Shown: piece by piece, positions 1 through 64,000 of the stretch
How positions within the stretch are numbered: position 1 is the first letter of the stretch
Layout of the letters: every line of letters begins with the position of its first letter
Assembly (NCBI GenBank): GCA_946223355.1
Contig: CAMIPB010000006.1
Location: 15,675-79,674, forward strand
Length of the DNA stretch: 64,000 bases
Reading direction: 5' to 3'
DNA from: an uncultured Corynebacterium sp.
Lineage (GTDB): Bacteria; Actinomycetota; Actinomycetes; Mycobacteriales; Mycobacteriaceae
Program-made: the position numbers and the translations under genes
Notes under the pieces: model-generated
The model's input: only the letters and a program-made list of their open reading frames with translations
The model's database searches: none
What the model was told of the DNA's origin: nothing

Positions 1-482
1 TGGCAGCCGAGCTGCAGGTAACCGTGTTGCTTAAGGGACGAATCACCATCATCTGTGGCCCGGATGGGTACGTGACCACGCATAACGCTGGCAATTCCTT
101 TGCCGCAACTCCAGGATCGGGTGACGTCTTAGCCGGGCTCGTGGGCGCATTCGTCGCAAAGCTGCATGCTGATGACCTCACCCGCGCTGCCGGTTACTCA
201 CTCTCGCTGGACCGTGACTATTCCCCCACCTTTGAGGATCTCGAGCACGCTCGGCTAGCAGCGGTTACGGCGGCTACTTTCGAGGCCGTGCATGTTCACG
301 CCCAGGCGGCTGCACTTGCCGCCAATACGCCGGACGGGCAAGGACCAGTCTCCGCACTGGGCATCGCCGAAGCTCTACCACGCGCTATCGCACGCATCAA
401 CACACAGGTACGGACAGCAAGACACCGTCACGGATTTCCACCACATCATCAGCAAAATCAAGTAAGCCACGATCATGAGTAA
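1..482 (+). CDS. NAD(P)H-hydrate dehydratase (Nnr/YjeF C-terminal domain), 3' part; the gene starts upstream of the window
   Basis: Translation carries the GSGDVLAG carbohydrate-kinase-like motif typical of the YjeF C-terminal dehydratase. The track ORF begins at GTG 24, but the frame is open to the window edge. Its tail overlaps the convergent ABC ATPase gene by about 86 nt. Confidence 0.55.
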   Translation, partial: AAELQVTVLLKGRITIICGPDGYVTTHNAGNSFAATPGSGDVLAGLVGAFVAKLHADDLTRAAGYSLSLDRDYSPTFEDLEHARLAAVTAATFEAVHVHAQAAALAANTPDGQGPVSALGIAEALPRAIARINTQVRTARHRHGFPPHHQQNQVSHDHE

Positions 483-1074
483 TAACCACAGTCGCAAGGT
501 TTTGTGAACGGGTGAGTTCAACTAAAAGATCCATAACATCACGGGAAAGGCGAGAATCAAGAGCAGACGTGGGCTCATCAGCCAATAGAACTTTAGGTTC
601 TCCCATGAGCGCGCGAGCAATCGCAACTCGTTGCCGTTGACCGCCAGACAGCTGGGTGATTCGACGATCACCCAAACCTTCTAGTCCAACCTGCGCAAGC
701 AACTCATCAGCCCGGTGGTGGCGAGGCTTATCACCACGAATGTGGTCAGTGATAAGCAGCTGATCCCGAGCAGTTAGCGCTGGAAGCAAGTTGGGCTGTT
801 GAAATACCATGCCGATGTCCTCGCGGCGAATACGCGCACGATTTATTTCATCCCGCGTCATTTCCTGCCCCGCAAAGGTGATCGTGCCCGAGTCAGGAAC
901 AAGCAATCCCGCAGCACAAGAAAGCAACGTGGATTTACCGGAGCCGGATTCTCCAACTAACGCGGTGAGCTCGCCAGAATGTGCCTGCACGCTCACGTGG
1001 TCTAATACGGTCTTGTTGCTTTGCCCGTCCTGGAAAGAAACAACAATATTGGATAAATCAAGGGTGGGTTGCAT
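397..1074 (-). CDS. ABC transporter ATP-binding protein (MacB/LolD/FtsE-like)
   Basis: Walker A GESGSGKST, ABC signature LSGGQRQRVAIARAL and Walker B LLADEPTSALD. Its start is ATGA-overlapped with the stop of the upstream permease gene. Confidence 0.9.
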   Translation of the reverse strand: MQPTLDLSNIVVSFQDGQSNKTVLDHVSVQAHSGELTALVGESGSGKSTLLSCAAGLLVPDSGTITFAGQEMTRDEINRARIRREDIGMVFQQPNLLPALTARDQLLITDHIRGDKPRHHRADELLAQVGLEGLGDRRITQLSGGQRQRVAIARALMGEPKVLLADEPTSALDSRLSRDVMDLLVELTRSQNLATVVITHDRGLLDFADDVVEIRDGVLLSVPVC

Positions 1075-2123
1075 TAGGCAGTGCCTCCTAAAACAGTCAT
1101 GGGGTCAGCAGATTTCACTTGGCGCACCGCGAGCAATGCGCCGGCCATACCGAGGGCAAAAATGCCCACTGCAGGCAAAACCACCGTTAGGTAGTTAAGT
1201 TCAAACGGAACAGTTCCTTGAACCAAAAATCCCAGTGCCGCACCAACAACTGCGCCTAGCGCGGTGCCCACCGCGAGCACAATGGCAGCCTGGCCCAGGG
1301 AGTCTTTAAACAAATATCCAGACGTGGCTCCTAGTGCGCGCAAGATAGCCATATCTCGGGTACGCTGCACGGTCCATACGCTCAAAAATGCAATAGTGAC
1401 CAGGGCAGAAATTGCGTACAAAAATCCTTGCATCGTAGTTAATGACGAGCGTTCAGACTTATAGGCCTCAAGGCCCTCAAATGCTCCCTTTGTGTCAGTA
1501 ACTGTCATGGATCCGGGCGGATTTATACCATCGATGCCAAACAAAACTGTGCCCGCCGCATCCTTACCTGCGTGGGAAATTTTTGCCCAGGTCTTCGTAC
1601 TTGTCCACGCCACAGGCGAATGCGCATAATGCAGGGTGTCGGCTACACCTGCTACCTGCACATCCACGCCACCAGCCGTTACCCACGAGCCTTCTTTCAG
1701 CGCAGGTGCTTCATCAGAAAGCTCGTCCGGCAAAACGATGCCATCAGCAGGAACCTGCACGGAGGTACCTGGAATTAATTCCCCTGCCGGCAGCCCCATA
1801 ACAGCAACGCCCACGGCACTATCATCAACTTCAAGGCGAGTCTGCGCAGTGCCCAACGGAATAGTGTCCGCAAGCACCTCATCTGTAGAAAATTGCGAAT
1901 CAGTAAACGATGGCTTTTCCGAGTTGAACACAAACCGTGTGTCATCATTAGCGCCAATTGCTTCCAACGCGGAAGTATTTTGTGCACCAAGTCCACCAGT
2001 CAACCCGGTAAGCATAACGAGCAACAACGTGATTAGTCCGGTGGCTGTAGCCATCAGCCCAAACCGACCACGTGCATTTTTTAAATCTTTCAGTGCGAGA
2101 AACATAACTTTTATCTTTCTCAT
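1074..2123 (-). CDS. ABC transporter permease, FtsX/MacB-like, with N-terminal TM helix, extracytoplasmic domain and C-terminal FtsX 4-TM bundle
   Basis: Hydrophobic N-terminal and C-terminal segments with a large loop between them. The gene is translationally coupled to the ATPase. Confidence 0.75.
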   Translation of the reverse strand: MRKIKVMFLALKDLKNARGRFGLMATATGLITLLLVMLTGLTGGLGAQNTSALEAIGANDDTRFVFNSEKPSFTDSQFSTDEVLADTIPLGTAQTRLEVDDSAVGVAVMGLPAGELIPGTSVQVPADGIVLPDELSDEAPALKEGSWVTAGGVDVQVAGVADTLHYAHSPVAWTSTKTWAKISHAGKDAAGTVLFGIDGINPPGSMTVTDTKGAFEGLEAYKSERSSLTTMQGFLYAISALVTIAFLSVWTVQRTRDMAILRALGATSGYLFKDSLGQAAIVLAVGTALGAVVGAALGFLVQGTVPFELNYLTVVLPAVGIFALGMAGALLAVRQVKSADPMTVLGGTA

Positions 2124-2211
2124 TCACGCACGAGAAATAATCCACGCGGTGGCTGGTTTTGTACTCAACCAGTTGGTTGATGCGCAATAAGCCCTATGAC
2201 TTATAGTCTGG

Positions 2212-3465
2212 ATGATCGTGTACGAGACAATGACGCCAGGACAGCCGCCACGGCAATCACCACTGCACTCGCCGCTGCACTCACCACTACATACCGTGCT
2301 GGGCAGTTTGCGCGCCGGGCTGCACACCATGTTTTATTTCCTGCTGATTTTCGGCGTATTCGCAGCGGTAGCTGATGATACGTTGACCCCACTTGCGGCG
2401 TTAATCGCAGTACTCATTTGCGCCGTATACGCCACCGGCGCACGGTGGTCAAAGCCTATTTTGTGGCTTAGTGTTGTCACGTTTTTGTGGCTCGGGCTCA
2501 TGGTTCACGGCCAAGATTTTATGTGGCTTGAGTTTCCTATCGTTTTTATATATCTCAATGTTTTGCCACGTTGGCCGGGGTTGTTCTCGGCGGCTGCGCT
2601 GTGGGCAGCCGCTGCTTTTATTCCCCGTTGGCAGTTCCCCGACGATTGGGAGATTTCCATGGCCATCGGGCCACTAATTGGCACCGTTTTTGCTGTGGGT
2701 GTCTACTATGCCTACCGCGGGCTCCTGAATGAAGCAGAGCATCACCGCCAAGTAGCCAATGCGCTTCGAGCTACTAGAGATGAGCTTGCCCGCTCCGAAC
2801 ACAACGCCGGCCGCTTGGAAGAACGTGAGCGCCTCAGCAGGGAAATTCACGATACCGTTGCGCAGGGATTAAGTTCCATCGTGTTGGTGACACGCGCTGC
2901 GAGGCGGCAAAAAGACCCAGCTAAGCTTGCCCAGCAACTAAAAACTATCGAGGAACAAGCAACTAATAACCTCGGTGAGGCGCGGCGCTTTGTCACCGAG
3001 CTTGCCCATAGTCCTGCTGAAGACTTGTTGACTCGGATTGATTCAGCAGTAGATTCCATCCGTTCACGCCAGGCGGCACTAGATGATCCCTTAAGAGTTC
3101 ACGTACACATTTCCGGCAACGAACCAGCGCATCTTTCTGATGAGGTGGCTACTACCATCCTGCGCACTGTACAGGAAGGCCTAACTAACGTGACTCGGCA
3201 CGCACGAGCCACAAACGTCCAGGTGAGCATCAGTTTCATGGGAGATGGACAACGTACAGAAAACATCGCGGTTGATATCATCGATGACGGAGTGGGCTTT
3301 CACGGCGAGCACGGATACGGGCTTAAAGGCTTAGTCAGACGAGTAGAGGCATGTGGTGGAACATTAACTCTTGAGTCCACACCAGGTGAGGGCACAAGCC
3401 TAAACGTCATCGTGCCTGTCTCTTCCTCAGTTGCTCGCACTAACCCGGAGGTTACAGATGGTTAA
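2212..3465 (+). CDS. Sensor histidine kinase, NarL/DesK-type (HisKA_3 + HATPase_c), with a membrane N-terminus
   Basis: H-box region EERERLSREIHDTVAQGLSS, ATPase G-boxes IDDGVGF and GYGLKGL, and an N-terminal hydrophobic region. The N-terminus also carries an SPLH x3 repeat. Confidence 0.85.
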   Translation: MIVYETMTPGQPPRQSPLHSPLHSPLHTVLGSLRAGLHTMFYFLLIFGVFAAVADDTLTPLAALIAVLICAVYATGARWSKPILWLSVVTFLWLGLMVHGQDFMWLEFPIVFIYLNVLPRWPGLFSAAALWAAAAFIPRWQFPDDWEISMAIGPLIGTVFAVGVYYAYRGLLNEAEHHRQVANALRATRDELARSEHNAGRLEERERLSREIHDTVAQGLSSIVLVTRAARRQKDPAKLAQQLKTIEEQATNNLGEARRFVTELAHSPAEDLLTRIDSAVDSIRSRQAALDDPLRVHVHISGNEPAHLSDEVATTILRTVQEGLTNVTRHARATNVQVSISFMGDGQRTENIAVDIIDDGVGFHGEHGYGLKGLVRRVEACGGTLTLESTPGEGTSLNVIVPVSSSVARTNPEVTDG

Positions 3466-4066
3466 TGTCATGCTTATCGACGACCACCCCGTTGTCCGCG
3501 CAGGCCTGCGGTCAATTCTTGACAGTTTTTCTGATATCACGGTGGTGGCAGAAGGCTCCAACGGATCTGCGGTTCGCGGTGATCTGACCGATGTGGACGT
3601 TGTTGTCTGCGATATTTCCATGCCGGAGATGGACGGCATTGCGGCCACGAGATTCCTCAAAGAATCCGCTGGTCCACCAGTGCTAATTTTGACCACCTAT
3701 GATTCCCACTCAGACATCCTTGCTGCCGTGGAGGCGGGCGCGCTCGGATACCTCCTTAAAGACGCACCAGAAGAAGAGCTACACCGCGCCGTCATCGCCA
3801 CAGCCAAAGGTGAACGTACCCTTTCCACGGAAGTTGCAGCAGCCCTAGCAGAGAGAATTTCTCGCCCGTTCGAAGCACTTTCGGCCAGAGAAACTGAAAT
3901 ACTTCAAGCACTTGCCTCCGGTGCAACTAATCCGGAAATTGCCAAGCAACTGTTCATCTCCACCGCCACCGTGAAAACTCATCTCATTCACATTTATCAA
4001 AAACTTGGCGTAGATAACCGCACTGCTGCGGTCACGGCAGCTAGGGAACGTAGACTAATCCCATGA
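3458..4066 (+). CDS. Response regulator, NarL/LuxR family (REC + HTH_LuxR)
   Basis: N-terminal MVNVMLIDDHP...VVCDISMPEMDG receiver domain and C-terminal LuxR HTH (ARETEILQALASGATNPEIAKQL...TVKTHL). Start moved to the ATG at 3458, which follows a GGAGG RBS and overlaps the HK stop; the track ORF from 3431 is over-extended. Confidence 0.9.
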   Translation: MVNVMLIDDHPVVRAGLRSILDSFSDITVVAEGSNGSAVRGDLTDVDVVVCDISMPEMDGIAATRFLKESAGPPVLILTTYDSHSDILAAVEAGALGYLLKDAPEEELHRAVIATAKGERTLSTEVAAALAERISRPFEALSARETEILQALASGATNPEIAKQLFISTATVKTHLIHIYQKLGVDNRTAAVTAARERRLIP

Positions 4067-5076
4067 TGGAAAAACAGCAGGTGCTTGACGCAGTGGTCAT
4101 CGGCGGAGGCCAGGCGGGCCTTGCCACCGGCTATTACCTAAACAAGTACAAGCTGAGCTTTGTAATCCTCGATGACCAACCGCAGCCCGGCGGTGCGTGG
4201 CAGCACACGTGGCCGTCCCTGACCCTGTTTTCTCCTTCTAATACCTCTAACCTTCCTGGCTGGCCAATGCCCTACTATGAAGGATTTCCGCCGGCAACAC
4301 ACGTGATTGATTACCTTTCGGCTTATGAACAGCGCTATAACCTACCCGTTATTCGCCCGGCGCGCGTGGACCGAGTGGAACATGACGCAGGATTATTCAC
4401 TGTTCACGCAGGTAAACGCTCCTGGACGGCACGGACCGTCATTGCGGCTACGGGCACGTGGTCCGGGCCTTTTGTCCCCGCACTTCCCGGCCGTTTCGAG
4501 GGCAAACAGTGGCACACCGTGACGTATCCGGGGCCGGAGGCATTCGAGGGGGCGTCGGTAGCTGTGGTGGGCGGTGCTAACTCCGGCGCGCAGATTGCTG
4601 CGGAGCTGCTTCTCGACGGCCGCGTGGGCGAAGTCACCTGGTACACGCGCGGGGCACCGAAGTGGATGCCGGATGACGTGGACGGGCGAGTGCTGTTTAT
4701 CCGCAATCGCGAGCGCATGTTGGCCATCCAGCGTGGTGAGCCGGATCCCGGGGCGGACCGTGAGCTCGGTGACATCGTCATGGTTCCCGAGGTTTTGCGT
4801 GCTCGCGATGAGGCCGGTCTACACGCCACCCCGATGTTTAGTTCGCTGGATGAGGTTAAATCTGATCACCTCATTTGGGCTACCGGTTTTAGGCCAGCGC
4901 TTGGGCCGTTTCGAAAGCTTCTGCGCCGCAAGAACAGTTCAGATAGCTGGGAAGCGAGTGTTCCCGGGTTGATCTTGGTTGGTTACGGCACATGGACTGG
5001 CCCGGGATCTGCGACGATTACTGGAGTTTCGCCTTATGCTAAGCAGGCGGCTATCGCTGCACGAGAGCGGAGTTAG
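4063..5076 (+). CDS. FAD/NAD(P)-binding oxidoreductase (flavin monooxygenase-like, CzcO/ArsO-type)
   Basis: N-terminal dinucleotide fold VVIGGGQAGLATGYYL and a second GGANSGAQIA Rossmann motif. Its ATGA start is coupled to the response-regulator stop. Confidence 0.6.
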   Translation: MMEKQQVLDAVVIGGGQAGLATGYYLNKYKLSFVILDDQPQPGGAWQHTWPSLTLFSPSNTSNLPGWPMPYYEGFPPATHVIDYLSAYEQRYNLPVIRPARVDRVEHDAGLFTVHAGKRSWTARTVIAATGTWSGPFVPALPGRFEGKQWHTVTYPGPEAFEGASVAVVGGANSGAQIAAELLLDGRVGEVTWYTRGAPKWMPDDVDGRVLFIRNRERMLAIQRGEPDPGADRELGDIVMVPEVLRARDEAGLHATPMFSSLDEVKSDHLIWATGFRPALGPFRKLLRRKNSSDSWEASVPGLILVGYGTWTGPGSATITGVSPYAKQAAIAARERS

Positions 5077-5678
5077 CTGACTACCAGCCCAAGGAGTAGC
5101 GCACCGAACAACACCATGAGTGCCAGACCCAGCACGGGAATCAGTAAGTCCATCAGTTTTTGCTGTTGTTTCTTGTTAAGAACGGAAACTAGTGTTGCTC
5201 CGAGCACTGCGCCGATACCGTTGCACAGCAGATCATCAATATCGCTAAAGCCGATGGCGAAAATGAATTGTCCCGCCTCAATCAGTACGCTCAACCCCAG
5301 CGCAAGTAGGGTGGCTTGCCACCTGGAGCGAGTGAGATAAAAGCCGGCGATCCCCACGGGCATGAACATCGCGATATTTCCCAGGGTATTTGTCCACGGT
5401 GCCCACCAGGTTGTGGGGTGGTCAAAGCCATTAAAGAATTCCAAGTCGATGCTTCGATTTATGTGCGCGGTACCGTCCATGAAACCGGGGATTTCCATGA
5501 AGGGCTTGCCCCACGTCATAAGAATGACCACGAGCAGCGTCATTACGCTTGCCAAGATGACGTCGCGGCGAAGCGCAAAATTAAGTGACCGGCGCATAGT
5601 GACCTGCTTTTCAGGCTCGGATTGCAAATGCTGCTGTGTGGATAGCGTGGTGGAAGTCATTACTTCAGACGCTAACAA
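5073..5678 (-). CDS. VanZ-family membrane protein
   Basis: Four or five TM segments and the VanZ-like motif FSDIDDLLCNGIGAVLG. Confidence 0.55.
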   Translation of the reverse strand: MLASEVMTSTTLSTQQHLQSEPEKQVTMRRSLNFALRRDVILASVMTLLVVILMTWGKPFMEIPGFMDGTAHINRSIDLEFFNGFDHPTTWWAPWTNTLGNIAMFMPVGIAGFYLTRSRWQATLLALGLSVLIEAGQFIFAIGFSDIDDLLCNGIGAVLGATLVSVLNKKQQQKLMDLLIPVLGLALMVLFGALLLGLVVS

Positions 5679-5761
5679 CGGTAGCTGAAAAGCAGGTGGC
5701 AGGAGTTTAGGTATTTAGTTCCACCTTAAAAATATTGGAAGAAATTACTTGGCGCAGCTTC

Positions 5762-6001
5762 TTAGACGTGTAGATCCTTGTCCTGAATGTTGTTGGGCAC
5801 GAGACGAACACCAATCAGCGAGAGGATGCTGATGACTATGCCGTAGGCGGCAATCGAATTGGAGGTTCCGGTCTGCGTGTAGAGCATCTCAGCAATCATT
5901 GGGGCGAACGCACCACCAATAATGGAGCCAAGTGCATAGCCGATCGACACACCAGAAAGACGGACGTGAACAGGGAACATCTCAGCGTAGAGAGCTGACT
6001 G
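5762..6001 (-). pseudogene. 3' remnant (about 80 codons) of an MHS-family MFS transporter gene, paralogous to the intact gene at 37045..38382
   Basis: Translation SALYAEMFPVHVRLSGVSIGYALGSIIGGAFAPMIAEM... aligns with the C-terminus of the 445-aa transporter in this window (SAMYAELFPAAIRTSGVSISYALGSILGGAFAPMIAAAL...). Homology stops abruptly near 6001 and no N-terminal 360 codons are present. Confidence 0.6.
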
Positions 6002-6002
6002 C

Positions 6003-6119
6003 CTCGAGTCCACCCTTGGTGATCGCTTTGCTCCCCCACAGCTCATGCGCGATATGGTCGCCCGCGGCGAGCTCGGCCGCAAGTCCGGCAAGGGCTTCTA
6101 CGACTACAACGACAAGTAG
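6003..6119 (+). pseudogene. 3' remnant of a 3-hydroxyacyl-CoA dehydrogenase (PaaH/Hbd-type) gene
   Basis: Frame reads ...LGDRFAPPQLMRDMVARGELGRKSGKGFYDYNDK*, the characteristic C-terminal GRKSGKGFYDY tail of 3-hydroxybutyryl/adipyl-CoA dehydrogenases. There is no upstream body; it abuts the MFS remnant on the opposite strand. Confidence 0.5.
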
Positions 6120-6146
6120 CTCAGCACCACATAACTCAACAGTGTA

Positions 6147-6536
6147 TTAGTTGCGCGGCTCCACAATCGCATTCGTGATTCGTGCAGTGCACAGCCGTTT
6201 TCCGGACTCGTCGGTGATGATGACTTCGTGGCTGCACAAGGTGCGTCCCAGGCGAATTGCGGTGGCGGTGGCGGTTACAACGCCGTCCTTGCCAGAAGCA
6301 TGATGAGTGGCATTAATATCCACGCCCACCGCTACCTTGCCCATCGTGGAGGCATGCTTGACCGCAGCCCAGCTGCCCACCGTCTCCGCGAGTGCAACCA
6401 TAGCGCCGCCGTGCAACAACCCCAGCGACTGGCGGTTGCCCTCCACCGGAATGGTGGCAACAACCTTCTTAGCTGATTGCTCCAAAACTTCAACGCCCAT
6501 TTTCTCGTCCAACTGACCAAGCTTAATTTCCCACAT
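6147..6536 (-). CDS. paaI: PaaI-family hotdog-fold acyl-CoA thioesterase
   Basis: LHGGAMVALAETVGSWAA hotdog thioesterase core. It lies divergent from paaZ. The true start is possibly the internal ATG near 6500. Confidence 0.65.
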   Translation of the reverse strand: MWEIKLGQLDEKMGVEVLEQSAKKVVATIPVEGNRQSLGLLHGGAMVALAETVGSWAAVKHASTMGKVAVGVDINATHHASGKDGVVTATATAIRLGRTLCSHEVIITDESGKRLCTARITNAIVEPRN

Positions 6537-6569
6537 AGCTCGCTATTTTAGACTGAAAGGATTCACCCC

Positions 6570-8651
6570 ATGTCCGAATCAACCACGACTTTCAACATTG
6601 TCCCCTCCTACCTCGAGGGAAAGTGGGTAACTCCGGAAAACCCAAGCAAGGTGGCGGAAGTTCACGATCCGTCGACAGGCGAACTAGTGGCCAAGGTCTC
6701 GGCCGAAGGTCTAGATACGGCTGCAGCTATTGAATACGCTCGCACCACCGGCCGCGCTGGCTTGCAGGAACTCACCATCCACGAGCGAGCACTCAAGATA
6801 AAGGAGTTGGCGCTTTACCTGCAGGACAACGCGCAGATCCTCAAGGACATGGCAAACAAGACCGGTGCTAACAAGCGCGATAATTTCCCTGATATCGATG
6901 GTGGCATCTCTACCCTGTTCACCTTTTCTTCCAAGAGTCGTCGTGAGATGCCTAATGCTAAGGTAGTAACCGATGGCGAGCCAGAGAACTTCTCCAAGGA
7001 CGGTTCCTTCATTGGCCGCCACGTCTACACCTCCATCCCAGGCGTCGCGGTGCAGATCAACGCGTTTAACTTCCCAGTCTGGGGCATGCTCGAGAAATTC
7101 GCGCCCGCTTTCATCGCTGGCGTTCCGACGATCGTGAAGCCCGCGACCCCAACCGGCTATGTCACCGCTGAGTGCGTACGCCTGATGGTACAGTCCGGCA
7201 TCCTCCCGGAAGGTTCTATCCAACTCATCTCCGGTTCCGCCCGTGACCTGCTAGATTACCTGGACTACCGCGACCACGTGGCGTTTACCGGTTCTGCTGC
7301 TACTGCGCATTCCTTGCGCACGCACGACAATGTCATCAAAGGTGGCGTCAAATTTACTGCAGAAGCAGACTCCCTGAATGCAGCAATTCTTGCCACTGAC
7401 GTCACCGCTGATTCACCTGAGTTTGCCGCCTACGTCAAGGCTGTTTTCGGCGAGATGACTTCCAAGGCAGGCCAGAAGTGTACCGCCATTCGTCGCGCTA
7501 TCGTGCCAAACAACCTCATCGACCAGTTCATTGAGGCACTGTCCCAGCGTCTTGAAGAAAAGGTTGTCATTGGCGATCCTCGTGATGCGAATGCCACCAT
7601 GGGACCATTGGTATCCCTGGATCAGCGTAACGACGTCGCGCAGGCTGTTGACAGCCTAGCCGCTGCCGGCGGCGAGGTTGTCTACGGCGGAAAAGACAAG
7701 GCTGAAGGTGCTTTCTTCGCTCCAACCATCCTTAAGTTCGCGGACAACAAAACCAAGGAAGTCCACTCCGTGGAAGCCTTCGGCCCAGTTGTGTCCGTCA
7801 TTGGCTATGACACCACGCAAGAAGCAATCGAACTCGCCGCTCTCGGCGAAGGCTCACTGGTTGCCTCCGTCATCACCCACGACCCGGCCATCGCCAACGA
7901 AATCGGTATGGGCATCGCTGCTCACCACGGCCGCCTGCACTTCTTGGATCGTGATGACGCAAAGACGTCCACCGGCCACGGCTCTCCACTCCCCCACCTC
8001 ATTCACGGCGGCCCTGGCCGCGCGGGCGGCGGCGAAGAACTCGGCGGTGTGCGCGGCATCAAGCACTTCATGCAGCGCACCGCTATCCAGGGCACCCCGG
8101 ATCACCTTACCGCTGTGACTGGCGTGTGGCACCGCGGTGCACAAATTAACAAGGTCACCCGTAAGGACGTGGAAGCAGGCACCGGCGTGCACCCATTCCA
8201 CAAGGATCTCAAGACCCTACAGATCGGCGATCAATTCGCCTCTGACCTGCGGAAGGTTACTCTCGAGGAAATCCTCGAATTCGCGGAGAAAACCGGCGAT
8301 ACCTTCTACGCACACACTGATGAGGAAGCCGCCATGGCGAACCCATTCTTCCCACGCCGCGTCGCCCACGGTTACTTGCTGGTCTCCTGGGCTGCCGGCC
8401 TGTTCGTAGAACCTGCACCGGGTCCAGTTTTGGCCAACTATGGCCTGGAAAACCTCCGTTTTGTCGAGCCAGTTACCTACGATGACTCGATTCGCATTGA
8501 GCTCACCGCCAAGCAGATCACCCCTCGCGTTACCGATGAGTACGGCGAGGTCCGCTGGGACGCTGCCCTCTACAACCAAGACGATGTCATGGTGGCCACC
8601 TACGACGTTCTCACCCTCGTTGAAAAGGTAGACACCACCTACGCGTATTAG
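6570..8651 (+). CDS. paaZ: Bifunctional PaaZ-like oxepin-CoA hydrolase / 3-oxo-5,6-dehydrosuberyl-CoA semialdehyde dehydrogenase (ALDH domain + C-terminal MaoC hotdog)
   Basis: 693 aa. The N-terminal ALDH fold carries a catalytic-Cys region (GQKCTAIRR), and the C-terminal MaoC-like dehydratase region follows about 500 aa in. Confidence 0.75.
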   Translation: MSESTTTFNIVPSYLEGKWVTPENPSKVAEVHDPSTGELVAKVSAEGLDTAAAIEYARTTGRAGLQELTIHERALKIKELALYLQDNAQILKDMANKTGANKRDNFPDIDGGISTLFTFSSKSRREMPNAKVVTDGEPENFSKDGSFIGRHVYTSIPGVAVQINAFNFPVWGMLEKFAPAFIAGVPTIVKPATPTGYVTAECVRLMVQSGILPEGSIQLISGSARDLLDYLDYRDHVAFTGSAATAHSLRTHDNVIKGGVKFTAEADSLNAAILATDVTADSPEFAAYVKAVFGEMTSKAGQKCTAIRRAIVPNNLIDQFIEALSQRLEEKVVIGDPRDANATMGPLVSLDQRNDVAQAVDSLAAAGGEVVYGGKDKAEGAFFAPTILKFADNKTKEVHSVEAFGPVVSVIGYDTTQEAIELAALGEGSLVASVITHDPAIANEIGMGIAAHHGRLHFLDRDDAKTSTGHGSPLPHLIHGGPGRAGGGEELGGVRGIKHFMQRTAIQGTPDHLTAVTGVWHRGAQINKVTRKDVEAGTGVHPFHKDLKTLQIGDQFASDLRKVTLEEILEFAEKTGDTFYAHTDEEAAMANPFFPRRVAHGYLLVSWAAGLFVEPAPGPVLANYGLENLRFVEPVTYDDSIRIELTAKQITPRVTDEYGEVRWDAALYNQDDVMVATYDVLTLVEKVDTTYAY

Positions 8652-8805
8652 TTACTCGCGAACCACTGGAGAACATGGGGAAGGGCGAGCAAGAAAATAA
8701 TCGGAAACACGGTGCATCCGATGCAGCCACCACACCCTTCCCCGAAAAGCCCCTCTCCGACGTCTTCCTTTTAGGATTCAATCCTAAGGAGATCAACGCA
8801 GTTCA

Positions 8806-9150
8806 TCACTTTAACGTGATATGCAAGTGTTCGTGCATGCGCTCGTCCACGTCCGCGATGGTGTCATCAGCAAAGTGGCCAGGGTTCCATACCCAATTAA
8901 GGTGAACCCCGCCGAGGGTCTTCCCCTTGTCGGTAATGCGCATCCCGGTGAGACCCTCGACAGTGAGCGCCGTAGATACGGAAATGACCTTCCCGGTGCG
9001 CGCGATCAACATGAACGTCGATCTCCGCTCCCCGAGCTGGGACTGTCTCGAAAATGGTTCCGCCGATCTAGCGCATCATCGCCCACGCCGAGGATGAAGC
9101 CACCGCCTTTCTCAATGCGTGGAAGCGTGCCGGCATTAACCCACCTAAAC
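8806..9150 (-). pseudogene. Possible frameshifted gene remnant (unknown family)
   Basis: Two minus-strand frames give contiguous protein-like translations (...LPRIEKGGGFILGVGDDA... then ...MLIARTGKVISVSTALTVEGLTGMRITDKGKTLGGVHLNWVWNPGHFADD...) interrupted by a frameshift. The opposing plus ORF 8821..9186 has R/P/S-rich wrong-frame composition. Confidence 0.25.
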
Positions 9151-9182
9151 CACCACAAATCCACGTTTGCTGGGCGCAAGCC

Positions 9183-9443
9183 CTAAAATCCGTTGCGCGC
9201 AGCATTCAACCGTAGTTCCTGTTTGAGCATCATCTCATTGAGAATCAATGTTGCATCAAACATATCTTCCTCAGTATTCGGCTCATAGCTTGGTAACTTT
9301 GGCTTGAAGTTGGGATCCTTTGGCCCCGCACCCCAACCAACTATCTTTGACGCGCCCGGGCGTTGATTCTTGGTTGCGTCGAAGTTCTTAAAAATGTTCT
9401 TAAGCGCCATCTTTCCTCTCCTCACTATTTTCGTCGTCTGCAA
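9183..9443 (-). CDS. Small hypothetical protein, downstream of and co-oriented with the tandem-YbjN gene
   Basis: 86-aa ORF in the AT-rich region. No recognisable motif. Confidence 0.3.
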   Translation of the reverse strand: MQTTKIVRRGKMALKNIFKNFDATKNQRPGASKIVGWGAGPKDPNFKPKLPSYEPNTEEDMFDATLILNEMMLKQELRLNAARNGF

Positions 9444-10536
9444 AGAGTGACATCTGAACCTCTACAGCAGATGTCGGCCAAGTGTCCGGATTTCCGCAGC
9501 ACTCTTCGAAGTCATCTTCGCCTCCTCCAGCATCCTCACCATAGAAAACCCTGATTTTTCCGTCTAGGTAGGTCGGAAAAGTCCTTTCGGTTGAACATTT
9601 TCGGAGGTACGAAATCGTCTCCCGATACTGGTGGGCCACGCTGCAATGCTTTCGAAATGCATCGTCAATTGCAACCGCGAGTTGCGCCGGAGACAACCCA
9701 TTGTTGATACGCACGCAACTTTCTAGCCATAAGTCATAAGCAAAATTCTCTTCCCTCACCACCGCATGCGTTACCCCACCAGCTCGGTTTATATCGTTAG
9801 CCAGCTTTCCTAGTTCGAAAAAATTGTCTTCTCGGATATTTAGGCCTACCTCGAGCGAAATAGTAAGTGATTCCCCATCATCGGATATATACACAAAAAA
9901 CGTGCCTTCCCCGGCCATAAAAACCAGGTAAAACTTGTCCGAGGTGTAGTAAATTTCCTTGATTCCCTTAGAACGCAATACAGCTTCAACCCGGTCCAAG
10001 GTCACTGGTTTCACAAACGGGACATCACTCTCGCCGAAAAGCTCTGTGATGCCCTCGGGCAAACTAAGTAGTTCAGGGAACTCCTCGAGCAGATCTGCAA
10101 AGGCTCCATGAGCAGCCGCAAATCCCCCTGATATCGCGGTGTGCAGCTGCGCTTCAGTCATACCGATACGAGTGGCATAACGCGATTTTAATGACAACTC
10201 CAGCTTGCCTTCGTCATCCAAAGAATAATGAATCTGCGGCCAGGCCGTTCCCCGATTGCGCCTCATGATCTGATGGAGCAAATCATTCTCGCGTGATGCA
10301 TCAAGCGCCACCCAAGGGCGTGCGTCCACCATCAGGAAAGGATCCAGTTGATCATATAAGGCAACTTCCGCGAGAAATGGCTTGAATCCGACGAGGATGC
10401 GATCTTCAAATTCTCCACTCATCTCAAAATGAAAGCCCAATTTAGTAAGCGTTTCCATGATCCGCTCTACGTTTACTGGGCGTACCTTATCCGCACTATC
10501 CAATCCATCAGCCGAATTAAATGAATTTTCTTTCAT
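9400..10536 (-). CDS. Tandem YbjN-domain protein with an acidic Cys-containing C-terminal tail
   Basis: Two repeated modules of about 140 aa resemble the YbjN/T3SS-chaperone-like fold (...LGFHFEMSGEFEDRILVGF... and ...IKEIYYTSDKFYLVFMAGEGTFFVYISDDG...). Start set at the ATG at 10536, preceded by a GAGGAG RBS; the track start at 10548 is a GTG. Confidence 0.45.
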   Translation of the reverse strand: MKENSFNSADGLDSADKVRPVNVERIMETLTKLGFHFEMSGEFEDRILVGFKPFLAEVALYDQLDPFLMVDARPWVALDASRENDLLHQIMRRNRGTAWPQIHYSLDDEGKLELSLKSRYATRIGMTEAQLHTAISGGFAAAHGAFADLLEEFPELLSLPEGITELFGESDVPFVKPVTLDRVEAVLRSKGIKEIYYTSDKFYLVFMAGEGTFFVYISDDGESLTISLEVGLNIREDNFFELGKLANDINRAGGVTHAVVREENFAYDLWLESCVRINNGLSPAQLAVAIDDAFRKHCSVAHQYRETISYLRKCSTERTFPTYLDGKIRVFYGEDAGGGEDDFEECCGNPDTWPTSAVEVQMSLFADDENSEERKDGA

Positions 10537-11035
10537 CACATCCACCACTCCTCACATGTTTGTTACCTTCTCCGGGCTGACGAAGACAAAGATAAGCGAC
10601 AGGCTAGACATGAGTTTTCTTCATTCGAACATTAATTTCGAAAACTATCTGGCACCCCATAAACTTTCACACCTTCAAATTTTGAAAGTTTCGGTAGAAG
10701 TTTGATCTACTCTACGTCGTGTTCTCCCCAACCCCAGCAAACTAATTCCCCACTGAGCTGCATTAACTTCCAGCAAGACCGTATCCCCCGCCTCTCCCGC
10801 AGCCTCCTCGGCTTTCGTTCAGTGTTTTTGAATAACCGCAACGTTTTAGACTTGAACTTGAGGCTCTTTATGCTTCGCCTGATCACCGGAATGAAGTGAG
10901 AATTGAACTAAATCCAACTGTAGCTCTTCGGATTTTGAACTAGAATGAATTTGTAGCGTGATGGAAAGTAAAAAACTGTGAAACAATAATGCAACTGGAT
11001 TCAATCCCGAAACAACGTGAAGGAAAACTCTCAGA

Positions 11036-11371
11036 ATGCCTAAGAAATTCCCCGAAAGTCTCAAGAAAAAGGTGGTTCATTACTACTTGTCGTCCCCCGA
11101 TATCACATACGAAGCAGCCGCTAGAAAGTTCGATATCTCGATTTCATCGGCGCGCCTCTGGGTGAAAAAGCACGAAGACTCCCATGTCTCTGAACCGCCT
11201 GAAATTTCCCAAGCCGATGAGAACTCACAATCACCCCATTTGGAAACTACTCACCCAACTAACGGTGCAAACGAGGTGCATCTCTCGCCAGCTCTGCACA
11301 TAAACGGCAACGCCTATTTCCAAAATTCAACAATTCAAGCGGTTAACAACCATCACCCTAAGAGAATTTAA
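11036..11371 (+). CDS. HTH protein resembling the N-terminus of an IS3-family transposase OrfA (likely IS remnant)
   Basis: MPKKFPESLKKKVVHYYL...AAARKFDISISSARLWVKKHED is typical of the IS3/IS911 OrfA HTH. The remainder is diverged and low-complexity, and there is no OrfB or inverted repeats. AT-rich context next to the CRISPR array. Confidence 0.4.
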   Translation: MPKKFPESLKKKVVHYYLSSPDITYEAAARKFDISISSARLWVKKHEDSHVSEPPEISQADENSQSPHLETTHPTNGANEVHLSPALHINGNAYFQNSTIQAVNNHHPKRI

Positions 11372-11484
11372 TGAAATTTAAACCGTGACAGCAGGGAGCT
11401 ACGGCGCTTAGTTCCATCGCAAATATTTGCTCCAGCAACGCACTTTGATACCCTAGCCACAGCGTAGGAGGTTCACTTTCCATC

Positions 11485-14403
11485 GCTGGGGTTCAATTCT
11501 CTAAACCCCTGATAGACTTCACCCTCAGGCAGGCCATAAAATTCCGCAGCTGGGGTTCAATTCTCTAAACCCCTGATAGACTTCCCCAAACCAAAGTAAA
11601 GACAATAAGCAGGCTGGGGTTCAATTCTCTAAACCCCTGATAGACTTCCTGCTGCTAAGGCTGGGCTTGATGTTCAGCTGGGGTTCAATTCTCTAAACCC
11701 CTGATAGACTTCAAGTTAAGGAACCGATCCGCTGATAGCTGCTGGGGTTCAATTCTCTAAACCCCTGATAGACTTCTAGCCTGCTCTGACCAGGCCACTG
11801 ATACGCTGGGGTTCAATTCTCTAAACCCCTGATAGACTTCGATACCCGGCACCGACTCGTCGATTGTGGCTGGGGTTCAATTCTCTAAACCCCTGATAGA
11901 CTTCATGTGGCGTAAACAGTTGGCCGACCAAGGCTGGGGTTCAATTCTCTAAACCCCTGATAGACTTCGAAGCCTAACGGCGCCCCGGATGAGATTGCTG
12001 GGGTTCAATTCTCTAAACCCCTGATAGACTTCCCCGCCAGCGCCGCCTGCTCAATGGCACGCTGGGGTTCAATTCTCTAAACCCCTGATAGACTTCGGGT
12101 GGTTGTAGTGGCTTTTGTCGATACGCTGGGGTTCAATTCTCTAAACCCCTGATAGACTTCACGCAATAAGCTGAGCGCCCGGTTGCCCGCTGGGGTTCAA
12201 TTCTCTAAACCCCTGATAGACTTCAGACACATTCCTGCCGCATTGGTCATGGGCTGGGGTTCAATTCTCTAAACCCCTGATAGACTTCGTTCGGCCACAC
12301 TGCCGCCGAATTTCGGGCTGGGGTTCAATTCTCTAAACCCCTGATAGACTTCGAGCGATACGAGGACCGCGTCACCCTCTGCTGGGGTTCAATTCTCTAA
12401 ACCCCTGATAGACTTCTGAGCAGTACACCTGCGATTGCCCACACGCTGGGGTTCAATTCTCTAAACCCCTGATAGACTTCACCCCTGACTACATCGGGGC
12501 GTCCTCTAGCTGGGGTTCAATTCTCTAAACCCCTGATAGACTTCCTCCGGGTGTCCTTCCACCTGCCAGATGGCTGGGGTTCAATTCTCTAAACCCCTGA
12601 TAGACTTCAACGACCTATTCCCACAGTTCGGCATCAGCTGGGGTTCAATTCTCTAAACCCCTGATAGACTTCATGACGTGAAACGGGGCGCGGTCGTCGG
12701 GCTGGGGTTCAATTCTCTAAACCCCTGATAGACTTCCGCTCCACAGTGGCCCGCGCACTACGACGCTGGGGTTCAATTCTCTAAACCCCTGATAGACTTC
12801 AAGTGGAATTCCATAGGCTTTCGCGTAGGGCTGGGGTTCAATTCTCTAAACCCCTGATAGACTTCCTGCCGGCACTATCCCGCGTGCGGAGATGCTGGGG
12901 TTCAATTCTCTAAACCCCTGATAGACTTCACTCGCATGCGCTCCGCTACCGCGTCCAGCTGGGGTTCAATTCTCTAAACCCCTGATAGACTTCCGGTGTA
13001 CCTTACTTGGGCAGTCAGCTGGCTGGGGTTCAATTCTCTAAACCCCTGATAGACTTCCGGTGTACCTTACTTGGGCAGTCAGCTGGCTGGGGTTCAATTC
13101 TCTAAACCCCTGATAGACTTCTAATCGCTGCAACCACAGCAGCAGCGTCCGCTGGGGTTCAATTCTCTAAACCCCTGATAGACTTCGATTCGAGGACACC
13201 CCTGTTTGCGCCCAGCTGGGGTTCAATTCTCTAAACCCCTGATAGACTTCTAATCGCTGCAACCACAGCAGCAGCGTCCGCTGGGGTTCAATTCTCTAAA
13301 CCCCTGATAGACTTCGATTCGAGGACACCCCTGTTTGCGCCCAGCTGGGGTTCAATTCTCTAAACCCCTGATAGACTTCACCGCCTGGGTGTTTACCTCT
13401 GGGTTCTGCTGGGGTTCAATTCTCTAAACCCCTGATAGACTTCAACATGCCTAAAGGAGGTGGACACATGAGCTGGGGTTCAATTCTCTAAACCCCTGAT
13501 AGACTTCATTACCGACCTGGCCAAACATCGACTTGGCTGGGGTTCAATTCTCTAAACCCCTGATAGACTTCAATCGACGCGACGACAAACTATACCCTCG
13601 CTGGGGTTCAATTCTCTAAACCCCTGATAGACTTCCTAACTCAGGGACACACCCTGCGCTCAAGCTGGGGTTCAATTCTCTAAACCCCTGATAGACTTCC
13701 AACCCTCAAATTCGTCAAGTCAATGAAGCTGGGGTTCAATTCTCTAAACCCCTGATAGACTTCAAAGGCAGCGTCTGAGGTGTCTCGAAAGGCTGGGGTT
13801 CAATTCTCTAAACCCCTGATAGACTTCGTCGCCCTTTTCTCCCTTAGGGCCACGGGCTGGGGTTCAATTCTCTAAACCCCTGATAGACTTCAACGCAGCC
13901 GTGACCCCTTGTAAAATCAGCTGGGGTTCAATTCTCTAAACCCCTGATAGACTTCTCGTAGACGGTGGAGTGCTGCTACTAACGCTGGGGTTCAATTCTC
14001 TAAACCCCTGATAGACTTCTTTCGCATGGGCCGGTGGAGATTGCTGCGCTGGGGTTCAATTCTCTAAACCCCTGATAGACTTCGCGCATTCATCGCGCCG
14101 CAAACCGCACAGCTGGGGTTCAATTCTCTAAACCCCTGATAGACTTCTTCATCGATTCCGTTAAGGTCTGACTGTGCTGGGGTTCAATTCTCTAAACCCC
14201 TGATAGACTTCCCCGACAACCTGGCAACCTCGGCATGTGGCTGGGGTTCAATTCTCTAAACCCCTGATAGACTTCTAGCGCCACCGCTTTACCGGTCAGG
14301 ACGGCTGGGGTTCAATTCTCTAAACCCCTGATAGACTTCCCCAGCAGAACATCTGGTGCGAGCTTTCGCTGGGGTTCAATTCTCTAAACCCCTGATAGAC
14401 TTC
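11485..14403 (+). CRISPR. CRISPR array, type II-C: 46 identical 36-nt repeats GCTGGGGTTCAATTCTCTAAACCCCTGATAGACTTC, 45 spacers (42 of 28 nt, 3 of 29 nt)
   Basis: Every repeat and spacer boundary was counted by hand. Period is 64 nt, with 65 nt at three positions. The inferred crRNA strand is + (see findings). No degenerate terminal repeat. Confidence 0.97.
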
Positions 14404-14406
14404 AGT

Positions 14407-14440
14407 GACGCCCAAAAATGGGCGTTTAACTGGAGTTTTT
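14407..14440 (+). terminator. Hairpin ACGCCCA-AAA-TGGGCGT followed after about 10 nt by TTTTTT, between the array and the cas2 stop
   Basis: Perfect 7-bp inverted repeat. Possible terminator for array read-through on the + strand; the U-tract is not immediately adjacent to the stem. Confidence 0.3.
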
Positions 14441-14453
14441 TGGTGATCCTACT

Positions 14454-14795
14454 TTAAAAAATCGTCATTTGTTCGGGTTTTTCTTCATAAGAATCCTCTT
14501 TTGAGTTGGAATATCGAATGGTTTTTGACCATTGGGTGTCAGTGACGGAAAGAATGCGAACATCACCACCAGCCGGAAGGTTTTGTTTAATGGTTTTCAC
14601 TGTTGATGCGATTCGAGAAGCAAGGGGAAAGTACTGGACGTAAACGCTGAATTGGGCGCGACAAAACCCTACATCCTGGAGCATGTTCCGGAATCTAGTA
14701 GCTTCCCGCCGTTCCTTTTTCGTCAGAACCGGTAGGTCAAACATCACTACGCACCACATAGGTTCACTACCTTTCGCCGGCATGACAAACCCCAC
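14454..14795 (-). CDS. cas2: CRISPR-associated endoribonuclease Cas2
   Basis: Cas2 core VVMFDLPVLTKKERREATRFRNMLQDVGF. The real start is probably an internal ATG (MPAKG or MWCVV), giving a small overlap with the cas1 stop. Confidence 0.9.
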   Translation of the reverse strand: MGFVMPAKGSEPMWCVVMFDLPVLTKKERREATRFRNMLQDVGFCRAQFSVYVQYFPLASRIASTVKTIKQNLPAGGDVRILSVTDTQWSKTIRYSNSKEDSYEEKPEQMTIF

Positions 14796-15678
14796 ACCAG
14801 TGTGGAACGACTAGGTCGCGAACTTCGTTCTCAACATAAAGCCCATACTGCTGGGCAAACTCAGAGAAGACGGTAGGTAGTGATTTACCGTCTTTTTGGA
14901 ACGTACCGGCAATTCCCTCGTTCAGGGTTAGTTTTTCTTCCCTAGCCAAACTCTTCAACGGCGCCAACTCAGTGAAAACTATCTGGTCAACCATCGGCCG
15001 GAATGGCTCCATCAAATCATCCACCAAAGCGAAGGAATTAGAACGTCCACGGTGAAACACACCGAGTGCCCCTGACAAACCGGCTGAAACTACCGCCCGT
15101 ATTCCGTGCCCGCGAAGCAACGTGTATCCGTAATCAAGCGCCCCATTAACTCCGTCACCCAAGCCGGGATGTCGACCGTTAAAACCTTGGGTACGTAGCT
15201 TCTGCCAATAAATGCGAGCAGCTAAAGCTTCGGAGTTCTCGGAGTCGCCTGTCTTTACTCCTCGCGAAAGTTCGATCAACCTATTCGATTTTTCACCCGT
15301 TATCGATTGTAGAGCTTCGGACTGACCTCGAATTTTAGCTTGAACTATCCTCTTCCACGCTTGTTTCGTTCTAGGAGTGGACAGCCTTGACTGTGCCCTT
15401 TGACGTGCGCCAATTCTCGTATGCTCCCTCCAAGGGTATGTGCCAGCGACAGGAACATTACGCCAATCACAAACGAGAAGCGCCACATCAGCTTCGCTCA
15501 ACTTAGTCAGCGCTGCACCCGAAATAGTAGTTTGTACCCCGATTAGCACGACTGCAACCTGCACCAACGGAATAGGTACAGGTTTCTCACCATCACGCTG
15601 GACAACGATGTGACCGCGTTCGTACCCAATCTTTCCGATCAAATTTGAACAATCGATTACTCGCCATCCAGCATCCAT
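14767..15678 (-). CDS. cas1: CRISPR-associated integrase Cas1 (type II)
   Basis: 303 aa. Sits directly 3 nt after the cas9 stop, followed by cas2 and the array. Confidence 0.92.
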   Translation of the reverse strand: MDAGWRVIDCSNLIGKIGYERGHIVVQRDGEKPVPIPLVQVAVVLIGVQTTISGAALTKLSEADVALLVCDWRNVPVAGTYPWREHTRIGARQRAQSRLSTPRTKQAWKRIVQAKIRGQSEALQSITGEKSNRLIELSRGVKTGDSENSEALAARIYWQKLRTQGFNGRHPGLGDGVNGALDYGYTLLRGHGIRAVVSAGLSGALGVFHRGRSNSFALVDDLMEPFRPMVDQIVFTELAPLKSLAREEKLTLNEGIAGTFQKDGKSLPTVFSEFAQQYGLYVENEVRDLVVPHWCGVCHAGER

Positions 15679-15681
15679 TGG

Positions 15682-18600
15682 TTATCTCACTTTCCAGGAA
15701 ACCGGTAGGTGTGCCGCACTTTCAAGTCTCGGACGGCCAAGTGCATCACGCCGTATCACAGCCACATCGCCCTGTGCTAGCAATGCATTCACTGCAGGTC
15801 GCCACCCCGGAGAATCGACTATTTTTCTCACGTCCTCATTTGAGTCCTTATTTAAGCCCTCAGCGCTAACTTGTACAGGTCGTAGGCGGAACTTAGAGTC
15901 ACTGTAAAAGCCATCCAAACTCCACCTGCGAGTTAAACCGATTTCTTGTTGGAACGTACCAATCTGGCCGGTGTTGAACGAGGCAGGATTGATAAGTAGT
16001 TCGTCATCGACGACAACCCAGCCCAGGTAGGTAGCAGTGCCTTCACGAAGCGCTTTGCGTAGCTTCGCTTCTGCTTGACGCATGGAGATAGTTTGCGGTG
16101 GCAGCTCCACAGAAAACACATCTTTTGTGCGATGTTTAGCTAGATCCACGTTATAGACGCGGAGCATCGCGTAGACAGGTTTCTTTCCTCCGTCGATGCG
16201 ATAAATACGCGCGTGATGGAAACGGCTGAGTTCGGCATAACCCCCGCGAACTTTGATCGCACCGGCATTAACTGGGAAGACTTCAATTTCATCATCTGCA
16301 TTCAGGTGGCTGCCGTTGACTCGGATTGTCCGATCAGGGTCTTCGGGAAGACCGTCTTTCCAGTTAAAATCCGGATGTCTGGTCAGCGCACACCACAATG
16401 CCTCCGTTGCAGCCCGATCGATTGTCTCCGTTGGTAAAGCACTGCCAACCTTTACCCGCGCCAGCTCACCAATTGTGTCCTCGTGAACACGGCCATTGCC
16501 AACACGTAAACGTAAATTACGTTTAACAGCGATTCGGTCCTCCGATAGAGCTTTCTGCAGCATCGGAGCCAAGATACTCATCTGTTTCTTCCAGCGATTC
16601 CAAGAAGTTCGATGCGATGCAGTTCCGCCAGAGTATTCCTTCCACTGATTCGTGCCGTTGGTGTACTCGGCCGATTCCCTTAGGTTATTGCGCGTTGCGA
16701 GGGCCTCCGCAACAAATGGAGTTGTTAAACAAATGACAGCGGCATCTACCGCATGGTGGCGGCGATCTAAACGGGACTTCCCTGGCCCATCAATAAACTG
16801 CAACTTGCCTGAAATACCTGCAGCCCTACGAGCTGAAGCGGTTAAGGAACCACGATAAACATTGACCTTGGTTTCTTCATCTGAAAAACGCTGGGCAATA
16901 CGGCCACGCAACTCATTTGCCATCCAAGCCACGGATTCCATAGAGCGAGCATCGATAGGATCGTCCACTGTAGTGCGTTTAAATCGTGAGACTACCTCAC
17001 TGCGGAACTTATTAAATTCCGCTTTCTTCATGCCGCGGTCTTCGTTCCAGTGCTTTGTACGTTCAACAGCTTCCTTCACACTCACGCCCGGAATAGCGCT
17101 CTGTTCAGCCCAAACGGAGAACACAGCATTGGACTTGGAATGGTTGCACCTGTGACACACTGCAACGAGGTTCTCCCGCCTATTAGTCGAACCCTCCCCT
17201 TTGCGCGGGACTATGTGATCCATTTCTGAATTGTGGAATGTAATTGGAGAACCGCAATAAGCGCACTGGCCGTTTTGGCGCTGTACTGATTGGTAACGCC
17301 ACAATGCAGCACGGGAATGCTTGACATCATTGCCAAACTTGTCACTGAGTTCCGCGAACAACTCGCGGTTTTTCTGCGCTCTTCTATTGTTATCGCGATC
17401 AATTTTCCGAGCCTTGGATTCCGAAATAAAGCCATCACGTACGTGCTCGATCACGATGCGCTCAGGCGCGCCCCACTCATCCGTAGCGGCTTCGATCCAT
17501 CTCGCAACTTCCTTTAGAACACGATCGACTGCGGGATTGCCCACGGGCTCACCGATTCGCGGTGAAGGCGGAGCCCAATCTTTGGGAATACCAAACTCAT
17601 TCTTCCTGGCAGTATAGAGGTCTACACCATCGCTGATCATTCGCTCAGTCAATCGACGAAGTGTGTCTTCGCTATACGCTGCCCGACCAATAGGTAGATG
17701 GAGAAGATCAAGTTTTTCGTGTTCATCATCGGAGATCGAGGCGAAATATGCCCGAACACTAGCGCCTTCTTCAGTATCCAAATCAAGTGAGTCCGCGTTG
17801 GACAATGCTTTCAACATCGCTGCCCTATCAGCATCGGATACTTCTTTCCACCACTTCCCTAGTGACTTTGGCTTCGCAGATTCAATCACCCGATTGGTGT
17901 CATGGACCGGTGGACGAGCACCTGCCCGCTCACCGTCATCGGTCATTTTCGCAGTACCCTGAAGCTGGCCACGGTCAATTCCCAACAGTTCAGCGATGGC
18001 AAGCCACGTTGGTTCAACCTTGGCTGGCAGGTTTACCAGATGATCGAAAACCAACTTTCGTTGATTATTGGTGAGCTCAAAAGAATTCTCCCCGTCTCGG
18101 ATTCGGAGATTGCCAATGAGCGCTGCAATTCGATACCGCTGGAAAGCATCTGACGCTTTGAGTGCTCGGTCTAACGATGGCTGCAGTGGATCTTTACCGA
18201 CCCTTCCAACCTGAGCACCCTTTGGGGATTCTGCATCAAATACAAGATCGATGATCTTCTTGCGCAGTGAATCATCGATCCCCTGTTTCTCACAGATCTT
18301 GTTGATTTCTCGTGCGTGATCGACCTGCTGCAAGCGAGCGGAAATAAGCGCATGATTGATTTCGTCTTGAGGCTTCTTTTTGTCCTTGCCTTTTCCACCA
18401 CCACGAAGGCGATCAACCCCAAGGTTTGCGCACATCACCACCTGAGCAACAGTGGCTTCATCGGGGATCTTAATCTTCTTCGATTCCTCGATGCCCTTCT
18501 TAATCTCGACAAACGCATCACTCGGTTCGCCTGGTGCATAGAGCGAACGGACTTTCTTGTAGGGATTTCGCCAACCGCGGTGATGCGCGATATGCCGAAT

Positions 18601-18984
18601 AGCCAAAGAAAGCATCTCACCTTGTTCGGCTTCATTTTCTGTTCGTTCCGTGGCTAGGCGGACTCGTGCTTTCCACGGAAGATAAGGATCCTCGTAGGAC
18701 TCGTTTGGAAGGGTCTTCCAATCTTGTTCAACCAAGAATTTCTCGAGCCTAACAATGCGCTTCTTCCGGCGCCGATAAAGTCTACGAGTACGACGAGCAA
18801 CTCCGGACGAGGCCAACCTAGTTGTCGCAGACTTCTGCTGGTCTGGATCGAGACCCGAATCATGAATATGAGAAACCAAGCTCAAAATTCCTGCTGGCAT
18901 ATCTTTTTCATCAAGTTCAATGGCTGCGAAACCGATTGAATGGGTACCAACGTCAATTCCCGCAACATAACGCCGCGAATCCAT
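15682..18984 (-). CDS. cas9: Cas9 (type II-C, about 1100 aa)
   Basis: RuvC-I IDVGTHSIGFA, Arg-rich bridge helix RRTRRLYRRRKKR, HNH CAYCGSPITFHNSEMDHIVPR...AVCHRCNHSKSN, and RuvC-III RHHAVDAAVI. Start set at the ATG at 18984 (MDSRRYVAGIDVGT) behind a GAGAGGA RBS. The track start at 19020 lies inside the tracrRNA terminator stem. Confidence 0.95.
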   Translation of the reverse strand: MDSRRYVAGIDVGTHSIGFAAIELDEKDMPAGILSLVSHIHDSGLDPDQQKSATTRLASSGVARRTRRLYRRRKKRIVRLEKFLVEQDWKTLPNESYEDPYLPWKARVRLATERTENEAEQGEMLSLAIRHIAHHRGWRNPYKKVRSLYAPGEPSDAFVEIKKGIEESKKIKIPDEATVAQVVMCANLGVDRLRGGGKGKDKKKPQDEINHALISARLQQVDHAREINKICEKQGIDDSLRKKIIDLVFDAESPKGAQVGRVGKDPLQPSLDRALKASDAFQRYRIAALIGNLRIRDGENSFELTNNQRKLVFDHLVNLPAKVEPTWLAIAELLGIDRGQLQGTAKMTDDGERAGARPPVHDTNRVIESAKPKSLGKWWKEVSDADRAAMLKALSNADSLDLDTEEGASVRAYFASISDDEHEKLDLLHLPIGRAAYSEDTLRRLTERMISDGVDLYTARKNEFGIPKDWAPPSPRIGEPVGNPAVDRVLKEVARWIEAATDEWGAPERIVIEHVRDGFISESKARKIDRDNNRRAQKNRELFAELSDKFGNDVKHSRAALWRYQSVQRQNGQCAYCGSPITFHNSEMDHIVPRKGEGSTNRRENLVAVCHRCNHSKSNAVFSVWAEQSAIPGVSVKEAVERTKHWNEDRGMKKAEFNKFRSEVVSRFKRTTVDDPIDARSMESVAWMANELRGRIAQRFSDEETKVNVYRGSLTASARRAAGISGKLQFIDGPGKSRLDRRHHAVDAAVICLTTPFVAEALATRNNLRESAEYTNGTNQWKEYSGGTASHRTSWNRWKKQMSILAPMLQKALSEDRIAVKRNLRLRVGNGRVHEDTIGELARVKVGSALPTETIDRAATEALWCALTRHPDFNWKDGLPEDPDRTIRVNGSHLNADDEIEVFPVNAGAIKVRGGYAELSRFHHARIYRIDGGKKPVYAMLRVYNVDLAKHRTKDVFSVELPPQTISMRQAEAKLRKALREGTATYLGWVVVDDELLINPASFNTGQIGTFQQEIGLTRRWSLDGFYSDSKFRLRPVQVSAEGLNKDSNEDVRKIVDSPGWRPAVNALLAQGDVAVIRRDALGRPRLESAAHLPVSWKVR

Positions 18985-19000
18985 GAAATGTCCTCTCGGA

Positions 19001-19092
19001 TAGAAAAAGACCGACGCCATAAGGCGCCGGCCGGAGCATTCAGTTCCGCTAACTAGGCGAAACCTTACTGAGGTTCAATTCTCGTTTTAGAG
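19001..19092 (-). ncRNA. Candidate tracrRNA: anti-repeat GAGAAUUGAACCUCAG, a nexus-like UAAGGUUUCGCCUAGUUAGCGG, and a terminator CCGGCGCC-UUAU-GGCGUCGG-UCUUUUUC
   Basis: Top-strand 19069..19084 GGTTCAATTCTC duplicates the repeat core. The minus-strand RNA would pair 16 bp with the 5' end of the +strand crRNA repeat (CUGGGGUUCAAUUCUC). Possible sigma70-like promoter TTGCAC-N17-TAAACT on the minus strand at about 19095..19125. Confidence 0.6.
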
Positions 19093-19155
19093 TTTAACAA
19101 TCAAATTTCTGTGGTGCAAGTGAAAACCTGAATAAATTCTGTGTACGATGTAGTG

Positions 19156-21996
19156 CTACTTCACCACCAGATTCACCATACGACCAGGCACGACAATCTC
19201 CTTGACAACGTTCTTGCCTTCGGCGAGTTCCTGGACGCGAGAGTCGGCCTTGGCGATACCTGCGATGGTGTCCTTATCGGCGTCGGCAGGCACCATGATG
19301 CGGGCCTTGACCTTGCCATTGATCTGGACTGGCACCTCCACCTCATCATCCACGAGCCACTTGTCTTCATAGGTTGGGAAGTCCTCGAAGGTGATGGTGT
19401 CGGTGTTGCCCAGGCGCTTCCAGAGTTCCTCAGCGATGTGTGGGGCAACGGGGGAGGCCATGATGACCAATGGCTTGACGGCGTCGATAGGCGCCTGGGC
19501 CTTGGAGTAGGTCTTGGTGAGGTAATTGACGTACTCAATGAGCTTGGCCACCACGGTATTAAGACGCAGGTGCTCGTAGTCATCACGCACACCGGCGACG
19601 GTACGGTGCAGAGCCTTCAGGTCTTCATCGGAAAGCTGCTGTTCAGTGACGTTAAGCTCACCGGTCTCCTCATTGACCACAAGACGCCACAGGCGCTGCA
19701 AGAAGCGCTGCGCACCCACGACGTCTTTGGTGGCCCATGGGCGAGAGGTATCCAATGGACCCATAGACATCTCGTAAACGCGCAGGGTATCGGCACCATA
19801 GTCGCGGCAGATCTCGTCAGGGGAGACGGAGTTCTTCAGCGACTTACCCATCTTGCCGTATTCCTGGTTAACCTCTTCGCCCTGGTAGAAGAACTTGCCG
19901 TCCTTTTCTTCTACTTCTTCAGCAGGGACGTAAACACCACGGGAATCGGTGTAGGCATAAGCCTGGATGTACCCCTGGTTGAACAGGCGGCGGTAAGGCT
20001 CCTTGGAGGAAACGTGGCCCAGGTCAAAAAGCACCTTGTGCCAGAAACGAGCGTAGAGCAGGTGAAGGACCGCGTGCTCAACGCCGCCGACGTAGAGATC
20101 CAAGCCGCCGGGATCATTAGCGCCGTACTTGTCTGGGCGCGGACCAGTCCAGTAACGCTCGTTTTCAATGTCCACGAACTTCTCGTCGTTGGTGGGATCA
20201 ACATAACGCAGCTGGTACCAAGAAGAACCTGCCCACTGAGGCATGACGTTGGTATCGCGGAAGTAGGTCTTCGGACCATCACCGAGGTCGAGTTCCACCT
20301 CAACCCATTCGCACGCCTTTGCCAGTGGAGGCTGCGGCTCGGTGTTGGAATCATCCGGGTCAAAGGAGACTGGCTTGTAGTCTTCCACCTCTGGCAGCTG
20401 AACAGGCAGCATGGATTCAGGAATCGGGTGAGCGACACCGTCTGCGTCGTAGACGATAGGGAAGGGCTCGCCCCAGTAGCGCTGGCGGGCAAAGAGCCAG
20501 TCACGTAGCTTGTACTGGACTTTTTCCTGGCCCAGGTTTTGTTGGGACAGCCAATCAATGGTCTGCGCAATGGCCTCCGCTTTGTTTTTGCCGTTCAAAT
20601 CCAGCCCAGAATCGTTCGCGGAGTTCACCAGGGTGCCGTCTTCGGTATAAGCTTCTTCGGCGATATTTCCGCCAGAAACAACTTCCTTGATAGGAAGCCC
20701 GAATTCGGTGGCAAACTCGTAGTCACGGGTATCGTGCGCCGGAACAGCCATGATAGCGCCGGTGCCGTAGCCAGTGAGCACATAGTCTGCGATGAACACT
20801 GGAATCTGCTCGCCGTTAACCGGGTTGGTTGCGGTAACACCGAGGTAAACGCCGGTCTTTTCTTTGTTCTCCTGGCGCTCCAAGTCAGATTTCGCGGCGA
20901 TGTCTGCGCGGTAAGCCTCTACGGCTTCCTTCGGATCATCGTGGCCGTAAGTCCAGCGAGAATCAACGTCCGCGTCATAAGTGACAGGGGAGACGATGGC
21001 GTCGACAAGCTCGTGCTCTGGCGCCAGCACCATGTAGCTCGCGCCAAACAAAGTGTCCGGACGGGTGGTAAATACGGTGATCTTGTGACCCTCGCAGGCG
21101 AAATCCACCTCGGCGCCACGGGAACGGCCAATCCAGTTACGCTGCATGGACTTAACCTTCTCAGGCCAATCCAGCAACTCCAGGTCCTCGAGCAGACGAT
21201 CGGAGTATTCAGTAATGCGCATCATCCACTGCTTCAAATTCTTACGGAAAACAGGGAAATTGCCGCGCTCAGACTTACCGTCCGCGGTTACCTCTTCATT
21301 TGCCAGCACTGTACCCAAACCAGGACACCAGTTCACAGTGGAGTTAGAGAGGTATACCAGGCGGAATTCGTCGATGGCGCTGCGCTTGTCGACGTCGCTT
21401 AGCTCCGCGTATGCACGACCATCCTTCGTGGTGCGGGCTCCGGACTCCAGTTCGCTAATCAATTCCGTGATGGGGCGAGCTTTTTGCTGCTCATCATCGA
21501 ACCAGGAGTTATAAATTTGCAAGAAGATCCACTGAGTCCACTTGTAGAAGTCCTCATCAGTGGTGGCCACTGAACGTCGCGAGTCATGGCCCAAGCCGAG
21601 CGAACCAAGCTGACGGCGCATATTCTCGATGTTCGCCATCGTCGTGGTGCGTGGGTGCGTACCCGTTTGAATCGCGTACTGCTCGGCAGGCAACCCGAAC
21701 GCGTCATAGCCCAAGGTGTGCAGGACGTTCTTGCCTAGCATCCGGTTATAGCGCGCGAATACATCCGTGGCGATATAACCCAGCGGGTGGCCTACGTGCA
21801 GGCCAGCACCGGAAGGGTAAGGGAACATGTCTTGGACAAATAGCTTGTCTTCCGGCAGCGGTGCGTCCGAAGCTAGGTCACCTACTGGGTTCGGCGTGTA
21901 AAAGGTGCCGTTATCCTTCCAGTAGCTCTGCCAGGACTGCTCAATCTCATTTGCCAGCTGCGGCGTATAACGGTAGGACTCGCTTGGGTTTGTCAT
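19156..21996 (-). CDS. leuS: Leucine--tRNA ligase
   Basis: 946 aa. HIGH-type motif [16 protein letters not shown] and KMSKS motif KMGKS, plus the CP1 editing domain region. Confidence 0.97.
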
Positions 21997-22151
21997 GGTT
22001 ACACAGTGTAATAGGCGCCGCGCCGAGAGGGGCAGTTAACCCCTTACGGCGATACACACAGTTTCTCCCTCAGATTGGCCAATTCCATGGGACATCGTTT
22101 CCCTGGACCACAAGGCAATCAACAAGTTGATGAAGAACATCCGCTAAAGAA

Positions 22152-22421
22152 CTAAAAGTAGTGGTAACGACAAGAAACGATCAAGACTTCTTCTGCCTCT
22201 AGTTTGTAAACCAACCGGTGCTCATCTGTGATTCTGCGCGCCCAGTACTGTGACAGTCCATGCTTTAAAGGCTTAGGCTTTCCCAGCCCTTGGTGGCCAC
22301 CCCGAAGGATGTCCTTGATCAAGGCATTAACTCGCTTGAGAGTCTTGGGATCATTCTTTTGCCACCAGAGATACTCCTCCCAGCCATGTGCAGTCCATGA
22401 GATGTTGGTTACCTCCCCCAT
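22152..22421 (-). CDS. yoeB: Type II toxin YoeB/Txe (RelE superfamily)
   Basis: ...EEYLWWQKNDPKTLKRVNALIKDILR...GKPKPLKHGLSQYWARRITDEHRLVYK...CRYHY matches the YoeB family. Confidence 0.85.
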   Translation of the reverse strand: MGEVTNISWTAHGWEEYLWWQKNDPKTLKRVNALIKDILRGGHQGLGKPKPLKHGLSQYWARRITDEHRLVYKLEAEEVLIVSCRYHYF

Positions 22422-22427
22422 GTCCTT

Positions 22428-22679
22428 TCACTCCTCATCTTCGATAAGGGCGTGACGTTTCGTTTCACCACGCTCGGCAGCTTCAATTGATTGCAGCAAC
22501 CGCTTCGCATTCGCTGGCGAGCGCAGCAGGTAGGCAGTTTCCTTGAGCGATTCGTATTCAGCCATGGAGACGATGACAGCTGGCTCCTTTCCCCGACGCT
22601 GGATGACCACCTCCTCGCGGTCATCACACACCATGTCCAAAACAGCCGCGTAGTTTGCTCGTGATTCCGAGTAACTCAT
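22428..22679 (-). CDS. yefM: Antitoxin YefM/Phd family
   Basis: MSYSESRANYAAVLDMV...AVIVSMAEYESLKETAYLLRSPANAKRL. Start trimmed to the ATG at 22679; it lies 6 nt upstream of yoeB. Confidence 0.85.
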   Translation of the reverse strand: MSYSESRANYAAVLDMVCDDREEVVIQRRGKEPAVIVSMAEYESLKETAYLLRSPANAKRLLQSIEAAERGETKRHALIEDEE

Positions 22680-22811
22680 CATAATCATTACCAACACCCC
22701 TTAAAGTACAAAGTTTCTGTACCTGAGGTTACCTTTCTCCGTCGTGTTATTCAATAGCCAGGCCACAAGGGCCTTGCCCTCTTAGACTCCGACGGCACTA
22801 GTGTTGGTTCC

Positions 22812-23459
22812 ATGACTCCACGCGTAGTATCCACCAACGTTGCTGTCCGCCGCGAGGATCCCTCCGGCAGACATGATTACACCGGAATAGACAAACAACC
22901 GCGAGAGCTTATCGACGTCGTCAAGCCCGGGCCCAACTACGGCGACGGCTCCGGGGTCGTGGCCGATAGCATCGGGGACCAGAAGCACCACGGCGGCGCA
23001 GACAAGGCCATCTATGCCTTTGCGCGCGAGGAGCTGGATTGGTGGGAGGATCAGCTGGGCCGTAGTCTGCCGTCGGGAAGCTTTGGCGAGAACCTCACTA
23101 CCGAAGGCATCGTGTGGAAGGACGTCCTGATCAACCAGCGCCTACGCATTGGCAGCACGCTGCTGGAGGTCTCCGTTCCGCGTCAACCCTGCGCCACATT
23201 CTCAGGCTGGATAGGGGAGCGAGGCTGGCTGAAAACCTTCACCCAACACGGCGAAGCCGGCGCCTACCTGCGGGTTATTGAACCCGGGCAGATAAACACC
23301 GGCGAGAAAATAGAGCTTCTCGACGCCCCCGCCCACGACATCACCATGGGCATGGCTTTTGCTGCCAAGATGGGGGACAAGGAGCTTGCCCGGCGCGTGG
23401 TTGAAGCAAACGTTCTGCCCGCCATTCACCACGAGAAGCTGGTCAAGATCGTGGATTAG
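22812..23459 (+). CDS. MOSC domain-containing protein (YiiM-like)
   Basis: GFGENLTTEGIVW...RIGSTLLEVSVPRQPCATF matches the MOSC beta-barrel and conserved Cys region. Confidence 0.7.
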   Translation: MTPRVVSTNVAVRREDPSGRHDYTGIDKQPRELIDVVKPGPNYGDGSGVVADSIGDQKHHGGADKAIYAFAREELDWWEDQLGRSLPSGSFGENLTTEGIVWKDVLINQRLRIGSTLLEVSVPRQPCATFSGWIGERGWLKTFTQHGEAGAYLRVIEPGQINTGEKIELLDAPAHDITMGMAFAAKMGDKELARRVVEANVLPAIHHEKLVKIVD

Positions 23460-24820
23460 AGCGGCCGTAGAGAGCCATCAGGCATGTCTTTGAACATGTC
23501 CTTGTCGTAGAGCAGGACAAGTAGCAGGATGCCCACGGCGAAGGCCCAGGCAGCTCCCTGGGTAACGAGCACGCCGGCGACGACGCCCGCGATGCCGAGG
23601 TCTTTTTGATTCTTGGCTTCCATCACGCCCACGCGGACGGAAACAAAGCCCTGCATGATAAGCGTCATGGCCAAGCCAACGGCCAGGATTGGTTGGACAA
23701 GGGTGACCACTGGCAAAAAGCACAGGCCGGTGATTGCGCCCAGACGAACGGAACCAACGCCGGCGAAAATAGATTTCATTGCCTTGCGCCCTTGCTTGTA
23801 GCGCTCAACGATGATTACTTGCATTGCCGCCCACAACGGGCCGCACATCGCCACGTCTGGGCCGATGATGGACATGAATGCGTTACGGCCACCAAACAGC
23901 AAGTGCGCGCGGTTTTCGTCGTAGACCACGCCTTCGTCGGTACGCACATGGTCGCCTTCCTTCAAGATGGCCTTTGCCTGCAAGACGTCGCCGAAAACAA
24001 CGATATAGGCAGCGAGCATTGTTGGAATAGCAGTGATAAACATGTGCGCAGGTGGGAACCCGACACCGAAGATCGTGTAGCCTTCCCACACGCCCATGAA
24101 ATCGGGCTGGGATAGCCCCCACTCCACCTTTGGCCATGCAGCCTCACCGACTAGTGGTGCCAGAACGATAGCCAAAACAATCGATGGCAAAATTCCTAGG
24201 TTGCCAATATAGCGCCAACCAGGGGACTTCTGTTTCAACCGCATAAATCCTGCCGAGTACATGAGCAAGAAGCCCAGCAGCGTGGCCACGGTAATGGTAA
24301 TTGGCATCTCGTGGAAGCGTCCACCTTCTTCAAACACGGTGACAATCGCGGCGATACCTGCACCAATGACGATTCCGGAGCGCAGCGCGGACGGTATAAA
24401 CCGGGCGACCTTCCTAGCCAGGCCAGTGGCGCCCATAAATATTGAGAATATGCCCAGTACAAACTGGAAGCTAATAAGTGCCCATACTCGCTCGTTCTCG
24501 GGGAAACTTCCCACGTAGACAATCAGCAAGGGGACTGCTGGAGTGATCCACCCTGGGACCACTGGGTCACCCAGCATGTGGTGGGTGAGGTAAAGCAGGC
24601 CGTTTAGCATAACGACGGCCAGTGCAACTTCAAATGGCATTCCCAGCGCATCCACCATCAATGGGATTGCGCCTAAGTCAACCACGCATACGAGCAAGCC
24701 CTGAATATAGTCAGGCCACTCAATTTTGTAGTGCACAAACGGGAGGCGGATGTTGAACGGTCCGGCTTTCCAGTGCGGCGATGGCGGACCGTGTGCCGTC
24801 TCTACTTCTTTTATTTCCAT
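23456..24820 (-). CDS. Polytopic integral membrane protein (10 or more TM helices; permease-like, function unassigned)
   Basis: 454 aa and highly hydrophobic, with no soluble domains recognised. Confidence 0.45.
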   Translation of the reverse strand: MEIKEVETAHGPPSPHWKAGPFNIRLPFVHYKIEWPDYIQGLLVCVVDLGAIPLMVDALGMPFEVALAVVMLNGLLYLTHHMLGDPVVPGWITPAVPLLIVYVGSFPENERVWALISFQFVLGIFSIFMGATGLARKVARFIPSALRSGIVIGAGIAAIVTVFEEGGRFHEMPITITVATLLGFLLMYSAGFMRLKQKSPGWRYIGNLGILPSIVLAIVLAPLVGEAAWPKVEWGLSQPDFMGVWEGYTIFGVGFPPAHMFITAIPTMLAAYIVVFGDVLQAKAILKEGDHVRTDEGVVYDENRAHLLFGGRNAFMSIIGPDVAMCGPLWAAMQVIIVERYKQGRKAMKSIFAGVGSVRLGAITGLCFLPVVTLVQPILAVGLAMTLIMQGFVSVRVGVMEAKNQKDLGIAGVVAGVLVTQGAAWAFAVGILLLVLLYDKDMFKDMPDGSLRPL

Positions 24821-24957
24821 TAGGGAGAGCGCTCCTTTTAGAGGATTGTTCTAGTTTCTTACATGTACTTTCCACATCGCTTATTTGGGATAGGGAATAG
24901 GCAGCGAACAAAATTCGCCCACAGCATTGTGCCCTAAACCACACGTGGACGAAAATT

Positions 24958-24995
24958 GAAATGAAAAAAGTACCCCGCAATAAACGAGGTACTTT
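24958..24995 (-). terminator. Rho-independent terminator downstream of the ALDH gene (minus strand)
   Basis: Minus-strand RNA AAAGUACCUCG-UUUAUUG-CGGGGUACUUU forms an 11-bp stem with one mismatch and is followed by UUUUUCAUUUC. Confidence 0.5.
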
Positions 24996-25013
24996 AGGGC
25001 TTAGCAGCCGTTA

Positions 25014-26423
25014 TTAGCCATTAATGGCGTGTGGGAAGGCCAACCCCTTGAGGCCTTCGACGCCAAACTCCACGCCGTAGCCAGATTCCTTGATGCCGCC
25101 GAATGGCACGCGTGGGTCGATGGTGCCATGGGAATTAATCCAGGTGGTGCCAGCACGCAGACGTGCGGCAACCTCACGTGCGCGCTCCTTGTCGGAGGCC
25201 CAAACGGAGGAACCCAAACCAAACTCGAGGCCGTTGGCCTTGGCGATGGCATCATCCAGGTCGGTGTACTTAATAATTGGCAGCACTGGGCCGAACTGCT
25301 CCTCAGTCACCAAGTCATTGTCGTTGTCAATGTCCGCAACCAGGGTGGTGGGGTAGAAGTAACCCGGCGCGTCATAGTCCGGATCACCACCGATGAGCAC
25401 GCGCGCGCCGCCGTCCTTTGCGGCCTTGACCAGGCGGTCCACGATGTCGAACTGGTCCTTGTTCTGCACTGGGCCCAGCACGTTTTGCTCGTCCAGACCA
25501 AAGCCCATTGGCATGTTCGTGGCCACCTCAACCAGTGCGTCGCACACCTCGTCGTAGATGGACTCCGGCACGTACAGGCGCTTGAGCGCCGCACAGGTCT
25601 GACCAGCGTTGAGGAACGCACCCCAGAACAGGTCTTCTGCAATTGCCTTTGGATCAGCATCTTCCAGCACGATGCCCGCGTCATTGCCGCCCAGCTCCAA
25701 GGTCAGGCGCTTGAGCGTGTCCGCCGATGCCTCCACAATTTTCTTACCCGTTGGCGTGGAGCCGGTAAACATGATCTTGTCCACGCCCTCGTGCTCCGCG
25801 AGCGCCGCACCAAGGCCACTGCCGTTGACTACCTGCAGCACGCCTTCCGGAAGCACCTCGTTCATGACCTTGACCAGACCGAGCACGGACAGTGGGGTGC
25901 TGCCCGATGGCTTTACGACGACCGTGTTTCCCATACGCAGCGCTGGCACAATCTGCCACACTGCAATCATCATTGGCCAGTTCCATGGGCTAATCGCACC
26001 GACCACACCTAGTGGGCGGTAGACGACCTTCGCGTTGATGTCGTCGCCTTCAATCTCATAGTCCGGGGACTCAAAGGACGCAGTCGCGCGGGTCCATGCC
26101 ACGCAGGCACCCACCTCAAAGCGCGCATTCGGGCCGTTGAGCGGCTTTCCCTGCTCTGAGGACAGCAGTACTGCCAAAGCCTCTGCCGAGGCCTCAATCG
26201 CGTCTGCAGCCTTCATCAGCAGCTCGTTGCGCTTCTCCTCTCCGAGCGCCTCCCACTCCGGCTGCTTCTCGCGCGCCACGCGCACTGCCTCATCCAGGTC
26301 AGCTTTGCTCTGCTTCGGCGCCACACCGACCTTCTCGCCGTTAGCTGGGTTCAGGATATCCTCGCCCTCACCAGCGGATACTGCGGAAATCAGTTCATCG
26401 AAATTTGCGTAAGACATAGTCAT
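25014..26423 (-). CDS. NAD(P)-dependent aldehyde dehydrogenase
   Basis: 469 aa. ALDH glutamate motif ELGGNDAGIV and catalytic Cys GQTCAALKRLYV. Confidence 0.85.
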   Translation of the reverse strand: MTMSYANFDELISAVSAGEGEDILNPANGEKVGVAPKQSKADLDEAVRVAREKQPEWEALGEEKRNELLMKAADAIEASAEALAVLLSSEQGKPLNGPNARFEVGACVAWTRATASFESPDYEIEGDDINAKVVYRPLGVVGAISPWNWPMMIAVWQIVPALRMGNTVVVKPSGSTPLSVLGLVKVMNEVLPEGVLQVVNGSGLGAALAEHEGVDKIMFTGSTPTGKKIVEASADTLKRLTLELGGNDAGIVLEDADPKAIAEDLFWGAFLNAGQTCAALKRLYVPESIYDEVCDALVEVATNMPMGFGLDEQNVLGPVQNKDQFDIVDRLVKAAKDGGARVLIGGDPDYDAPGYFYPTTLVADIDNDNDLVTEEQFGPVLPIIKYTDLDDAIAKANGLEFGLGSSVWASDKERAREVAARLRAGTTWINSHGTIDPRVPFGGIKESGYGVEFGVEGLKGLAFPHAING

Positions 26424-26632
26424 CCTTCCTCATAGGGTCAATTGACGACAATGTTACCTGAAGCACAGACTTTATCGTATGGGTTTTGAAACACATTTTG
26501 ATCACTACAAAAAGAAGACCCCTCCACGGCCGTACCGTTAAGACGGGTGACCACATGTGAGAGGGGAATACAAGAGCTACTGTAAAGGAAACTCACAAAA
26601 TAATCAATCAAAAGCTCATTTCAAGGAAAAGT

Positions 26633-27412
26633 ATGTCTGTCGTAAAAATAAAAAAGGAATGGGTATCCGAAGCCAGACTGAACCCATTCCTAAAAGTAGT
26701 CGCAAACGACGAAGAGAAGGCCTTAGCACTGTACGAACTTGATCGCCGCCTTTGTGCAGCACTTTTTCAAGAAATTGCCTACATTGAAGTGGCCCTTCGC
26801 AATTCGATGACCAGATACCTTGAAAAAGCCTACGGGGAAGACTGGTATACAAAGATCGAAATTGGTTTTGACCAACGTGTGCGGGAAAACCTAAGCGAAT
26901 CTTGGGACAGCCTGCCTAGCCGCTATACCGCTAAAGGCACACCTCGGAATAGGAAACTTGGGGGTAGATTGATTGGCGCCTCCATGTTTCGAACCTGGAC
27001 AAACATGTTAGATAAGGGAGGGCTCACGGGCCTTCAACCGCCATTTGAAGCGGCTGATCATGACCGAATTTGGACTGAAGAAGCTATCCTCGCGGTATTT
27101 AGAGGTGCAAGGACTGTAGCCAAGCAGGATCAGGACTACCAGACAAATGGCCTTACCAGGGAATGGGTTTACAAGAAAGTCTTTCCCATTAGGCAAATAA
27201 GAAATCGAATAGGGCACCACGAATCAGTTGTCCCAAGAGGTGTTCCGATTCCGGGCACAGAAACCCGCCTCACCGCGCGTGACTGTCACAATTCCTGCAT
27301 TGATGTTGCGAAAATGCTTGACCGCGATCTAGCCACCTACCTCGAGTCCCTTTCCATTAACTCCTTACTCGACGAACTCGATGGATTCTTCATAGCTGAG
27401 GACACTAGGTGA
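26633..27412 (+). CDS. Abi-like (AbiD/AbiF, Abi_2 family) HEPN-domain protein, a candidate abortive-infection/defence gene
   Basis: C-terminal Rx4HH motif IRQIRNRIGHHE is characteristic of the Abi2/HEPN family. Located in a low-GC islet. Confidence 0.5.
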   Translation: MSVVKIKKEWVSEARLNPFLKVVANDEEKALALYELDRRLCAALFQEIAYIEVALRNSMTRYLEKAYGEDWYTKIEIGFDQRVRENLSESWDSLPSRYTAKGTPRNRKLGGRLIGASMFRTWTNMLDKGGLTGLQPPFEAADHDRIWTEEAILAVFRGARTVAKQDQDYQTNGLTREWVYKKVFPIRQIRNRIGHHESVVPRGVPIPGTETRLTARDCHNSCIDVAKMLDRDLATYLESLSINSLLDELDGFFIAEDTR

Positions 27413-27619
27413 TCAAGTCCTACTTAGAGGTGCATCTGCCTTTCGATTATTAGGGTTAGTTTCAGACTCGGCGATCGCGACTTGTACCCCCTTCAGCTGT
27501 GCAACGTCGTAGCTATGGTTAAAGGTGAAGGTGAAGGCTCTCCGAAGAAGCTTGAAACATGAGTTCACAGAGCTTTAACGTCGAGGCCGCTTGAGAGCGA
27601 CCAAAGCGCACTTTACGTA

Positions 27620-27880
27620 GTGCTCTTCATGCTGACCAAAACTGTCGACCTCGCAACTGAAATTAACCAACTTATCGGCTTCGAGGAGTTGGTGAACGGG
27701 GGAGAACTACCGGACGAGCTGGTGGCAGGCTTCCACCGCAGCGTAAGAGTGCAGGACAAAATTGAGCAGCAGGGCATCGAGGTTCAATCTGACCTTATTG
27801 TCCAAGCAATCCCAGCAAGTACTGCGCTGTATAGGCAATATATGAATGCCATTTCTGAATTAGTCAAAAACAGGGTCTAG
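27620..27880 (+). CDS. Small hypothetical protein in the islet
   Basis: 86-aa ORF with coding-like composition. No motif recognised. Confidence 0.3.
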   Translation: MLFMLTKTVDLATEINQLIGFEELVNGGELPDELVAGFHRSVRVQDKIEQQGIEVQSDLIVQAIPASTALYRQYMNAISELVKNRV

Positions 27881-27902
27881 CTGGCCACCCTTATCCCTAT
27901 TC

Positions 27903-28008
27903 CCAATATTTGGTAAGGTCTAGTACCAAGATTTGGTAACGCAAAATACCAATATTTGGTAACATCTAGTACCAAGATTTGGTAAACCCTATAACCGAAA
28001 TTTGGTTT
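27903..28008. promoter_or_regulatory. Five tandem palindromic sites (T)ACCAA-NNN-TTGGTAA at 22–23 bp spacing, immediately upstream of the ATPase start; built from a duplicated unit of about 46 bp
   Basis: Sites at 27903, 27925, 27948, 27971 and 27994 read CCAATATTTGGTAA, ACCAAGATTTGGTAA, ACCAATATTTGGTAA, ACCAAGATTTGGTAA and AACCGAAATTTGGTT. Confidence 0.55.
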
Positions 28009-28010
28009 CT

Positions 28011-29171
28011 ATGACTTTTGTGCCCCGAAGCCTTGAGCCGAACATCAAACAGTTGATGGAATGGTTTCCAGTAGTAAGTGTGACCGGGCCGCGGCAGTCC
28101 GGGAAATCAACGCTGCTCAAAGAAATGTTCCCCCAAGTCCCCTATGTGACCTTGGAGGATACGTCGCTGCGGGAGATAGTAGCTGAAGACCCAATTGGGT
28201 TCCTCAGGGCCAATGACAGCCCCTTCATCATTGATGAGGCACAGTATGTACCAGAGTTGTTCTCAGCCGTGCAGATTGTGTCAGACGAGAAAAACACGCC
28301 AGGACAGTACATCCTTTCTGGTTCGCAGAACTTTCTCCTGCTCAAAAGTATTACGCAATCCTTGGCAGGAAGGGTGGGGATTACGCACCTGTTGCCACTC
28401 GCCTTCAGTGAGGCAACAGCTGCGCAACCAGACATAGACGTCGAGAGCTTCATGATTCTGGGCGGCTATCCACGCATGTACAACGTCGATATTCCGCCCG
28501 CCGTGTACTTCGAGAACTACATCAACACCTATGTGGAACGAGACGTGACTGAGCTGTTAGGTGTGCGCGATGCCGTATCCTTTAGGAAATTCTTGGTTGC
28601 TTGCGCGACACAAGCCGGAAATCTAATCCAGTACTCAACCTTGGCAAATGAACTCGATGTCGATTTCAAGACCATCAAACGCTGGGTCTCGATCCTCGAA
28701 TCCAGTTTCGTTGTGTTCGAGCTTCCGGCGTACCACGCTAATGTGCGCAAGACATTGACGAAGACGCCTAAACTTTATTTCTACGACACCGGGTTACTGT
28801 GCCACTTGCTGGGGGTCAGAACTTTTAATGATTGGATAAAGAGCCCTTTTCGGGGAGCGATCTTCGAGAACTTGATAGTCGCCGAAACCGCGAAATGGCA
28901 CATACATGACGGGCGTAGGCCGGAGCTTTATTTCTACCGCGATGATTCGAAAAGAGAGATTGACCTGTTGAATTTTACCGAGGGCAGGCAGCAAGCGGTG
29001 GAAATAAAGGCTTCACCGAACTACGAACAGAAGCATGTCCGCCACTTAATCGCGGTATCCGAGGAGCTAGGTATCCAACCAGGGGATAGGCACGTAGTCT
29101 ACCGCGGGGACTACGCGTCCCAAACAGCGAATCACACCATAATCCCAGCGCGGAAATACCTCAGTTTCTAG
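28011..29171 (+). CDS. AAA+ superfamily ATPase (COG1373-type; AAA_14 + DUF4143)
   Basis: Walker A GPRQSGKST, hhhhDE Walker B FIIDEAQ, and a C-terminal DUF4143-like region. The track start 28002 is a TTG; the ATG at 28011 is preferred. Confidence 0.75.
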   Translation: MTFVPRSLEPNIKQLMEWFPVVSVTGPRQSGKSTLLKEMFPQVPYVTLEDTSLREIVAEDPIGFLRANDSPFIIDEAQYVPELFSAVQIVSDEKNTPGQYILSGSQNFLLLKSITQSLAGRVGITHLLPLAFSEATAAQPDIDVESFMILGGYPRMYNVDIPPAVYFENYINTYVERDVTELLGVRDAVSFRKFLVACATQAGNLIQYSTLANELDVDFKTIKRWVSILESSFVVFELPAYHANVRKTLTKTPKLYFYDTGLLCHLLGVRTFNDWIKSPFRGAIFENLIVAETAKWHIHDGRRPELYFYRDDSKREIDLLNFTEGRQQAVEIKASPNYEQKHVRHLIAVSEELGIQPGDRHVVYRGDYASQTANHTIIPARKYLSF

Positions 29172-30645
29172 AGCCACCTGCGTAAGGGTCCCGCACGCCG
29201 ATGTACTGCAGTGAGGTGTACTCATCGAGGCCCTCAGCACCACCCTCGCGGCCCATGCCGGATTGCTTGACGCCGCCGAATGGGGCAGCGGCGTTGGAGA
29301 TGACACCGGCGTTGAAGCCCATGAGGCCGAATTCGAGGCCGTCGCCAATGCGCCACATACGGTCAGAGTCCTCGGTGAACACATAGGACGCGAGGCCGTA
29401 CTCGGTGTCGTTGGCAATCTCAATGGCTTCGGCTTCATCCTTGAAGGTGATAATTGGAGCTATTGGGCCAAAGATTTCCTCCTGAGCCACCCGTGTTTCA
29501 CGTGAAACATTAGTCAAAACAGTCGGTTCATAAAAGTAGCCCTTGCCCTCAGAAGCCTTGCCGCCGATGAGGATATTGGCACCCTTGGCCACGGCGTCGT
29601 CGACAAGCGAGGAGACGTTGTCCAGGGCGTTCTGGTCGATGAGTGGACCGCAGGTGCTAGTTTCATCCATGCCGTTACCAAGCTTGAGCTCGCCGATGGC
29701 TTTGGCAAACTTCTGCGAGAACTCCTCAGCAACGGACTCGTGGACGATAAAACGGTTAGCAGCGGTGCAGGCCTCGCCGATGTTGCGCATCTTCGCGCCC
29801 ATGGCACCGGAGACAGCTTGGTCAATGTCGGCGTCCTCAAAAACAATGAACGGTGCGTTGCCGCCTAGTTCCATGGAGGTGCGCAAGACATTGTCCGCAG
29901 CGGCCTTGAGAAGTGTCTTGCCCACCGGGGTGGAGCCAGTAAATGAAACCTTGCGCAGGCGCGTATCCGCCATGATTGGACCAGAAATTGCGGAGGCGGA
30001 AGTTCCGGAAACTACGTTAAGCACGCCCTTTGGCAGGCCTGCATCAAGCATGGTTTGCGCAAAATATTGTGCAGTCAGCGGGGTGAGCTTCGCGGGTTTG
30101 AGCACCATGGTGCAGCCAGCGGCCACCGCAGGCGCGACCTTGCGGGTTGCCATAGCAAGAGGGAAGTTCCATGGCGTAATGAGAAGGCAAGGGCCAACAG
30201 GCTTGCGACGGGTAATCATGCGCAGCGTGCCCTCCGGAGCAGGAGCGGTACGGCCGTAGTCCCGCACGGCTTCTTCAGAAAACCAGCGAAGATACTCCGC
30301 GCCGTAGGTAACCTCACCGCGGGCCTCAGCCAGAGGCTTGCCCATTTCCAGAGTCATGAGGGTGGCAAAGTCTTCGGCGCGCTCGTGAACGAGCTCAAAG
30401 GCGCGGCGAAGAATCTCAGAACGCTCACGTGGGGAAACCTTGCCCCACTCGTCCTGGACAGCGCAGGCAGCATTCAGTGCCTGCAATGCTTCCTTCTCAC
30501 CGCCGGAAGCTAGAGTAGCCAGCACTTCGCCGGTGGCTGGGTTCTCAACGTCAAAAGTTGCGCCATCGGCAGCGTCCACCCAGCTATCACCGATAAGAAG
30601 CCCGGTGGGAACTTTTGCAAGTACCTCAGAAATATTTGCAGTCAT
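29161..30645 (-). CDS. gabD: Succinate-semialdehyde dehydrogenase-type NAD(P)+ aldehyde dehydrogenase (GabD-like)
   Basis: 494 aa ALDH with MELGGNAPFIVF and an EACTAANR catalytic Cys region. It sits at the distal end of the hpa cluster, where succinic semialdehyde is produced. Confidence 0.75.
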   Translation of the reverse strand: MTANISEVLAKVPTGLLIGDSWVDAADGATFDVENPATGEVLATLASGGEKEALQALNAACAVQDEWGKVSPRERSEILRRAFELVHERAEDFATLMTLEMGKPLAEARGEVTYGAEYLRWFSEEAVRDYGRTAPAPEGTLRMITRRKPVGPCLLITPWNFPLAMATRKVAPAVAAGCTMVLKPAKLTPLTAQYFAQTMLDAGLPKGVLNVVSGTSASAISGPIMADTRLRKVSFTGSTPVGKTLLKAAADNVLRTSMELGGNAPFIVFEDADIDQAVSGAMGAKMRNIGEACTAANRFIVHESVAEEFSQKFAKAIGELKLGNGMDETSTCGPLIDQNALDNVSSLVDDAVAKGANILIGGKASEGKGYFYEPTVLTNVSRETRVAQEEIFGPIAPIITFKDEAEAIEIANDTEYGLASYVFTEDSDRMWRIGDGLEFGLMGFNAGVISNAAAPFGGVKQSGMGREGGAEGLDEYTSLQYIGVRDPYAGGSRN

Positions 30646-30654
30646 GATCCGTCC

Positions 30655-31422
30655 TTAATCTGTCTTGAACTCTTCCGCCAGGTTACGCGCGCTCGTCGCG
30701 AGAAGCTGCACATCGGCGCCTACCAGGATAAACTCCGCACCAGCGTCGAGGTAGGCCCGCGCTTGGTCCCTATTAAAAGCATTCACGCCGACGGGCACAC
30801 CAGCTTTGATCGCGGCCTGCATAGCCTTATCGACGGCCGCGAGCACGTCCGGGTGCTGCTGTTGGCCAATCAGCCCCATGGATGCTGCGAGATCAGATGG
30901 TCCAATAAACACTGCATCAACACCCTCAGTGGCAACGATTGCTCCTGCGTTGTCGACGGCCTGCTGAGACTCGATCTGGACGATGAGATTGACTGTGTCC
31001 TCGGCATTATGAAGATAGTCCGGCACGCCATTCCAGCGCGAAGAACGAGCAAGTGCACTGCCGACGCCGCGTACGCCTTTTGGTGGGTAGTACATAGCGG
31101 CCACAGCGGCGGCTGCTTCCTCAGCGGTACCAACCATTGGGATCATCAAGTTTTGCGCACCCAGGTCAAGGTACTGCTTGATAAGTGCGGTGTCGTTGAC
31201 AGGCAAGCGCACGACCTGAGTGACGGGGTAGGCGTCCGTCGCGCGAAGCAAAGACGTGACGGTTTCCAGTCCGTAAGGGGAGTGCTCGGCGTCGATAAGC
31301 ACCCACTCGAAACCGGAAGAACCCGCAATCTCCGCAGCGACAGGGGACCCGGAACAGATCCACATGCCAGCGCAAGGCTTGGCTTGCGTGAATGTTTTGG
31401 GCAGCTCTACTTGAAACGGCAT
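30655..31422 (-). CDS. hpaI: 2,4-dihydroxyhept-2-ene-1,7-dioate aldolase (HpcH/HpaI family)
   Basis: HpcH/HpaI aldolase fold, within the hpa gene context. Confidence 0.8.
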   Translation of the reverse strand: MPFQVELPKTFTQAKPCAGMWICSGSPVAAEIAGSSGFEWVLIDAEHSPYGLETVTSLLRATDAYPVTQVVRLPVNDTALIKQYLDLGAQNLMIPMVGTAEEAAAAVAAMYYPPKGVRGVGSALARSSRWNGVPDYLHNAEDTVNLIVQIESQQAVDNAGAIVATEGVDAVFIGPSDLAASMGLIGQQQHPDVLAAVDKAMQAAIKAGVPVGVNAFNRDQARAYLDAGAEFILVGADVQLLATSARNLAEEFKTD

Positions 31423-32192
31423 GTAATTGCTCCTAGCTCGCCATAATCAGCGTGGACAGTGTCACCCGGGTGAACCCACATAGGCTTGGTGAAGGAACCG
31501 GCGAGAATGATGTCACCCGGACTTAGTACCTCGCCATGAGCGTGTAACTTGTTGGCTAGCCACGCCACACCCATTGCCGGATGATTGAGAACTGCGGCAG
31601 CAACACCCGTATCCTCAATAGTTTCGTTGCGATACAGCAGGGCGGAGACCCAACGCAAATCAACCGCGTCAGGTGCAACGGGGTTACCTCCGTAAACCAT
31701 CGCGCCCAAGGCTGCGTTATCAGCAATGGTATCCACGATGGTTCGGCCTTCCATCTCCACGCGGGACGAAAGGATTTCCAGTGCTGGGACAACGTATTCG
31801 GTTGCTTTGAGGACGTCGAAGATGGTGGCATTCGGCCCCTCGACCTTGTCTTTGAGGACGAATGCCAATTCCACCTCAATACGCACGTTGGAGAACTGGC
31901 TGGAATCGATCTCAGAGCCGTTCTCAAAGACCTGATCCGCGAAGATGGCTCCATAATCTGGCTCGGTGATACCCGTTGCCTCTTGCATGACCTTGGAGGT
32001 CAGCCCGATTTTCCTACCGACAAGCCGGCGTCCAGATTCGATTCCTCGCTTTACCCACTCGCCCTGAACTGCGTAGGAATCCTCCACAGTCATTTCCGGA
32101 AAGCGCGCGGTGAGGCGGGGAATCATGGTTCGGTTTTCTTCGGCCTTGGCCAGTTCATCAGCGATGGTTATCCGCTGTTCGTTGTCCAACAT
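31407..32192 (-). CDS. hpaH: 2-oxo-hept-4-ene-1,7-dioate hydratase (HpaH/HpcG, MhpD-like hydratase family)
   Basis: 261 aa hydratase-family protein between hpaI and hpaD. Its stop overlaps the hpaI start. Confidence 0.75.
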   Translation of the reverse strand: MLDNEQRITIADELAKAEENRTMIPRLTARFPEMTVEDSYAVQGEWVKRGIESGRRLVGRKIGLTSKVMQEATGITEPDYGAIFADQVFENGSEIDSSQFSNVRIEVELAFVLKDKVEGPNATIFDVLKATEYVVPALEILSSRVEMEGRTIVDTIADNAALGAMVYGGNPVAPDAVDLRWVSALLYRNETIEDTGVAAAVLNHPAMGVAWLANKLHAHGEVLSPGDIILAGSFTKPMWVHPGDTVHADYGELGAITCRFK

Positions 32193-32244
32193 GTGGTTCT
32201 CCTTGCTGATTGGTTTTTCAATGTTTCACGTGAAACTTTGAGTC

Positions 32245-33306
32245 TTAAAGCTGGTTACCCAACTTGTATTCGCCCTTCTTCCAATCCGGCATCTCTTCAC
32301 CCTTGCGGGAATAAGAGAATCCGTCAGCGCCGATTGTTTCCTCCATCTCGGAAGCATCGGTGCGAGACACCAAAGGAACAAGGTTGCCGTCAAGGTCGAG
32401 GACGCGGGAACCATCGGTGTACCAGGAAGGTACAACCGGGGTGCCCCACCAGTCACGACGCTGGTTGTCGTGAACATCCCAGCTCACAACGGGGTTGTCG
32501 GGGTCTCCGGTGTAGTAGTCCTGGGTGTAGATTTCCACACGGTGGCCGTCCGGGTCACGGAGGTAAAGGTAATAAGCATTGGACACACCGTGGCGGCCTG
32601 GACCACGCTCGATAGCATCAGACTGGCGCAGGGCACCCAGCTTGTCGCAAATCGCGATGATGTTGTGCTTCTCATGGGTAGCAAACGCGATGTGGTGCAT
32701 GCGTGGGCCGTCACCGCCGGTCATGGCGGTGTCATGCACAGTGGGCTTGCGACGCATCCATGCGGCATACACAGTGCCTTCTTCATCGCGAATGTCCTCG
32801 GTGACACGGAAGCCTAAGTCCTCCATGTAGTCCACTGCCTTTGGCACGTCCGGGGTGATCTGGTTGAAGTGATCCAAGCGCACCAATGCACCCGGAATGT
32901 GGGCGTCATAGCTCCATGCAAGGCGCTTTTTGTGCTCAACCTCGTAGAAGAATTCATATGGGAATCCAAGCGGATCCTGAACGCGCACGGAGTCACCGAT
33001 ACCCTTGACAAAGCCGTTCTTGTTGCGACGAACCTCGCAGCCGCGGGCGGAGTAAAATTCTTCTACCTTGTCCAGCTCCTCAGGGGAGCGGACGCGGAAG
33101 GAAAACGCTGCCACAGCCGCGGTGTCGCCTTTACGGAGAACCAAGTTGTGGTGGATGAACTCCTCGTATGTACGAAGGTAAATCGCATCCTCGTCCTCAG
33201 CAGTGACAACAAGGCCAAGGGTATCAACGTAGAACTCACGAGACTTGGCCAAGTCCGTGACGACGATCTCCATGTATGCACAGCGCAAAATATCTGGGGT
33301 GGTCAT
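32245..33306 (-). CDS. hpaD: 3,4-dihydroxyphenylacetate (homoprotocatechuate) 2,3-dioxygenase, type I extradiol dioxygenase
   Basis: 353 aa with two VOC/glyoxalase-like modules. The N-terminus (MEIVVTDLAKSREFYVDTLGL) is typical of catechol 2,3-dioxygenases. Confidence 0.8.
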   Translation of the reverse strand: MTTPDILRCAYMEIVVTDLAKSREFYVDTLGLVVTAEDEDAIYLRTYEEFIHHNLVLRKGDTAAVAAFSFRVRSPEELDKVEEFYSARGCEVRRNKNGFVKGIGDSVRVQDPLGFPYEFFYEVEHKKRLAWSYDAHIPGALVRLDHFNQITPDVPKAVDYMEDLGFRVTEDIRDEEGTVYAAWMRRKPTVHDTAMTGGDGPRMHHIAFATHEKHNIIAICDKLGALRQSDAIERGPGRHGVSNAYYLYLRDPDGHRVEIYTQDYYTGDPDNPVVSWDVHDNQRRDWWGTPVVPSWYTDGSRVLDLDGNLVPLVSRTDASEMEETIGADGFSYSRKGEEMPDWKKGEYKLGNQL

Positions 33307-33333
33307 GGGGACTCCTTTTAAGTTATGGGAATT

Positions 33334-34836
33334 TTAGGACTGCTTGCCAAAGACTGGGTTATGTACCTCGCCCAGGTTGATGTGGACAGCTTGCTGGTCG
33401 GTGTAGAAATCGATGGAGCGGTAGCCGCCCTCATGGCCAAGACCGGATGCCTTCACGCCGCCAAATGGGGTACGGAGATCTCGGACGTTGTTGGAGTTAA
33501 GCCACACCATTCCAGCCTCAACGTTTTGTGCGAAGTTATGGGCACGCTTCAAGTCCGCAGTCCACACGTATGCAGCCAAGCCGTACTTGGTGTTGTTTGC
33601 CAGCTCCAAGGCTTCCTCCTCGGTGTCAAACGGCGTGATGGCAACAACAGGCCCAAAGATCTCCTCCTGGAAGATGCGCGCATCTGGCTTCACATCAACG
33701 AACACGGTTGGCTGCACAAAATTACCCTCTGGGAAGCCTTCTGGGCGCTCGCCGCCGGCAGCAAGAGTAGCCTCCTGCTTGCCGATCTCGATGTAGGAGG
33801 TCACCTTGTCATAGTGCTCAGGGTGAACCAGTGCGCCAACCTCGGTCGTTGGATCTGAAGGTAGGCCAACCTTCACGCGCTTGGCCTGTTCGGTGTAGCG
33901 CTTAACAAACTCGTCGTAAATGCCACGCTGCACCAAGATGCGGGAGCCGGCGGTGCAACGCTCACCGTTGAGCGAGAACACTCCGAAAATACACGCATCA
34001 ATCGCGGTCTCAAGATCTGCATCTTCGAAAACAATGGCAGGGGATTTGCCACCGAGCTCCATAGACAAGCCCTTGAGGTACGGTGCTGCGTTGCCAAAGA
34101 TAATCTGGCCAGTGCGTGACTCACCAGTGAAAGAAATAAGAGGGACATCTGGGTGCTTAACCAGCGGGTCACCGGCGAATCCTTCTTCACCGAAACCGTT
34201 AACCAGGTTAAATACTCCCTTAGGCAGACCAGCTTCCTCGAAAATTCCGGCCCACAGCTGAGCGGAAAGTGGAGTAAACTCGGCTGGCTTTAACACCACG
34301 GAGTTACCAGTGGCAATGGCCGGAGCCAATTTCCAGGACTCCAGCATGAATGGGGTATTCCATGGGGTGATAAGACCGGCTACGCCAATTGGCTTACGGT
34401 TGACGTAGTTTATCTGGCGCCCAGGAACCTTAAATGCATCATCCGCCTGTGCCACAATGAGATCCGCAAAGAAACGGAAGTTCTCTGCGGCACGTTTTGC
34501 CTGACCCTTAGCCTGAGTAATTGGAAGGCCGGAGTCGAAGGACTCCCACTGCGCTAGAACCTCATGGCGGGTTTCAACGGTATCTGCAATCTTGTTGAGT
34601 ACGCGAGCACGCTCACGAGGCAACATCTTTGCCCACGGTCCGTTTTCAAATGCGTCCTTTGCTGCGGCAACCGCTTTGTCGATATCAGCTGGCTTACCGG
34701 AGGCAGCTTGGATATACGGCTGGTTGGTGGCTGGATCGAGGACGTCAAAGAACTCGCCGTCGGTGGATGGGACAAATTCGCCGTTGATGTAGTGAAGAAT
34801 CTTCTCCGGAAGGTCGTGTGGTTTAGCGTTGTTCAT
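33334..34836 (-). CDS. hpaE: 5-carboxymethyl-2-hydroxymuconate semialdehyde dehydrogenase
   Basis: 500-aa ALDH with MELGGKSPAIVF and a GERCTAGSR catalytic Cys region. Adjacent to hpaD. Confidence 0.8.
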   Translation of the reverse strand: MNNAKPHDLPEKILHYINGEFVPSTDGEFFDVLDPATNQPYIQAASGKPADIDKAVAAAKDAFENGPWAKMLPRERARVLNKIADTVETRHEVLAQWESFDSGLPITQAKGQAKRAAENFRFFADLIVAQADDAFKVPGRQINYVNRKPIGVAGLITPWNTPFMLESWKLAPAIATGNSVVLKPAEFTPLSAQLWAGIFEEAGLPKGVFNLVNGFGEEGFAGDPLVKHPDVPLISFTGESRTGQIIFGNAAPYLKGLSMELGGKSPAIVFEDADLETAIDACIFGVFSLNGERCTAGSRILVQRGIYDEFVKRYTEQAKRVKVGLPSDPTTEVGALVHPEHYDKVTSYIEIGKQEATLAAGGERPEGFPEGNFVQPTVFVDVKPDARIFQEEIFGPVVAITPFDTEEEALELANNTKYGLAAYVWTADLKRAHNFAQNVEAGMVWLNSNNVRDLRTPFGGVKASGLGHEGGYRSIDFYTDQQAVHINLGEVHNPVFGKQS

Positions 34837-35503
34837 TGGTTTCTCCTTGATGTTGTAGTTCTAGCTGTTTGCGGTAGCTTGCCGACGTCGCAAGCCTGTG
34901 CCTACGCGCCATTTTCTCGATGTAGTCCTGGTCTGCGGAGGCAGAAATCAGATTGACCAGTTGCTCATGCTCGGCAATTGATTGCTGCGCTCGTTCAGGG
35001 ACGTAACGAAACGTTGATACGCGGTGATACTCCAGCTGCTCCCATTCTGTGAGCAGAAGGTCTTTGAGCCGCTTGTTGGGGCACTTGTAAAAAAGTGCGG
35101 TGTGAAACTCTTTATTCAGTTCAGTAAAAGCAACTGGGTCAAAATCTTGGATGAGTTGCTTCATTTGTTGGTTAATGTCCTGGGCAGTGTGCAGATCCTC
35201 GACCGAAAGAATAGGTGCTGAGAGTGCAGTCGCCTGGCCTTCGAGAAGTGCGACGGTCTCCATTGCTTCGAAATATGCGTCGCGGTTGTGGGTGGTAACT
35301 TTCGCTCCAATATTTCTTTCAAAGGTGACCAAGCCTTCAGCCTCGAGTTGCCGGATAGCTTCTCGAACCGGAACAACAGAAACGTCTAGTTCTTCTGCAA
35401 TCTGTGAGAGCACCAGCCGGTGTCCCGGCTCATATTCCCTGGTTCGAATCTTCTCCCGTAGCCACTCGTAGGACTTTTCTGCTTTAGAGGGAACGTCACT
35501 CAC
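34823..35503 (-). CDS. GntR-family transcriptional regulator (FadR/FCD subfamily)
   Basis: N-terminal wHTH (LSQIAEELDVSVVPVREAIRQLEAEGLV) and a C-terminal FCD domain. Embedded in the hpa operon. Confidence 0.8.
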   Translation of the reverse strand: MSDVPSKAEKSYEWLREKIRTREYEPGHRLVLSQIAEELDVSVVPVREAIRQLEAEGLVTFERNIGAKVTTHNRDAYFEAMETVALLEGQATALSAPILSVEDLHTAQDINQQMKQLIQDFDPVAFTELNKEFHTALFYKCPNKRLKDLLLTEWEQLEYHRVSTFRYVPERAQQSIAEHEQLVNLISASADQDYIEKMARRHRLATSASYRKQLELQHQGETNEQR

Positions 35504-36905
35504 CCCCTTTAGTCTGGTTGTACGCTTCGCGATTCGCGCCGGTAGGAGGGAATAGGCCGTCTAAGCTGCCGCCTTTTCCAACCTGTAGAGCCACCCATTC
35601 GTCTTCGTGCTCCTTAGCGAGGGCATCATCTACCACTTCTTCAGCGATATCGAAAGGGATCACCACAACGCCGTCATCATCGCCCACAATGATGTCTCCT
35701 GGGACGACTGCCGCGTTGCCACATGCAATCGCAATGTCTGCATCCCAAGGAACATTCTTGCGGCCGAGGACGCAAGGGTGCGGCCCCTGGGTGAACACAG
35801 GTAAGCCAATCTCTTTCACTGCCTCATAGTCACGGACAGCGCCATCAGTTACTACTCCCGCTGCACCGCGAGTTTTAGCACGTAACGCGAGAATGTCACC
35901 TAGTGTTCCTGCATTGCGTTCACCGCGCGCTTCAATCACGATTACCTCATCTGGCTTAACGGAATCAAACACCTGCTTCTGCTTATTGAATCCGCCGCCA
36001 TGAGTCTTAAAGAGGTCTTCTCGCAGTGGTAAGAAGCGCAACGTTCGTGCACGGCCAACCATTTTTGTGCCGATGGACTGCGGGAAGACGCCCTCAATCA
36101 CACACTGCTTGATCCCACGCTTCATCAACTGCGCAGAAATACCTGCCGTTGGAGCCTTGAGAAGCTTGTCCTTAAGTTCTGGGGATAGCCCATCATCGGA
36201 GTACCCATATGCATCAGCCTTTTGCTTGTCATCAACTTTGGGCATCATGCCAATATCTGGGTTAAAGTCACCAGGACCTTCCACGACCTTGGTGGTCAGC
36301 TTTCCGGAAGAAGGCCCACCCGGCACATCCACTTCAACTTCCACCACATCGCCCGGAACGATGACTGTAGAACCAGCTGGTGTTCCCGTAAGGATGATGT
36401 CACCAGGCTCCAGCGTCATGTGTTGCGATAAATCAGCAACAAATTGGGAGAGTGGAAAAATCAGCGACTCGTCTGAAGTGTCACCTTCCTGAACTAGCTC
36501 ACCGTTAACCCAAGTCCGAATTCGTAAACCTTTCGGATCGACTTCGCGGGCGTCGAGCAGCTCCGGACCCACTGGCGTAAAACCGTCACGTGACTTTGAA
36601 CGGGTGTTACTACCCTTGTCCTGCGCGCGATAGTCATAAAGGCCCAAATCGTTTGACGCGGTGACATGGGACACATAATCCCACGCCTCCTCTAATGGGA
36701 CATTCCGCGCCTGCTTGCCAACAACCAAAGCAATCTCGCCCTCGAAAGCGAGCAACTCCGTTCCGGCCGGGCGGACAACCTCGCCTGAACCGGTGAGCGA
36801 GCTCGGCGCTTTCATGAAATAAGACGGCATCTTTGGACGTCGGCCACGTTGCGCTGCACGCGACTCGAAAGCCACGTGCACCGCGATAATTTTTCCTGGC
36901 TGCAC
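35496..36905 (-). CDS. hpaG: Fusion protein: N-terminal fumarylacetoacetate-hydrolase-family domain (HpaG-like isomerase/decarboxylase) and C-terminal RraA-like (class II aldolase/decarboxylase) domain
   Basis: Residues 1–200 show the FAH fold (AFEGEIALVVGK...DIILTGTPAG). Residues 270–469 show the RraA/MenG-like fold (GTLGDILALRAKTRGAAGVVTDGAVRD). Confidence 0.65.
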   Translation of the reverse strand: MQPGKIIAVHVAFESRAAQRGRRPKMPSYFMKAPSSLTGSGEVVRPAGTELLAFEGEIALVVGKQARNVPLEEAWDYVSHVTASNDLGLYDYRAQDKGSNTRSKSRDGFTPVGPELLDAREVDPKGLRIRTWVNGELVQEGDTSDESLIFPLSQFVADLSQHMTLEPGDIILTGTPAGSTVIVPGDVVEVEVDVPGGPSSGKLTTKVVEGPGDFNPDIGMMPKVDDKQKADAYGYSDDGLSPELKDKLLKAPTAGISAQLMKRGIKQCVIEGVFPQSIGTKMVGRARTLRFLPLREDLFKTHGGGFNKQKQVFDSVKPDEVIVIEARGERNAGTLGDILALRAKTRGAAGVVTDGAVRDYEAVKEIGLPVFTQGPHPCVLGRKNVPWDADIAIACGNAAVVPGDIIVGDDDGVVVIPFDIAEEVVDDALAKEHEDEWVALQVGKGGSLDGLFPPTGANREAYNQTKGGE

Positions 36906-37044
36906 TGGAACTCCTTTAAAAAATAGGGGAATTTGCCAAAAACCTGACCATATCGTATATGATTCCCCCTAACCCTGCAAGTGGTTCAGTTCACATTGGC
37001 CGCCTAAGATTGTCGCAGGCCATAAAACAGGAAGGAAGCATGTA

Positions 37045-38382
37045 GTGGATATTTCCATTAGAGAGCGCCGACGTGTCGTTGCAGCAACAACCATCGGCAC
37101 AGCCATTGAGTGGTATGACTATTTTCTTTACGCCGCCGTCGCAGGGCTTGTCTTTAACAAGCTCATGTTCGGACCGCTCGACGCAGGTCTGGCCACTATC
37201 GTGTCTTTCCTATCCGTCGGTTTGTCATTTCTTTTTCGTCCCTTAGGCGCGTTTCTTGCAGGCCACTACGGTGACAAGTACGGTCGACGCGTCATCTTGA
37301 TGGTTACGTTGTTCGCCATGGGTGGAGCGACCACCCTAATCGGTCTCTTGCCTTCCTTCGAAACAGCCGGTGTATGGGCGCCCATCATGCTCATTGTCCT
37401 ACGCATCATCCAAGGAATCTCTGCAGGCGGGGAATGGGGCGGTGCAGTTCTTCTAGCCGTAGAACATGCGCCGAAGAACAAACGTGGACTTTATGGTGCA
37501 GGTCCACAAATTGGCGTACCTGTTGGTCTTCTACTCTCTTCTGGCGTGCTGGCGATTATGGACAAGGTTGCGCCAGGCGACGCCTTCATGGAGTGGGGAT
37601 GGCGTATTCCATTCCTGTTCTCCATTGTGCTCGTAATCGTAGGTTATGTAATCCGCATCGGCGTTGATGAATCCCCAGTCTTTGAAGAACTCGCAGACAA
37701 AAAGGAAGAAGAAGCTACTAACCCCCTTGGAAGACTGTTCAAACGCCATTTCCCATTGGTATTTACCGCGGCTCTAGTGTTCGCCGGAAACGGAACAGTA
37801 GGGTATATGACCACAGGGGGATACATCCAGAACTACACCACAAACCCAGAGGGCTTAGCGTTTGACCGAGGCGACATCTTAACTGCGGTCACCATTTCCG
37901 CAGCAACATGGATGCTTTTCACCTTGTTTGCCGGCTTCATCTCTGACTTTATCGGGCGACGCATGACCTACCTCGTCGGATTTATCGCCCAAGCAATATC
38001 AGCCGCGATGCTCTTCCCTTTGCTTAACACCGGAGAGCTGATCATGGTCTACGCAGCACTGCTTCCACTTACATTCGGGCTAGGCATGACATACGGCGCA
38101 CAATCCGCGATGTACGCCGAGCTCTTTCCAGCAGCAATCCGAACGTCTGGGGTATCCATTTCCTACGCGTTGGGATCCATATTGGGCGGCGCATTCGCAC
38201 CCATGATTGCAGCAGCACTGGTAGACGCGACGGGATCTACCTTTGCAGTATCTGGATACCTTGTGACCGCATCGCTTGTCGGCTTCATCTGCGCTTTCAT
38301 ACTGCGTGAAACAAAGGGACGAGACCTTTCACCGCAGGCTCAACCAGAAAGCCCTTTCATTTTCGGCCAAAAACACTTGTAG
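37045..38382 (+). CDS. MFS transporter, metabolite:H+ symporter (MHS) family; probable aromatic-acid permease for the hpa cluster
   Basis: 12 TM segments and an MHS/sugar-transporter signature region. It lies divergent from the hpa operon. Confidence 0.8.
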   Translation: MDISIRERRRVVAATTIGTAIEWYDYFLYAAVAGLVFNKLMFGPLDAGLATIVSFLSVGLSFLFRPLGAFLAGHYGDKYGRRVILMVTLFAMGGATTLIGLLPSFETAGVWAPIMLIVLRIIQGISAGGEWGGAVLLAVEHAPKNKRGLYGAGPQIGVPVGLLLSSGVLAIMDKVAPGDAFMEWGWRIPFLFSIVLVIVGYVIRIGVDESPVFEELADKKEEEATNPLGRLFKRHFPLVFTAALVFAGNGTVGYMTTGGYIQNYTTNPEGLAFDRGDILTAVTISAATWMLFTLFAGFISDFIGRRMTYLVGFIAQAISAAMLFPLLNTGELIMVYAALLPLTFGLGMTYGAQSAMYAELFPAAIRTSGVSISYALGSILGGAFAPMIAAALVDATGSTFAVSGYLVTASLVGFICAFILRETKGRDLSPQAQPESPFIFGQKHL

Positions 38383-38480
38383 CCAAGACTTGAATCATAT
38401 ATCATTTCGATTATTGCGTCCCAGATCACATGAAATTCAGGAAGTGATCGCGCTCATTTTAAAAGCTCAGGAGGCCACCC

Positions 38481-40238
38481 TTGTTGTTCCACCACAACGG
38501 ATATGTTTCCGAAGACCCCCGCGTCTTACCGGACAACCGCCAGTTCCCGGAGGAGTTACCCGATGAAATGGATGTTCTTATCGTCGGCTCTGGCCCTGCA
38601 GGCATGATTGCCGCCGCTTCGCTTTCAATGTTTCCAAATGTGCACACGCGCATTATTGAAAAGCGCCCCCACCGGCTCGAACTAGGTCAAGCGGACGGTA
38701 TTCAATCGCGTTCCGTAGAAACATTCCAGGCCTTCGGATTTGCTAATGAGATCATTGATGAAGCGTACGAAATCACGGAAATGGCTTTCTGGCGTAGCGA
38801 TGAAACCGGCGGTATTGTCCGTGGTGAACGCCCCATTGATGACGAACACGGCATCTCCGAGTTCCCACATCTCATCGTTAACCAAGCACGAGTGCTCGAC
38901 TATTTTGCACGTTATATGCTTCGCTCACCGTCACGTATGAAGCCTGACTATGGCTGGGAATTCGTCTCTCTCGAGGTGGACCGAGAAGACTCCCACCCAG
39001 TGCACGTGACAGTGACAGACGGGCAGCAAGAGCGGGTCATCAAAACCAAGTACTTAGTGGGTGCTGATGGAGCAAAATCCAAGGTCCGCAAATCTATTGG
39101 TCGCAAACTCGCGGGCCAGTCTGCAAACCACGCATGGGGAGTAATGGACGTGTGCGTGGACACAGATTTCCCAGATTGGCGCACCAAATGCGCAATTCAC
39201 TCGCAGGCCGGTTCCATTCTGCACATCCCTCGTGAAGGCGGATTCTTGTGCCGAATCTACGTGGATTTGGGAGAGGTTCCGGAAGGAAGCGATATCCGGA
39301 AGACCCCACTGGAAGATGTCATTGAGAAGGCCAATCAAATCTACGCGCCTTATTCCATTGATGTGAAAGAAGTAGCGTGGCACTCCATTTACGAGGTGGC
39401 GCACCGATTAGTGGATGGCTTCGACGACGACCCAGAAGACCCACGCATATTCCTTACCGGCGATGCCTGCCACACTCACTCTGCGAAGGCAGGGCAGGGC
39501 ATGAATGTTTCCATGCAAGATGGCTTCAACATCGCTTGGAAGCTGGGACACGTCCTCGATGGCCGCGCTCCACAAGAACTGCTCAAGACCTACGGCACGG
39601 AACGTCAACCTGCTGCGCAGAATCTCATTGATTTTGACAAAGAATGGTCGAGCCTCATGGCGGACCCCAACGCTACTCAAGAGGTCGCGGACTATTACGT
39701 AGAAGCAGAAGCCTTTGCCGCAGGCATGATGACGGAGTACTCCCAAAACCTAGTGGTCTCCGATACGGCGCATCAGGATCTGGCAACTGGATTCCCTGTC
39801 GGCCGACGCTTTAAGTCAGCTATCGCCACTCGCCGCTGTGACGCCCGAAAGCTGCACCTCGGACATGAGCACCAGGCAGACGGCCGCTGGCGCATTTACG
39901 CATTCGCTGACACCGACAAGACCAAACTCAACGAGTGGGCGAAGTCCTTCAACCTTCCCGTTGATTTTGCAGATATCAAAGTCATCTACCAACAGCCATG
40001 CCACGACATCGAGGTGCTGGATGCGCCCGAGCTCTTCCGGCCCAAGGTAGGCACCCTTAATATCCCTATGTGGGAAAACGTGTGGACGGGAGAAGATATT
40101 TTCGCTGAGCGTGGCATTTCCCGCGACGGTGCAGTCGTTGTGGTCCGGCCTGATCAGTACGTCGCTGGAGTCTTTCCTTTGGACGAAAGCGTAGAAAATT
40201 TCTTCAAACGCTTGCGGGATCCGCAGACTGTTGAGTAA
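38481..40238 (+). CDS. FAD-dependent aromatic-ring monooxygenase, PheA/TfdB (phenol 2-monooxygenase) family; candidate (hydroxy)phenylacetate hydroxylase
   Basis: 585 aa. GSGPAG FAD fold, DG and GD motifs (LVGADGAKSKVR, FLTGDACHTHSAKAGQG), and a C-terminal thioredoxin-like extension typical of the family. Confidence 0.75.
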   Translation: MLFHHNGYVSEDPRVLPDNRQFPEELPDEMDVLIVGSGPAGMIAAASLSMFPNVHTRIIEKRPHRLELGQADGIQSRSVETFQAFGFANEIIDEAYEITEMAFWRSDETGGIVRGERPIDDEHGISEFPHLIVNQARVLDYFARYMLRSPSRMKPDYGWEFVSLEVDREDSHPVHVTVTDGQQERVIKTKYLVGADGAKSKVRKSIGRKLAGQSANHAWGVMDVCVDTDFPDWRTKCAIHSQAGSILHIPREGGFLCRIYVDLGEVPEGSDIRKTPLEDVIEKANQIYAPYSIDVKEVAWHSIYEVAHRLVDGFDDDPEDPRIFLTGDACHTHSAKAGQGMNVSMQDGFNIAWKLGHVLDGRAPQELLKTYGTERQPAAQNLIDFDKEWSSLMADPNATQEVADYYVEAEAFAAGMMTEYSQNLVVSDTAHQDLATGFPVGRRFKSAIATRRCDARKLHLGHEHQADGRWRIYAFADTDKTKLNEWAKSFNLPVDFADIKVIYQQPCHDIEVLDAPELFRPKVGTLNIPMWENVWTGEDIFAERGISRDGAVVVVRPDQYVAGVFPLDESVENFFKRLRDPQTVE

Positions 40239-40248
40239 GGTTTCTCAT

Positions 40249-40287
40249 ATGGGTATGAACTTGAACAACTGGTGGCTCGCTGCATAG
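40249..40287 (+). CDS. trpL: trp operon leader peptide MGMNLNNWWLAA, with tandem Trp codons
   Basis: ATG GGT ATG AAC TTG AAC AAC TGG TGG CTC GCT GCA TAG. The stop codon lies inside attenuator hairpin 1. Not in the ORF track because it is too short. Confidence 0.7.
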   Translation: MGMNLNNWWLAA

Positions 40288-40348
40288 CGAGCTTATCGAC
40301 GTACCCTAAAACACCGGCTCGCTATATCGCGGGCCGTTTTTGTTTTTC
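40275..40348 (+). promoter_or_regulatory. trp transcription attenuator: pause/anti-antiterminator hairpin, alternative antiterminator and intrinsic terminator
   Basis: Hairpin 1:2 is GCUCGCU-GCAU-AGCGAGC at 40275..40292. Segment 2 (AGCGAGC) can alternatively pair with GCUCGCU at 40317..40323. The terminator is CGGCUCGC-UAUAUC-GCGGGCCG at 40315..40336, followed by UUUUUGUUUUU. Confidence 0.7.
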
Positions 40349-40374
40349 TGTGCCCGCGGGATCAAGGAAAAACA

Positions 40375-41604
40375 ATGAAAGACGTAGCAGAATTCTTTAT
40401 TCAAAACGCGGACGCACACAACTCTATTTTGCTGGAAACAGCAGGAAATACCTCTATCGCTGTGCTTTCTTCTGCTGGAAAGCTCACGCGGCAGGAAGGC
40501 ATCACCACTTTTACCCCGTTCACGGATAAAGGACACGCCGTCGCTGACTTCCTCGCAGAAAAGTTTGCCGTTTCACGTGAAACATTGCCCATGGTTTTCC
40601 CTCAATCCGATGGTGGGAACATCATCACGGCGCTACAAAATGAAGGCCACTTTTTAGCAGGAACATTCCATTTTAGTTACTCCGAGGACCTCCCAGATTT
40701 CGAATTCTTCCTTGCGGAAGAACACTTAAGAATCGAAGGGGATATCAGCGCGGACATCGCAAAGCCCGGTCCCGCTACAGCTACCGCGAACAAAACCGAC
40801 GCCGAATTTGCACGCGACGTCGAGAAGCTCCAACAACACATTGCGGATGGAGAAATCCGTCAGGTAGTCCCGTCGCGCACGTTCACCGTGGAGTGCCCAG
40901 AGCCATATCAGGCCTACCAACGCATACGCCATAACAACCCTAGCCCGTATATGTTTTTTGTCCGGGGAGAAGATTACACACTGCTAGGCGGTTCGCCAGA
41001 ATCCAGCTTGAAATTCGATGCTGTGACCCGAGACATCACCATTAACCCCATAGCTGGAACTCGACCACGTGGCCAAACCGGTGAGGAAGACACGCGCTTT
41101 GAACGAGAGTTGCGGACGGATCCTAAAGAGATTTCAGAACACACCATGCTCATCGACGTCGCCACGCAGGACCTCGAAAAAATCGCGGACAACGTGCACG
41201 TCACCAATCTTATGAATGTTGAGCGCTATTCCAGGGTCATGCACCTTGTCTCAAGCGTGACTGGAACTCTCCACAACTCGCTATCCGCCGCTGATGCATA
41301 CCGTGCCTGCATGAATATGGGAACTGTATCCGGCGCACCTAAAAAGCGAGCAACTCAATTCCTTGCTGAGATCGAACAATCTCCCCGTGGACCATTCGGT
41401 GGGGCAGTGGGATACTTCGCACCCGATGGCTCATTTGATTCCTGCATCGTGATTCGCAGTGCATACGTGCGCAACGGAATCGCTTCCGTGAGTGCAGGAG
41501 CAGGAGTGGTTAAAGAATCAGAACCCCAAGCAGAAGCTGATGAAACCTTCTTCAAGGCCCGGGCAGTTCTCGAAGCAATTGCAGACGTGGAGGTAATCCG
41601 ATGA
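40375..41604 (+). CDS. trpE: Anthranilate synthase component I
   Basis: Chorismate-binding-enzyme C-terminal core (GGAVGYF...), an LLE(T) feedback-region motif near the N-terminus, and a position behind trpL. A compact 409 aa. Confidence 0.85.
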   Translation: MKDVAEFFIQNADAHNSILLETAGNTSIAVLSSAGKLTRQEGITTFTPFTDKGHAVADFLAEKFAVSRETLPMVFPQSDGGNIITALQNEGHFLAGTFHFSYSEDLPDFEFFLAEEHLRIEGDISADIAKPGPATATANKTDAEFARDVEKLQQHIADGEIRQVVPSRTFTVECPEPYQAYQRIRHNNPSPYMFFVRGEDYTLLGGSPESSLKFDAVTRDITINPIAGTRPRGQTGEEDTRFERELRTDPKEISEHTMLIDVATQDLEKIADNVHVTNLMNVERYSRVMHLVSSVTGTLHNSLSAADAYRACMNMGTVSGAPKKRATQFLAEIEQSPRGPFGGAVGYFAPDGSFDSCIVIRSAYVRNGIASVSAGAGVVKESEPQAEADETFFKARAVLEAIADVEVIR

Positions 41605-42620
41605 AAACTAACTTGATCGCTTATCTCAACAATCCCTCGCCGACCATCGAGGAGGCGTACGACGTCTTCTATCCCTTGACCAACGGTGAATACGACGATG
41701 TGCATATCACGGCACTTCTAGCCACCATCCGCACCCGCGGCGAAACGTTCGCCGATATTGCCGGAGCAGCAAGGGCCTTCATCGACGCCTCTCGAGAATT
41801 TCCCATTACTGGGGACGGCATCCTCGATACCGCTGGAACTGGGGGAGACGGCACCAACACTTTCAACATCTCCACTGGCGCATCGCTCATCGCTGCAGCA
41901 GGTGGAACCAAGATCATCAAATGCGGCAACCGAAGCGTGTCGTCTAAGTCCGGCTCTGCTGACGTATTAGAAGCGCTCAATATACCGTTGGACTTAGATA
42001 TCCAGCGTGCGAAGAATCAATTTCAAGCATCCAATTTCACGTTCTTGTTTGCACCCGCCTATCATCCGGCTGTCGCCCACGTGATGCCCGTTCGTCGGGC
42101 CCTTAAAATCCCCACCATCTTCAACACGCTCGGGCCGATCTTGTCCCCAGCCAAGCCAGAGTTCCAAATCATGGGAGTGGCCAATCCACACCAGGGAAAC
42201 ATTATCGCCCAAACTTTCCGCGACTTAGGCCGCACTCGAGCACTTGTAGTTCACGGCGCTGGAACCGACGAGGTCGCGGTACATGGAAACACACTCGTCT
42301 GGGAACTTAACGAGGGAGAAATTTCCCATTACGAGCTCACTCCCTCAGATCTCGGAACATCGCAACATTCCCTAAGTGATCTGGTTGGGGGAAACGCGAA
42401 ACATAACGCCCGCATCCTCCGCGACGTGCTCGCTGGGAAAGGTACCACTGCTCAACGAGATGCCTTGGCTGCCAACGCGGGAGCCATGTTCTATGTAACC
42501 GGAAGCGCCAGCACTTTCCGGGAGGGTACCGAGCGCGCCAAATCCCTTCTCGCCGACGGCACAGCCCACAACTGGATTACTACCCACGAGGAAACCAACT
42601 ATGCTTCAGACAATCGTTGA
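41601..42620 (+). CDS. trpD: Anthranilate phosphoribosyltransferase
   Basis: GTGGDGTNTFNISTGASLIAAAGG PRPP-binding motif. The start overlaps the trpE stop (ATGA). Confidence 0.9.
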   Translation: MKTNLIAYLNNPSPTIEEAYDVFYPLTNGEYDDVHITALLATIRTRGETFADIAGAARAFIDASREFPITGDGILDTAGTGGDGTNTFNISTGASLIAAAGGTKIIKCGNRSVSSKSGSADVLEALNIPLDLDIQRAKNQFQASNFTFLFAPAYHPAVAHVMPVRRALKIPTIFNTLGPILSPAKPEFQIMGVANPHQGNIIAQTFRDLGRTRALVVHGAGTDEVAVHGNTLVWELNEGEISHYELTPSDLGTSQHSLSDLVGGNAKHNARILRDVLAGKGTTAQRDALAANAGAMFYVTGSASTFREGTERAKSLLADGTAHNWITTHEETNYASDNR

Positions 42621-43833
42621 GAACAGAAAGACTCACCTCGACTCCATCACGTACGGGGAAACCACGCCATCCACCCGTTCCTTCGAGGACGCACTGCGCG
42701 GAACTAATCGCATCATCATGGAGTGCAAGGCGGCGTCGCCCAGCAAGGGAAAAATTCGCGATAACTACCAACCGGGGAAGCTCGCGCGAATCTACTCCCG
42801 CTACGCAGATGCAATCTCAGTCCTGTGCGAGCCGACCTATTTCAACGGCCACTATCACCACCTGCGTACGGTAGCCATGTCCACGCACTTGCCGGTGCTG
42901 TGCAAGGATTTCATCGTCGATGAGGTCCAGGTGCGCGCGGCTCGCTACTTCGGTGCGGACGCAATTTTGCTCATGCTTTCTGTGCTTTCCGACGCCCAGT
43001 ACCGCCACCTCGCAGAAATCGCCCGCTCGCTCAACCTCGATGTGTTGACGGAAACGGCGACGGAGAATGAAGTTCGCCGAGCAATCAATCTAGGTGCGAA
43101 GATCATCGGCATCAACAATCGGAACCTCCACGATCTTTCCATCGACCTAACCCGTACCAACCGTCTCCGCACGCTCATTCCTGCCGATCGCATCGTGGTC
43201 GCTGAATCTGGGATCAGCTCAGTGCAGGACATCCGCAGCACAGACGCAAACGCCTTCCTTGTTGGTTCCCACCTGGCTCAACAGCCAGACGTGGACATAG
43301 CAATCCGAAAACTCATCTATGGCGAGAACAAAGTGTGCGGACTAACCACGCCGGAAGCCGCCCAGGCAGCCCGAGCAGCGGGCGCGGTCTACGGCGGCCT
43401 CATCTTCGAACCATCCTCCCCACGCTATGTTTCACGTGAAACCGCAGAAAACATCATGGCCGCCGAGCCGGACCTCAACTACATTGCCGTCACGCGCTCG
43501 ACTGTGCCCATCGATCTCCCGGTCCAACAGCATGGGAACGGGCCAGCAGATTGGCGCGCCGTTAATCCGGAAACCGATCCGATTCCCGACGGACAACTCG
43601 TCCTCGACACCGGGGGAGGCACCGGAAAAACCTTCGACTGGAACACCATCCCCAAACACGCCCTCTCCCGCAGCCTCCTCGCCGGCGGACTCAACCTCTT
43701 CAACCTCACAGATGCACTCAACGTCCGCACCCGAGGACTTGACCTCAACTCAGGAGTAGAGACCAACGGAGAAAAAGACCCCACCAAACTAGCCCACGCA
43801 TTCGACATCATAAGGAATCACAAAAATGACTAA
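42601..43833 (+). CDS. trpC: Bifunctional indole-3-glycerol-phosphate synthase / phosphoribosylanthranilate isomerase
   Basis: N-terminal IGPS ([13 protein letters not shown]) and C-terminal PRAI ([15 protein letters not shown]...). Confidence 0.85.
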
Positions 43834-44962
43834 GCTTCCCGCATACTTCGGAGAGTTCGGCGGACAATTTGTCCCTGAAGCCCTCATCCCAGCACTTGAT
43901 CAGCTCGAAGACGCCTTCATTGATGCGCAAAACGATCCCGAATTCCAGGCCGAGCTTGAACGACTATTCCGAGACTACCTCGGGCGTCCCACTCCGATCA
44001 CCGAAATCAAGTCCGGCGGCAAAGCCCGCATCTTCCTCAAGCGTGAAGACCTCGTCCACGGTGGCGCACACAAGACCAACCAGGTACTCGGCCAAGCCCT
44101 ACTCGCAAAACGAATGGGTAAAACCCGCATCATCGCCGAGACGGGTGCCGGACAGCACGGAACCGCAACCGCACTTGCCTGCGCACTCCTGGATCTTGAG
44201 TGTGTCATCTACATGGGTGCAAAGGACGTCGCCAGGCAGCAACCCAACGTCTACCGAATGGAGCTAATGGGAGCAAAAGTCATCCCAGTGGACTCCGGCA
44301 GCGGCACCCTCAAAGATGCTGTCAACGAAGCGCTCCGTGACTGGACTGCCACCTTCCACGAATCCCACTACTTGCTCGGGACCGCCGCAGGCCCACACCC
44401 TTTCCCCACCATTGTTCGCGAGTTCCACCGCGTCATCTCCAGGGAAGCAAAGGCACAGCTTCCTGAGCTTCCCGACGTCGTTGTTGCCGCCGTCGGCGGA
44501 GGCTCCAACGCCATCGGAATGTTCGCGGAGTATATTGACGAACCAACCGTCGAACTCGTCGGCTGCGAACCCGGCGGAGACGGCATCAAACACGGCGCGA
44601 CCATCAACAATGGAAAAATTGGCATCCTGCACGGGTCCAAGTCCTATCTCATGCGCACCGCCGAAGGAAACATCGAGGAAAGCTACTCGATTTCCGCCGG
44701 CCTGGACTATCCGGGCGTCGGACCGCAACATTCCTACCTCGCTAAGACCGGCCGCGCGAAGTACGTTCCCGTCACCGACTCAGAAGCCCTAGCCGCATTC
44801 AAGCACTTGTCTCGGAATGAAGGAATTATCCCCGCGCTGGAATCCTCCCACGCATTGGCATACGCGCTAGCCCACAAAGACGAAGACAAGACCTTCCTCG
44901 TCTGCCTGTCCGGCAGGGGAGACAAAGACATCGACTACATCCGCAGCCTGGAGGAAAAATGA
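43826..44962 (+). CDS. trpB: Tryptophan synthase beta chain
   Basis: PLP-enzyme motifs [22 protein letters not shown] and GAGQHG. Confidence 0.93.
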
Positions 44963-45663
44963 TCCGTACACTCCCAACCCCAGCATTCGTTCCCTTCTTC
45001 ATGATTGGAGATGGAGACACCCTCGAACACGTCCGAATCGCCGTCGCGCATGGTGCCGACGCCCTCGAACTCGGCGTTCCCTTCTCCGATCCGGTGGCAG
45101 ATGGACCCGTTATTCAGGCCGCGCACCTGCGAAGCACGGCAACCTTCGAGGATTGCCTCGACGTCGTCAAGCAAATCCGGAGTGAGTTTCCCGATTTACC
45201 TATCGGCATGCTCGTCTACGGAAACATCATGTTCGCAACTGAAAATTTTCACGAGCGCCTCGCCCAAGCGGGTGCAGACACCGTGCTCATCCCAGATATT
45301 CCTGTGCGAGAAGCAACTCAACAAAACCACATCGACACGGTCTTCATTGCCCCGGCTTCCGCAGACGAAAAAACCCTCGAAAGCGTGGGAAAGGCTTCCA
45401 AGGGTTATATCTACGCCGTCGCCCGAGACGGCGTGACCGGAACAGACAAAAAAGCTATTGCCAACGCGGAGGCCATCCAAAAACTAAAGCAGTACGGTCC
45501 CGTCCTCGTTGGTTTTGGTATATCTACGCCAGCCGACGTCCGAAGCATCATGGATGCGGGAGCGGACGGTGTCATCGTGGGCTCCGCGACGATTAAAGCT
45601 ATTCAGGAGAACCGGCTGGCTGAGTTTGTTTCCGAGATGAAGGCGCAAACTTTTCGACGATGA
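44959..45663 (+). CDS. trpA: Tryptophan synthase alpha chain
   Basis: [17 protein letters not shown] active-site region. Coupled to the trpB stop. Confidence 0.9.
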
Positions 45664-46792
45664 GCGCAATAGCACCGTCGCCGGTGACGTTTGCGGCGGT
45701 GCCCACCGAGTCAATCACGATGTACGCGGCGATCATGAGGGCAACCATGGAATCGTTAAAGCCCATCATTTCGGATAAAAGTCCGGTAGCCACCATCACG
45801 GCACCGCCTGGAACGCCCGGGGCAGCAATCATCGTGATTGCGAGCAGCAGCATAAACCCGATTGCCTTAGAAGCAGACACATCCATTCCAGTCATATAAA
45901 TGAGGGCAAACGCATACAACATGAGCTTGATCATCGAGCCGGAAAGATGAATAGTTGCGCATAATGGAATGACAAATCCCGTGACCTCTTCCGAGGTTTT
46001 GTTCTTCATCGCGCATTCGCGGGTGATCGGAATTGACGCAGCCGAAGATGACGTGCCAAGAGCAGTGAAATAGGCCGGCATCATATTCTTCAGTGCGGTA
46101 ATTGGGTTCCTACCTGTCAAGGCTCCGGCAACGACGTACTGGAAAACCAAATAAATCAGCGTCATTACAACAGACAGCAGCAGAACCTTGGAGAAGGAGC
46201 CCAGCACCGCCAGCACACTGCCATTCATCCCCAGTGTGACAAACATACCGAAAATATAGATGGGGAGCAGCGGGACAACGAAGCTCCAGATAATCTTGAT
46301 GACCACTTGCTCGAGCTCGACCGACGCATTAAATAGGGTATCCGCTTTCACCACCGTCATGGCTAGTCCAATGCAGAACGACAGCAAAAGCGCAGTCATA
46401 ACCTCGAATGGTGGCGCCATCTCCACGGAAAAGTATGGCGTGATTGCGCCTTCATCGATATCCGCGATATTTTTTGCCATGTCTTCTCCACGCAGGAGCC
46501 ACGGATACAGCCCGACGGACACGCCGTAACTAATCAATCCCGCTAGGATTGTTGAGCCATATGACAGCCCGACAGTAATTCCCAACAGCTTTCCCGCGCC
46601 CTTGCCGAGCTTTGCAATAGCCGGAGCAATCAAAGCGAAAATCAACACAGGAACGAAAAAGTTCAGAAAGCCACTGAATAAGCCATTAATCGTGGCAAAT
46701 ACTTTGCCTAACCATTCGGGGAAGAACGTACTGCACAGCGCACCGAGTAGTACTGCAATAACAATTTTGGTCAGTAAAGAGGGTTTAGGCAT
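45599..46792 (-). CDS. Dicarboxylate/amino acid:cation symporter (DAACS) family transporter (SstT/GltP-like)
   Basis: 397 aa with 8–10 TM helices. Family fold is inferred from hydrophobic-hairpin architecture. Convergent with trpA, overlapping it by 65 nt. Confidence 0.65.
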   Translation of the reverse strand: MPKPSLLTKIVIAVLLGALCSTFFPEWLGKVFATINGLFSGFLNFFVPVLIFALIAPAIAKLGKGAGKLLGITVGLSYGSTILAGLISYGVSVGLYPWLLRGEDMAKNIADIDEGAITPYFSVEMAPPFEVMTALLLSFCIGLAMTVVKADTLFNASVELEQVVIKIIWSFVVPLLPIYIFGMFVTLGMNGSVLAVLGSFSKVLLLSVVMTLIYLVFQYVVAGALTGRNPITALKNMMPAYFTALGTSSSAASIPITRECAMKNKTSEEVTGFVIPLCATIHLSGSMIKLMLYAFALIYMTGMDVSASKAIGFMLLLAITMIAAPGVPGGAVMVATGLLSEMMGFNDSMVALMIAAYIVIDSVGTAANVTGDGAIALIVEKFAPSSRKQTQPAGSPE

Positions 46793-46836
46793 GCATCAAA
46801 TATATTACAAAGGAATGAAAAATTACATTTTGGTTT

Positions 46837-47262
46837 GTGCCTGCTAACAGGCATAAGATGGTAGCCATGATCGGAATCGTTATGCTTGTCGTCGCCGCTG
46901 CACTCATCATCATTGGAGGGCTCGCGGCCCTTAAGAAGCTGCCGGGAAATTCCGTCATTGGACTCCGCCTCGCTGAATTACGCAAGAGCAAAGAGGCTTG
47001 GGATAATGCGCACGCTGTCGCGGGGCCATTTTGGGCACTGTCCGGTCTTTCACTGCTATTCGGTGGAATTGTGACGCTTAGTGCTCAAGGTTGGATGTGG
47101 CTGATTCCGGTAATCTCTGTGATCGTTTCCGTTGTTATTTTGTCTATCGGCTCCAACATGGGCGCGCGTGCTTCGCATCTATTTGAGCAGCAAGAAGAAA
47201 AAGGTCCTAAGGTGGATCTCAACGCTTTGCGCAATGCAGCTCGTTCCGCCGATCAAGGATAG
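46837..47262 (+). CDS. SdpI/YhfL-family small membrane protein
   Basis: Four TM segments and a GLRLAELRKSKEAWDNAH motif resembling the SdpI immunity-protein family. Confidence 0.45.
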   Translation: MPANRHKMVAMIGIVMLVVAAALIIIGGLAALKKLPGNSVIGLRLAELRKSKEAWDNAHAVAGPFWALSGLSLLFGGIVTLSAQGWMWLIPVISVIVSVVILSIGSNMGARASHLFEQQEEKGPKVDLNALRNAARSADQG

Positions 47263-47264
47263 GT

Positions 47265-47762
47265 ATGCCTGACAAGTTTTTTCGCGCCACTGGAAAATCT
47301 CTCCAGGAATGGCTCGAACTCGTTCCGCATGAACTTTCTCACTCCGAGATGGCTCAGCGTGCTGAAGAACTTGGTGCTTCCCCATGGTGGGCGCAGAGTA
47401 TTACGGTGGAGATAGAACGTTCAATTGGCCGACGAAAACTCGGTGAATCATGCACCGGTGAAATCAATGCCTCCGCAAGTAAGACTGTTCCGGGGGATTG
47501 GAAAACCAACTTCCCCAAACTGGTGGAGTTCATTGAACCAAAGCTGCCCATCACTGAAAGTTCTATTTCCGAGACCGAGAAGTGGCGCTATTGGCGGGCT
47601 AAGCTTGATGACGACACTAAGGTCACAATTAACGTTTCCGATTCCAACGGCAAAACCAAGATCGGCGTACAGCATGAAAAGTTAGCCGATCATGATGCCA
47701 GAATTGCGGTTAAGGAAGAGTGGAAGACCATACTCAACACCTTTGCCAAAACGTTACTGTGA
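47265..47762 (+). CDS. Hypothetical protein (DUF4287-like N-terminus)
   Basis: 165 aa soluble protein. Only weak family resemblance. Confidence 0.35.
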   Translation: MPDKFFRATGKSLQEWLELVPHELSHSEMAQRAEELGASPWWAQSITVEIERSIGRRKLGESCTGEINASASKTVPGDWKTNFPKLVEFIEPKLPITESSISETEKWRYWRAKLDDDTKVTINVSDSNGKTKIGVQHEKLADHDARIAVKEEWKTILNTFAKTLL

Positions 47763-47796
47763 CTTTTATAGTTTCACGTGAAACATTGGAGGAAAA

Positions 47797-48159
47797 ATGA
47801 AGTGCAGTAGAAGAATGTTTCTACTTGGGTCCGCGACAACCCTTGCGGGCGCCTATTTGGCGGCGTGCGGAAAAGAAGCAAGCGCCAGCATCGCAAAAAC
47901 TGAAATTCCCGTAGGTTCTGCCACCATCATTGACGGAGTGATATTCGCGCAGCCGAAAGAAAACGAGTTCAAGGCATACTCCCAAACCTGTCCACACCAA
48001 GGCGCTGCCATCACTCAAGTTGAGGGAAACGTGGCGACCTGCACGAGCCACTTCACCTCCTACAACCTGGAGGACGGAAGCGTCATCGAAGGACCCGGTA
48101 GGGATCCCTTGGAGGCGCTCGAGTTTAACGACGCCGGCGATACCCTCACCACAACGTGA
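47797..48159 (+). CDS. Tat-exported Rieske [2Fe-2S] lipoprotein
   Basis: RRMFLLG twin-arginine signal with an LAAC lipobox, and Rieske ligands CPHQG...CTSHFT. Confidence 0.65.
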   Translation: MKCSRRMFLLGSATTLAGAYLAACGKEASASIAKTEIPVGSATIIDGVIFAQPKENEFKAYSQTCPHQGAAITQVEGNVATCTSHFTSYNLEDGSVIEGPGRDPLEALEFNDAGDTLTTT

Positions 48160-49040
48160 AACGCATAGATCCGCTGATCGTCCTTATCGTCATCGCTGCT
48201 GCGTTGGCGTTCATTTATCCAGCTCCACCTGCTTTCGCAACGATAACCAACTTAGGGATCGCACTGCTCTTTTACCTCTACGGAGCTAGGCTATCCACGT
48301 CGGAGGCGCTGCAGGGACTCAAACACTGGAAGCTTCACGTAACGATTCTTGCGTTCACATTTCTCGTGTATCCCTTGATAGGAGTGGCACTTGGAAAATT
48401 TTTGCCACCGGAACTGGCCCTTGGAATCTTGTATTTGTGCCTTGTACCATCGACGGTTCAGTCATCGGTGGCGTTTACTTCTATAGCACGAGGAAACGTG
48501 GCGGGTGCGATCGTATCGGCGTCGCTAAGCAACTTGGTGGGAGTCTTGGCCACACCACTCCTCGTTATGATGCTGATGAATAGGGAAGCGGCGATAGATA
48601 CTTCGGTATTCCTGGAAATTTCCTTGCTGTTGCTTGCGCCATTCGTTCTCGGACAGCTGACCAGGCGATGGACCAAAAATATTGCTGCAAGTAAATTAAC
48701 CAAGATTGTTGATCGCGGTTCGATTGCCTTGGTGGTGTATACCGCGTTTTCCAAAGGGAACTTCGATGCCACATGGGAAACGATTGCCGTACTAGTTGCA
48801 TTTTCGTTCGCGTTGGTGGCATTCATGCTGTGGCTTACCAAGGTAGCGGGGAAGCGGCTCGGATTTTCACTTCCAGATATTCGCGCTATTCAGTTTTGTG
48901 GATCGAAGAAATCACTCGCGACGGGGTTACCCATGGCAGCCGTCATTTTCGGCGGAGGAACAGTAATACTTCCGCTCATGATTTATCATCAGGTGCAACT
49001 AATGATGTGTTCCTGGTACGCATCACGGGTAAGCTCATGA
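48156..49040 (+). CDS. Bile acid:sodium symporter (BASS/SBF-like) family transporter
   Basis: 294 aa with about 9 TM helices and SBF-like core repeats. The start overlaps the Rieske gene stop. Confidence 0.6.
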   Translation: MKRIDPLIVLIVIAAALAFIYPAPPAFATITNLGIALLFYLYGARLSTSEALQGLKHWKLHVTILAFTFLVYPLIGVALGKFLPPELALGILYLCLVPSTVQSSVAFTSIARGNVAGAIVSASLSNLVGVLATPLLVMMLMNREAAIDTSVFLEISLLLLAPFVLGQLTRRWTKNIAASKLTKIVDRGSIALVVYTAFSKGNFDATWETIAVLVAFSFALVAFMLWLTKVAGKRLGFSLPDIRAIQFCGSKKSLATGLPMAAVIFGGGTVILPLMIYHQVQLMMCSWYASRVSS

Positions 49041-49236
49041 CGCATGAAGATGTACGTTAAAACTGTCCTTTCTGTTGAGGGAACTACTGCGACTCACATC
49101 GCGGAATTGAAAGAGATTGACTCCACCTCGTGCGCGATGTTGCGGATACTCGAAGTGGAGGGAGGCGTAGTATCTCGAATCCCAAAACCAACTGAGATAG
49201 TTCCGCACCCAGACACTTTTGACAAATACGAGGACA

Positions 49237-50385
49237 TCACTGCGACCCGTCTTTCTGCCGAAGAGTTTGAGCAGATGTGGCAACAAGCTGCTTCCTAGCC
49301 TCCATCTTCTGGGCAAATGACTGCACCCAGTTCCGAGACTTCGGGGCGAGTGGGCCGGTAGCTTCATCAAACACCCAAGTTCCATCCTCGAAGAGCCAGT
49401 AAATATCCCCGGTGATGGGATCCAAGATATAAAATGCACGTCCATCTGTTTTTACGTTGTGATGGTGTTGGCATAGAGACACGAGGTTGGCCGGGGTGGT
49501 AGGGCCTTTGTGCCACTCCACGCGGTGATCCTTTTGTGCACGGTGAGCGGGAACGCTGCACCCCGGCCAGCGGCACGTTCCATCCCTTCCTTCGACAAAT
49601 CGCCGCATAGGTTCGGTCGGAGTGTAAGAGAGGGTGACAGAAGTTGATGCCGCGTCGATGTTTCGAACGTTTCCGGTAATGTCCATCTGCTTCCATCCCA
49701 TTCCGGGAATCCAAACAGGCGAGTTGGGGACATCGTAGGCTTGATAGGCGTTGATTACTACCGTGGTGTTGGTGTCTTCAATAATTGCCTTGACTAGAGC
49801 CTCTGGAAGGGAGATTGACTCGTTTCGGGCGATTTTCCGCACGTGTTCTTCAATAGTCCGCAACTCGTCTGGCGCAAGACACGCACCGAGGAAAGCCTGG
49901 GTGTCAGAAAAATAGTCGAATTCCACACGTGGTTGTTCCGCTGCGGGTTGCTCGATTAGGTCGAGGGTACGAAGCAGCTCCACAATTTTTGCACGAATAC
50001 GAGCAGCACTAGGCATGTGCTGATTTTCTCTAGAAGGCGTAAGGAAGTCGGTGAGCATCTCGTCAGCCGCGTGCAGTGCCTTTTCGGAGGCAACTAGCAA
50101 GGCTCTATCTATCGCCAACAAGCGAGACGTATCCAAGTGCCACATGTTTTCGTGGAGCGCTTTAAGGCGAGGCAACTCTAAAAGCCGAAAATGCGCCATA
50201 AGGATATTGGTGACTTGCTTTGCAGGCATGCCGGTGAACATGGAGATGCGGGCGACGGCAATCTCGATATCGTCGGAAGGCTCGGGCAAGTGCTCCTGGA
50301 ACATCTCGTATTCCAGTCTGCGCAGAGTTAAGGATTGTTGGGCTAAGGGATTGTTAGGGGAGCAGTGTGCATAATAGGGTTTCAT
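49237..50385 (-). CDS. HNH endonuclease domain protein with an N-terminal DUF222 (actinobacterial 13E12-type)
   Basis: C-terminal HNH motif CRWPGCSVPAHRAQKDHRVEWHKG...NLVSLCQHHHNVK. Confidence 0.75.
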   Translation of the reverse strand: MKPYYAHCSPNNPLAQQSLTLRRLEYEMFQEHLPEPSDDIEIAVARISMFTGMPAKQVTNILMAHFRLLELPRLKALHENMWHLDTSRLLAIDRALLVASEKALHAADEMLTDFLTPSRENQHMPSAARIRAKIVELLRTLDLIEQPAAEQPRVEFDYFSDTQAFLGACLAPDELRTIEEHVRKIARNESISLPEALVKAIIEDTNTTVVINAYQAYDVPNSPVWIPGMGWKQMDITGNVRNIDAASTSVTLSYTPTEPMRRFVEGRDGTCRWPGCSVPAHRAQKDHRVEWHKGPTTPANLVSLCQHHHNVKTDGRAFYILDPITGDIYWLFEDGTWVFDEATGPLAPKSRNWVQSFAQKMEARKQLVATSAQTLRQKDGSQ

Positions 50386-50495
50386 AACTTTCTCTTTATG
50401 AATGTCGTTTTTTAGGCTAGTTCTATTGTTCGAATATCTTGCCCAACACCATAAAACACAGCCCAGACATTCAACCGAAATTTAGCACATCCGTG

Positions 50496-51062
50496 CTAAT
50501 TATCGCGGGGTTGCTCCGGGAACGTCGCATACAACGGAAGCGGCATGTCCTGCCTACGCATTGCCTCCGCATAAACATCGCCCGAGCTGGCAATATCATG
50601 GCCCAAAGCGGGCGTGACGTACCATTCTCCATCCTGTATTTCCGCGTCTAATTCATCCTTCAACCAAAGGTGATAACCCGCGAAGAATCGAACACCTTCA
50701 ATTGCTCCATCCAAGTCACTGGGATCCACACCGGAGATAAGCCTGCCCATCAGAGGCGCGAATTCAACGATCCCCTCCGGAGCAGAGTCCTTCAGAACCA
50801 CCAACGCGGTGACCGCTTGTTCCATTAATGGACCACCGATAAAAAATGATTGCGGTTTAAAGGCCAGGTCATGCCATTCAGGCATCACATTAAACACCGC
50901 GGCCTCACTGCGCACAGTCAGATCCACCCCGATGATGCGCGGGCCGTCGTAAGCAACGATGAGAATCGCAGAGCGAGACACACCAGGTGCGCCTAGCAAG
51001 AGCATGCCAGGCTCAGGCTCACGTCGTTCTAGGGCGTTAAACAATCTATCCGCGTACATCAT
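50496..51062 (-). CDS. Conserved hypothetical protein
   Basis: 188-aa ORF co-oriented with and overlapping the cca stop. No motif recognised. Confidence 0.4.
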   Translation of the reverse strand: MMYADRLFNALERREPEPGMLLLGAPGVSRSAILIVAYDGPRIIGVDLTVRSEAAVFNVMPEWHDLAFKPQSFFIGGPLMEQAVTALVVLKDSAPEGIVEFAPLMGRLISGVDPSDLDGAIEGVRFFAGYHLWLKDELDAEIQDGEWYVTPALGHDIASSGDVYAEAMRRQDMPLPLYATFPEQPRDN

Positions 51063-52437
51063 CCCACCATGCTTTTAGGGCAGCAATTGCTTCATCGCGC
51101 TCCATCGGTCCGTGTTCCAGACGCAAATCCTTCAGGTGTTTCCACGCCTTACCGACGTCCGGACCAGGTTTCAGGTCCAAGATCTCCATGATCTCGTTGC
51201 CGTCCAGATCTGGCCGCACTCGTGCCAGATCTTCTTTCGCAGCAATATCTGCGATGCGTTCTTCCAGGTGATCGTAGGTACGCTGGAGACGCTGAGCTTT
51301 GCGTTTGTTACGTGTAGTGCAGTCGGCACGAACGAGCATATGAAGACGGGGGAGAAGGTCTCCTGCATCGTTGACGTAGCGACGCACAGCCGAATCGGTC
51401 CATTGATTTTCACCAAAGCCATGGAAACGCATGTGCAAAAAGACCAGGTTCGCAATGTTCTCAGTTGTCGCCTTGGGGTACTTGAGTTTTCGCAAACGTT
51501 TGCGTACAAGCTTCGCACCCACAACTTCGTGATGATGGAAGGTTACTTTCCCATCGGTGATATCGCGGGTGGCGGGCTTGCCGACGTCGTGAAGCAACGC
51601 CGCCCAGCGCAGCACCAGGTCAGGCTCTTCCTCTTGGTCAATTGCTTGGCGCATAACCTGCAACGAGTGCGCGAATACATCTTTGTGCTGCTTATGCTCG
51701 TCGGCCTCCATCGCCAACGCTGGGATTTCAGGGAAAATGCGAGTGAGAATCCCAGTCTCCGTAAGCAGACGGATACCCGCCTCCGGGTTGGTTCCTAAAA
51801 TCAGTTTGTCTAGCTCCACCTGGATGCGCTCGACGGTGATGCGGTCAATTTCTTCAGCGAGATTCTGCATCGCCGCCTTGACTCGATCAGCGACCTGAAA
51901 ATCTAGCTGCGACGCGAAACGAGCTGCCCGCAACATGCGGAGTGGATCATCGTTGAAGGAGATCTCTGGCGAATCCGGGGTATCGATCGTATTAGACGCG
52001 AGATCCGTGATTCCTCCCATGGGATCTAGGAACTCACCAGTATGCATATCGATTGCCATCGCGTTGATTTTGAAGTCACGACGGATCAGATCGCCTTCTA
52101 AAGTGTCACCGAACTGCACCTCTGGATTGCGAGACTGACCGTCATAAGAATCAGAGCGAAATGTGGTGATTTCAATCTGTTGCCCCTTGTAAGCAGCGGA
52201 GACAGTACCGAAGTCGATTCCGGTATCCCACACGGTTTCTGCCCAATCATCGAGGATGGCCTTGACGTCATGAGGGCGTGCAGAGGTGGTGAAATCTAAG
52301 TCATTGCCGAGTCGGCCCAGTATCAAATCTCGCACCGACCCACCAACAAGGTAGAGGGAGTGGTCGGCGAAGCGGGAGATGAGGCCGTCGAGAAGCGAAG
52401 TGAGCTCAGCGACTACCGAAGTGTCTGCGGAATTCAT
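51046..52437 (-). CDS. cca: CCA tRNA nucleotidyltransferase (PcnA/PcnB family, Pol-beta NTase + HD domain)
   Basis: LYLVGGSVRDLILGRLGNDLDFTT nucleotidyltransferase motif and a C-terminal HD region (LLHDVGKP). The start is possibly the internal ATG at 52437, not 52485. Confidence 0.85.
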   Translation of the reverse strand: MNSADTSVVAELTSLLDGLISRFADHSLYLVGGSVRDLILGRLGNDLDFTTSARPHDVKAILDDWAETVWDTGIDFGTVSAAYKGQQIEITTFRSDSYDGQSRNPEVQFGDTLEGDLIRRDFKINAMAIDMHTGEFLDPMGGITDLASNTIDTPDSPEISFNDDPLRMLRAARFASQLDFQVADRVKAAMQNLAEEIDRITVERIQVELDKLILGTNPEAGIRLLTETGILTRIFPEIPALAMEADEHKQHKDVFAHSLQVMRQAIDQEEEPDLVLRWAALLHDVGKPATRDITDGKVTFHHHEVVGAKLVRKRLRKLKYPKATTENIANLVFLHMRFHGFGENQWTDSAVRRYVNDAGDLLPRLHMLVRADCTTRNKRKAQRLQRTYDHLEERIADIAAKEDLARVRPDLDGNEIMEILDLKPGPDVGKAWKHLKDLRLEHGPMERDEAIAALKAWWDDVRG

Positions 52438-52510
52438 CGGCCTTAGTCTACTACGATTACCTGCGATGACTAATAACAGGCGCAAGCGCCGCTACCGTTC
52501 ACAGGCGCGC

Positions 52511-53014
52511 ATGGAAACCAGAGACGAGACTTCCGCAGGCGGGCTCGTCGTTTCAGGTCTGGCCGAATCCGTCGTGGAAGATGGCGTTGTGGATCTTTCC
52601 AAGATGTACGTAGCGCTCATTGGAAGGCTTGATCGCCGTGGTCGCATTCTGTGGTCTATGCCCAAAGGGCACGTGGAAAACGATGAAGCGAAGGATTCCA
52701 CCGCAGAGCGTGAAGTCTGGGAAGAAACCGGAATCTACGGTGAAGTATTCTCTGAGCTAGGCGTTATTGACTACTGGTTTGTTTCTGATGGCGTGCGTAT
52801 CCACAAAACGGTGCACCACTTTTTGCTGCGCTTCGTAGACGGACAGCTAAACGACGAAGACCCCGAGGTCACCGAGGTGTCTTGGATTCCGGTCTCTGAG
52901 TTGATTGAGCATTTGGCCTATGCCGATGAGAGAAAGCTCGCTCGTACTGCGCATGATATTTTGCCTAAGCTTGCTTTGAAGGAGGCTGAAGCAGGAAGGG
53001 CGACGCCACGGTGA
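52511..53014 (+). CDS. NUDIX hydrolase (MutT-like)
   Basis: Nudix box GHVENDEAKDSTAEREVWEETGI. Start trimmed to METRDE..., because the track start 52379 would overlap the cca start on the other strand. Confidence 0.8.
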   Translation: METRDETSAGGLVVSGLAESVVEDGVVDLSKMYVALIGRLDRRGRILWSMPKGHVENDEAKDSTAEREVWEETGIYGEVFSELGVIDYWFVSDGVRIHKTVHHFLLRFVDGQLNDEDPEVTEVSWIPVSELIEHLAYADERKLARTAHDILPKLALKEAEAGRATPR

Positions 53015-54777
53015 AACGACTACTGCTCGCGTTGAGTTTGCTCGTAGTCCCGGTCGCGCACGCGGAAACCGGAGACGTGGAGTTTTCGGCTGTGGCACAA
53101 GATGTCCATGTCAAAGACTCCGTTTCGATGAATTTTTCCGTGCGCAATGAATCAGATTCTCCGATAGAAAACGTGCAGATTACTGCCCGGCGCGGGGATC
53201 CGGTCACCGATGCGGCAGGCCTGGAAGAATATCTGGTTTCTGGTGCGTTTCCGTATTACGGCAAGCAGGAGTTTTTGGATCCGCTGCAACCGGGGGAGTC
53301 GCGGGAGGTTTCGGTTGAGGTTCCCATGGAGGTTGCTCCCGGCTCGTTGGCTATCGACGAACCGGGAACGTATCCGTTGCTGTTTACGTTGACAGGCACC
53401 CGCATGGGAGAGCCAGTCAAACTGGCGCAAGAAACACAGGTTATTTCTGTGGGGCGGGATAAGAAACAAAAGAAGAACGATCTCACTGTGCTCTTTCCGA
53501 TTTCGGAAAAAGTGAATATCACTCCCGGCGAGACTGGTGCGGATGACCTGCAGCTTATGGATGAGTCACTGGCCAAGTCTTTGAGCGACGGGGGTCGAGT
53601 CGATGAGATGTTGGATAGCTACTTGGCACATGATCTGCGCGGAGCGGGGTGCGTGGCTATCGATCCGGCGCTTCTCGACGCCGCGGAGCGCATGACCAAG
53701 GGTTATGTTGTGGGAGAGGAGCGCCCAGAGATCGTCGATAAGCCGAAACGTTTGCGTGACTCGTGGTTTGAAAAGAAGGACGACGTTGAGCTGAAGGAGG
53801 GCACGGGCTCTGATTCAGCCAAGGCTTTTTTAGACAAGCTTGGAGCTGTGGACTGTATTTTTTCTACCCCGTGGGCCAATGTAGACCCGGCGCGGGTGGA
53901 GGCCGTGGGTAACAAGTGGCTGACGCATGAGGCAGTAGGCCGGGGAACGGACACTATTTCTCGGGTTTTGGGCAAGACGGCTGCGACGTCGCAAGTTCTT
54001 TCACCACGGGAGAGTGCGCTAACTCGCGTGCTGCGTTCTCATCCTGCCGCACTAAATATGGCGGTAAATGCTAATGACGTGACAGCTGTAGTAAGTACCC
54101 CCGAAGCATTGGATGCCGCGGAGCAAGCACTGGAATTTCACAACCCTCGCAGCGTGAGCAAGGTATCACTGCCGAGTTATGAGGCGGAGACTTTCCCGGG
54201 CATCGAGGATGTGCGTAAGAGAATAGATTCCATTGATGAGCTAACTGGGATTATGGATAATGATCCGAATATCACCATGACCAGGTATGGGTACACCATG
54301 CCGATGCGCCGGGAGGTTCTTTCTGCAATGAGTGAGCCGACGGTGGATGTAGGTTCAGGCAAGAGGATTGAGGATCTGCGTCGGTCTGTGGCGTTGATTC
54401 CACCGGGCAATGTATTTACTCGGGTGTCGGAATCTTCGCCTTTGGTGGTCGTGGCTGAAAATGGTTTGCCGCTTCCAGTCAACGCGCACATTGGTTATAC
54501 CGCTCCTGAAGGCACCAAGCTTTCATCACCAGATATGTTGCGCATTCCCGCCCGCGGCTCTATTACGGCGGAGCTGACCACAAAAATGCCGAAAGATCAT
54601 GACAGGGTGGAGCTTGAAATGTGGTTGGCAAGTCCCGACGGGTCTGCTATTTCCCAGCCCGTGAGTATTGCTGTGCAAACCCGCGCCGGTATCGTGGGGA
54701 TTTCCACCTTTATCGCTTTGTCCGCACTGGCGGCCGTTATCGCCTTGATAGTCAGAAGAAAAAGAAGTAATTCATGA
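53011..54777 (+). CDS. Secreted/membrane-anchored protein of unknown function (N-terminal signal peptide, C-terminal TM anchor)
   Basis: Signal peptide MKRLLLALSLLVVPVAHA and a C-terminal anchor ISTFIALSALAAVIALIVRRKR. It occupies the position of the mycobacterial Rv3909-like gene upstream of mviN. Confidence 0.6.
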   Translation: MKRLLLALSLLVVPVAHAETGDVEFSAVAQDVHVKDSVSMNFSVRNESDSPIENVQITARRGDPVTDAAGLEEYLVSGAFPYYGKQEFLDPLQPGESREVSVEVPMEVAPGSLAIDEPGTYPLLFTLTGTRMGEPVKLAQETQVISVGRDKKQKKNDLTVLFPISEKVNITPGETGADDLQLMDESLAKSLSDGGRVDEMLDSYLAHDLRGAGCVAIDPALLDAAERMTKGYVVGEERPEIVDKPKRLRDSWFEKKDDVELKEGTGSDSAKAFLDKLGAVDCIFSTPWANVDPARVEAVGNKWLTHEAVGRGTDTISRVLGKTAATSQVLSPRESALTRVLRSHPAALNMAVNANDVTAVVSTPEALDAAEQALEFHNPRSVSKVSLPSYEAETFPGIEDVRKRIDSIDELTGIMDNDPNITMTRYGYTMPMRREVLSAMSEPTVDVGSGKRIEDLRRSVALIPPGNVFTRVSESSPLVVVAENGLPLPVNAHIGYTAPEGTKLSSPDMLRIPARGSITAELTTKMPKDHDRVELEMWLASPDGSAISQPVSIAVQTRAGIVGISTFIALSALAAVIALIVRRKRSNS

Positions 54778-57700
54778 CAACTAGGAACAGAATCGTTCAG
54801 CCGTCTCCGCCCGCTCCGGTGGTTGCACCTCGAGTCGTTGAACCTCACCCAGAACCTGTCGAGGATAAATCGGCTCTCATGGGTGCCAATGCGCCTGTGG
54901 AGACTGAGTCCAATGAATCGGTGATTCGTTCTACCGGCTCCATGGCTGTGGCAACACTCGTATCGCGCATCACTGGTTTCTTGCGTACAGCCATGATTGG
55001 CGCGACGCTGGGTCCGGCGATTTCTTCTGCCTTCAACGTGGCCAACCAGTTGCCTAACCTCATTACCGAGATTGTTTTGGGCGCTGTGCTGACCTCCTTG
55101 GTTGTGCCGGTGTTGGTACGTGCCGAGCGTGAGGATCCGGACCGGGGCGCGGCATTTGTGCGCCGGTTGTTTACCCTGGCGCTGACGCTGCTGGTGATTA
55201 TTACGGTGACGTCGGTGTTTTGTGCTCCGTTGTTGACGGACCTCATGCTGAATAAGGACAAGAGTGAGGTCAACACGTTCCAAACCACGTCGTTTGCGAT
55301 CTTGTTGCTTCCGCAGATTTTCTTCTATGGAATGTTTGCATTGTTCCAAGCGGTGTTGAACACGAAGGGAATATTCAAGCCTTCTGCCTGGGCGCCGGTG
55401 GCTAATAACATCATCGCGATTGCCACCTTGTTGTTGTACTGGACGTTGCCTGGTTCGCTTAATCCGGTGGCACCTACTCCGGTCACGGACAGGCATGTTC
55501 TTTTGCTGGGTATTGGTACTACCCTGGGCGTGGTTTTGCAGTGCGGTATTTTGCTTCCGCACTTGCGCAAGGCAGGCATCGATCTTCGCCCCCTGTGGGG
55601 CATTGATGACCGCTTGAAGCAGTTTGGCGGGATGGCGTTGGCGATTGTCGCCTACGTGGCTATCTCGCAAGCTGGTTACATTATCACTACTCGTGTGGCG
55701 GCGGAGGCTTCTGAAGCTGCGCCGAATATCTACCAACAAGCCTGGCTCTTGCTCCAGATGCCCTACGGCATTATTGGCGTGACGTTGTTGACAGCAATTA
55801 TGCCGCGTTTGTCCCGCAATGCAGCCGCTGGCGATGATCAGGCGGTGGTCCGGGACCTAGGGTTGGGTACCAAGCTGACGTTTATTGCGTTGATTCCAAT
55901 AGTGATTTTCATGACTGGATTTGGCCAATCCATTGCTATCGCGTTGTACCAGTACGGGGCATTTGACCGTGATGCGGCCTCCACGCTGGGTTATACCGTC
56001 AGCTTCTCCTCGTTTACATTGTTGCCTTATGCGTTGGTATTGCTCCACCTGCGTGTGTTCTACGCACGTGAGGAGGCCTGGACTCCGACGTTTATTATCG
56101 CTGGAATCACCACAACGAAGATTGTGCTTTCCCTGCTGACACCGGTTATCGCTAGCTCGCGAGAATCAGTGGTAACGCTGCTGGGTGCAGCAAATGGTTT
56201 TGGCTTTGTGGCCGGCGCTGTGATCGGTGGATTTTTATTGCGCCGCAAGCTGGGCAATTTGGGCGGCCGTTCAGTTTTGCGTACTTCTATGTGGGCGGGC
56301 GCGGCTGGTTTATTAGGTCTGGCTGTGGCCTTGTTTGTGCAGTATCTCACTAATATTTGGTTGCATCCAGATTCCGCCTCCATCCTCATCTTGCTGCAAG
56401 TGTTGCTGTGCGGCGTAGTTTTTGTTGTGGTCACGGGCATTGTTTTGAGCTTTTCCAAGTTGCCAGAGGTACAGAACTTGGGCCGTGCGATGTCTCGAGT
56501 ACCGGGTGTGGGCCGGTTTATCCGCCCAGATGACGCCTCCGCTATTGAGGTGGAAGCTCCAGATGCTCAAGAAATTTCTGCACAAATGCAGGCGCAGGAT
56601 CCATTCAACGCTTCCCCGATTCCTCCTCCGATGTCTGCTGGCGTAGTGCGCGGTCCGCGTTTGGTTCCGGGCGCTCCGGTTTCCGACGGTCGCTTCCGCC
56701 TACTGCGTGACCATGGCTCAATCCCTGGTGCCCAGCTGTGGCAGGCTCGAGAGCAATCCACGGGCAGGGAAGTAGCGCTGACGTTTGTGACAACGACATC
56801 GCAGGCGCCGATCGCTCCCGCAACTCCTGCCGTGGCGGCGCGTCGTTCTGCGGAGGTCTCCCGTAAAACCCGCAAGCTGAGTGAGCTCAACCTGGATTCT
56901 GTGGCAGACAATATTGAGATCTTGTCTTATCGATCCGGCTGCCTGGTCGTGGCTGATTGGGTCGAAGGCTCCTCGCTGCCGCAGGTAGCGGAGTCAGACA
57001 ACCTGGATCCGTATGCAGTTGCCCACGCCCTGCAGCCTTTGGTGGAAGATGCACATACTGCACATGAAGCAGGCCTGGCGCTGGGGCTGGATAACCGTAA
57101 TCAGATCCGCATTTCTACCGCAGGCAAGGCGGTGCTGGCATTCCCAGCTGTTCTGACCGAGACGGACGCAGAATCAGACCGGGATGCTATCAACGCAGCG
57201 ATCACGCTACTGGTGACGTCCACGGATCCCACGCCGAGTGAGCTGCGTGCAATTTCTGAAAGTGATGCGGAATTGCCTGAGATTGCCTCACGATTAAAGG
57301 CTTTTGCTCCAGATAATGAAGCGTTGGCTATTGAAGAAGAGGAGGAAATCGAGGTCGAGCACACTGAGGCAGGCTTTGGTAGCCGCGGTTATTCCAGTTC
57401 CGGTGTTCTTGCAATTGGTGCGACCGCAATTGCTTTGGTTGTTTTGGTTGCTGGCGTAACTGCCTGGATGATTTCAGAGTTTGGCACTCAGACTGAGCAA
57501 AAACCGATTACTCCGGAGTCAATCCAAGGTTCTCAAGAAAAGGTTGCTGAGGCTTTGCCAGTCATGCTGGAGAGGAAGGAGGCGACATTGTTGCCTTCGG
57601 GGGCGTCGGCAAGCGATGTCATTGATGGTGAGCTGGCGACGGTGCAGGAAGTGACTGAAGAGTCAATCGCGGTACGCGTAGAGGAGCCTACTGCGCTACG

Positions 57701-57932
57701 CCATGTACTTATTACATCGAATATCGGCGGCGCCACGTTTGAAATCCGCGGATTGGATGGTTCAACCCCATCAACCTTGCTCGCGGAGGGTGATTTGCAT
57801 AAGGCAGCGAACAATATTGAGCTCGAGGAACTAGACCGAGAATTTGATGGCATTGTGGTTCGGTTTAGTAATTTGCCAGAGAAGCGAGACGTGATGATTT
57901 CGGAGATTGAGCTTACGGGATTGCCGAAGTAG
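54774..57932 (+). CDS. murJ: Lipid II flippase MurJ (MviN) fused to an intracellular pseudokinase domain, an extra TM helix and an extracytoplasmic C-terminal domain
   Basis: About 550-aa polytopic MurJ core. It is followed by a degenerate kinase-like segment (GRFRLLRDHGSIPGAQLWQAREQSTGREVALTFV), which has a degenerate Gly-loop and a Thr in place of the VAIK lysine. Then comes TM GVLAIGATAIALVVLVAGVTAWMI and a C-terminal domain. Confidence 0.8.
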   Translation: MTTRNRIVQPSPPAPVVAPRVVEPHPEPVEDKSALMGANAPVETESNESVIRSTGSMAVATLVSRITGFLRTAMIGATLGPAISSAFNVANQLPNLITEIVLGAVLTSLVVPVLVRAEREDPDRGAAFVRRLFTLALTLLVIITVTSVFCAPLLTDLMLNKDKSEVNTFQTTSFAILLLPQIFFYGMFALFQAVLNTKGIFKPSAWAPVANNIIAIATLLLYWTLPGSLNPVAPTPVTDRHVLLLGIGTTLGVVLQCGILLPHLRKAGIDLRPLWGIDDRLKQFGGMALAIVAYVAISQAGYIITTRVAAEASEAAPNIYQQAWLLLQMPYGIIGVTLLTAIMPRLSRNAAAGDDQAVVRDLGLGTKLTFIALIPIVIFMTGFGQSIAIALYQYGAFDRDAASTLGYTVSFSSFTLLPYALVLLHLRVFYAREEAWTPTFIIAGITTTKIVLSLLTPVIASSRESVVTLLGAANGFGFVAGAVIGGFLLRRKLGNLGGRSVLRTSMWAGAAGLLGLAVALFVQYLTNIWLHPDSASILILLQVLLCGVVFVVVTGIVLSFSKLPEVQNLGRAMSRVPGVGRFIRPDDASAIEVEAPDAQEISAQMQAQDPFNASPIPPPMSAGVVRGPRLVPGAPVSDGRFRLLRDHGSIPGAQLWQAREQSTGREVALTFVTTTSQAPIAPATPAVAARRSAEVSRKTRKLSELNLDSVADNIEILSYRSGCLVVADWVEGSSLPQVAESDNLDPYAVAHALQPLVEDAHTAHEAGLALGLDNRNQIRISTAGKAVLAFPAVLTETDAESDRDAINAAITLLVTSTDPTPSELRAISESDAELPEIASRLKAFAPDNEALAIEEEEEIEVEHTEAGFGSRGYSSSGVLAIGATAIALVVLVAGVTAWMISEFGTQTEQKPITPESIQGSQEKVAEALPVMLERKEATLLPSGASASDVIDGELATVQEVTEESIAVRVEEPTALRHVLITSNIGGATFEIRGLDGSTPSTLLAEGDLHKAANNIELEELDREFDGIVVRFSNLPEKRDVMISEIELTGLPK

Positions 57933-58003
57933 CTAAGGGGAGTATAATCATAGGTGACACGTCAACAAACTGGCGTGAAAATACTACCTAACAGGAGATA
58001 TTC

Positions 58004-58516
58004 ATGATTAACGGAACCTTTACCCTTGACCCAACCCACACCACCATCGGCTTTATTGTGCGCCACGCAATGGTGACCAAGGTGCGCGGCCAGTTCAATG
58101 ACTTCGAGTCCACCATTAATGGCGATTCCGTTTCTGCCACTATTAAGACCGCATCCATTGATACCAACAATGCAGAACGTGACGCACACGTAAAGGGCGA
58201 GGACTTCTTTAACGTTGAGCAGTTCCCAGAGATGACCTTTAAATCCACGTCCTTTGATGTCGATGACAATGGCAATGGCACCGTGACCGGCGATCTGACC
58301 ATTAAGGGCATTACCAAGCCAGTAACCCTAGACGTAGAAACTGAAGGAACTGCCGAAGATCCATTTGGCAACCTACGTTTGGGCTTTGAAGCAAAAACCA
58401 AAATCAACCGGACCGACTTTGGCATTGACTTTAACGCACCGCTTAATACCGGTGGGGTCATGCTTTCTGATGAAATCAAGATCGAGATTGACGGATCTGC
58501 CATCAAGCAGGCTTAA
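58004..58516 (+). CDS. YceI-family protein
   Basis: 170 aa with YceI-like lipid-binding beta-barrel sequence (TFTLDPTHTTIGFIVRHAMVTKVRGQF). Confidence 0.8.
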   Translation: MINGTFTLDPTHTTIGFIVRHAMVTKVRGQFNDFESTINGDSVSATIKTASIDTNNAERDAHVKGEDFFNVEQFPEMTFKSTSFDVDDNGNGTVTGDLTIKGITKPVTLDVETEGTAEDPFGNLRLGFEAKTKINRTDFGIDFNAPLNTGGVMLSDEIKIEIDGSAIKQA

Positions 58517-58536
58517 CTCGTAATACCCTTGAGGTC

Positions 58537-60867
58537 ATGAATTTGACCCATACCGAAGCGACACAGCGCACCAATGCTGTGTCGCTTTCTTCCTATCACC
58601 TGCACTTTGATTTCACTGATGCGAAAACGTCACCTACGTTTCCGGTAACAACCACCATCAGGTTCCGCAGTTCTACTCCGGAAACCTTCCTGGATTACCT
58701 CGGGCCAAAGGTCACCTCAATGTCCATGGATGGTGAGCATATCGACGGCCGCATTATCCTCTCTGATCTGCCAGTAAACGAAGACATCGAGCTGGTCATT
58801 AAGTCTGAGTCTGAGTATTCCCGCACGGGCCAGGGCATGCACCGGTTTGTTGACTCCGCAGATGGGGAAACCTACCTCTACTCGCACTTGGAGCCGTCGG
58901 ATGCCCGACGCGTGTTCCCATGCTTTGACCAACCGGATCTAAAGGCAAAATTTTCCGTTGAGATGGACGTTCCGGAAGGATGGGTGCGCTTGAGCAACCG
59001 TCCACTAGGGGAGGAAACCGAACTCCTCTCGACGTACCTGACGTCGTTTGCAGCTGGCCCTTATGTAGGGGTTTTTGACCGCTGGCGCGACGTTGACTTG
59101 GGCGCATGGGCACGTAAGTCCATGGCGCAGTACGTGGATAAGGAGATCCTAGAAATCACCAAACAGGGCTTGGAGTTTTTCGACGCCGCCTATGGTTTCC
59201 CGTACCCGTGGGGCAAGTATGACTCAATCTTCGTGCCGGAATACAACCTAGGCGCAATGGAAAACCCAGGCCTGGTGACGTTTACGGAGAAGTACTTATT
59301 TCGCTCCAAGGCCACGCGTGCGCAGCGTGCTGCACGAGTAAATACCATTCTCCACGAAATGAGCCACATGTGGTTCGGTGACTTGGTCACCCCGAAGTGG
59401 TGGGATGACCTGTGGCTGAAGGAATCTTTCGCGGAATTTATGGGCGCGGATTCTTCGGTGGAAGCAACTGAGTACGAAGAGGCCTGGGTGAATTTTGCAG
59501 GCAACCGTAAAAACTGGGCCTATATGCAGGATCAGTTGCCCACCACGCACCCAATTAAAGCGGAGATTCCGGACGTGGACGCCGCACGCCAAAACTTCGA
59601 TGGCATCACCTATGCCAAGGGCGCGGCAGTGCTCAAGCAGCTGGTGCACTTCGTAGGCCGTGAAGAGTTCTACGCCGGCGCGCGGGACTACTTTAAAGCG
59701 CATGCGTTCTCCTCTGCCACCTTTGATGATTTGCTAGCTGCACTAAAGAATCACACAGATAGAGACCTGGATTCCTGGGCAGAATCCTGGCTGAAAACCA
59801 CCGGACCGGATACGCTCAGCGCACACGTAGACGGTGAAACACTTCGCATTGCTCCCACGCGACTTCCACACCGGATTGACGTAACGGTATATGACCAAGA
59901 CTTTTCCGCGCATACCTATGACGTGGATGTCCACGAAGCAGTAGAGATCGAGATTGCCCAGCCATCACTGATCGTGCTTAACGACAATGACCACACCTAC
60001 GCCAAGGTCACCTTCGATGAGACCTCGTTGAAAACCCTCAAAGAAAAAATCTCTGAGCTTCCGGCACTCACCCGCGCTGTGGTGTGGACTGGCCTGTGGA
60101 ACCAAACCCGCGATGGGGAGGTTCCTGCTGAGTTTTTCGTTGACACCGTGCTCAACCACGGCGGTAAAGAAACCAATGCAACGATTGCCACGCAAATCTT
60201 TGCCAACGCGCAATTCGCGGTACGTCACTACCTGTCCGAATCTGATTACGCAGACCGCGTATGGGAGCTGCTACGCGGTGCCGAGCCCGGCTCAGACATG
60301 CAGCTTATTCTTGCCCGCGCCGCAATTAGCGCTGGTGGCGAAGAGAATCTGCGCGCAATGCTGGCAGGAGAGTACTCCGGACTCGTGGTAGATACCGATC
60401 TGCGCTGGGGCATTCTTTCCCGCCTGGCCGCGCACGACGCGGTAGACATAGCGGAGCTGGATGCGGAACTGACGCTGGATAACACCCTGACCGGCAAGGC
60501 AGCGCATCTGGGCGCGGCCCACGCTTTCCCTAAGGCAGAAGTGAAAGCCCAGATCTTTGAGCAGGTACAGGTTCCGGGCAAGTACTCCAACGCGGAACTT
60601 GATTCCCTGTTGGCTGCGTTCAATGCTCCAGACAGCGCACACTTGCGCAAGCAATTTGTCGCACCGTTTTTCCAGGTAGTGGAAAAGATCTGGAGCGAGC
60701 ACCCCATTGAGATGGCCAACCGCATTGTCCGGGGGCTCTACCCTGAGACCCCAGAAACCGATGCGCTGACGAACAAGGTGTTGGAGCGGGAGATTCCATC
60801 CGCGCTGCGCCGCGTACTACTAGAAGAACAGGATCATCTGCGCAGGACACTGCGCGTGGCCAAATAA
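58537..60867 (+). CDS. pepN: Aminopeptidase N (M1 family metallopeptidase)
   Basis: GAMEN exopeptidase motif and zinc motif HEMSHMWFGD...E (HEXXH-18-E). Confidence 0.9.
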   Translation: MNLTHTEATQRTNAVSLSSYHLHFDFTDAKTSPTFPVTTTIRFRSSTPETFLDYLGPKVTSMSMDGEHIDGRIILSDLPVNEDIELVIKSESEYSRTGQGMHRFVDSADGETYLYSHLEPSDARRVFPCFDQPDLKAKFSVEMDVPEGWVRLSNRPLGEETELLSTYLTSFAAGPYVGVFDRWRDVDLGAWARKSMAQYVDKEILEITKQGLEFFDAAYGFPYPWGKYDSIFVPEYNLGAMENPGLVTFTEKYLFRSKATRAQRAARVNTILHEMSHMWFGDLVTPKWWDDLWLKESFAEFMGADSSVEATEYEEAWVNFAGNRKNWAYMQDQLPTTHPIKAEIPDVDAARQNFDGITYAKGAAVLKQLVHFVGREEFYAGARDYFKAHAFSSATFDDLLAALKNHTDRDLDSWAESWLKTTGPDTLSAHVDGETLRIAPTRLPHRIDVTVYDQDFSAHTYDVDVHEAVEIEIAQPSLIVLNDNDHTYAKVTFDETSLKTLKEKISELPALTRAVVWTGLWNQTRDGEVPAEFFVDTVLNHGGKETNATIATQIFANAQFAVRHYLSESDYADRVWELLRGAEPGSDMQLILARAAISAGGEENLRAMLAGEYSGLVVDTDLRWGILSRLAAHDAVDIAELDAELTLDNTLTGKAAHLGAAHAFPKAEVKAQIFEQVQVPGKYSNAELDSLLAAFNAPDSAHLRKQFVAPFFQVVEKIWSEHPIEMANRIVRGLYPETPETDALTNKVLEREIPSALRRVLLEEQDHLRRTLRVAK

Positions 60868-60945
60868 AGTTCACCACGTCCCGCTGGAAAAGACACGCAG
60901 GCTCTAGTCAAATGAGTCCCGTAGCCACTTTTCCGGGGGGACTTG

Positions 60946-61476
60946 ATGAATACAGAAGACCAGGCATTAGTAGATCAATTTCTAGAAGGGGATACCAAGG
61001 CGTTTAGCGCGATCGTCGATAAGCATCGCGGGCGCTTGACCAAAGTCGCACGCCGTTACGCGCAAGACGACAACGAGGTGCAAGACATTGTCCAAGATGC
61101 CTTGTTTAAGGCCTCCCGCAGGATGGATACCTTCCGTCATGAATCGACCCTCTCAACTTGGCTACATCGAATCGTCATGAACACTGGCTTTGACTACGTG
61201 GAAAAGTCCAAGCGCAATGAGGTGCTGACTTTTGACTCCATTGATGAAGAGCGCAACGCCAGCCTGAGCGTTGATCCGATGCCTACGGTGGAACACGCTC
61301 TGTATGTTGAGAAGGTGCTCGGTAAGCTCAGCGAGGACCACCGCCACGTTCTCATCTTGACGGAACTAGAAGGATATTCGGCTGTCGACGCAGCAAAAAT
61401 GCTGGGTGTGGCACCGGGGACCATAAAATCACGCAGGGCACGCGCTAAAGAGGCGTTGAAAACTGTGATTTCTTAA
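60946..61476 (+). CDS. ECF-subfamily RNA polymerase sigma-70 factor (SigM-like by position)
   Basis: Region 2 ([33 protein letters not shown]) and region 4 ([28 protein letters not shown]). ATG at 60946 preferred over TTG at 60943. Confidence 0.85.
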
Positions 61477-61531
61477 GACCGGGGTAGACTTTGGGCATTG
61501 TAGAGAGTCCCCCTGTGTTTTAGGAGAAGTG

Positions 61532-62458
61532 ATGACCGTCCACGACGTAGCTATCGTCGGTTCCGGCCCAGCCGGCTACACCGCAGCGCTGTACGCAGCA
61601 CGCGCAGAGCTCAACCCCATCGTGTTCGAGGGTTTTGAATACGGCGGAGAACTCATGAACACCACCGAAGTTGAGAACTTCCCTGGTTTCCAGAAGGGCA
61701 TCATGGGCCCAGATCTCATGGAAGAAATGCGGGCCCAGGCAATCCGTTTTGGCGCTGACCTACGTATGGAAGAAGTAGATTCCATCGAGCTGGAAGGCGA
61801 TGTTAAAAAGCTGCACGTAGGCGATGAAGTCTTCGAAGCGCGCACCGTAATCCTCGCCACCGGCGCGGCTCCTCGCCACCTAGGGATCCCGGGCGAGTCT
61901 GAGCTCACCGGCCGTGGCGTATCTACCTGCGCTACGTGCGACGGGTTCTTCTTCAAAGATCACCACATCGCCGTAGTTGGCGGCGGCGACTCTGCGATGG
62001 AAGAGGCAACCTTCCTCACCAAGTTCGCGGAGACCGTGACTATTATTCACCGCTCGGAGAACTTCCGCGCGTCCAAGATCATGCTTGAGCGCGCACAGCA
62101 GAACGAGAAGATCCGCTGGGAGCTCAATAAGACTGTTGAGCGCGTTATTGACGTTGACGGCAAGGTAGGCGGCCTGGAACTCAAGGATGCCGTTACCGGT
62201 GAGACCTCCAGCTTGGATGTCACCGCAATGTTCGTGGCAATTGGCCATGACCCACGCTCTGGCTTCTTAAATGGCCAGCTCAAGCTGAACGACGCCGGCT
62301 ACGTCGAGGTGGAGCAGCCTTCTACCCGCACCTCTATTCCAGGAGTGTTTGCATGCGGCGATCTAGTGGATGACCACTACCAACAAGCTATTACCGCGGC
62401 TGGTTCCGGCTGCCGCGCCGCAATCGACGCGGAACATTTCCTCGCAGATAATCGATAG
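61532..62458 (+). CDS. trxB: Thioredoxin-disulfide reductase
   Basis: [18 protein letters not shown] motif, redox-active CATCDG, and [15 protein letters not shown] motif. Confidence 0.93.
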
Positions 62459-62465
62459 GACAATC

Positions 62466-62789
62466 ATGAGCAATGTAGTAGATGTCACCACTGACACTTT
62501 CCGCAGCGTAGTAACCGATTCCGACAAAGTAGTTGTCGTAGACTTTTGGGCACCATGGTGTGGCCCGTGTAAGAAACTGTCCCCGCTATTAGAAGAGATC
62601 GCCGGCGAACTCGGTGATGACGTGACAATTGCCAAGGTCAACGTGGATAACGAACGCACATTGGGCGCGATGTTCCAGATCATGTCCATTCCTACTGTGG
62701 CCATTTTTAAGGGCGGCAAGAAGGTTTCTGAATTTGTTGGACTTCGTTCCAAAACCGATATCATTTCAGAAATTCAGAAGCATAGTTAG
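62466..62789 (+). CDS. trxA: Thioredoxin
   Basis: WCGPC active site. Start is the ATG at 62466; the track ORF from 62370 over-extends into trxB. Confidence 0.93.
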   Translation: MSNVVDVTTDTFRSVVTDSDKVVVVDFWAPWCGPCKKLSPLLEEIAGELGDDVTIAKVNVDNERTLGAMFQIMSIPTVAIFKGGKKVSEFVGLRSKTDIISEIQKHS

Positions 62790-62833
62790 CTGCTAATGTG
62801 GTCAGTGTTAACCATCAGTACCGGAGGAGTACA

Positions 62834-64000
62834 GTGAGTCGGATTCTTCGCATCGGTGACTCCAGCGCACGCGTCGCTGAAGCTCGTTCGACCCTTGCCC
62901 GCATCGGAATGTTGCAGGACTACCAGGGGGAAGTTTCTGATTGGAAACAGCAGAAATTCAGTGAGGAAGATAAGCTTTTTGACGCCCCATTGGCGGAAGT
63001 AATCAAAGCTTTCCAGCAATCACGTGGCGTCGTGCCCACCGGCAACATTGATGAGCTGACCTTGCGCGAGCTACGCCACGCCTCCTACAAACTAGGCGCA
63101 CGCGTGTTGTCCTACCAGCCGCACAACGAGCTTGTGGGAGATGACATCGCGCAGCTACAAACGCAGCTTCACGAGCTGGGTTTCTATTCCACCCGAATCG
63201 ATGGACGCTTTGGCAAACATACACACAAAGCGGTAACTAATTACCAGCTGAATTCAGGACTAAATACAGACGGTATATGTGGCCCGAACACGATTCGAGC
63301 ATTGTCACTGCTGGGGCGTCGTATTACTGGTGGTTCTGCACAAGCAATCCACGAGCGCGAGCGCGTACGTTCAGCCGGACCAATGCTGGCTGGCAAGCGC
63401 GTGGTCATTGACCCGGCCCTGGGTGGCTCAAATAAAGGCTTAGTGGTTAAGGGCCGCTTCGGCGATATTTCCGAAGAGGAAATCCTGTGGGATCTTGCAA
63501 CCCGTGTGGAAGGACGCATGATTGCGGCGGGTATGGAAACCATATTTTCCCGTCCACGCATGGATGATCCAAGCATGAAACAACGCGCGGAAATCGCTAA
63601 TGCTTTTGACGCAGACCTGGTGATTTCTCTTGCGTGTGATTCTTATAAAAATGAGAAAGCCAACGGCGTTGCTACCTTCTACTTCGGTTCGGAGCAAGGT
63701 GCTTCCTCCATGATTGGTGAAACACTCTCTGGTTTTATTCAGCGAGAAATCGTGGCTCGCACCGCGCTGACCAACTGCCACAACCATGGCCGAACGTGGG
63801 AGATCCTTCGCCTCACCAAAATGCCAGTGGTCCAATTGTTTGCGGGCTACTTGACCAACCCGTCTGACGTGGAATTGTTGACGACTCCGTCGGTCCGCGA
63901 TGAAATTGCTGAGGCGGTGGTAGTTGCTGTCAAGCGCTTATACCTGCTGGATCAAGACACGTTCCAGACAGGAACCTACGCTTTCGCGGACCTGTTGAAG
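62834..64000 (+). CDS. cwlM: N-acetylmuramoyl-L-alanine amidase CwlM-like (two PG-binding domains + Amidase_3), 5' part; continues beyond the window
   Basis: GTG start behind GGAGG. Two PG_binding_1-like repeats (LRELRHA..., ...AVTNYQLNSGLNTDGICGPNT) are followed by the Amidase_3 core (GKRVVIDPALGGSNKG...DLVISLACDS). The frame is open to position 64000. Confidence 0.8.
   Translation, partial: MSRILRIGDSSARVAEARSTLARIGMLQDYQGEVSDWKQQKFSEEDKLFDAPLAEVIKAFQQSRGVVPTGNIDELTLRELRHASYKLGARVLSYQPHNELVGDDIAQLQTQLHELGFYSTRIDGRFGKHTHKAVTNYQLNSGLNTDGICGPNTIRALSLLGRRITGGSAQAIHERERVRSAGPMLAGKRVVIDPALGGSNKGLVVKGRFGDISEEEILWDLATRVEGRMIAAGMETIFSRPRMDDPSMKQRAEIANAFDADLVISLACDSYKNEKANGVATFYFGSEQGASSMIGETLSGFIQREIVARTALTNCHNHGRTWEILRLTKMPVVQLFAGYLTNPSDVELLTTPSVRDEIAEAVVVAVKRLYLLDQDTFQTGTYAFADLLK

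What the first reader, a model, noticed from the sequence alone, without database searches (positions are those of the whole stretch)
11485..19125. Complete type II-C CRISPR-Cas locus, with the array transcribed opposite to cas9-cas1-cas2
A 46-repeat, 45-spacer array (36-nt repeats, 28–29-nt spacers) lies downstream of minus-strand cas9 (about 1100 aa, with RuvC/HNH motifs), cas1 and cas2. There is no csn2 or cas4, so it is II-C.

The anti-repeat geometry and repeat-internal promoter-like motifs indicate that crRNAs are made from the + strand. That means they are transcribed towards cas2, as in Neisseria-type II-C loci.

The locus and an AT-rich flank are inserted between a decayed paa cluster and leuS. 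It is a compact Cas9 with a fully inferable guide architecture, and a candidate for genome-editing characterisation.
Basis: partly seen in the sequence, partly recalled or inferred. Interest (0 to 1): 0.6.

Follow-up and report, generated by a model that had tools for sequence, protein, structure and literature searches.

The report
Typical Corynebacterium type II-C CRISPR-Cas9 locus
This is a complete, intact-looking type II-C CRISPR-Cas9 immune locus of an unnamed Corynebacterium, built like its many actinobacterial relatives, so it is a new member of a well-known kind and not a new kind of system.

Summary
There are 46 identical 36-nt repeats and 45 spacers at 11485-14403. On the minus strand lie cas2, cas1 and cas9, with no csn2 or cas4. 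Cas9 is 1100 aa and starts at 18984, not at the ORF's first ATG at 19020.

Cas9 is 62% identical to a Corynebacterium belfantii Cas9 of CdCas9's length. Its best solved-structure matches are CdCas9 (6JOO) and Actinomyces Cas9 (4OGC). Its catalytic residues lie in invariant alignment columns.

I mapped an ~82-nt tracrRNA on the minus strand just upstream of cas9. Its anti-repeat pairs with nt 1-17 of the plus-strand repeat and covaries with the repeat in about 20 related loci, so crRNAs are plus-strand, running towards cas2.

Across 43 related repeats, positions 26-34 keep an extended -10 motif (TGnTAnnnT). This fits a promoter in every repeat, but no RNA data exist.

In 39 related arrays the cas-distal terminal repeat is often degenerate and the cas2-proximal one almost never. 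New spacers therefore probably enter next to cas2.

"Inserted" needs nuance. The same locus sits beside leuS in C. incognita, while a conspecific strain carries other genes there. The paa cluster is truncated. No protospacer was found, so the PAM is unknown.

The parts
19091..19099 (-). Putative extended -10 promoter of the tracrRNA (TGtTAAACT). The predicted start is about 19085.
   Evidence: Read from the sequence. A TAnnnT element sits at the same place upstream of the anti-repeat in 16 related loci. The full sigma-70 scan finds no -35/-10 pair here, so this is inference.
19004..19085 (-). Predicted tracrRNA, about 82 nt. It comprises the anti-repeat, GUAAG, stem-loop 1 (19064-19042), the linker AAUGCUCC, the terminator stem-loop 2 and a U-run.
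   Evidence: Folds at -33.5 kcal/mol with z = -3.3. In a 12-locus alignment, 9 of 15 pairs show compensatory changes. The linker is identical to A74-C81 of the CdCas9 sgRNA (PMC6488586).
19067..19083 (-). Anti-repeat. It forms a 17-bp duplex with nt 1-17 of the plus-strand repeat, with two G.U pairs.
   Evidence: RNAduplex gives -28.5 kcal/mol, the best minus-strand (cas9-strand) partner of the plus-strand repeat in 9000-22500; ORF-internal plus-strand segments in leuS score as low. The partner covaries with the repeat in related loci.
19009..19032 (-). Intrinsic terminator hairpin of the tracrRNA: 10 bp, 8 of them G-C, followed by UUUUU at 19008-19004. It ends 19 nt before the cas9 start codon.
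   Evidence: Terminator scan. Compensatory changes in the stem.
15682..18984 (-). cas9, 1100 aa.
   Evidence: Family matches. Best PDB matches are 6JOO (CdCas9) and 4OGC (AnaCas9). D11, E513, D589-H590, N614, H743-H744 and D747 are invariant in a 15-sequence alignment. An exact 1100-aa match, P0001, is in the public collection.
14767..15678 (-). cas1, type II, 303 aa.
   Evidence: TIGR03639 cas1_NMENI at 227 bits. PADLOC Cas1_II.
14454..14759 (-). cas2, 101 aa.
   Evidence: TIGR01573 and PF09827. PADLOC Cas2_II. Gene call.
14404..14453 (+). Leader-like flank between the last repeat and the cas2 stop. It has a conserved AAAAAT about 10 nt from the repeat and a partial repeat copy, ACTGGAGTT, at 14429-14437.
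   Evidence: The sequence motifs are conserved in 14 Corynebacterium loci. The local hairpin is not supported by covariation: 59% of cells pair against 51% in shuffles.
11485..14403 (+). CRISPR array of 46 identical 36-nt repeats and 45 spacers. The crRNA sense is the plus strand.
   Evidence: Strand assignment.
14393..14401 (+). Repeat positions 26-34, TGATAGACT, an extended -10-like motif present in every repeat. The coordinates give the last repeat; in the first repeat it is 11510-11518.
   Evidence: T29, A30 and T34 are invariant, and TG is at 26-27 in 38 of 43 distinct related repeats.
8645..19156 (.). Variable segment between paaZ and leuS that carries the whole locus plus an HTH_Tnp_1 ORF (11036-11371) and a YbjN-domain ORF (9400-10548).
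   Evidence: A conspecific contig, L084, is 97-98% identical on both sides but has a different 2.5-kb insert here.

Best explanation
This is an intact type II-C CRISPR-Cas9 adaptive immunity locus of a Corynebacterium species; the nearest named relative by LeuS is C. incognita.

Shown from sequence:
- cas9, cas1 and cas2 are intact, and the catalytic residues lie in invariant alignment columns.
- The array has 46 perfect repeats.
- A tracrRNA gene lies directly upstream of cas9 on the same strand. Its anti-repeat pairs with the first 17 nt of the plus-strand repeat.

Inferred:
- Each repeat carries an extended -10 promoter (TGATAGACT, repeat nt 26-34).
- Short crRNA precursors would then start about 4-6 nt into the following spacer, run towards cas2, and carry a guide of about 23-25 nt followed by the repeat.
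- The tracrRNA pairs with the repeat, and Cas9 binds the duplex, stem-loop 1, the AAUGCUCC linker and stem-loop 2, as in CdCas9.
- New spacers are integrated at the cas2-proximal repeat, so the oldest spacers lie at the 11485 end.
- The tracrRNA terminator ends 19 nt before the cas9 start codon, so cas9-cas1-cas2 mRNA must come from read-through of that terminator.
For: Identity of the parts.

tracrRNA and strand:
- Anti-repeat at 19067-19083, terminator, stable fold.
- Compensatory changes in both stem-loops.
- Repeat and anti-repeat covary in about 20 loci.
- The tracrRNA linker is the same as the one CdCas9 reads base-specifically. The four reading residues correspond to D955, D993, R1086 and H1092 of the window Cas9, mapped through P0025, a C. 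belfantii Cas9 of the same length.

Promoter: T29, A30 and T34 are invariant, and TG26-27 occurs in 38 of 43 distinct repeats, while the repeat middle varies freely.

Polarity: in 39 complete related arrays the cas2-proximal terminal repeat is mutated in 1 and the cas-distal one in 19. In C. incognita the distal repeat has 5 mismatches. Published II-C work describes repeat promoters and acquisition at the last repeat (PMC12080349).

Guide length: it fits the 21-24 nt that CdCas9 needs.

Terminator position: the terminator lies 20-35 nt from the cas9 start in at least 11 Corynebacterium loci.
Against: - No RNA data exist for this organism, so transcription starts, strand use and processing are all inferred.
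- The generic sigma-70 scan finds no full -35/-10 promoter in the repeats. The promoter claim rests on the -10 motif alone.
- The conserved 3' end of the repeat could instead serve Cas1-Cas2 recognition.
- No protospacer was found in phage, plasmid or IMG/VR searches. Neither activity nor the PAM side is independently confirmed.
- Three metagenome contigs share the same cas2-proximal spacers, so no strain variation was available to test polarity in this species directly.
Confidence: 0.88

Rival explanations
1. Plus-strand crRNAs are made from one long pre-crRNA that starts upstream of the first repeat, either at a promoter in 10900-11484 or by read-through from the HTH_Tnp_1 ORF, and is then cut by RNase III. 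In this reading the conserved repeat 3' end is a Cas1-Cas2 or Cas9 recognition element, not a promoter.
For: The co-directional ORF 11036-11371 ends 113 bp before the array, with no terminator between them. One promoter-like site lies at 10962-10990. The 17-bp repeat:anti-repeat duplex could be an RNase III substrate.
Against: The conservation pattern of the repeat 3' end is exactly that of a -10 element: T, A and the final T are invariant, TG lies upstream, and the internal positions vary. The same element type precedes the tracrRNA. Published II-C systems use repeat promoters. The two routes are not mutually exclusive.
Confidence: 0.15
2. The array is read on the minus strand as a continuation of the cas9-cas1-cas2 operon, as in type II-A loci.
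For: The array lies directly downstream of cas2 on that strand. No clear minus-strand terminator follows cas2.
Against: A minus-strand repeat RNA would need a plus-strand anti-repeat. The only candidate would pair with the 3' end of the repeat, has no downstream stem-loops or terminator, and runs into leuS antisense. The minus-strand tracrRNA has every expected module with covariation. Degenerate repeats sit at the cas-distal end in relatives.
Confidence: 0.03
3. The locus is a recently silenced relic: it looks intact but no longer acquires spacers or interferes.
For: No spacer matches any phage, plasmid or viral contig searched. The cas2-proximal spacers are the same in three samples. There are internal spacer duplications. 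A conspecific strain lacks the locus.
Against: All three genes are full-length and the catalytic residues lie in invariant alignment columns. All 46 repeats are perfect. The tracrRNA is intact. Missing protospacers are usual for poorly sampled hosts.
Confidence: 0.1

Closest known systems
Corynebacterium diphtheriae type II-C CRISPR-Cas9 (CdCas9; PDB 6JOO; Hirano et al. 2019, PMC6488586)
   Same: Same Cas9 domain set. 6JOO is the best PDB match at 1218 bits. Identity is 62% to P0025, a C. belfantii Cas9 of the same 1084-aa length that is not identical to CdCas9. The guide RNA plan is the same: repeat:anti-repeat duplex, stem-loop 1, AAUGCUCC linker, stem-loop 2. The four linker-reading residues are conserved, as is the PAM position-3 arginine (R1017 in CdCas9, R1033 here). 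The predicted guide length fits CdCas9's 21-24 nt.
   Different: Other PAM-contact positions differ: F1011 is Y, R1042 is S and L1046 is R. The NNRHHHY PAM therefore cannot simply be transferred. The Cas9 is 16 aa longer. The repeat differs at several positions. The genomic site differs.
Corynebacterium incognita CP059404 II-C locus (L085)
   Same: Same position directly downstream of leuS, and the same order tracrRNA-cas9-cas1-cas2-array. The repeat differs by 1 nt. The tracrRNA has the same modules. Spacers are 28 nt.
   Different: The DNA is about 70-74% identical over cas9, cas1 and cas2. There are no shared spacers. The cas-distal terminal repeat is degenerate there and intact here. The genes beyond the array differ.
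Actinomyces naeslundii Cas9 (AnaCas9; PDB 4OGC/4OGE)
   Same: Full-length alignment at 924 bits. It has the same beta-hairpin, Topo-homology and C-terminal domains that define this actinobacterial II-C clade.
   Different: More distant: the A. naeslundii locus L038 matches at 44% over its best segment. The repeat and anti-repeat sequences differ.
Neisseria meningitidis and Campylobacter jejuni type II-C systems
   Same: The array is transcribed opposite to the cas operon. A promoter is described in each repeat, and spacers enter at the last repeat (PMC3737331, PMC12080349). The window has the corresponding sequence features.
   Different: The Cas9 is only distantly related, with PDB E-values of 1e-14 to 1e-19. 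From my own recollection, not checked here, the tracrRNA sits elsewhere in those loci. Here it lies in the cas9 5' leader, with its terminator 19 nt from the start codon. None of the three published ecrRNA-suppressing features is evident here.

Membership tests
Type II CRISPR-Cas | Single large effector Cas9 with a split RuvC-like domain and an inserted HNH domain, with catalytic residues present | tested here: met
   TIGR01865 at 236 bits against a cutoff of 100; Pfam RuvC_III and HNH. D11, E513, D589-H590, N614, H743-H744 and D747 are invariant in the alignment. Full-length alignment to 4OGC.
Type II CRISPR-Cas | tracrRNA with an anti-repeat complementary to the CRISPR repeat | tested here: met
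   A 17-bp duplex at -28.5 kcal/mol. The anti-repeat covaries with the repeat across related loci. Downstream stem-loops show compensatory changes, and a terminator follows. Rfam has no match.
Type II CRISPR-Cas | Adaptation genes cas1 and cas2 next to a CRISPR array | tested here: met
   cas1_NMENI and cas2 matches. The array starts 50 bp from the cas2 stop.
Subtype II-C | No csn2 (II-A) and no cas4 (II-B) in the locus | tested here: met
   The neighbouring ORFs scanned match no Csn2 or Cas4 model; they give HTH_Tnp_1, YbjN and LeuS, and one small ORF gives nothing. No unassigned coding space lies between leuS and the array.
Subtype II-C | Cas9 belongs to the II-C sequence clade | tested here: met
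   The best matches are CdCas9 and AnaCas9, both described as II-C, and Corynebacterium Cas9s. No tree was built.
II-C crRNA biogenesis of the Neisseria/Campylobacter kind | Array transcribed on the strand opposite the cas operon | tested here: met
   Inferred from anti-repeat geometry and comparative layout. This is not an RNA measurement.
II-C crRNA biogenesis of the Neisseria/Campylobacter kind | A functional promoter inside each repeat, giving primary crRNA 5' ends inside the spacers | tested here: inconclusive
   A conserved TGnTAnnnT lies at repeat nt 26-34, but there is no -35 element and no transcript data.
II-C crRNA biogenesis of the Neisseria/Campylobacter kind | New spacers added at the transcription-downstream (cas-proximal) repeat | tested here: inconclusive
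   Indirect only. Terminal-repeat decay is 19 of 39 at the cas-distal end against 1 of 39 at the cas2-proximal end in relatives. No strain series exists for this species, and no spacers are shared between species.
Type II CRISPR-Cas | Spacers match mobile elements next to a consistent PAM | tested here: inconclusive
   No protospacer was found in the phage or plasmid collections, in six IMG/VR scans, in the window itself or in the related loci.

The most novel reading that the evidence does not exclude
In this Corynebacterium clade the tracrRNA gene is the 5' leader of the cas operon. Its intrinsic terminator, which is also stem-loop 2 and is contacted by Cas9 in the CdCas9 structure, ends only 19-35 nt before the cas9 start codon. 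Every cas9-cas1-cas2 transcript must therefore read through it. The element could act as an attenuator that sets the tracrRNA:Cas9 ratio. If Cas9 binding to the nascent tracrRNA changes termination, it would also autoregulate the operon.
Probability: 0.15. Interest if true: 0.5.

Novelty: new member of a known kind. Interest (0 to 1): 0.22.

Why it matters
It adds one more Cas9 orthologue: at most 70% identical to any other protein in a 5.8-billion-sequence collection, and 62% identical to a close relative of the structurally solved CdCas9. Its guide RNA can be written down from sequence. Three PAM-contact positions differ from CdCas9, so it may read a different PAM. That gives it modest value for tool building, especially as CdCas9 itself works poorly in mammalian cells (PMC6488586).

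Biologically the locus is a clean example of the actinobacterial II-C layout. It also shows that the site downstream of leuS is variable between strains. Neither point changes current understanding.

Tried and rejected
- Rfam (evalue mode) over 9000-22500 gave no tracrRNA or CRISPR-DR match.
- The first genome-contig scan, with the single Cas9 protein, found no relative. The alignment-based scan then worked.
- Protospacer searches found nothing usable. I searched the whole array against the phage and plasmid collections (only chance-level hits), ran six exact 20-mer scans of IMG/VR with the cas2-proximal spacers 40-45, looked for self-targets in the window and searched the related loci. The PAM remains unknown.
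- The exact repeat was absent from the JGI metagenome contigs, so no second array of this species was available for a polarity test.
- Shared spacers between species with near-identical repeats: none.
- A degenerate 47th repeat at 11421-11456 is rejected. It is only 10 of 36 identical, which is chance level, although TGATACCCT lies exactly one period upstream of the first repeat's -10 motif.
- A conserved RNA hairpin or terminator in the cas2-proximal leader is not supported. RNAalifold gives no consensus structure, and 59% of cells pair against 51% in shuffles.
- A leader-derived guide that targets the cas9 promoter, as tracr-L does, is not supported. There is no seed match anywhere near the locus.
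- Structure upstream of the first repeat that could suppress an extraneous crRNA is not supported: z = 0.32 and no terminator.


Full report
**Observation.** TRF reports a 64-bp-period array at 11485-14404. An exact scan finds 46 copies of GCTGGGGTTCAATTCTCTAAACCCCTGATAGACTTC, all without a mismatch, separating 45 spacers: 42 of 28 nt and 3 of 29 nt. Spacer 24 equals spacer 25, and the pair 26/27 is repeated as 28/29. The minus strand carries ORFs at 15682-19020, 14767-15678 and 14454-14795.

**Proteins.**
- NCBIfam, Pfam and PADLOC identify Cas9, a type II (NMENI) Cas1 and Cas2.
- The Cas9 Pfam hits are Cas9_a, RuvC_III, HNH, beta-hairpin, Topo-homology and Cas9_C.
- The best solved-structure matches are C. 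diphtheriae Cas9 (6JOO, 1218 bits) and Actinomyces naeslundii Cas9 (4OGC, 924 bits, full length). Neisseria, Campylobacter and Staphylococcus Cas9s are only distant matches.
- In a 15-sequence alignment D11, E513, D589-H590, N614, H743-H744 and D747 are invariant.
- The public protein collection holds an identical 1100-aa protein on 7 contigs. The next relative is 70% identical, and all named top hits are Corynebacterium.
- That protein starts at ATG 18984, which has a GAGAGGA ribosome-binding site. The ORF's earlier ATG at 19020 lies in the loop of a terminator hairpin.
- The neighbouring ORFs I scanned on either side give an HTH_Tnp_1 fragment, a YbjN-domain protein and LeuS. None matches Csn2 or Cas4.
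- The subtype is therefore II-C.

**tracrRNA and strand.**
- Outside the array, the best repeat-like segment is at 19067-19083 in the same orientation as the plus-strand repeat.
- Its minus-strand transcript, GAGAAUUGAACCUCAGU, pairs with repeat nt 1-17 at -28.5 kcal/mol, with two G.U pairs.
- Downstream on the minus strand come GUAAG, a stem-loop (19064-19042), the linker AAUGCUCC, a 10-bp G+C-rich hairpin (19032-19009) and UUUUU.
- Upstream lies TGtTAAACT (19099-19091), which places the start near 19085.
- In about 20 related loci fetched by an alignment-based scan, the segment upstream of cas9 changes together with the local repeat. Examples are GGGAACTGAACC with GGTTCAGTTCCC, and AGAGCTAAAAC with GTTTTAGCTCT.
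- In a 12-locus alignment, 9 of 15 stem pairs show compensatory changes.
- The linker equals A74-C81 of the CdCas9 sgRNA, which CdCas9 reads base-specifically through D939, D977, R1070 and H1076 (PMC6488586). Mapped through P0025, a C. belfantii Cas9 of CdCas9's length, all four are conserved here.
- A minus-strand crRNA would need a plus-strand anti-repeat that pairs with the wrong end of the repeat and has no scaffold.
- Nearly all of about 60 actinobacterial relatives share the layout. L031, L034 and L083 have the array inverted.

**Promoters in the repeats.**
- Over 43 distinct repeats of this clade the middle of the repeat varies freely.
- T29, A30 and T34 are invariant, and TG occupies 26-27 in 38 of 43. 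This is the signature of an extended -10 element.
- A start 6-8 nt downstream would fall 4-6 nt into the spacer. That leaves a guide of 23-25 nt, which fits the 21-24 nt needed by CdCas9.
- There is no -35 element and there are no transcript data, so this step is inferred.
- Published work describes such promoters in II-C repeats and opposite-strand arrays in Neisseria and Campylobacter (PMC12080349; PMC3737331).

**Polarity.**
- In 39 complete related arrays the cas2-proximal terminal repeat is mutated once and the cas-distal one 19 times.
- In C. incognita the distal repeat has 5 mismatches.
- The 50-bp flank next to cas2 has conserved motifs in 14 Corynebacterium loci: AAAAAT about 10 nt from the repeat, then a partial repeat copy.
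- Its local hairpin is not supported by covariation.
- New spacers therefore probably enter next to cas2, as published for II-C.
- Three metagenome contigs of this organism share the same cas2-proximal spacers, so there is no direct test in this species.

**Context.**
- LeuS places the organism in Corynebacterium, nearest C. incognita at 87%.
- A conspecific contig, L084 (LeuS 99%), is 97-98% identical to the window on both sides. It replaces 8645-19156 with 2.5 kb that encodes an AlbA_2/HATPase_c_4 protein and a 73-aa ORF.
- L084 continues from paaI into paaH, two enoyl-CoA hydratases, a thiolase, paaE and paaD. The window keeps only the last 41 codons of paaH, at 5994-6116.
- C. incognita has leuS-tracrRNA-cas9-cas1-cas2-array at the same site, with a repeat that differs by 1 nt.
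- The locus is therefore old at this site and variable between strains, not a recent insertion.
- G+C is about 48-52% across the segment, against about 54% for the window as a whole.

**Limits.** No protospacer was found. Of the CdCas9 PAM contacts, R1017 and P1043 are kept. K1015 of the published CdCas9 also corresponds to a lysine here, although P0025 has R at that position. F1011, R1042 and L1046 are replaced by Y, S and R. The PAM is unknown.

**Verdict.** This is a genuine, complete, intact-looking II-C locus of the CdCas9/AnaCas9 clade. It is a new member of a known kind.

Noticed in passing
window 8645-19156 compared with L084:4193-6692: The site between leuS and paaZ varies between strains. 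A conspecific contig carries a 498-aa AlbA_2/HATPase_c_4 protein and a 73-aa ORF that looks like a small DNA-binding or antitoxin-type protein (not scanned) where the window has the CRISPR-Cas locus. C. incognita has the CRISPR-Cas locus at the same leuS side.
   Followed up: yes
window 5994-6116 (+): This is a remnant of paaH: the last 41 codons, 95% identical at the protein level to the conspecific gene. Homology to the conspecific paa cluster stops at 5994, and a VanZ-like gene and an ArsO-like gene follow instead. paaZ (6570-8651) and the hotdog thioesterase (6147-6536) are intact.
   Followed up: yes
window 18985-19032: The tracrRNA terminator ends 19 nt before the cas9 start codon, and the longest-ORF start (19020) lies in the hairpin loop. 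The same tight spacing of 20-35 nt occurs in at least 11 Corynebacterium loci. cas9 therefore seems to depend on terminator read-through. leuS ends only about 55 bp upstream of the tracrRNA promoter on the same strand.
   Followed up: partly
window 12994-13343: There are internal spacer duplications. Spacer 24 (12994-13021) equals spacer 25 (13058-13085). Spacers 26 and 27 (13122-13214) are repeated as 28 and 29 (13251-13343). One metagenome contig breaks exactly here, so they could be recombination products or an assembly effect.
   Followed up: partly
window 14404-14453: The cas2-proximal flank holds a 25-nt conserved segment with AAAAAT, then ACTGGAGTT (14429-14437), which resembles repeat nt 1-9 at about one spacer length from the last repeat. 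In some Actinomyces loci (L032, L038) the flank instead holds an inverted copy of the repeat's 3' end.
   Followed up: partly
window 11372-11520: The first ('extra') repeat is unmutated. No terminator and no significant hairpin precede it (z = 0.32), and a co-directional ORF reads towards it. None of the three published ways of suppressing an extraneous crRNA in II-C systems is evident.
   Followed up: partly
window 11446-11454: TGATACCCT, which fits TGnTAnnnT, lies exactly 64 nt (one array period) upstream of the -10-like motif of the first repeat. The rest of that 36-nt frame matches the repeat at chance level (10 of 36).
   Followed up: yes
window 22152-22697 and 26416-29178: A YefM/YoeB toxin-antitoxin pair lies just beyond leuS. 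A lower-G+C 2.8-kb segment carries an Abi_2 protein (26633-27412) and an AAA_14/DUF4143 ATPase (28002-29171); it is missing from the syntenic region of C. incognita. The neighbourhood looks like a defence-gene hot spot.
   Followed up: partly
L031, L034, L083: In these three relatives (two Actinomyces, one Propionibacteriaceae) the array has the same strand sense as cas9. In L031 and L034 the degenerate terminal repeat is at the cas2-proximal end, which suggests that the whole array was inverted.
   Followed up: partly
every repeat, nt 4-9 with nt 20-25: The repeat can fold on itself, GGGGUU with AACCCC, at -7.9 kcal/mol. Of 43 related repeats, 36 self-fold at -3 kcal/mol or lower. This hairpin would compete with tracrRNA pairing, or it may matter at the DNA level.
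   Followed up: partly

What the first reader, a model, noticed from the sequence alone, without database searches (positions are those of the whole stretch)
11485..14403. Each repeat ends in an extended -10-like element (TGaTAGACT), suggesting leaderless, repeat-driven crRNA transcription and roughly 24-nt guides
On the + strand every repeat ends ...CCCCTGATAGACTTC|spacer. This is TG-N-TAGACT, which matches the extended -10 consensus TGnTAnnnT at the invariant positions. It lies 3 nt before the spacer.

By analogy to Neisseria meningitidis II-C arrays, where the -10 sits at the repeat 3' end, transcription would initiate about 4–6 nt into each 28-nt spacer. Mature crRNAs would then carry about 22–24 nt of spacer without RNase III-dependent 5' trimming.

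The absence of a degenerate terminal repeat or an obvious leader promoter is consistent with this. It also independently supports the + strand as the crRNA strand.
Basis: inference. Interest (0 to 1): 0.6.

Follow-up and report, generated by a model that had tools for sequence, protein, structure and literature searches.

The report
Promoter-like motif inside every CRISPR repeat
Each repeat of this Cas9-type (II-C) CRISPR array ends in a promoter-like TGATAGACT motif that probably starts transcription of the next spacer, a mechanism already shown in Neisseria and Campylobacter and here conserved across the actinobacterial Cas9 relatives, so it is a sound but largely expected finding.

Summary
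The array at 11485-14403 has 46 identical 36-nt repeats. Each carries TGATAGACT at repeat nt 26-34 on the + strand, two nt before the spacer.

The + strand is the crRNA strand. Three independent results support this:
- a tracrRNA upstream of cas9 pairs with repeat nt 2-17;
- a + strand terminator follows the last repeat;
- the published CdCas9 guide scaffold starts ACTGGGG.

In 51 distinct repeats from 66 actinobacterial II-C loci, T1, A2 and T6 of the hexamer never change and TG is kept in 46 of 51. Hexamer position 3 varies freely. The repeat:anti-repeat helix never reaches this region.

Repeat-embedded promoters are the best reading (about 0.78). The expected start is spacer nt 3-5, giving guides of about 24-26 nt rather than 22-24.

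- a vestigial repeat at 11421-11456 keeps only the -10-like element;
- the conserved block is larger than a -10 needs, so Cas1-Cas2 recognition of this leader-proximal repeat end is probably a second constraint.

No RNA data were available. The mechanism is known, so this is a new member of a known kind.

The parts
11485..14403 (+). CRISPR array: 46 identical 36-nt repeats and 45 spacers (28-29 nt). The crRNA strand is +.
11510..11518 (+). Extended -10-like element TGATAGACT of repeat 1 (repeat nt 26-34). The same element recurs in all 46 repeats at about 64-nt steps; the last is at 14393-14401. The predicted start for spacer 1 is about 11523-11525.
   Evidence: Conservation across relatives.
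11421..11456 (+). Vestigial 'extra' repeat. Only TGATACCCT (11446-11454) survives, in the exact array register. 11457-11484 would then be an oldest, 46th spacer.
14397..14441 (+). Hairpin formed by the last 7 nt of the final repeat plus the cas2-proximal flank, ending in U6. It reads as an intrinsic terminator on the crRNA strand and lies in the presumed integration leader.
   Evidence: dG -25 kcal/mol, z -4.6. Clade-wide counterpart.
14454..14795 (-). cas2. The gene caller on the identical contig L081 places it at what corresponds to 14454-14759 here.
14767..15678 (-). cas1
15682..18984 (-). cas9, 1100 aa, with the real start at ATG 18984. It belongs to the CdCas9/AnaCas9 clade.
19004..19085 (-). 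tracrRNA, about 80 nt. The anti-repeat GAGAATTGAACCTCAG at 19083-19068 pairs with repeat nt 2-17. The terminator stem is at 19032-19009, followed by U5.
19091..19119 (-). tracrRNA promoter: TTGCAC, a 17-nt spacer, then TAAACT with an extended TG (TGTTAAACT, 19099-19091).
11036..11371 (+). Context only: a 111-aa transposase-type HTH ORF on the crRNA strand that ends 113 nt before the array. It is a possible source of read-through transcription.

Best explanation
This is a type II-C CRISPR-Cas9 locus of the CdCas9/AnaCas9 (actinobacterial) clade. On the - strand it reads tracrRNA, cas9, cas1, cas2, array.

Each 36-nt repeat carries a -35-independent, extended -10 promoter (TGATAGACT) at nt 26-34 of the crRNA (+) strand. 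RNA polymerase would start about 5-7 nt after the hexamer, at spacer nt 3-5. Every spacer would then be transcribed from the repeat in front of it, giving a primary 5' end and a 24-26-nt guide with no 5' processing.

The next repeat supplies nt 2-17, which pair with the 5' end of the tracrRNA. Transcripts run toward cas2 and stop at a hairpin plus U6 formed by the end of the last repeat and the flank.

New spacers are presumably added at that cas2-proximal end. The oldest, cas-distal repeat has decayed to a bare -10 vestige.

Shown here:
- the sequence anatomy;
- the crRNA strand;
- the tracrRNA;
- the terminator-like structure, from its predicted fold;
- conservation of the motif across relatives.

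Inferred:
- that RNA polymerase actually initiates at the repeats;
- the exact start site;
- the end at which spacers are added.

For: 1. All 46 repeats carry the motif at the same place. The chance of this placement is about 0.1%.

2. The + strand is the crRNA strand by three independent lines. The tracrRNA has its own promoter and terminator and is complementary to repeat nt 2-17. A + strand-only terminator follows the last repeat. The published CdCas9 scaffold starts ACTGGGG, and this Cas9 matches CdCas9 structure 6JOO at E=0.

3. In 51 distinct repeats from 66 loci with Cas9 34-66% identical to this one, a TAnnnT lies within the last 12 nt in every case. It is in the same register (2 nt from the repeat end) in 47 of 51, so T1, A2 and T6 are 51/51 in the hexamer-anchored alignment. 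TG is kept in 46/51, and hexamer position 3 is nearly free at 0.27 bit. Eleven hexamer variants are seen, including a perfect TGATATAAT in Gardnerella. An independent MAFFT alignment also makes T29 and A30 invariant.

4. The repeat:anti-repeat helix is only 12-22 bp. The tracrRNA promoter sits 2-8 nt upstream of it in 46 of 49 loci, against 5.7% at random positions. tracrRNA pairing therefore cannot explain conservation of repeat nt 26-34.

5. The cas-distal flanks are unrelated between loci, so no conserved external promoter exists there.

6. The vestigial repeat keeps 7 of 9 motif nt and 3 of 27 others. The two changed motif nt are hexamer positions 3 and 4. Similar 3'-only remnants in the same register occur in about a dozen relatives.

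7. The leader carries an inverted copy of the repeat 3' half. That copy lacks an intact TAnnnT in 53 of 54 loci, with disruptions concentrated at T1 and T6. This is what avoidance of an antisense promoter would produce.

8. Precedent exists. C. jejuni repeats end in GGTAAAAT and TEX-enriched starts lie at spacer nt 5. N. meningitidis starts at the 6th nt. C. cellulolyticum has the same motif. A survey of 650 II-C systems treats a promoter in each repeat and acquisition at the last repeat as the general architecture.

9. The distance from hexamer end to next repeat is 30 nt here (2+28). It is also 30 nt in N. meningitidis and C. jejuni (0+30; spacer lengths from my own knowledge). That predicts the same guide length.
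Against: There is no transcript data of any kind.

The conserved block is TGATAnACTT. Hexamer position 4 (A, 41/51), position 5 (C, 49/51) and the next T (45/51) are more conserved than a -10 element requires, and position 5 is not the consensus A. [quoted passage not shown] In type II-A, Cas1 directly reads bp 2-7 of that end, so integrase recognition could account for much of the conservation.

The sequences are phylogenetically related, so invariance across 51 repeats is not 51 independent tests.

A generic sigma-70 scan did not call the repeats, because they have no -35.

Single-repeat mutations that break the -10 do occur in relatives, at roughly the neutral rate.

A same-strand ORF ends 113 nt upstream, and no terminator lies between it and the array.
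Confidence: 0.78

Rival explanations
1. The conserved 3' end of the repeat is mainly a Cas1-Cas2 integration signal, since it is the leader-proximal repeat end. On this view its likeness to a -10 is incidental. The array would be transcribed as one pre-crRNA from outside, for example by read-through from the + strand ORF at 11036-11371, and then processed.
For: - The block TGATAnACTT is more conserved than a -10 needs.
- The perfect repeat lies at the cas2-proximal end and the mutated repeat at the cas-distal end. That places the integration site next to this end of the repeat.
- The type II-A integrase reads bp 2-7 of the leader-proximal repeat end.
- A same-strand ORF with a weak promoter-like site at 10962-10990 lies upstream, with no terminator before the array.
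Against: - TG and T1 lie 8-11 bp from the repeat end, outside the 2-7 bp read in type II-A.
- The vestigial repeat has lost the last two nt and hexamer positions 3-4 but kept TG, TA and T.
- The upstream flanks are not conserved among relatives.
- The leader's inverted copy specifically lacks T1 and T6.
- Every II-C system examined experimentally with this motif initiates in the repeats.
Confidence: 0.13
2. Both apply: an external transcript and repeat promoters coexist. The repeat promoters would be weak and contribute little to crRNA levels.
For: - TAGACT matches TATAAT at only 4 of 6 positions, and there is no -35 (read from the sequence).
- Read-through from the upstream ORF is possible.
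Against: - An extended TG compensates for a missing -35 (established promoter biology).
- The tracrRNA promoters of the same loci use similar hexamers.
- A 2.9-kb untranslated transcript would be exposed to Rho termination, which is the problem repeat promoters are thought to solve.
Confidence: 0.07
3. The motif is a chance match with no function.
For: A 5-base degenerate motif is short. It occurs 28 times elsewhere in the window.
Against: - The chance of this position and strand is about 0.1%.
- The motif is retained in all 51 distinct repeats of the clade while neighbouring columns vary.
Confidence: 0.02

Closest known systems
Repeat-embedded crRNA promoters of type II-C arrays in Neisseria meningitidis and Campylobacter jejuni (Zhang et al. 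2013; Dugar et al. 2013)
   Same: - 36-nt repeat with an extended -10 at its 3' end on the crRNA strand.
- Array transcribed opposite to cas9-cas1-cas2.
- 30 nt from hexamer end to next repeat.
- No conserved upstream leader.
- Mutated repeat at the transcription-upstream end.
   Different: - The hexamer ends 2 nt inside the repeat rather than at its last base, and spacers are 28 nt rather than 30.
- The hexamer is TAGACT (TAnACT in most of the clade), not TACAAT or TAAAAT.
- The host is a high-GC actinobacterium.
- The repeat:anti-repeat helix is only 16 bp.
- There is no experimental start-site mapping for this clade.
Corynebacterium diphtheriae Cas9 (CdCas9, PDB 6JOO) and Actinomyces naeslundii Cas9 (PDB 4OGC) systems
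   Same: - Cas9 matches at E=0 and 8e-277 respectively.
- The repeat begins (A/G)CTGGGG.
- The repeat:anti-repeat duplex is short.
- The enzyme needs a guide of at least 21-22 nt.
   Different: - This Cas9 is about 61% identical to the C. diphtheriae/C. belfantii protein.
- The published work used synthetic sgRNAs and does not address how the native array is transcribed.
Clostridium cellulolyticum H10 type II-C array (Fedorova et al. 2020)
   Same: The last nine nt of the repeat resemble an extended -10. crRNAs of 23-26 nt of spacer were seen for every spacer, and the array is transcribed opposite to the cas genes.
   Different: The host is a Firmicute, the crRNAs were measured in E. coli, and promoter activity there is also only inferred.
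Leader-driven type II-A arrays (Streptococcus pyogenes)
   Same: Cas9, tracrRNA and 36-nt repeats.
   Different: - Type II-A has one promoter in the leader.
- Type II-A acquisition is at the transcription-upstream end.
- Type II-A has csn2 and needs 5' trimming.
- Type II-A has a leader-repeat hairpin at the first repeat, whereas here the hairpin is at the last repeat.

Membership tests
Type II-C CRISPR-Cas | A cas9-cas1-cas2 operon with no csn2 or cas4 | tested here: met
   Pfam hits for Cas9 domains, Cas1 and Cas2 on contiguous - strand ORFs from 18984 to 14454. leuS lies on one side and the array on the other.
Type II-C CRISPR-Cas | A tracrRNA with an anti-repeat complementary to the repeat | tested here: met
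   The 16-nt anti-repeat at 19083-19068 (-) pairs with repeat nt 2-17 with one G:U. It has its own promoter and terminator. The same arrangement is found in 49 relatives.
Type II-C CRISPR-Cas | Cas9 of the II-C lineage | tested here: met
   E=0 to CdCas9 6JOO and 8e-277 to AnaCas9 4OGC. The nearest database proteins are Corynebacterium Cas9 at 58-70% identity.
II-C repeat-embedded crRNA promoters (Nme/Cje type) | A -10 or extended -10 element at the 3' end of every repeat on the crRNA strand | tested here: met
   TGATAGACT at nt 26-34 of all 46 repeats. It is conserved in 51 of 51 distinct repeats of the clade.
II-C repeat-embedded crRNA promoters (Nme/Cje type) | Array transcribed opposite to the cas operon, toward the acquisition end | tested here: met
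   Supported by sequence inference only: the direction of tracrRNA pairing, the + strand terminator after the last repeat, and the mutated first repeat in relatives. This agrees.
II-C repeat-embedded crRNA promoters (Nme/Cje type) | Primary (5'-triphosphate) transcript starts inside each spacer | not testable with these tools
   No RNA data are accessible. No paper with start-site data for this clade was found in 10 literature searches.
II-C repeat-embedded crRNA promoters (Nme/Cje type) | A single repeat has promoter activity that is lost on mutating the -10 | not testable with these tools
   This needs a reporter experiment.
II-C repeat-embedded crRNA promoters (Nme/Cje type) | crRNA function independent of 5' processing | not testable with these tools
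   Only indirect support: the predicted 24-26-nt guide exceeds the 21-22 nt that CdCas9 needs.

The most novel reading that the evidence does not exclude
The actinobacterial II-C clade has an element at the acquisition end of the array that I did not find described. The cas2-proximal leader carries an inverted copy of the promoter-bearing 3' half of the repeat.

This inverted copy co-varies with the repeat across genera. It folds with the last repeat into a hairpin; here a U6 tract follows, and a T-rich tail follows in 25 of 57 loci. Its T1 and T6 positions are selectively broken.

It would insulate the cas genes from dozens of convergent repeat promoters and prevent an antisense promoter. It might also mark the integration site.
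Probability: 0.35. Interest if true: 0.55.

Novelty: new member of a known kind. Interest (0 to 1): 0.3.

Why it matters
The result extends the rule that each II-C repeat is its own promoter from Proteobacteria and Campylobacterota to the whole CdCas9/AnaCas9 clade: Corynebacterium, Actinomyces, Bifidobacterium, Gardnerella and Propionibacteriaceae.

It predicts the native guide length (24-26 nt) for these compact Cas9s. That is useful for designing guides and for using the endogenous systems in these genera.

It also shows one repeat end apparently serving two jobs, as a promoter and probably as an integrase site. That makes the two constraints separable by experiment.

It does not change the current picture of type II-C biology.

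Tried and rejected
- **Rfam scan of 9000-23000:** no hit, not even for tracrRNA.
- **Generic sigma-70 scan:** did not call the repeats because it requires a -35. Its two hits in the array are chance combinations of repeat and spacer.
- **Whole-window shuffle test for TGNTANNNT:** uninformative, because the array itself feeds the shuffles. I replaced it with the outside-array frequency.
- **Intra-repeat hairpin (GGG with CCC):** only 3 pairs and -0.35 kcal/mol, so rejected.
- **Depletion of -10-breaking SNPs in internal repeats of relatives:** 48 imperfect repeats out of 1481, which gives no power and shows no visible depletion.
- **Acquisition polarity from other contigs carrying the identical Cas9:** all three share the same spacers, so they give no information.
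- **Terminator or structure between the upstream ORF and the array:** none found, z -0.49.
- **Organism name:** the exact-sequence look-up returned no names. The genus Corynebacterium is inferred only from the nearest Cas9 relatives.
- **Papers not held:** Zhang et al. 2013 and Mir et al. 2018 could not be read, so I could not check whether their repeat alignments already include actinobacterial repeats.
Full report
**1. What is in the sequence**

The region 11485-14403 is a CRISPR array of 46 identical 36-nt repeats, GCTGGGGTTCAATTCTCTAAACCCCTGATAGACTTC. It holds 45 spacers: 42 of 28 nt and 3 of 29 nt.

Every repeat carries TGATAGACT at nt 26-34 on the + strand. The hexamer TAGACT is nt 29-34 and is followed by TC, then the spacer. 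The reverse strand of the repeat has no TAnnnT.

Outside the array, TGnTAnnnT occurs 28 times in about 122 kb of both strands. A match at this end of the repeat on this strand has a chance of about 0.1%.

**2. The locus**

On the - strand the order is as follows:
- leuS (21996-19156);
- a tracrRNA;
- cas9 (true ATG at 18984, 1100 aa);
- cas1 and cas2;
- the array.

No csn2 or cas4 is present, so the locus is type II-C.

The Cas9 matches the C. diphtheriae Cas9 structure 6JOO at E=0 and the A. naeslundii Cas9 structure 4OGC at 8e-277. Its nearest named relatives, at 58-67% identity, are all from Corynebacterium. The organism itself has no name in the databases.

The tracrRNA lies at about 19085-19004 on the - strand:
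- Its promoter is TTGCAC, a 17-nt spacer, then TAAACT with an upstream TG (TGTTAAACT, 19099-19091).
- Its anti-repeat, GAGAATTGAACCTCAG (19083-19068), pairs with repeat nt 2-17 with one G:U.
- It ends with a stem-loop and a terminator with U5.

**3. Which strand makes crRNA**

Three independent lines point to the + strand:
- The tracrRNA, which has its own promoter and terminator on the - strand, is complementary to the + strand repeat.
- Directly after the last repeat, the + strand folds into a hairpin, AGACUUCAGUGACGCCCAAAAAUGGGCGUUUAACUGGAGU, ending in U6 (14397-14441; dG about -25 kcal/mol; z -4.6). On the - strand the same hairpin has no U tract after it.
- The published CdCas9 guide scaffold begins ACTGGGG.

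The array is thus transcribed toward cas2 and opposite to the cas genes, as reported for II-C systems.

**4. Comparative test of the motif**

A Cas9 alignment retrieved 80 actinobacterial II-C loci with Cas9 34-66% identical to this one. Sixty-five of them have usable arrays, almost all with 36-nt repeats and 28-nt spacers. Together with the window they give 51 distinct repeats.

Results from aligning those repeats on the hexamer:

| Position | Conservation |
|---|---|
| Hexamer T1, A2, T6 | 51/51 each |
| TG at -3/-2 | 46/51 |
| Hexamer position 3 | nearly free (0.27 bit) |
| Hexamer ends 2 nt before the spacer | 47/51 |

Because that alignment was anchored on a TAnnnT search in the last 12 nt of each repeat, the 51/51 is partly by construction. 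The informative results are that every repeat has such a hexamer and that 47 of 51 place it in the same register.

Eleven hexamer variants occur: TAGACT, TATACT, TAAGCT, TAAACT, TACACT, TATGCT, TACGCT, TAGGCT, TATTCT, TAACAT and TATAAT. Gardnerella has a perfect TGATATAAT.

An independent MAFFT alignment also makes T29 and A30 invariant, along with T3, G4 and T9 in the tracrRNA-pairing part.

The middle of the repeat, nt 17-25, is poorly conserved.

**5. Why tracrRNA pairing does not explain it**

A tracrRNA was located in 49 loci:
- The repeat:anti-repeat helix is only 12-22 bp and starts at repeat nt 2.
- A TAnnnT lies 2-8 nt (mode 6) upstream of the helix in 46 of 49 loci, against 5.7% at random positions.
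- It is TG-extended in 15 of 49, against 0.3% at random positions.

The tracrRNA therefore begins at its anti-repeat and cannot reach repeat nt 26-34.

This also shows which promoters these loci use for an RNA that must be made. They are the same kind of hexamer, usually helped by a -35. The repeat cannot carry a -35, because nt 6-11 must pair with the tracrRNA. That fits the much higher TG frequency in the repeats (90% against 31%).

**6. The two ends of the array**

In crRNA orientation, the first (cas-distal) repeat is mutated in 26 distinct cases, mostly in nt 1-6. The last (cas2-proximal) repeat is almost always perfect. This matches the published II-C pattern:
- acquisition is at the last repeat;
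- the first, 'extra' repeat is mutated in its first 15 nt;
- the first repeat still has to serve as promoter for the first spacer.

The cas-distal flanks are unrelated between loci, so no conserved external promoter sits there.

In the window all 46 repeats are perfect. One unit further upstream, however, 11421-11456 retains TGATACCCT (11446-11454) in the exact register:
- It keeps 7 of 9 motif nt against 3 of 27 elsewhere.
- The two changed motif nt are hexamer positions 3 and 4.
- The binomial P is about 0.004 at a 30% background.

I noticed this after seeing the motif list, so the P value is indicative only.

About a dozen relatives have comparable remnants, in the same register, that keep only the 3' part of a repeat. 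I read 11421-11456 as the decayed extra repeat, which has lost everything except its promoter. On that reading 11457-11484 is a 46th and oldest spacer.

**7. The leader hairpin**

In 57 of 63 distinct loci, the flank next to cas2 pairs with the 3' half of the last repeat (median z -4.7 against shuffled flanks).

The flank co-varies with the repeat. The duplex energy with a locus's own flank is -19.7 kcal/mol, against -11.1 with flanks from loci whose repeats differ (Wilcoxon P 5.5e-10).

In the window a U6 tract follows, as expected for a terminator, and several Corynebacterium loci have a T-rich run there.

The leader's inverted copy of the repeat lacks an intact TAnnnT in 53 of 54 loci. The breaks concentrate at two positions:
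- T1 is Watson-Crick paired in 20 of 54, against 38 and 35 for its neighbours.
- T6 is Watson-Crick paired in 15 of 54, against 33 for its 5' neighbour; 14 of the rest are G:U pairs.

Avoidance of a promoter firing antisense into the array would produce this pattern. That gives indirect support for TAnnnT being promoter-active in this context. The lineages are not independent, and T6 is often near the loop, so I treat this as suggestive.

**8. Mechanism and numbers**

In C. jejuni the repeat ends in GGTAAAAT and TEX-enriched starts lie at spacer nt 5. In N. meningitidis transcription starts at the 6th spacer nt.

Here the hexamer ends 2 nt inside the repeat. Those distances, and the canonical 7 nt, then place the start at spacer nt 3-5. 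That leaves 24-26 nt of a 28-nt spacer. A purine lies within one nt of spacer nt 5 in 40 of 45 spacers.

The distance from hexamer end to next repeat is 30 nt. It is the same in the two proven systems (36-nt repeats and 30-nt spacers, from my own knowledge).

CdCas9 needs at least 21 nt of guide and works best with 22 nt, so no 5' trimming is needed.

Its mention of RNase III-dependent 5' trimming is a slip. RNase III cuts the repeat:anti-repeat duplex (my own knowledge; describe RNase III cutting within the repeat).

**9. What weakens the case**

- No RNA data exist for this clade in the literature I could search.
- The conserved block is TGATAnACTT. Hexamer position 4 (A, 41/51), position 5 (C, 49/51) and the next T (45/51) are more constrained than a -10 needs.
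- This end of the repeat abuts the integration leader, and in type II-A Cas1 reads bp 2-7 of that end. Integrase recognition is therefore a real second constraint and the main rival. It does not cover TG and T1, which lie 8-11 bp from the end, and it does not explain the vestigial element.
- A same-strand transposase-like ORF ends 113 nt upstream, with no terminator in between. Some read-through into the array is possible.

**10. Verdict**

The mechanism is the known II-C one, so this is a new member of a known kind. My confidence in repeat promoters is 0.78.

The less expected item is the co-varying leader-last-repeat hairpin. I did not find it described, but I could not search exhaustively.

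Noticed in passing
window 14397-14441; the cas2-proximal flanks of L001-L080: The flank between the last repeat and cas2 pairs with the 3' half of the last repeat in 57 of 63 distinct loci. It co-varies with the repeat across genera (own flank -19.7 kcal/mol against -11.1 for foreign flanks, P 5.5e-10). In the window it ends in U6, like a terminator. The inverted copy lacks an intact TAnnnT in 53 of 54 loci. I did not find this described for II-C.
   Followed up: partly
window 11421-11484: A vestigial repeat keeps only TGATACCCT (11446-11454) in the exact array register. It is followed by a 28-nt stretch that could be a 46th, oldest spacer. Similar remnants that keep only the repeat 3' end are present in about a dozen related loci.
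   Followed up: partly
window 12994-13343: Spacer duplications. The spacer at 12994-13021 is repeated at 13058-13085. The pair at 13122-13150 plus 13187-13214 is repeated at 13251-13279 plus 13316-13343. This suggests unequal recombination between repeats. The same arrangement is present in the independent contig L081.
   Followed up: partly
L025 and L027 (Actinomyces sp. S6-Spd3, A. marseillensis), locus coordinates about 14528-17473: The array together with its leader and hairpin is inverted relative to cas9-cas1-cas2. crRNA would therefore be co-directional with the cas genes. The repeat motif and the remnant repeat moved with the array.
   Followed up: no
window 19068-19083 and the region upstream of cas9 in 49 related loci: Anti-repeats in this clade are only 12-22 nt. 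This probably explains why an early survey found no anti-repeat in C. diphtheriae or Bifidobacterium. A helix this short raises the question of whether RNase III cuts it at all.
   Followed up: partly
window 11036-11371 (+): A 111-aa ORF with a transposase-type HTH (PF01527, weak) lies next to the old end of the array on the crRNA strand. No second transposase ORF was seen. It is probably an IS remnant.
   Followed up: no
window about 22152-22688 and about 26633-26984 (mapped from L081 gene calls): A PhdYeFM/YoeB toxin-antitoxin pair lies just beyond leuS, and an Abi_2-like gene lies further on. Other defence or addiction genes therefore sit near the CRISPR locus.
   Followed up: no
window 13444-13471: The spacer AACATGCCTAAAGGAGGTGGACACATGA looks like a ribosome-binding site followed by a start codon. 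It may have been taken from the start of a phage or plasmid gene.
   Followed up: no

Follow-up and report, generated by a model that had tools for sequence, protein, structure and literature searches.

The type II-C locus and the start of cas9

The window, by which we mean the whole 64,000-nt stretch of DNA that was analysed, contains a type II-C CRISPR-Cas9 locus of an uncultured Corynebacterium. Three cas genes on the minus strand, cas9 (15682..18984), cas1 (14767..15678) and cas2 (14454..14795), adjoin a CRISPR array. The ORF map together with NCBIfam identified cas1 as a type II gene of the NMENI class (TIGR03639) and recognised cas2. The same evidence revealed neither csn2 nor cas4, which places the locus in subtype II-C. 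The array (11485..14404, plus strand) is separated from cas2 by a gap of 49 nt and consists of 46 identical 36-nt repeats, GCTGGGGTTCAATTCTCTAAACCCCTGATAGACTTC, which recur with a period of 64 nt and enclose 45 spacers of 28-29 nt. Array and cas genes are convergent, with the plus strand as the crRNA strand, an orientation that we derived from the anti-repeat described below. On the other side of the locus, the gene upstream of cas9 is leuS (NCBIfam), which lies on the same strand and ends at 19156.

The cas9 gene encodes a protein of 1100 aa that scores above the TIGR01865 cut-off and is 100% identical to an 1100-aa database protein (P0001) from metagenome assemblies. Its identity to the Cas9 of named Corynebacterium species is 58-67%, including 61% to the enzyme of C. 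belfantii/diphtheriae, and its closest relative of solved structure is CdCas9 (PDB 6JOO). Two in-frame ATG codons compete for the start of this gene, at 19020 and, 12 codons downstream, at 18984. The first-pass annotation had favoured the latter (MDSRRY...), and this choice is borne out by the identical protein of 1100 aa, by the N-termini of homologues, which start 5-10 residues ahead of the conserved GIDVG motif, like MDSRRYVAGIDVG, and by a ribosome binding site, GAGAGGA (18991..18997, minus strand), located 6 nt before the ATG at 18984. Meanwhile, the ATG at 19020 has no ribosome binding site and falls inside the terminator hairpin of the RNA gene described below, as had also been pointed out: A19020 and U19019 belong to the UUAU loop, and the 3' arm begins with G19018. 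Cas9 starts at 18984, where database gene calls already place it, and the ATG at 19020 is only an artefact of the ORF finder.

A tracrRNA gene upstream of cas9

Every Cas9 requires a small helper RNA, the tracrRNA. We are highly confident that the minus-strand interval 19002..19085 is the gene for this RNA and that it is of the type II-C, CdCas9 kind. The predicted product is about 82 nt long, its ends and its expression being deduced from the DNA.

The most direct evidence is a repeat-like sequence outside the array. The motif GGTTCAATTCTC is present in 46 copies in the array and exactly once elsewhere, at 19072..19083 on the plus strand, while chance is expected to yield about 0.3 matches per window at up to one mismatch. 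The extended repeat-like stretch, ACTGAGGTTCAATTCTC (19067..19083, plus strand), departs from nucleotides 1-17 of the repeat, GCTGGGGTTCAATTCTC, only at positions 1 and 5. A copy of the repeat outside the array had been reported in the first-pass annotation and proved both real and unique, with limits (19069..19084) that were off by 1-3 nt. Read on the minus strand, this stretch becomes the anti-repeat GAGAAUUGAACCUCAGU (19067..19083), the sole such site in 64 kb, which forms an uninterrupted duplex of 17 bp with nucleotides 1-17 of the plus-strand repeat. Pairing with the 5' end of this repeat had been recognised correctly, and the count of 16 bp with one G·U becomes 17 bp with two (G1·U and G5·U). 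The duplex has an energy of -28.5 kcal/mol, as compared to -15.5 kcal/mol with the minus-strand repeat and -19.5 ± 3.2 kcal/mol with shuffled repeats, so that the check by pairing energy also came out in favour of this assignment.

The remaining modules follow in order on the minus strand. Two unpaired nucleotides, AA (19066..19065), separate the anti-repeat from stem loop 1 (19042..19064), composed of GGUUUCGC, the loop CUAGUUA and GCGGAACU. Its stem is described here as 8 bp, seven pairs of which were modelled for covariation, with compensatory changes at 7/7. This element had been called a Spy-like nexus; a stem-loop after UAAG with compensatory changes is indeed present, and its name in the CdCas9 paper is stem loop 1. 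Next comes the single-stranded linker GAAUGCUCC (19033..19041), in which GCUCC is nearly invariant among 12 Corynebacterium copies. Stem loop 2 (19004..19032), supported by the terminator scan, the fold and covariation, doubles as an intrinsic terminator: the scan finds a stem of 10 bp (19032..19009), GGCCGGCGCC-UUAU-GGCGUCGGUC, followed by UUUUUC, with the U-tract at 19008..19004. A GC stem with a U-tract had been proposed at this place, as a stem of 8 bp; the earlier minus-strand transcription of the RNA, otherwise present in the sequence, had skipped four nucleotides (CCGG) ahead of the stem. The U-tract ends 6 nt from the ribosome binding site of cas9 and 19 nt from its ATG, which corrects the figure of 17 nt to the ribosome binding site given before. 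The 84-nt RNA folds as these two hairpins with -33.5 kcal/mol (z = -3.9), and 0/200 shuffles were as good.

Searching 10000..20000 against Rfam at E up to 10 returned chance matches only, with no tracrRNA family among them. The Rfam model stands for another lineage, and the result bears on membership in Rfam, not on function. We turned to relatives of the locus. A genome scan with a single Cas9 sequence found nothing, and a scan with a Cas9 alignment, in one genome per species, recovered 80 actinobacterial loci from Corynebacterium, Actinomyces, Schaalia, Arcanobacterium, Propionibacteriaceae, Bifidobacterium, Gardnerella and others. In nearly all of these 80 loci a 36-nt repeat with a 64-nt period lies downstream of cas2. 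Leaving the array aside, the sequence most similar to the repeat is found 80-200 nt upstream of cas9 in most of these loci; it is on the cas9 strand and typically ends in ...CUCAGU. A first covariance model (R1), which combined 12 Corynebacterium copies with a structure specified by hand, matched the window once, at 19002..19083 on the minus strand with 92 bits; beyond this, its anti-repeat part matched only the array, and weakly. It also yielded one match apiece in 68/80 loci, in most cases 13-160 nt upstream of cas9 and on the same strand. A second model (R2) was rebuilt from the matches in related loci with the window left out; it recovered the window site with 74.1 bits (E = 2.6e-15), and its next match had E = 0.36. 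The covariance search suggested in the first-pass annotation thus singles out this site when the model comes from relatives (R1 and R2), with no match by the Rfam tracrRNA model.

The structure of the RNA is maintained while its sequence changes. An alignment of the 12 copies by MAFFT and RNAalifold was discarded, as it misaligned the outer pairs of stem loop 1 and proposed a spurious hairpin within the anti-repeat, and it was replaced by a model-based alignment. Across the stems of the 69-sequence alignment, 92% of the cells are standard pairs, against 55% with partners shuffled and at most 46% when slid by 1-3 columns; since the alignment had been fitted to the model, these counts are somewhat favourable to the structure, but the slid controls share that same alignment. 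Compensatory changes on both sides were found at 14/14 modelled pairs, including all seven of stem loop 2, which are 96% paired.

The anti-repeat and the repeat change together as well. In the sample used for duplex covariation (53 loci, among which 31 different 5' ends of the repeat occur), the uninterrupted duplex has a mean length of 14.8 bp with the repeat of the same locus and of 7.1 bp with the repeat of another locus. The type of pair switches at positions 2, 5, 7, 8, 10, 12, 13 and 14; at position 7, G-C, A-U and U-A all occur. In these 53 loci the anti-repeat coevolves with the repeat of its own locus, as is expected of a tracrRNA. Our comparison shows that the actinobacterial II-C clade shares one compact tracrRNA, predicted from its sequences to carry a short anti-repeat of 13-19 bp at the 5' end.

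Putative promoters, orientation and the possible route of cas9 expression

A putative promoter precedes the anti-repeat. It is composed of an extended -10 box, TGtTAAACT (19091..19099, minus strand), and of a -35-like hexamer, TTGCAC (19114..19119, minus strand), 17 nt upstream of it; a hexamer containing TTG is likewise placed in relatives. This promoter agrees with the sigma-70 consensus at 7/12 positions, falls under the threshold of the scanner and was not called by it, so our assignment draws entirely on comparison among loci. The motif TAnnnT ends 19-24 nt before the junction of anti-repeat and stem in about 51/53 loci and is rare elsewhere in the 60 nt examined. At the same place in three related loci (L005, L006 and L013), the last of which carries an identical TAAACT, promoters scoring 10/12 are called by the scanner. 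The -10 box lies 7 nt from the anti-repeat, with a start predicted at about 19085 (+/-2), suggesting that transcription from TTGCAC-17-TGtTAAACT would begin at the first paired base or 1-2 nt from it. Such a start would explain why complementarity to the repeat stops abruptly after 13-19 bp. At the other end, the 10-bp hairpin and its U-tract would terminate the tracrRNA near 19004.

Several observations point to a tracrRNA transcribed from the minus strand and crRNAs from the plus strand. At both positions where the anti-repeat deviates from the repeat, the minus-strand RNA has U in place of C, giving G·U pairs with a plus-strand crRNA and A·C if the orientation is reversed, and these two wobbles are kept in 51/53 and 36/53 related loci. 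The repeats themselves carry a directional signal. An extended -10 box, TGnTAnnnT, occurs in the last 14 nt of the plus strand in 46/51 distinct related repeats and takes the form TGATAGACT in the window. The shorter TAnnnT is found in the last 14 nt of 51/51 distinct repeats. The extended motif has 0 occurrences on the other strand and 0 in the first 22 nt of these 51 repeats. It is thus probable, judging by this motif, that crRNA promoters lie inside the repeats, as in Neisseria and Campylobacter. A probable relic repeat (11421..11456, plus strand), identical to the repeat at 10/36 positions, keeps only TGATACCCT (11446..11454), which falls in register with the -10 box; we checked this register by hand, and the chance of this agreement is about 1 in 1000 at that one register. 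In related loci degenerate repeats lie at the end of the array far from cas2, which is consistent with the entry of new spacers at the last repeat. Protospacer searches aimed at the PAM and at an independent check of the orientation found none, either for the whole array against phage genomes, for three spacer 22-mers against viral contigs, or for the 1365 spacers of all loci against the DNA of all collected loci.

Based on these findings, we propose that crRNAs are transcribed from the plus strand of the array, with the extended -10 box that closes the preceding repeat probably serving as the promoter of each. Repeat nucleotides 1-17 of every crRNA would pair with the 5' end of the tracrRNA. 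Cas9 would then bind this duplex together with both stem loops, the second at its base, and the GCUCC linker between them, as in the crystal structure of CdCas9, and the resulting complex would cleave DNA that matches the spacer.

The position of the terminator has implications for cas9 itself. In 15/15 Corynebacterium loci (the window, 13 GTDB loci and C. belfantii), the model match, which contains the U-tract, ends 13-26 nt before the predicted start of cas9; in other genera this gap is 31-162 nt. An interval of 13-26 nt holds the ribosome binding site and leaves no room for a promoter, suggesting that cas9 is probably transcribed by read-through of the tracrRNA terminator. The sequence of stem loop 2 varies freely, which makes it an unlikely site for a promoter. 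In the window, the stop codon of leuS is 37 nt from the -35 hexamer with no hairpin between them, and transcription of leuS could also run into cas9. We tentatively suggest, with slightly less than even confidence, that the cas9-cas1-cas2 genes of Corynebacterium II-C loci have no promoter of their own and that their mRNA would arise only by read-through from the tracrRNA promoter (in the window, also from leuS). If this is true, the leakiness of one hairpin would set the ratio of tracrRNA to Cas9, and the 5' leader of every cas9 mRNA would contain a complete tracrRNA. We found no paper in the literature on read-through of a tracrRNA terminator into cas9.

The proximity to cas9 also raises the possibility of an element whose main role is in cis: a structured 5' leader, or an attenuator, of the cas9 mRNA instead of a free RNA acting in trans. 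The 19 nt between U-tract and ATG, and the 13-26 nt in 15/15 Corynebacterium loci that are too short for a promoter, fit this view. A leader role is nevertheless compatible with a tracrRNA role, the homologous RNA of CdCas9 serves as a guide scaffold in trans, and Cas9 needs a tracrRNA for which the window offers no other candidate; we regard a mainly cis-acting element as very improbable. It is very unlikely, in our judgement, that the site is a decayed orphan repeat next to the terminator hairpin of leuS and gives rise to no functional small RNA. Such a reading could draw on the end of leuS at 19156, on the same strand and without another terminator before the hairpin, and on the weakness of the window promoter by consensus. 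It is countered by the recurrence of the whole module, compensatory changes included, upstream of cas9 in loci whose upstream sequence differs (a stop-to-stop ORF scan of the upstream neighbours returns shadow ORFs in this GC-rich DNA and shows only that these sequences differ). Moreover, the anti-repeat follows the repeat of its own locus, the -10 box stands at a fixed distance, and the orthologous RNA is a working Cas9 guide.

Two further explanations place the tracrRNA elsewhere or read it from the other strand. At 10898..10909 (plus strand), 575 nt from the array, GAGAATTGAACT offers a 12-nt match with one wobble-compatible change, on a strand able to pair with plus-strand crRNA, and could be taken for the tracrRNA or for a second one. 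However, about 0.3 such matches per window are expected by chance, and its duplex, at -19.3 kcal/mol, is no stronger than the average for shuffled repeats (-19.5 kcal/mol). The site also has no CCUCAGU end abutting a stem loop 1, no match by R1 or R2 at E up to 10, and no counterpart at that place in relatives; we rejected it as a chance match and leave it an extremely small probability. Practically negligible is the probability of a reversed orientation, in which minus-strand crRNAs would be co-directional with the cas genes and the partner RNA would come from the plus strand at 19067..19083. In its favour, arrays that run in the direction of the cas genes are common, and by type II-A logic the degenerate repeats far from cas2 would mark the trailer. 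This arrangement would, however, turn both differences from the repeat into A·C mismatches and weaken the duplex from -28.5 to -15.5 kcal/mol. It would pair the 3' end of the repeat, an end that mature type II crRNAs lose, and its plus-strand continuation runs antisense into leuS without hairpins or a terminator. The -10 motif of the repeats is likewise on the plus strand only, CdCas9 functions with the repeat read as ACUGGGG..., and transcription of II-C arrays is known to proceed towards the cas genes, new spacers being gained at the last repeat (PMC3737331, PMC12080349). We thus retain the minus-strand tracrRNA at 19002..19085 and the plus-strand crRNAs.

Kinship with CdCas9 and other known systems

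The closest characterised relative of this RNA is the guide scaffold of CdCas9, whose sgRNA, present in the structure PDB 6JOO, supports cleavage (Hirano et al. 2019, PMC6488586). The published landmarks of this sgRNA are a duplex from A21:U48 to G32:C37, stem loop 1 at A50-G73, a linker at A74-C81 and stem loop 2 at G82-C112, and the repeat part of the guide begins ACUGGGG (PMC6488586). The Cas9 of C. belfantii (P0025) is essentially the 6JOO protein, and in its locus our model matched L081 1070..1158 with 68 bits (sequence ...AACUGAACCUCAGUAAGCAUUGGCUCGUUUCCAAUGUUGAUUGCUCCGCCGGUGCUCCUUAUUUUUAAGGGCGCCGGCUUUUU). When this copy was numbered with a 20-nt guide, a 12-nt repeat and GAAA, every published landmark was reproduced. 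This copy from a locus of the C. diphtheriae complex is, nucleotide for nucleotide, the published CdCas9 sgRNA. Within the CdCas9 linker, G77, C78, U79 and C80/C81 are read, through hydrogen bonds, by Asp977, Arg1070, Asp939 and His1076 (PMC6488586). These residues are conserved in the Cas9 of the window, in which D955, D993, R1086 and H1092 correspond to D939, D977, R1070 and H1076 of CdCas9.

The RNA of the window aligns with the CdCas9 scaffold module by module, with the same module order and similar sizes, and its gene likewise lies directly upstream of cas9 on the same strand. Shared features include the anti-repeat end CCUCAGU, the unpaired A(A), a stem loop 1 loop of the form C-U-N-G-U-U-N, a linker of 8-9 nt ending in UGCUCC, a GC-rich stem loop 2 with a U-tract, and the G·U wobble at the fifth duplex pair. 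Meanwhile, the stem sequences of stem loop 1 differ, the changes being compensated, and stem loop 2 is a 10-bp hairpin with a 4-nt loop (24 nt) in the window and 31 nt long in CdCas9. The anti-repeat reads UUGAACC in the window and CUGAACC in CdCas9, each fitting its own repeat, and the first duplex pair is G·U in the window but A-U in the published sgRNA. The CdCas9 scaffold has been validated by experiment, and the RNA of the window is predicted from its sequence. Placing a tracrRNA directly upstream of cas9, as the first-pass annotation did, agrees with the covariance-model match, the covariation and this homology to CdCas9.

The tracrRNA of the window is real and ordinary: it joins the known CdCas9-type family and holds no surprise for a specialist. 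Genes for tracrRNAs are rarely annotated, and the present one completes the parts list of its locus and fixes the reading direction of its array. It also enables the design of an sgRNA for a Cas9 sharing 61% identity with CdCas9; a candidate modelled on the CdCas9 guide would be N20-22 + GCUGGGGUUCAA-GAAA-UUGAACCUCAGUAAGGUUUCGCCUAGUUAGCGGAACUGAAUGCUCCGGCCGGCGCCUUAUGGCGUCGGUCUUUUU. The general understanding of Cas9 systems is unchanged by these results, and wider interest lies only in the possible coupling of cas9 to its upstream terminator by read-through.

In other Actinobacteria, a type II-C tracrRNA has been predicted upstream of the 5' end of cas9, on the positive strand, in Bifidobacterium bombi (Briner et al. 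2015, PMC4521832). This too is an actinobacterial II-C locus with its tracrRNA on the cas9 strand, and our model matched it weakly (L075, 23 bits). Unlike the window, it has a 37-nt repeat and another anti-repeat sequence, and the two Cas9 proteins are 34% identical. A survey of tracrRNAs in 2013 found no anti-repeat in C. diphtheriae, B. longum, B. dentium and A. cellulolyticus (PMC3737331). The kind of RNA and its position are already known, as tracrRNAs were later supplied for CdCas9 and B. bombi, and the clade-wide comparison closes this historical gap.

The orientation of the array has its counterpart in N. meningitidis and C. jejuni, whose arrays are read opposite to the cas operon (PMC3737331). 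In type II-C systems every repeat carries a promoter, and it is at the last repeat that new spacers are inserted (PMC12080349). The array direction predicted for the window, opposite to that of the cas operon, is that of Neisseria meningitidis and Campylobacter jejuni, and the repeats of the window end in TGATAGACT, an extended -10 box; the Cas9 proteins of these two species are related only distantly to that of the window (E about 1e-15). Repeat:anti-repeat duplexes are longer in Neisseria and Campylobacter. Expression from within the repeats is established there by experiment, whereas in the window it is suggested by the motif.

The tracrRNA of S. pyogenes (type II-A) fulfils the same role and follows the same plan of an anti-repeat, a CUAGU nexus hairpin, one or more 3' hairpins and a terminator. 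Its duplex is longer, bulged and cut by RNase III, and its array is transcribed from a leader promoter, co-directionally with the cas genes. The 17-bp duplex of the window is short for RNase III. Unlike S. pyogenes and the Rfam tracrRNA family, the RNA of the window matches no Rfam family at E up to 10.

Transcription into and out of the tracrRNA gene

The tracrRNA gene lies between leuS and cas9, with all three on the same strand. The 37 nt from the leuS stop codon to the tracrRNA -35 hexamer (window 19120..19156) contain no hairpin. Judging from the sequence, leuS transcripts probably enter the tracrRNA gene and then either stop at its terminator or read through it. On the other side of the gene, the gap between the U-tract and the cas9 start codon is 13-26 nt in every Corynebacterium locus examined, namely the window (18985..19003), the related loci L001-L008, L010, L011, L014, L061 and L072, and the C. 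belfantii locus L081. A separate cas9 promoter therefore cannot fit in this space. The same gap spans 31-162 nt in other genera.

Some related loci deviate from the common layout, in which the tracrRNA is located upstream of cas9. Matches to the tracrRNA covariance model were located beyond the array or elsewhere, and not upstream of cas9, in Gardnerella (L052, L055, L056, L058, L062, L073 and L079), while in five loci (L019, L024, L029, L054 and L068) the match was upstream of cas9 on the opposite strand. Array orientation was inverted relative to cas9 in the Actinomyces loci L024, L025 and L027. The model retrieved no tracrRNA copy at E<=0.01 in 12 of the 80 loci, among them L033, the sequence of which begins just 41 nt upstream of cas9.

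Array interior and junction with cas2

Three spacers are present in duplicate inside the array, at about window 12990..13350. Spacer CGGTGTACCTTACTTGGGCAGTCAGCTG occurs as two tandem copies, and spacers TAATCGCTGCAACCACAGCAGCAGCGTCC and GATTCGAGGACACCCCTGTTTGCGCCCA recur together as a two-unit block, which suggests recombination or slippage inside the array. The last repeat is separated from the cas2 stop codon by 49 nt (14405..14453). A hairpin in this gap, GACGCCCAAAAATGGGCGT, is bordered by runs of A and of T and could act as a terminator for the convergent transcripts of the cas operon and the array alike.

A probable repeat relic and a repeat-like 12-mer ahead of the array

On the plus strand, a stretch at window 11421..11456 precedes the first repeat by exactly one 64-nt period. 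Its identity to the repeat is only 10/36, but it retains TGATACCCT at 11446..11454, in register with the extended -10 box TGATAGACT of the repeat. This stretch appears to be the remnant of an additional repeat, no longer able to pair with the tracrRNA but with a putative -10 box that would still drive the oldest spacer (11457..11484). Also on the plus strand, a second site resembling the repeat, a 12-mer with one mismatch (GAGAATTGAACT, 10898..10909), lies 575 nt from the array; it was judged a chance match. For the decayed, promoter-keeping repeat proposed at 11421..11456, a similar strategy has been described in type II-C arrays (PMC12080349).

What the first reader, a model, noticed from the sequence alone, without database searches (positions are those of the whole stretch)
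40239..40374. Unannotated trp leader peptide (MGMNLNNWWLAA) and a three-hairpin attenuator upstream of trpE
A 12-codon ORF with tandem TGG-TGG ends inside a perfect 7-bp hairpin, GCUCGCU-GCAU-AGCGAGC.

The 3' arm can alternatively pair with GCUCGCU at 40317. That GCUCGCU forms the 5' arm of a GC-rich terminator (8 bp + UUUUUGUUUUU) ending 26 nt before the trpE start.

This is a classic ribosome-mediated Trp attenuation switch, easily missed by ORF callers. It sits 10 nt after the hydroxylase stop, so trp promoter sequences must lie inside the hydroxylase 3' end.
Basis: seen in the sequence. Interest (0 to 1): 0.55.

Follow-up and report, generated by a model that had tools for sequence, protein, structure and literature searches.

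The report
Corynebacterial trp operon leader-peptide attenuator
The short stretch in front of the tryptophan-synthesis genes is a real but ordinary tryptophan-sensing switch: a 12-codon leader ORF with two Trp codons plus three competing RNA hairpins, of the type long known in Corynebacterium.

Summary
ORF 40249-40287 encodes MGMNLNNWWLAA. Helices 1:2 (40274-81/40286-93), 2:3 (40284-92/40317-25) and 3:4 (40315-22/40329-36, then UUUUUGUUUUU) exist, exclude one another, and fold better than shuffles (z -3.0, -4.4, -3.9).

About 45 other non-redundant Corynebacterium trpE loci carry a homologous leader ending NWWW[L/R]A-stop, with the same GC-rich segments. A covariance model built from 16 of them, without this lineage, hits the 64-kb window once: 40264-40347, 26.7 bits, E about 1e-4. 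Against a strain whose flanking genes differ at 6-11% of third codon positions, the 136-nt leader differs at 1 base.

Such attenuators were predicted for Corynebacterium spp. in 2005 and studied experimentally in C. glutamicum, so this is a new member of a known kind.

Local peculiarities:
- It has two Trp codons, where every other corynebacterial leader examined has three.
- The stop codon lies one codon later.
- The layout is very compact.
- A probable leaderless trpL promoter (TTGCGG-18-TAAGGT-7-ATG) overlaps the stop codon of the upstream hydroxylase gene.

Noticed aside: the operon lacks trpG, and its TrpE has a shrunken N-terminal half. Trp-dependent read-through is untested.

The parts
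40212..40217 (+). -35-like hexamer TTGCGG of the putative trpL promoter, inside the 3' end of the hydroxylase coding sequence
   Evidence: It lies 18 nt upstream of the -10 box. A TTGCGN hexamer sits at 17-18 nt in L082 and in several other corynebacterial loci. This is inferred; the transcription start was not mapped.
40236..40241 (+). -10 box TAAGGT (TAnnnT), overlapping the hydroxylase TAA stop codon
   Evidence: It lies 7 nt upstream of the leader ATG. All 46 of 46 non-redundant leaders have TAnnnT 7-8 nt upstream of an in-frame ATG or GTG, against a background of 1-2% per start codon.
40249..40287 (+). trpL leader ORF, MGMNLNNWWLAA plus TAG; probably translated from a leaderless transcript that starts at A40249
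   Evidence: The sister lineage L082 has MGIQNNWWWLA, and other corynebacteria end in NWWW[L/R]A.
40270..40275 (+). Two tandem regulatory Trp codons, TGG TGG
   Evidence: In alignment A2 the window lacks one of the three TGG codons present in all other corynebacterial leaders.
40274..40281 (+). Segment 1, GGCUCGCU
   Evidence: It pairs with 40286-93 at -12.6 kcal/mol, z -3.0.
40284..40293 (+). Segment 2, AUAGCGAGCU; it contains the stop codon UAG at 40285-87
   Evidence: It pairs either with segment 1 or with segment 3, the latter as 9 perfect bp at -14.0 kcal/mol, z -4.4.
40315..40325 (+). Segment 3, CGGCUCGCUAU
   Evidence: It is the 3' arm of the antiterminator and the 5' arm of the terminator.
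40329..40336 (+). Segment 4, GCGGGCCG, the 3' arm of the terminator
   Evidence: The 3:4 helix is paired in 100% of cells across 18 leaders.
40337..40347 (+). U-run of the intrinsic terminator, UUUUUGUUUUU
40352..40358 (+). Possible segment 5, GCCCGCG, a perfect complement of 40328-34 in segment 4; role unknown
   Evidence: The duplex is -16.2 kcal/mol and 0 of 300 shuffles reach it. A similar element occurs in most type-A corynebacterial leaders, paired in 94% of cells.
40364..40377 (+). trpE Shine-Dalgarno sequence (AAGGA) and ATG start codon
   Evidence: The sequence AAGGAAnAACAATG is conserved in L082.
40375..45663 (+). The regulated operon: trpE (409 aa), trpD, trpCF, trpB, trpA, with no trpG
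   Evidence: NCBIfam matches. tblastn with C. tuberculostearicum Trp proteins finds no TrpG hit in the window.

Best explanation
This is the trpL leader and transcription attenuator of a Corynebacterium trp operon. It is homologous to the attenuator known in C. glutamicum and predicted across the genus.

Proposed course of events:
1. Transcription probably starts at the A of the leader ATG (40249). The promoter's -10 box overlaps the stop codon of the upstream hydroxylase gene, so the leader is translated from a leaderless mRNA.
2. When charged tRNA-Trp is plentiful, the ribosome reads through the two UGG codons to UAG (40285-87). There it covers segment 2, or releases so that 1:2 re-forms. 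Segment 3 then pairs with segment 4, and RNA polymerase terminates at the U-run, 27 nt before trpE.
3. When charged tRNA-Trp is scarce, the ribosome stalls at 40270-75. It covers segment 1 but not segment 2. Segment 2 pairs with segment 3 as soon as segment 3 is transcribed, the terminator cannot form, and trpEDCFBA is transcribed.

The switch is kinetic. At equilibrium the terminator fold is the more stable one.

Shown here: the anatomy, the homology, the sequence conservation, and the energetics under ribosome masking. Inferred: the transcription start, ribosome stalling, and the Trp response.
For: - Anatomy and folding.
- The downstream genes are trpE/D/CF/B/A.
- Homologous leaders ending NWWW[L/R]A-stop, with the same 1:2, 2:3 and 3:4 architecture, occur in about 45 non-redundant Corynebacterium loci, including the sister lineage L082 (MGIQNNWWWLA).
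- Pairing is kept in 89-100% of cells, against 21-55% when the partners are slid.
- A leave-out covariance model hits the window only at 40264-40347 (26.7 bits, E 1.2e-4).
- The best plus-strand Rfam hit, though sub-threshold, is Trp_leader RF00513.
- The leader differs at 1 of 136 nt from a strain whose flanking genes differ at 6-11% of third codon positions.
- Ribosome-masked folding reproduces the switch.
- Literature: classical trp attenuators were predicted for all Corynebacterium genomes then analysed (PMC1262725); C. glutamicum trpL is regulated by attenuation (PMC11802643, PMC11995493); C. diphtheriae trpL is MTNMNAHNWWWRA (PMC5784534).
Against: - No expression data exist for this organism.
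- There is no compensatory (two-sided) covariation, because the paired segments are nearly invariant. The structural support is therefore conservation and energetics only.
- With the whole leader transcribed, the terminator fold (-18.6 kcal/mol) beats the antiterminator (-14.0 kcal/mol), so the switch must rely on co-transcriptional kinetics.
- With a generous ribosome footprint (3' edge at +15 from the A site) stalled at the second Trp codon, only about 4 bp of 2:3 remain.
- The E. coli-type promoter scan found no sigma-70 promoter.
- Rfam gives no hit at gathering score. It gives none for the other corynebacterial leaders either.
Confidence: 0.9

Rival explanations
1. The hairpin and U-run are simply the intrinsic terminator of the upstream hydroxylase gene, and the WW-containing mini-ORF and the alternative pairings are chance.
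For: The hydroxylase gene has no terminator of its own, and the hairpin lies 77 nt after its stop codon. In relatives such as L020 the hydroxylase gene is followed by its own GC-rich terminator.
Against: The mini-ORF, its NWW(W)LA-stop motif and all the segments are conserved in about 45 species in which the hydroxylase gene is absent or kilobases away. The covariance-model hit has E 1.2e-4. The 2:3 helix has z -4.4. The element can serve as a terminator for hydroxylase transcripts and still be an attenuator.
Confidence: 0.02
2. The element is a decaying relic. It has only two Trp codons and a shifted stop codon, and it sits in front of an eroding operon (no trpG, shortened genes), so it no longer regulates. 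It would be either a constitutive terminator or constitutively read through.
For: The window lineage has lost one of the three UGG codons. In C. glutamicum, changing the third UGG to a stop codon deregulates the operon (PMC11995493). The operon lacks trpG and TrpE is about 100 aa short.
Against: The leader is far better conserved than neutral sites between strains: 1 of 136 nt against 6-11%. In the alignment the last Trp codon, segment 1 and segment 2 occupy the same columns as in the three-Trp leaders, so the spacing from the last Trp codon to segment 2 is kept. All three helices are perfect or nearly so. From established knowledge, E. coli trpL works with two Trp codons. The trp ORFs are intact in several strains and in the sister lineage.
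Confidence: 0.05
3. Besides or instead of acting in cis, the roughly 100-nt terminated leader RNA or its peptide acts in trans, like rnTrpL and peTrpL of Sinorhizobium.
For: There is precedent in another phylum (PMC6614838, PMC7298713). The leader is very strongly conserved.
Against: Nothing in the data points to a target. The conservation is fully explained by the cis-acting switch.
Confidence: 0.03

Closest known systems
Corynebacterium trpL / trp attenuator (C. glutamicum cg4012/cg4042; C. diphtheriae MTNMNAHNWWWRA; predicted genus-wide by Seliverstov et al. 2005, PMC1262725)
   Same: The position in front of trpE is the same. The C-terminal peptide motif N-W-W-(W)-[L/R]-A-stop and the GC-rich segments GGCUCGC and GCGGGCC are shared. 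The 1:2, 2:3 and 3:4 logic and the U-run terminator are the same. So is the TAnnnT-N7-start geometry. The element is hit by a model built from other members.
   Different: It has two Trp codons, not three. A sense codon (GCA) stands where the others have the stop codon, so the stop lies 3 nt deeper, in segment 2. Segment 2 is GCGAGCU rather than GCGGGCC, which makes 1:2 and 2:3 perfect Watson-Crick helices. The layout is much more compact: 10 nt after the upstream gene, and 27 nt from the U-run to trpE, against roughly 100 nt or more elsewhere. The promoter overlaps the end of the upstream gene. The operon lacks trpG.
E. coli / enterobacterial trp operon leader (Rfam RF00513 Trp_leader)
   Same: The mechanism class is the same: a leader peptide with two tandem Trp codons near its end, a 1:2 hairpin, a 2:3 antiterminator and a 3:4 terminator. 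As in E. coli, the terminator is more stable than the antiterminator (established knowledge).
   Different: There is no significant sequence or structure match: 16.8 bits against a gathering score of 41. The leader is probably leaderless rather than Shine-Dalgarno-led. The peptide is unrelated apart from WW.
Other leader-peptide attenuators of Corynebacterium (ilvBNC, leuA, aroF/aroR)
   Same: They also use ribosome-mediated attenuation. Leaderless translation of the leader peptide has been reported for ilvB (PMC5784534; Morbach 2000, cited in PMC4046766).
   Different: They have different regulatory codons and different operons, and no sequence relationship was tested.

Membership tests
Classical ribosome-mediated (leader-peptide) transcription attenuator | A short ORF with tandem codons for the regulating amino acid close to its stop codon | tested here: met
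   The 12-codon ORF 40249-40287 has TGG TGG at 40270-75, three codons before the stop.
Classical ribosome-mediated (leader-peptide) transcription attenuator | Three mutually exclusive helices, 1:2, 2:3 and 3:4, with segment 1 overlapping the end of the ORF | tested here: met
   The helices are -12.6, -14.0 and -15.5 kcal/mol, with z -3.0, -4.4 and -3.9.
Classical ribosome-mediated (leader-peptide) transcription attenuator | The 3:4 helix is an intrinsic terminator (GC-rich stem plus U-run) upstream of the first structural gene | tested here: met
   An 8-bp stem with 7 G-C pairs is followed by UUUUUGUUUUU, 27 nt before the trpE ATG.
Classical ribosome-mediated (leader-peptide) transcription attenuator | A stalled ribosome frees segment 2, and a terminating ribosome masks it | tested here: met
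   In silico only. With the A site on either Trp codon and the ribosome's 3' edge at +11 to +13 (up to +15 for the first Trp codon), 2:3 forms in the transcript ending at 40327. With the A site on the stop codon, 2:3 cannot form and 3:4 does.
Classical ribosome-mediated (leader-peptide) transcription attenuator | Read-through responds to the supply of charged tRNA-Trp | not testable with these tools
   This needs RNA-seq, Term-seq or reporter assays with and without tryptophan limitation.
Rfam RF00513 Trp_leader (enterobacterial model) | Score at or above the gathering threshold of 41 bits | tested here: not met
   The score is 16.8 bits, E 0.82. Other corynebacterial trp leaders also give no Rfam hit. 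The element is therefore not filed under RF00513.
Corynebacterium trpL attenuator | A significant match to a sequence-and-structure model built from other members | tested here: met
   Model R1 was built from 16 leaders, with the window lineage and L082 excluded. It gives a single hit in 64 kb on both strands, at 40264-40347, 26.7 bits, E 1.2e-4.
Corynebacterium trpL attenuator | The leader peptide ends in N-W-W-W-[L/R]-A-stop | tested here: inconclusive
   The window has N-N-W-W-L-A-A-stop: one Trp fewer and one Ala more. The sister lineage L082 has the canonical NNWWWLA-stop. PMC1262725 accepts double or triple UGG repeats.
Corynebacterium trpL attenuator | The complementary triple gGCC - rGCy - GGCC in segments 2, 3 and 4 (PMC1262725) | tested here: inconclusive
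   Segments 3 (GGCUCGC) and 4 (GCGGGCC) fit. Segment 2 is GCGAGCU, not GCGGGCC. Its pairing is retained and even improved, G-U becoming A-U.
Corynebacterium trpL attenuator | [quoted passage not shown] | tested here: met
   trpE starts at 40375 and is followed by trpD, trpCF, trpB and trpA.
Corynebacterium trpL attenuator | A -10 box TAnnnT lies 7-8 nt upstream of the leader start codon (leaderless leader) | tested here: met
   The window has TAAGGT-N7-ATG. All 46 of 46 non-redundant leaders have such a box, against a background of 1-2%. The transcription start itself was not mapped.

The most novel reading that the evidence does not exclude
The attenuator may be a five-segment device rather than a three-hairpin one.

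A fifth segment (40352-58) is perfectly complementary to the terminator's 3' arm, and a similar element recurs in most corynebacterial trp leaders. In addition, the U-run can pair with the trpE Shine-Dalgarno region.

The antiterminated fold (2:3 plus 4:5) would then also control trpE translation or mRNA stability. That would give two-level control from one leaderless leader, packed into 136 nt in a trpG-less, shortened operon.
Probability: 0.12. Interest if true: 0.35.

Novelty: new member of a known kind. Interest (0 to 1): 0.15.

Why it matters
The main value is for annotation. The result marks a small regulatory ORF and an attenuator that gene callers miss. It sets the probable start of the trp transcription unit in an undescribed Corynebacterium lineage.

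It also adds a natural two-Trp, maximally compact variant to a family used in engineering tryptophan overproduction in C. glutamicum.

It does not change the understanding of attenuation.

Tried and rejected
- Rfam at gathering score on the whole window found nothing. The same search on five related loci also found nothing. Rfam therefore has no model for corynebacterial trp leaders, and the negative result is uninformative. At a relaxed threshold only a weak Trp_leader hit and a noise hit to the hsp17 thermometer on the minus strand appeared.
- The E. coli-type promoter scan found no promoter. I rejected this as evidence against a promoter, because corynebacterial promoters have TAnnnT boxes and weak -35 regions (PMC5784534), and the comparative geometry test was decisive.
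- The covariation tests found no two-sided compensatory changes, because the segments are nearly invariant. They neither add to nor detract from the model.
- I tested whether the antiterminator wins at equilibrium. It does not: -14.0 against -18.6 kcal/mol. A purely thermodynamic switch is therefore rejected in favour of a kinetic one.
- The organism could not be named. The exact-sequence cluster look-up returned no names. The species-representative genome collection has no TrpE closer than 45% identity. TrpB (83%) and TrpD (72%) place the organism in Corynebacterium.
- The primary papers, Neshat 2014 and Heery & Dunican 1993, are not held in the library. They are cited only through papers that cite them.
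- I searched for trpG in the window and found none.

Full report
**Observation**

- An ORF runs from ATG 40249 to TAG 40285-87 and encodes MGMNLNNWWLAA, with tandem TGG codons at 40270-75.
- GCUCGCU (40275-81), loop GCAU, and AGCGAGC (40286-92) form a perfect 7-bp hairpin, 8 bp with G40274-U40293. The stop codon straddles the loop and the 3' arm.
- The same 3' arm, extended to AUAGCGAGC (40284-92), is perfectly complementary over 9 bp to GCUCGCUAU (40317-25).
- CGGCUCGC (40315-22) pairs with GCGGGCCG (40329-36) and is followed by UUUUUGUUUUU (40337-47).
- The upstream ORF (38481-40238) ends 10 nt before the leader ATG. The U-run ends 27 nt before the trpE ATG at 40375.

Folding results are as follows.
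- 1:2 is -12.6 kcal/mol, z -3.0.
- 2:3 is -14.0 kcal/mol, z -4.4, and 0 of 200 shuffles fold as well.
- 3:4 is -15.5 kcal/mol, z -3.9, 0 of 200.
- The whole region is -46.6 kcal/mol, z -3.2, with 1:2 plus 3:4 as the minimum-energy fold.

The terminator scan reports this one hairpin.

**Context**

The downstream ORFs match these NCBIfam models.
- TrpE, 409 aa. Only the C-terminal chorismate-binding half matches, and the score is below the curated cut-off.
- TrpD, 339 aa.
- The TrpC/TrpF fusion, 410 aa.
- TrpB, 378 aa.
- TrpA, 234 aa.

The upstream ORF matches phenol 2-monooxygenase (NF006144, 839 bits).

**Homology**

A scan of one genome per species with the TrpE protein returned mainly Corynebacterium loci, at no more than 45% identity. 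In their upstream regions I found short ORFs ending NWWW[L/R]A-stop. Examples are MTSLNWWWLA, MKNTVNLWWWRA and MTDMKKMTTAWWWRA. Each is followed by the same GC-rich blocks...CGCGGGCC......GGCUCGC......GCGGGCC-UUUU.

Per-sequence folding recovers 1:2, 2:3 and 3:4 in most of them.

Closer relatives came from the protein collection.
- Strains with an identical or 97%-identical TrpE have the same leader.
- A sister lineage, L082, has a TrpE 52% identical, the same hydroxylase-trp synteny, and also no trpG. Its leader is MGIQNNWWWLA, with GGCUCGCU/GCGGGCU, GGCUCGC and GCGGGCC-UUUUGUCGUUUU.

In an 18-sequence alignment (A2) the window aligns throughout. Relative to the others it lacks one TGG. It also has GCA where they have the stop codon, with UAG following.

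Pairing is kept in these fractions of cells.
- 1:2: 89%
- 3:4: 100%
- 2:3: 100%

When the partners are slid by 1-3 columns, the fraction falls to 21-55%. There are no two-sided compensatory changes, because the segments are almost invariant.

A covariance model was built from 16 leaders, excluding the window lineage and L082. It finds exactly one hit in the 64-kb window on both strands: 40264-40347, 26.7 bits, E 1.2e-4.

Rfam has no family that reaches threshold, either for the window or for five other corynebacterial loci. The only plus-strand sub-threshold hit is Trp_leader RF00513, at 16.8 bits against a gathering score of 41.

**Selection**

I compared the window with the 97% strain (L081). 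The 136-nt leader region has one difference, T to C at 40248, the base before the ATG. Third codon positions of the flanking genes differ at 6.0-11.5%, and another intergenic spacer differs at 6%. The leader is therefore under purifying selection.

**Promoter**

In all 46 non-redundant leaders, a TAnnnT hexamer lies 7 nt (sometimes 8) upstream of an in-frame ATG or GTG. The background frequency is 1-2% per start codon. This is the geometry of a leaderless transcript.

In the window the layout is as follows.
- TTGCGG at 40212-17.
- An 18-nt spacer.
- TAAGGT at 40236-41, which overlaps the hydroxylase TAA stop codon.
- A 7-nt spacer.
- ATG at 40249.

L082 has TTGCGA-18-TACTAT-7-ATG.

Leaderless leader peptides are documented for ilvB in C. 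diphtheriae and C. glutamicum (PMC5784534; PMC4046766, citing Morbach 2000). For trpL, a separate transcription start in front of the leader is reported in C. glutamicum (PMC11995493).

The transcription start itself is inferred.

In relatives that carry the hydroxylase gene, it has its own terminator and lies 0.25-3 kb from trpL. The abutting arrangement is a compaction specific to this clade.

**Mechanism**

I ran ribosome-masked folding.
- With the A site on either Trp codon and the ribosome's 3' edge at +11 to +13 (up to +15 for the first Trp codon), the transcript ending just before segment 4 forms 2:3, at -10 to -14 kcal/mol.
- With the A site on UAG, 2:3 cannot form and 3:4 forms.
- Free RNA forms 1:2 plus 3:4.
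- Once the whole leader is present, the terminator fold (-18.6 kcal/mol) is more stable than the antiterminator (-14.0 kcal/mol).

The switch is therefore kinetic. From established knowledge, the same is true of the E. coli trp attenuator.

In alignment A2 the last Trp codon, segment 1 and segment 2 occupy the same columns as in the three-Trp leaders. The loss of one UGG therefore did not change the geometry that matters. From established knowledge, E. coli trpL also uses two Trp codons.

**Comparison with what is known**

- Seliverstov et al. 2005 (PMC1262725) predicted classical attenuators with two or three UGG codons, GC-rich terminators and conserved complementary triples upstream of the trp operons of all the Corynebacterium genomes then available.
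- Attenuation of the C. glutamicum trp operon through trpL, with three tandem Trp codons, is experimentally established. A mutation of the third Trp codon is used to deregulate the operon (PMC11802643, PMC11995493, PMC4046766).
- The C. diphtheriae leader is MTNMNAHNWWWRA (PMC5784534).

The window element is therefore a new member of a known kind, with minor variations: two Trp codons, a stop codon one codon later, segment 2 GCGAGCU, and extreme compaction.

**Side observations**

1. No TrpG homologue is encoded in the window. All 80 other loci have one; only the window lineage and L082 lack it in the operon.
2. TrpE keeps the catalytic half (residues 136-404 align to 1I1Q residues 236-512) and the LLE[ST] and NPSPYMF motifs. 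Its N-terminal half is about 100 residues shorter, through several deletions. TrpE is also the fastest-evolving gene of the operon between the two lineages.
3. A fifth segment, GCCCGCG (40352-58), is perfectly complementary to 40328-34. The duplex is -16.2 kcal/mol, and 0 of 300 shuffles reach it. A GCYCGCGG element recurs downstream of the terminator in most type-A leaders and is paired in 94% of cells. Its role is unknown.
4. In the window and in L082, predicted folds pair the U-run with the trpE Shine-Dalgarno region. They also pair GGGUAUG (40251-57) with CGUACCC (40300-06), a helix that encloses the 1:2 hairpin.

**Verdict**

The mechanism is the classical one. Novelty and interest are low.

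Noticed in passing
window 40375-45663; L082 1968-5811: The trp operon is trpE-D-CF-B-A with no trpG, and no TrpG homologue is encoded anywhere in the 64-kb window. All 80 other loci fetched have trpG. Only this lineage and its sister L082 lack it in the operon.
   Followed up: partly
window 40375-41604: TrpE is only 409 aa. The catalytic C-terminal domain is intact, but the N-terminal half is about 100 residues shorter than in other corynebacteria, through several deletions. It scores below the NCBIfam TrpE cut-offs. TrpE is the most diverged protein of the operon: 52% identity to L082, against 74% for TrpD and 78% for the hydroxylase. TrpCF, TrpB and TrpA are also shorter than their relatives.
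   Followed up: partly
window 40212-40249, and the leaders in L001-L082: All 46 of 46 non-redundant corynebacterial trp leaders have TAnnnT 7-8 nt upstream of an in-frame start codon. This implies leaderless trpL mRNAs across the genus. In the window the -10 box overlaps the hydroxylase stop codon.
   Followed up: yes
window 40352-40358 (with 40328-40334): A fifth segment, GCCCGCG, lies downstream of the U-run and is perfectly complementary to the terminator's 3' arm. It is part of the palindrome CCCGCGGG. A similar GCYCGCGG element is present in most type-A corynebacterial leaders. Its function is unknown.
   Followed up: partly
window 40251-40257 with 40300-40306, and 40339-40349 with 40363-40374: Two further predicted helices are shared with L082. 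GGGUAUG at the start of the leader ORF pairs with CGUACCC, enclosing hairpin 1:2. The terminator U-run pairs with the A-rich Shine-Dalgarno region of trpE.
   Followed up: partly
window 40236-40249; L020 5565-5830 and similar loci: In relatives the hydroxylase gene has its own GC-rich terminator and a spacer of 0.25-3 kb before trpL. In this clade that terminator is gone and the genes abut, which suggests deletional compaction.
   Followed up: partly
window 45599-45663: The 3' end of trpA (+ strand, ends 45663) overlaps by 65 nt the 3' end of a convergent ORF on the - strand (45599-46792; Pfam SDF, a sodium:dicarboxylate symporter family protein). This leaves no room for a terminator between them.
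   Followed up: no
window 49237-50385 (-): This ORF has an HNH-like motif near its C-terminus (...CSVPAHRAQKDHRVEW...CQHHHNVKTDG...). By eye it resembles the HNH endonuclease / DUF222 proteins common in actinobacteria. It was not checked with a tool.
   Followed up: no
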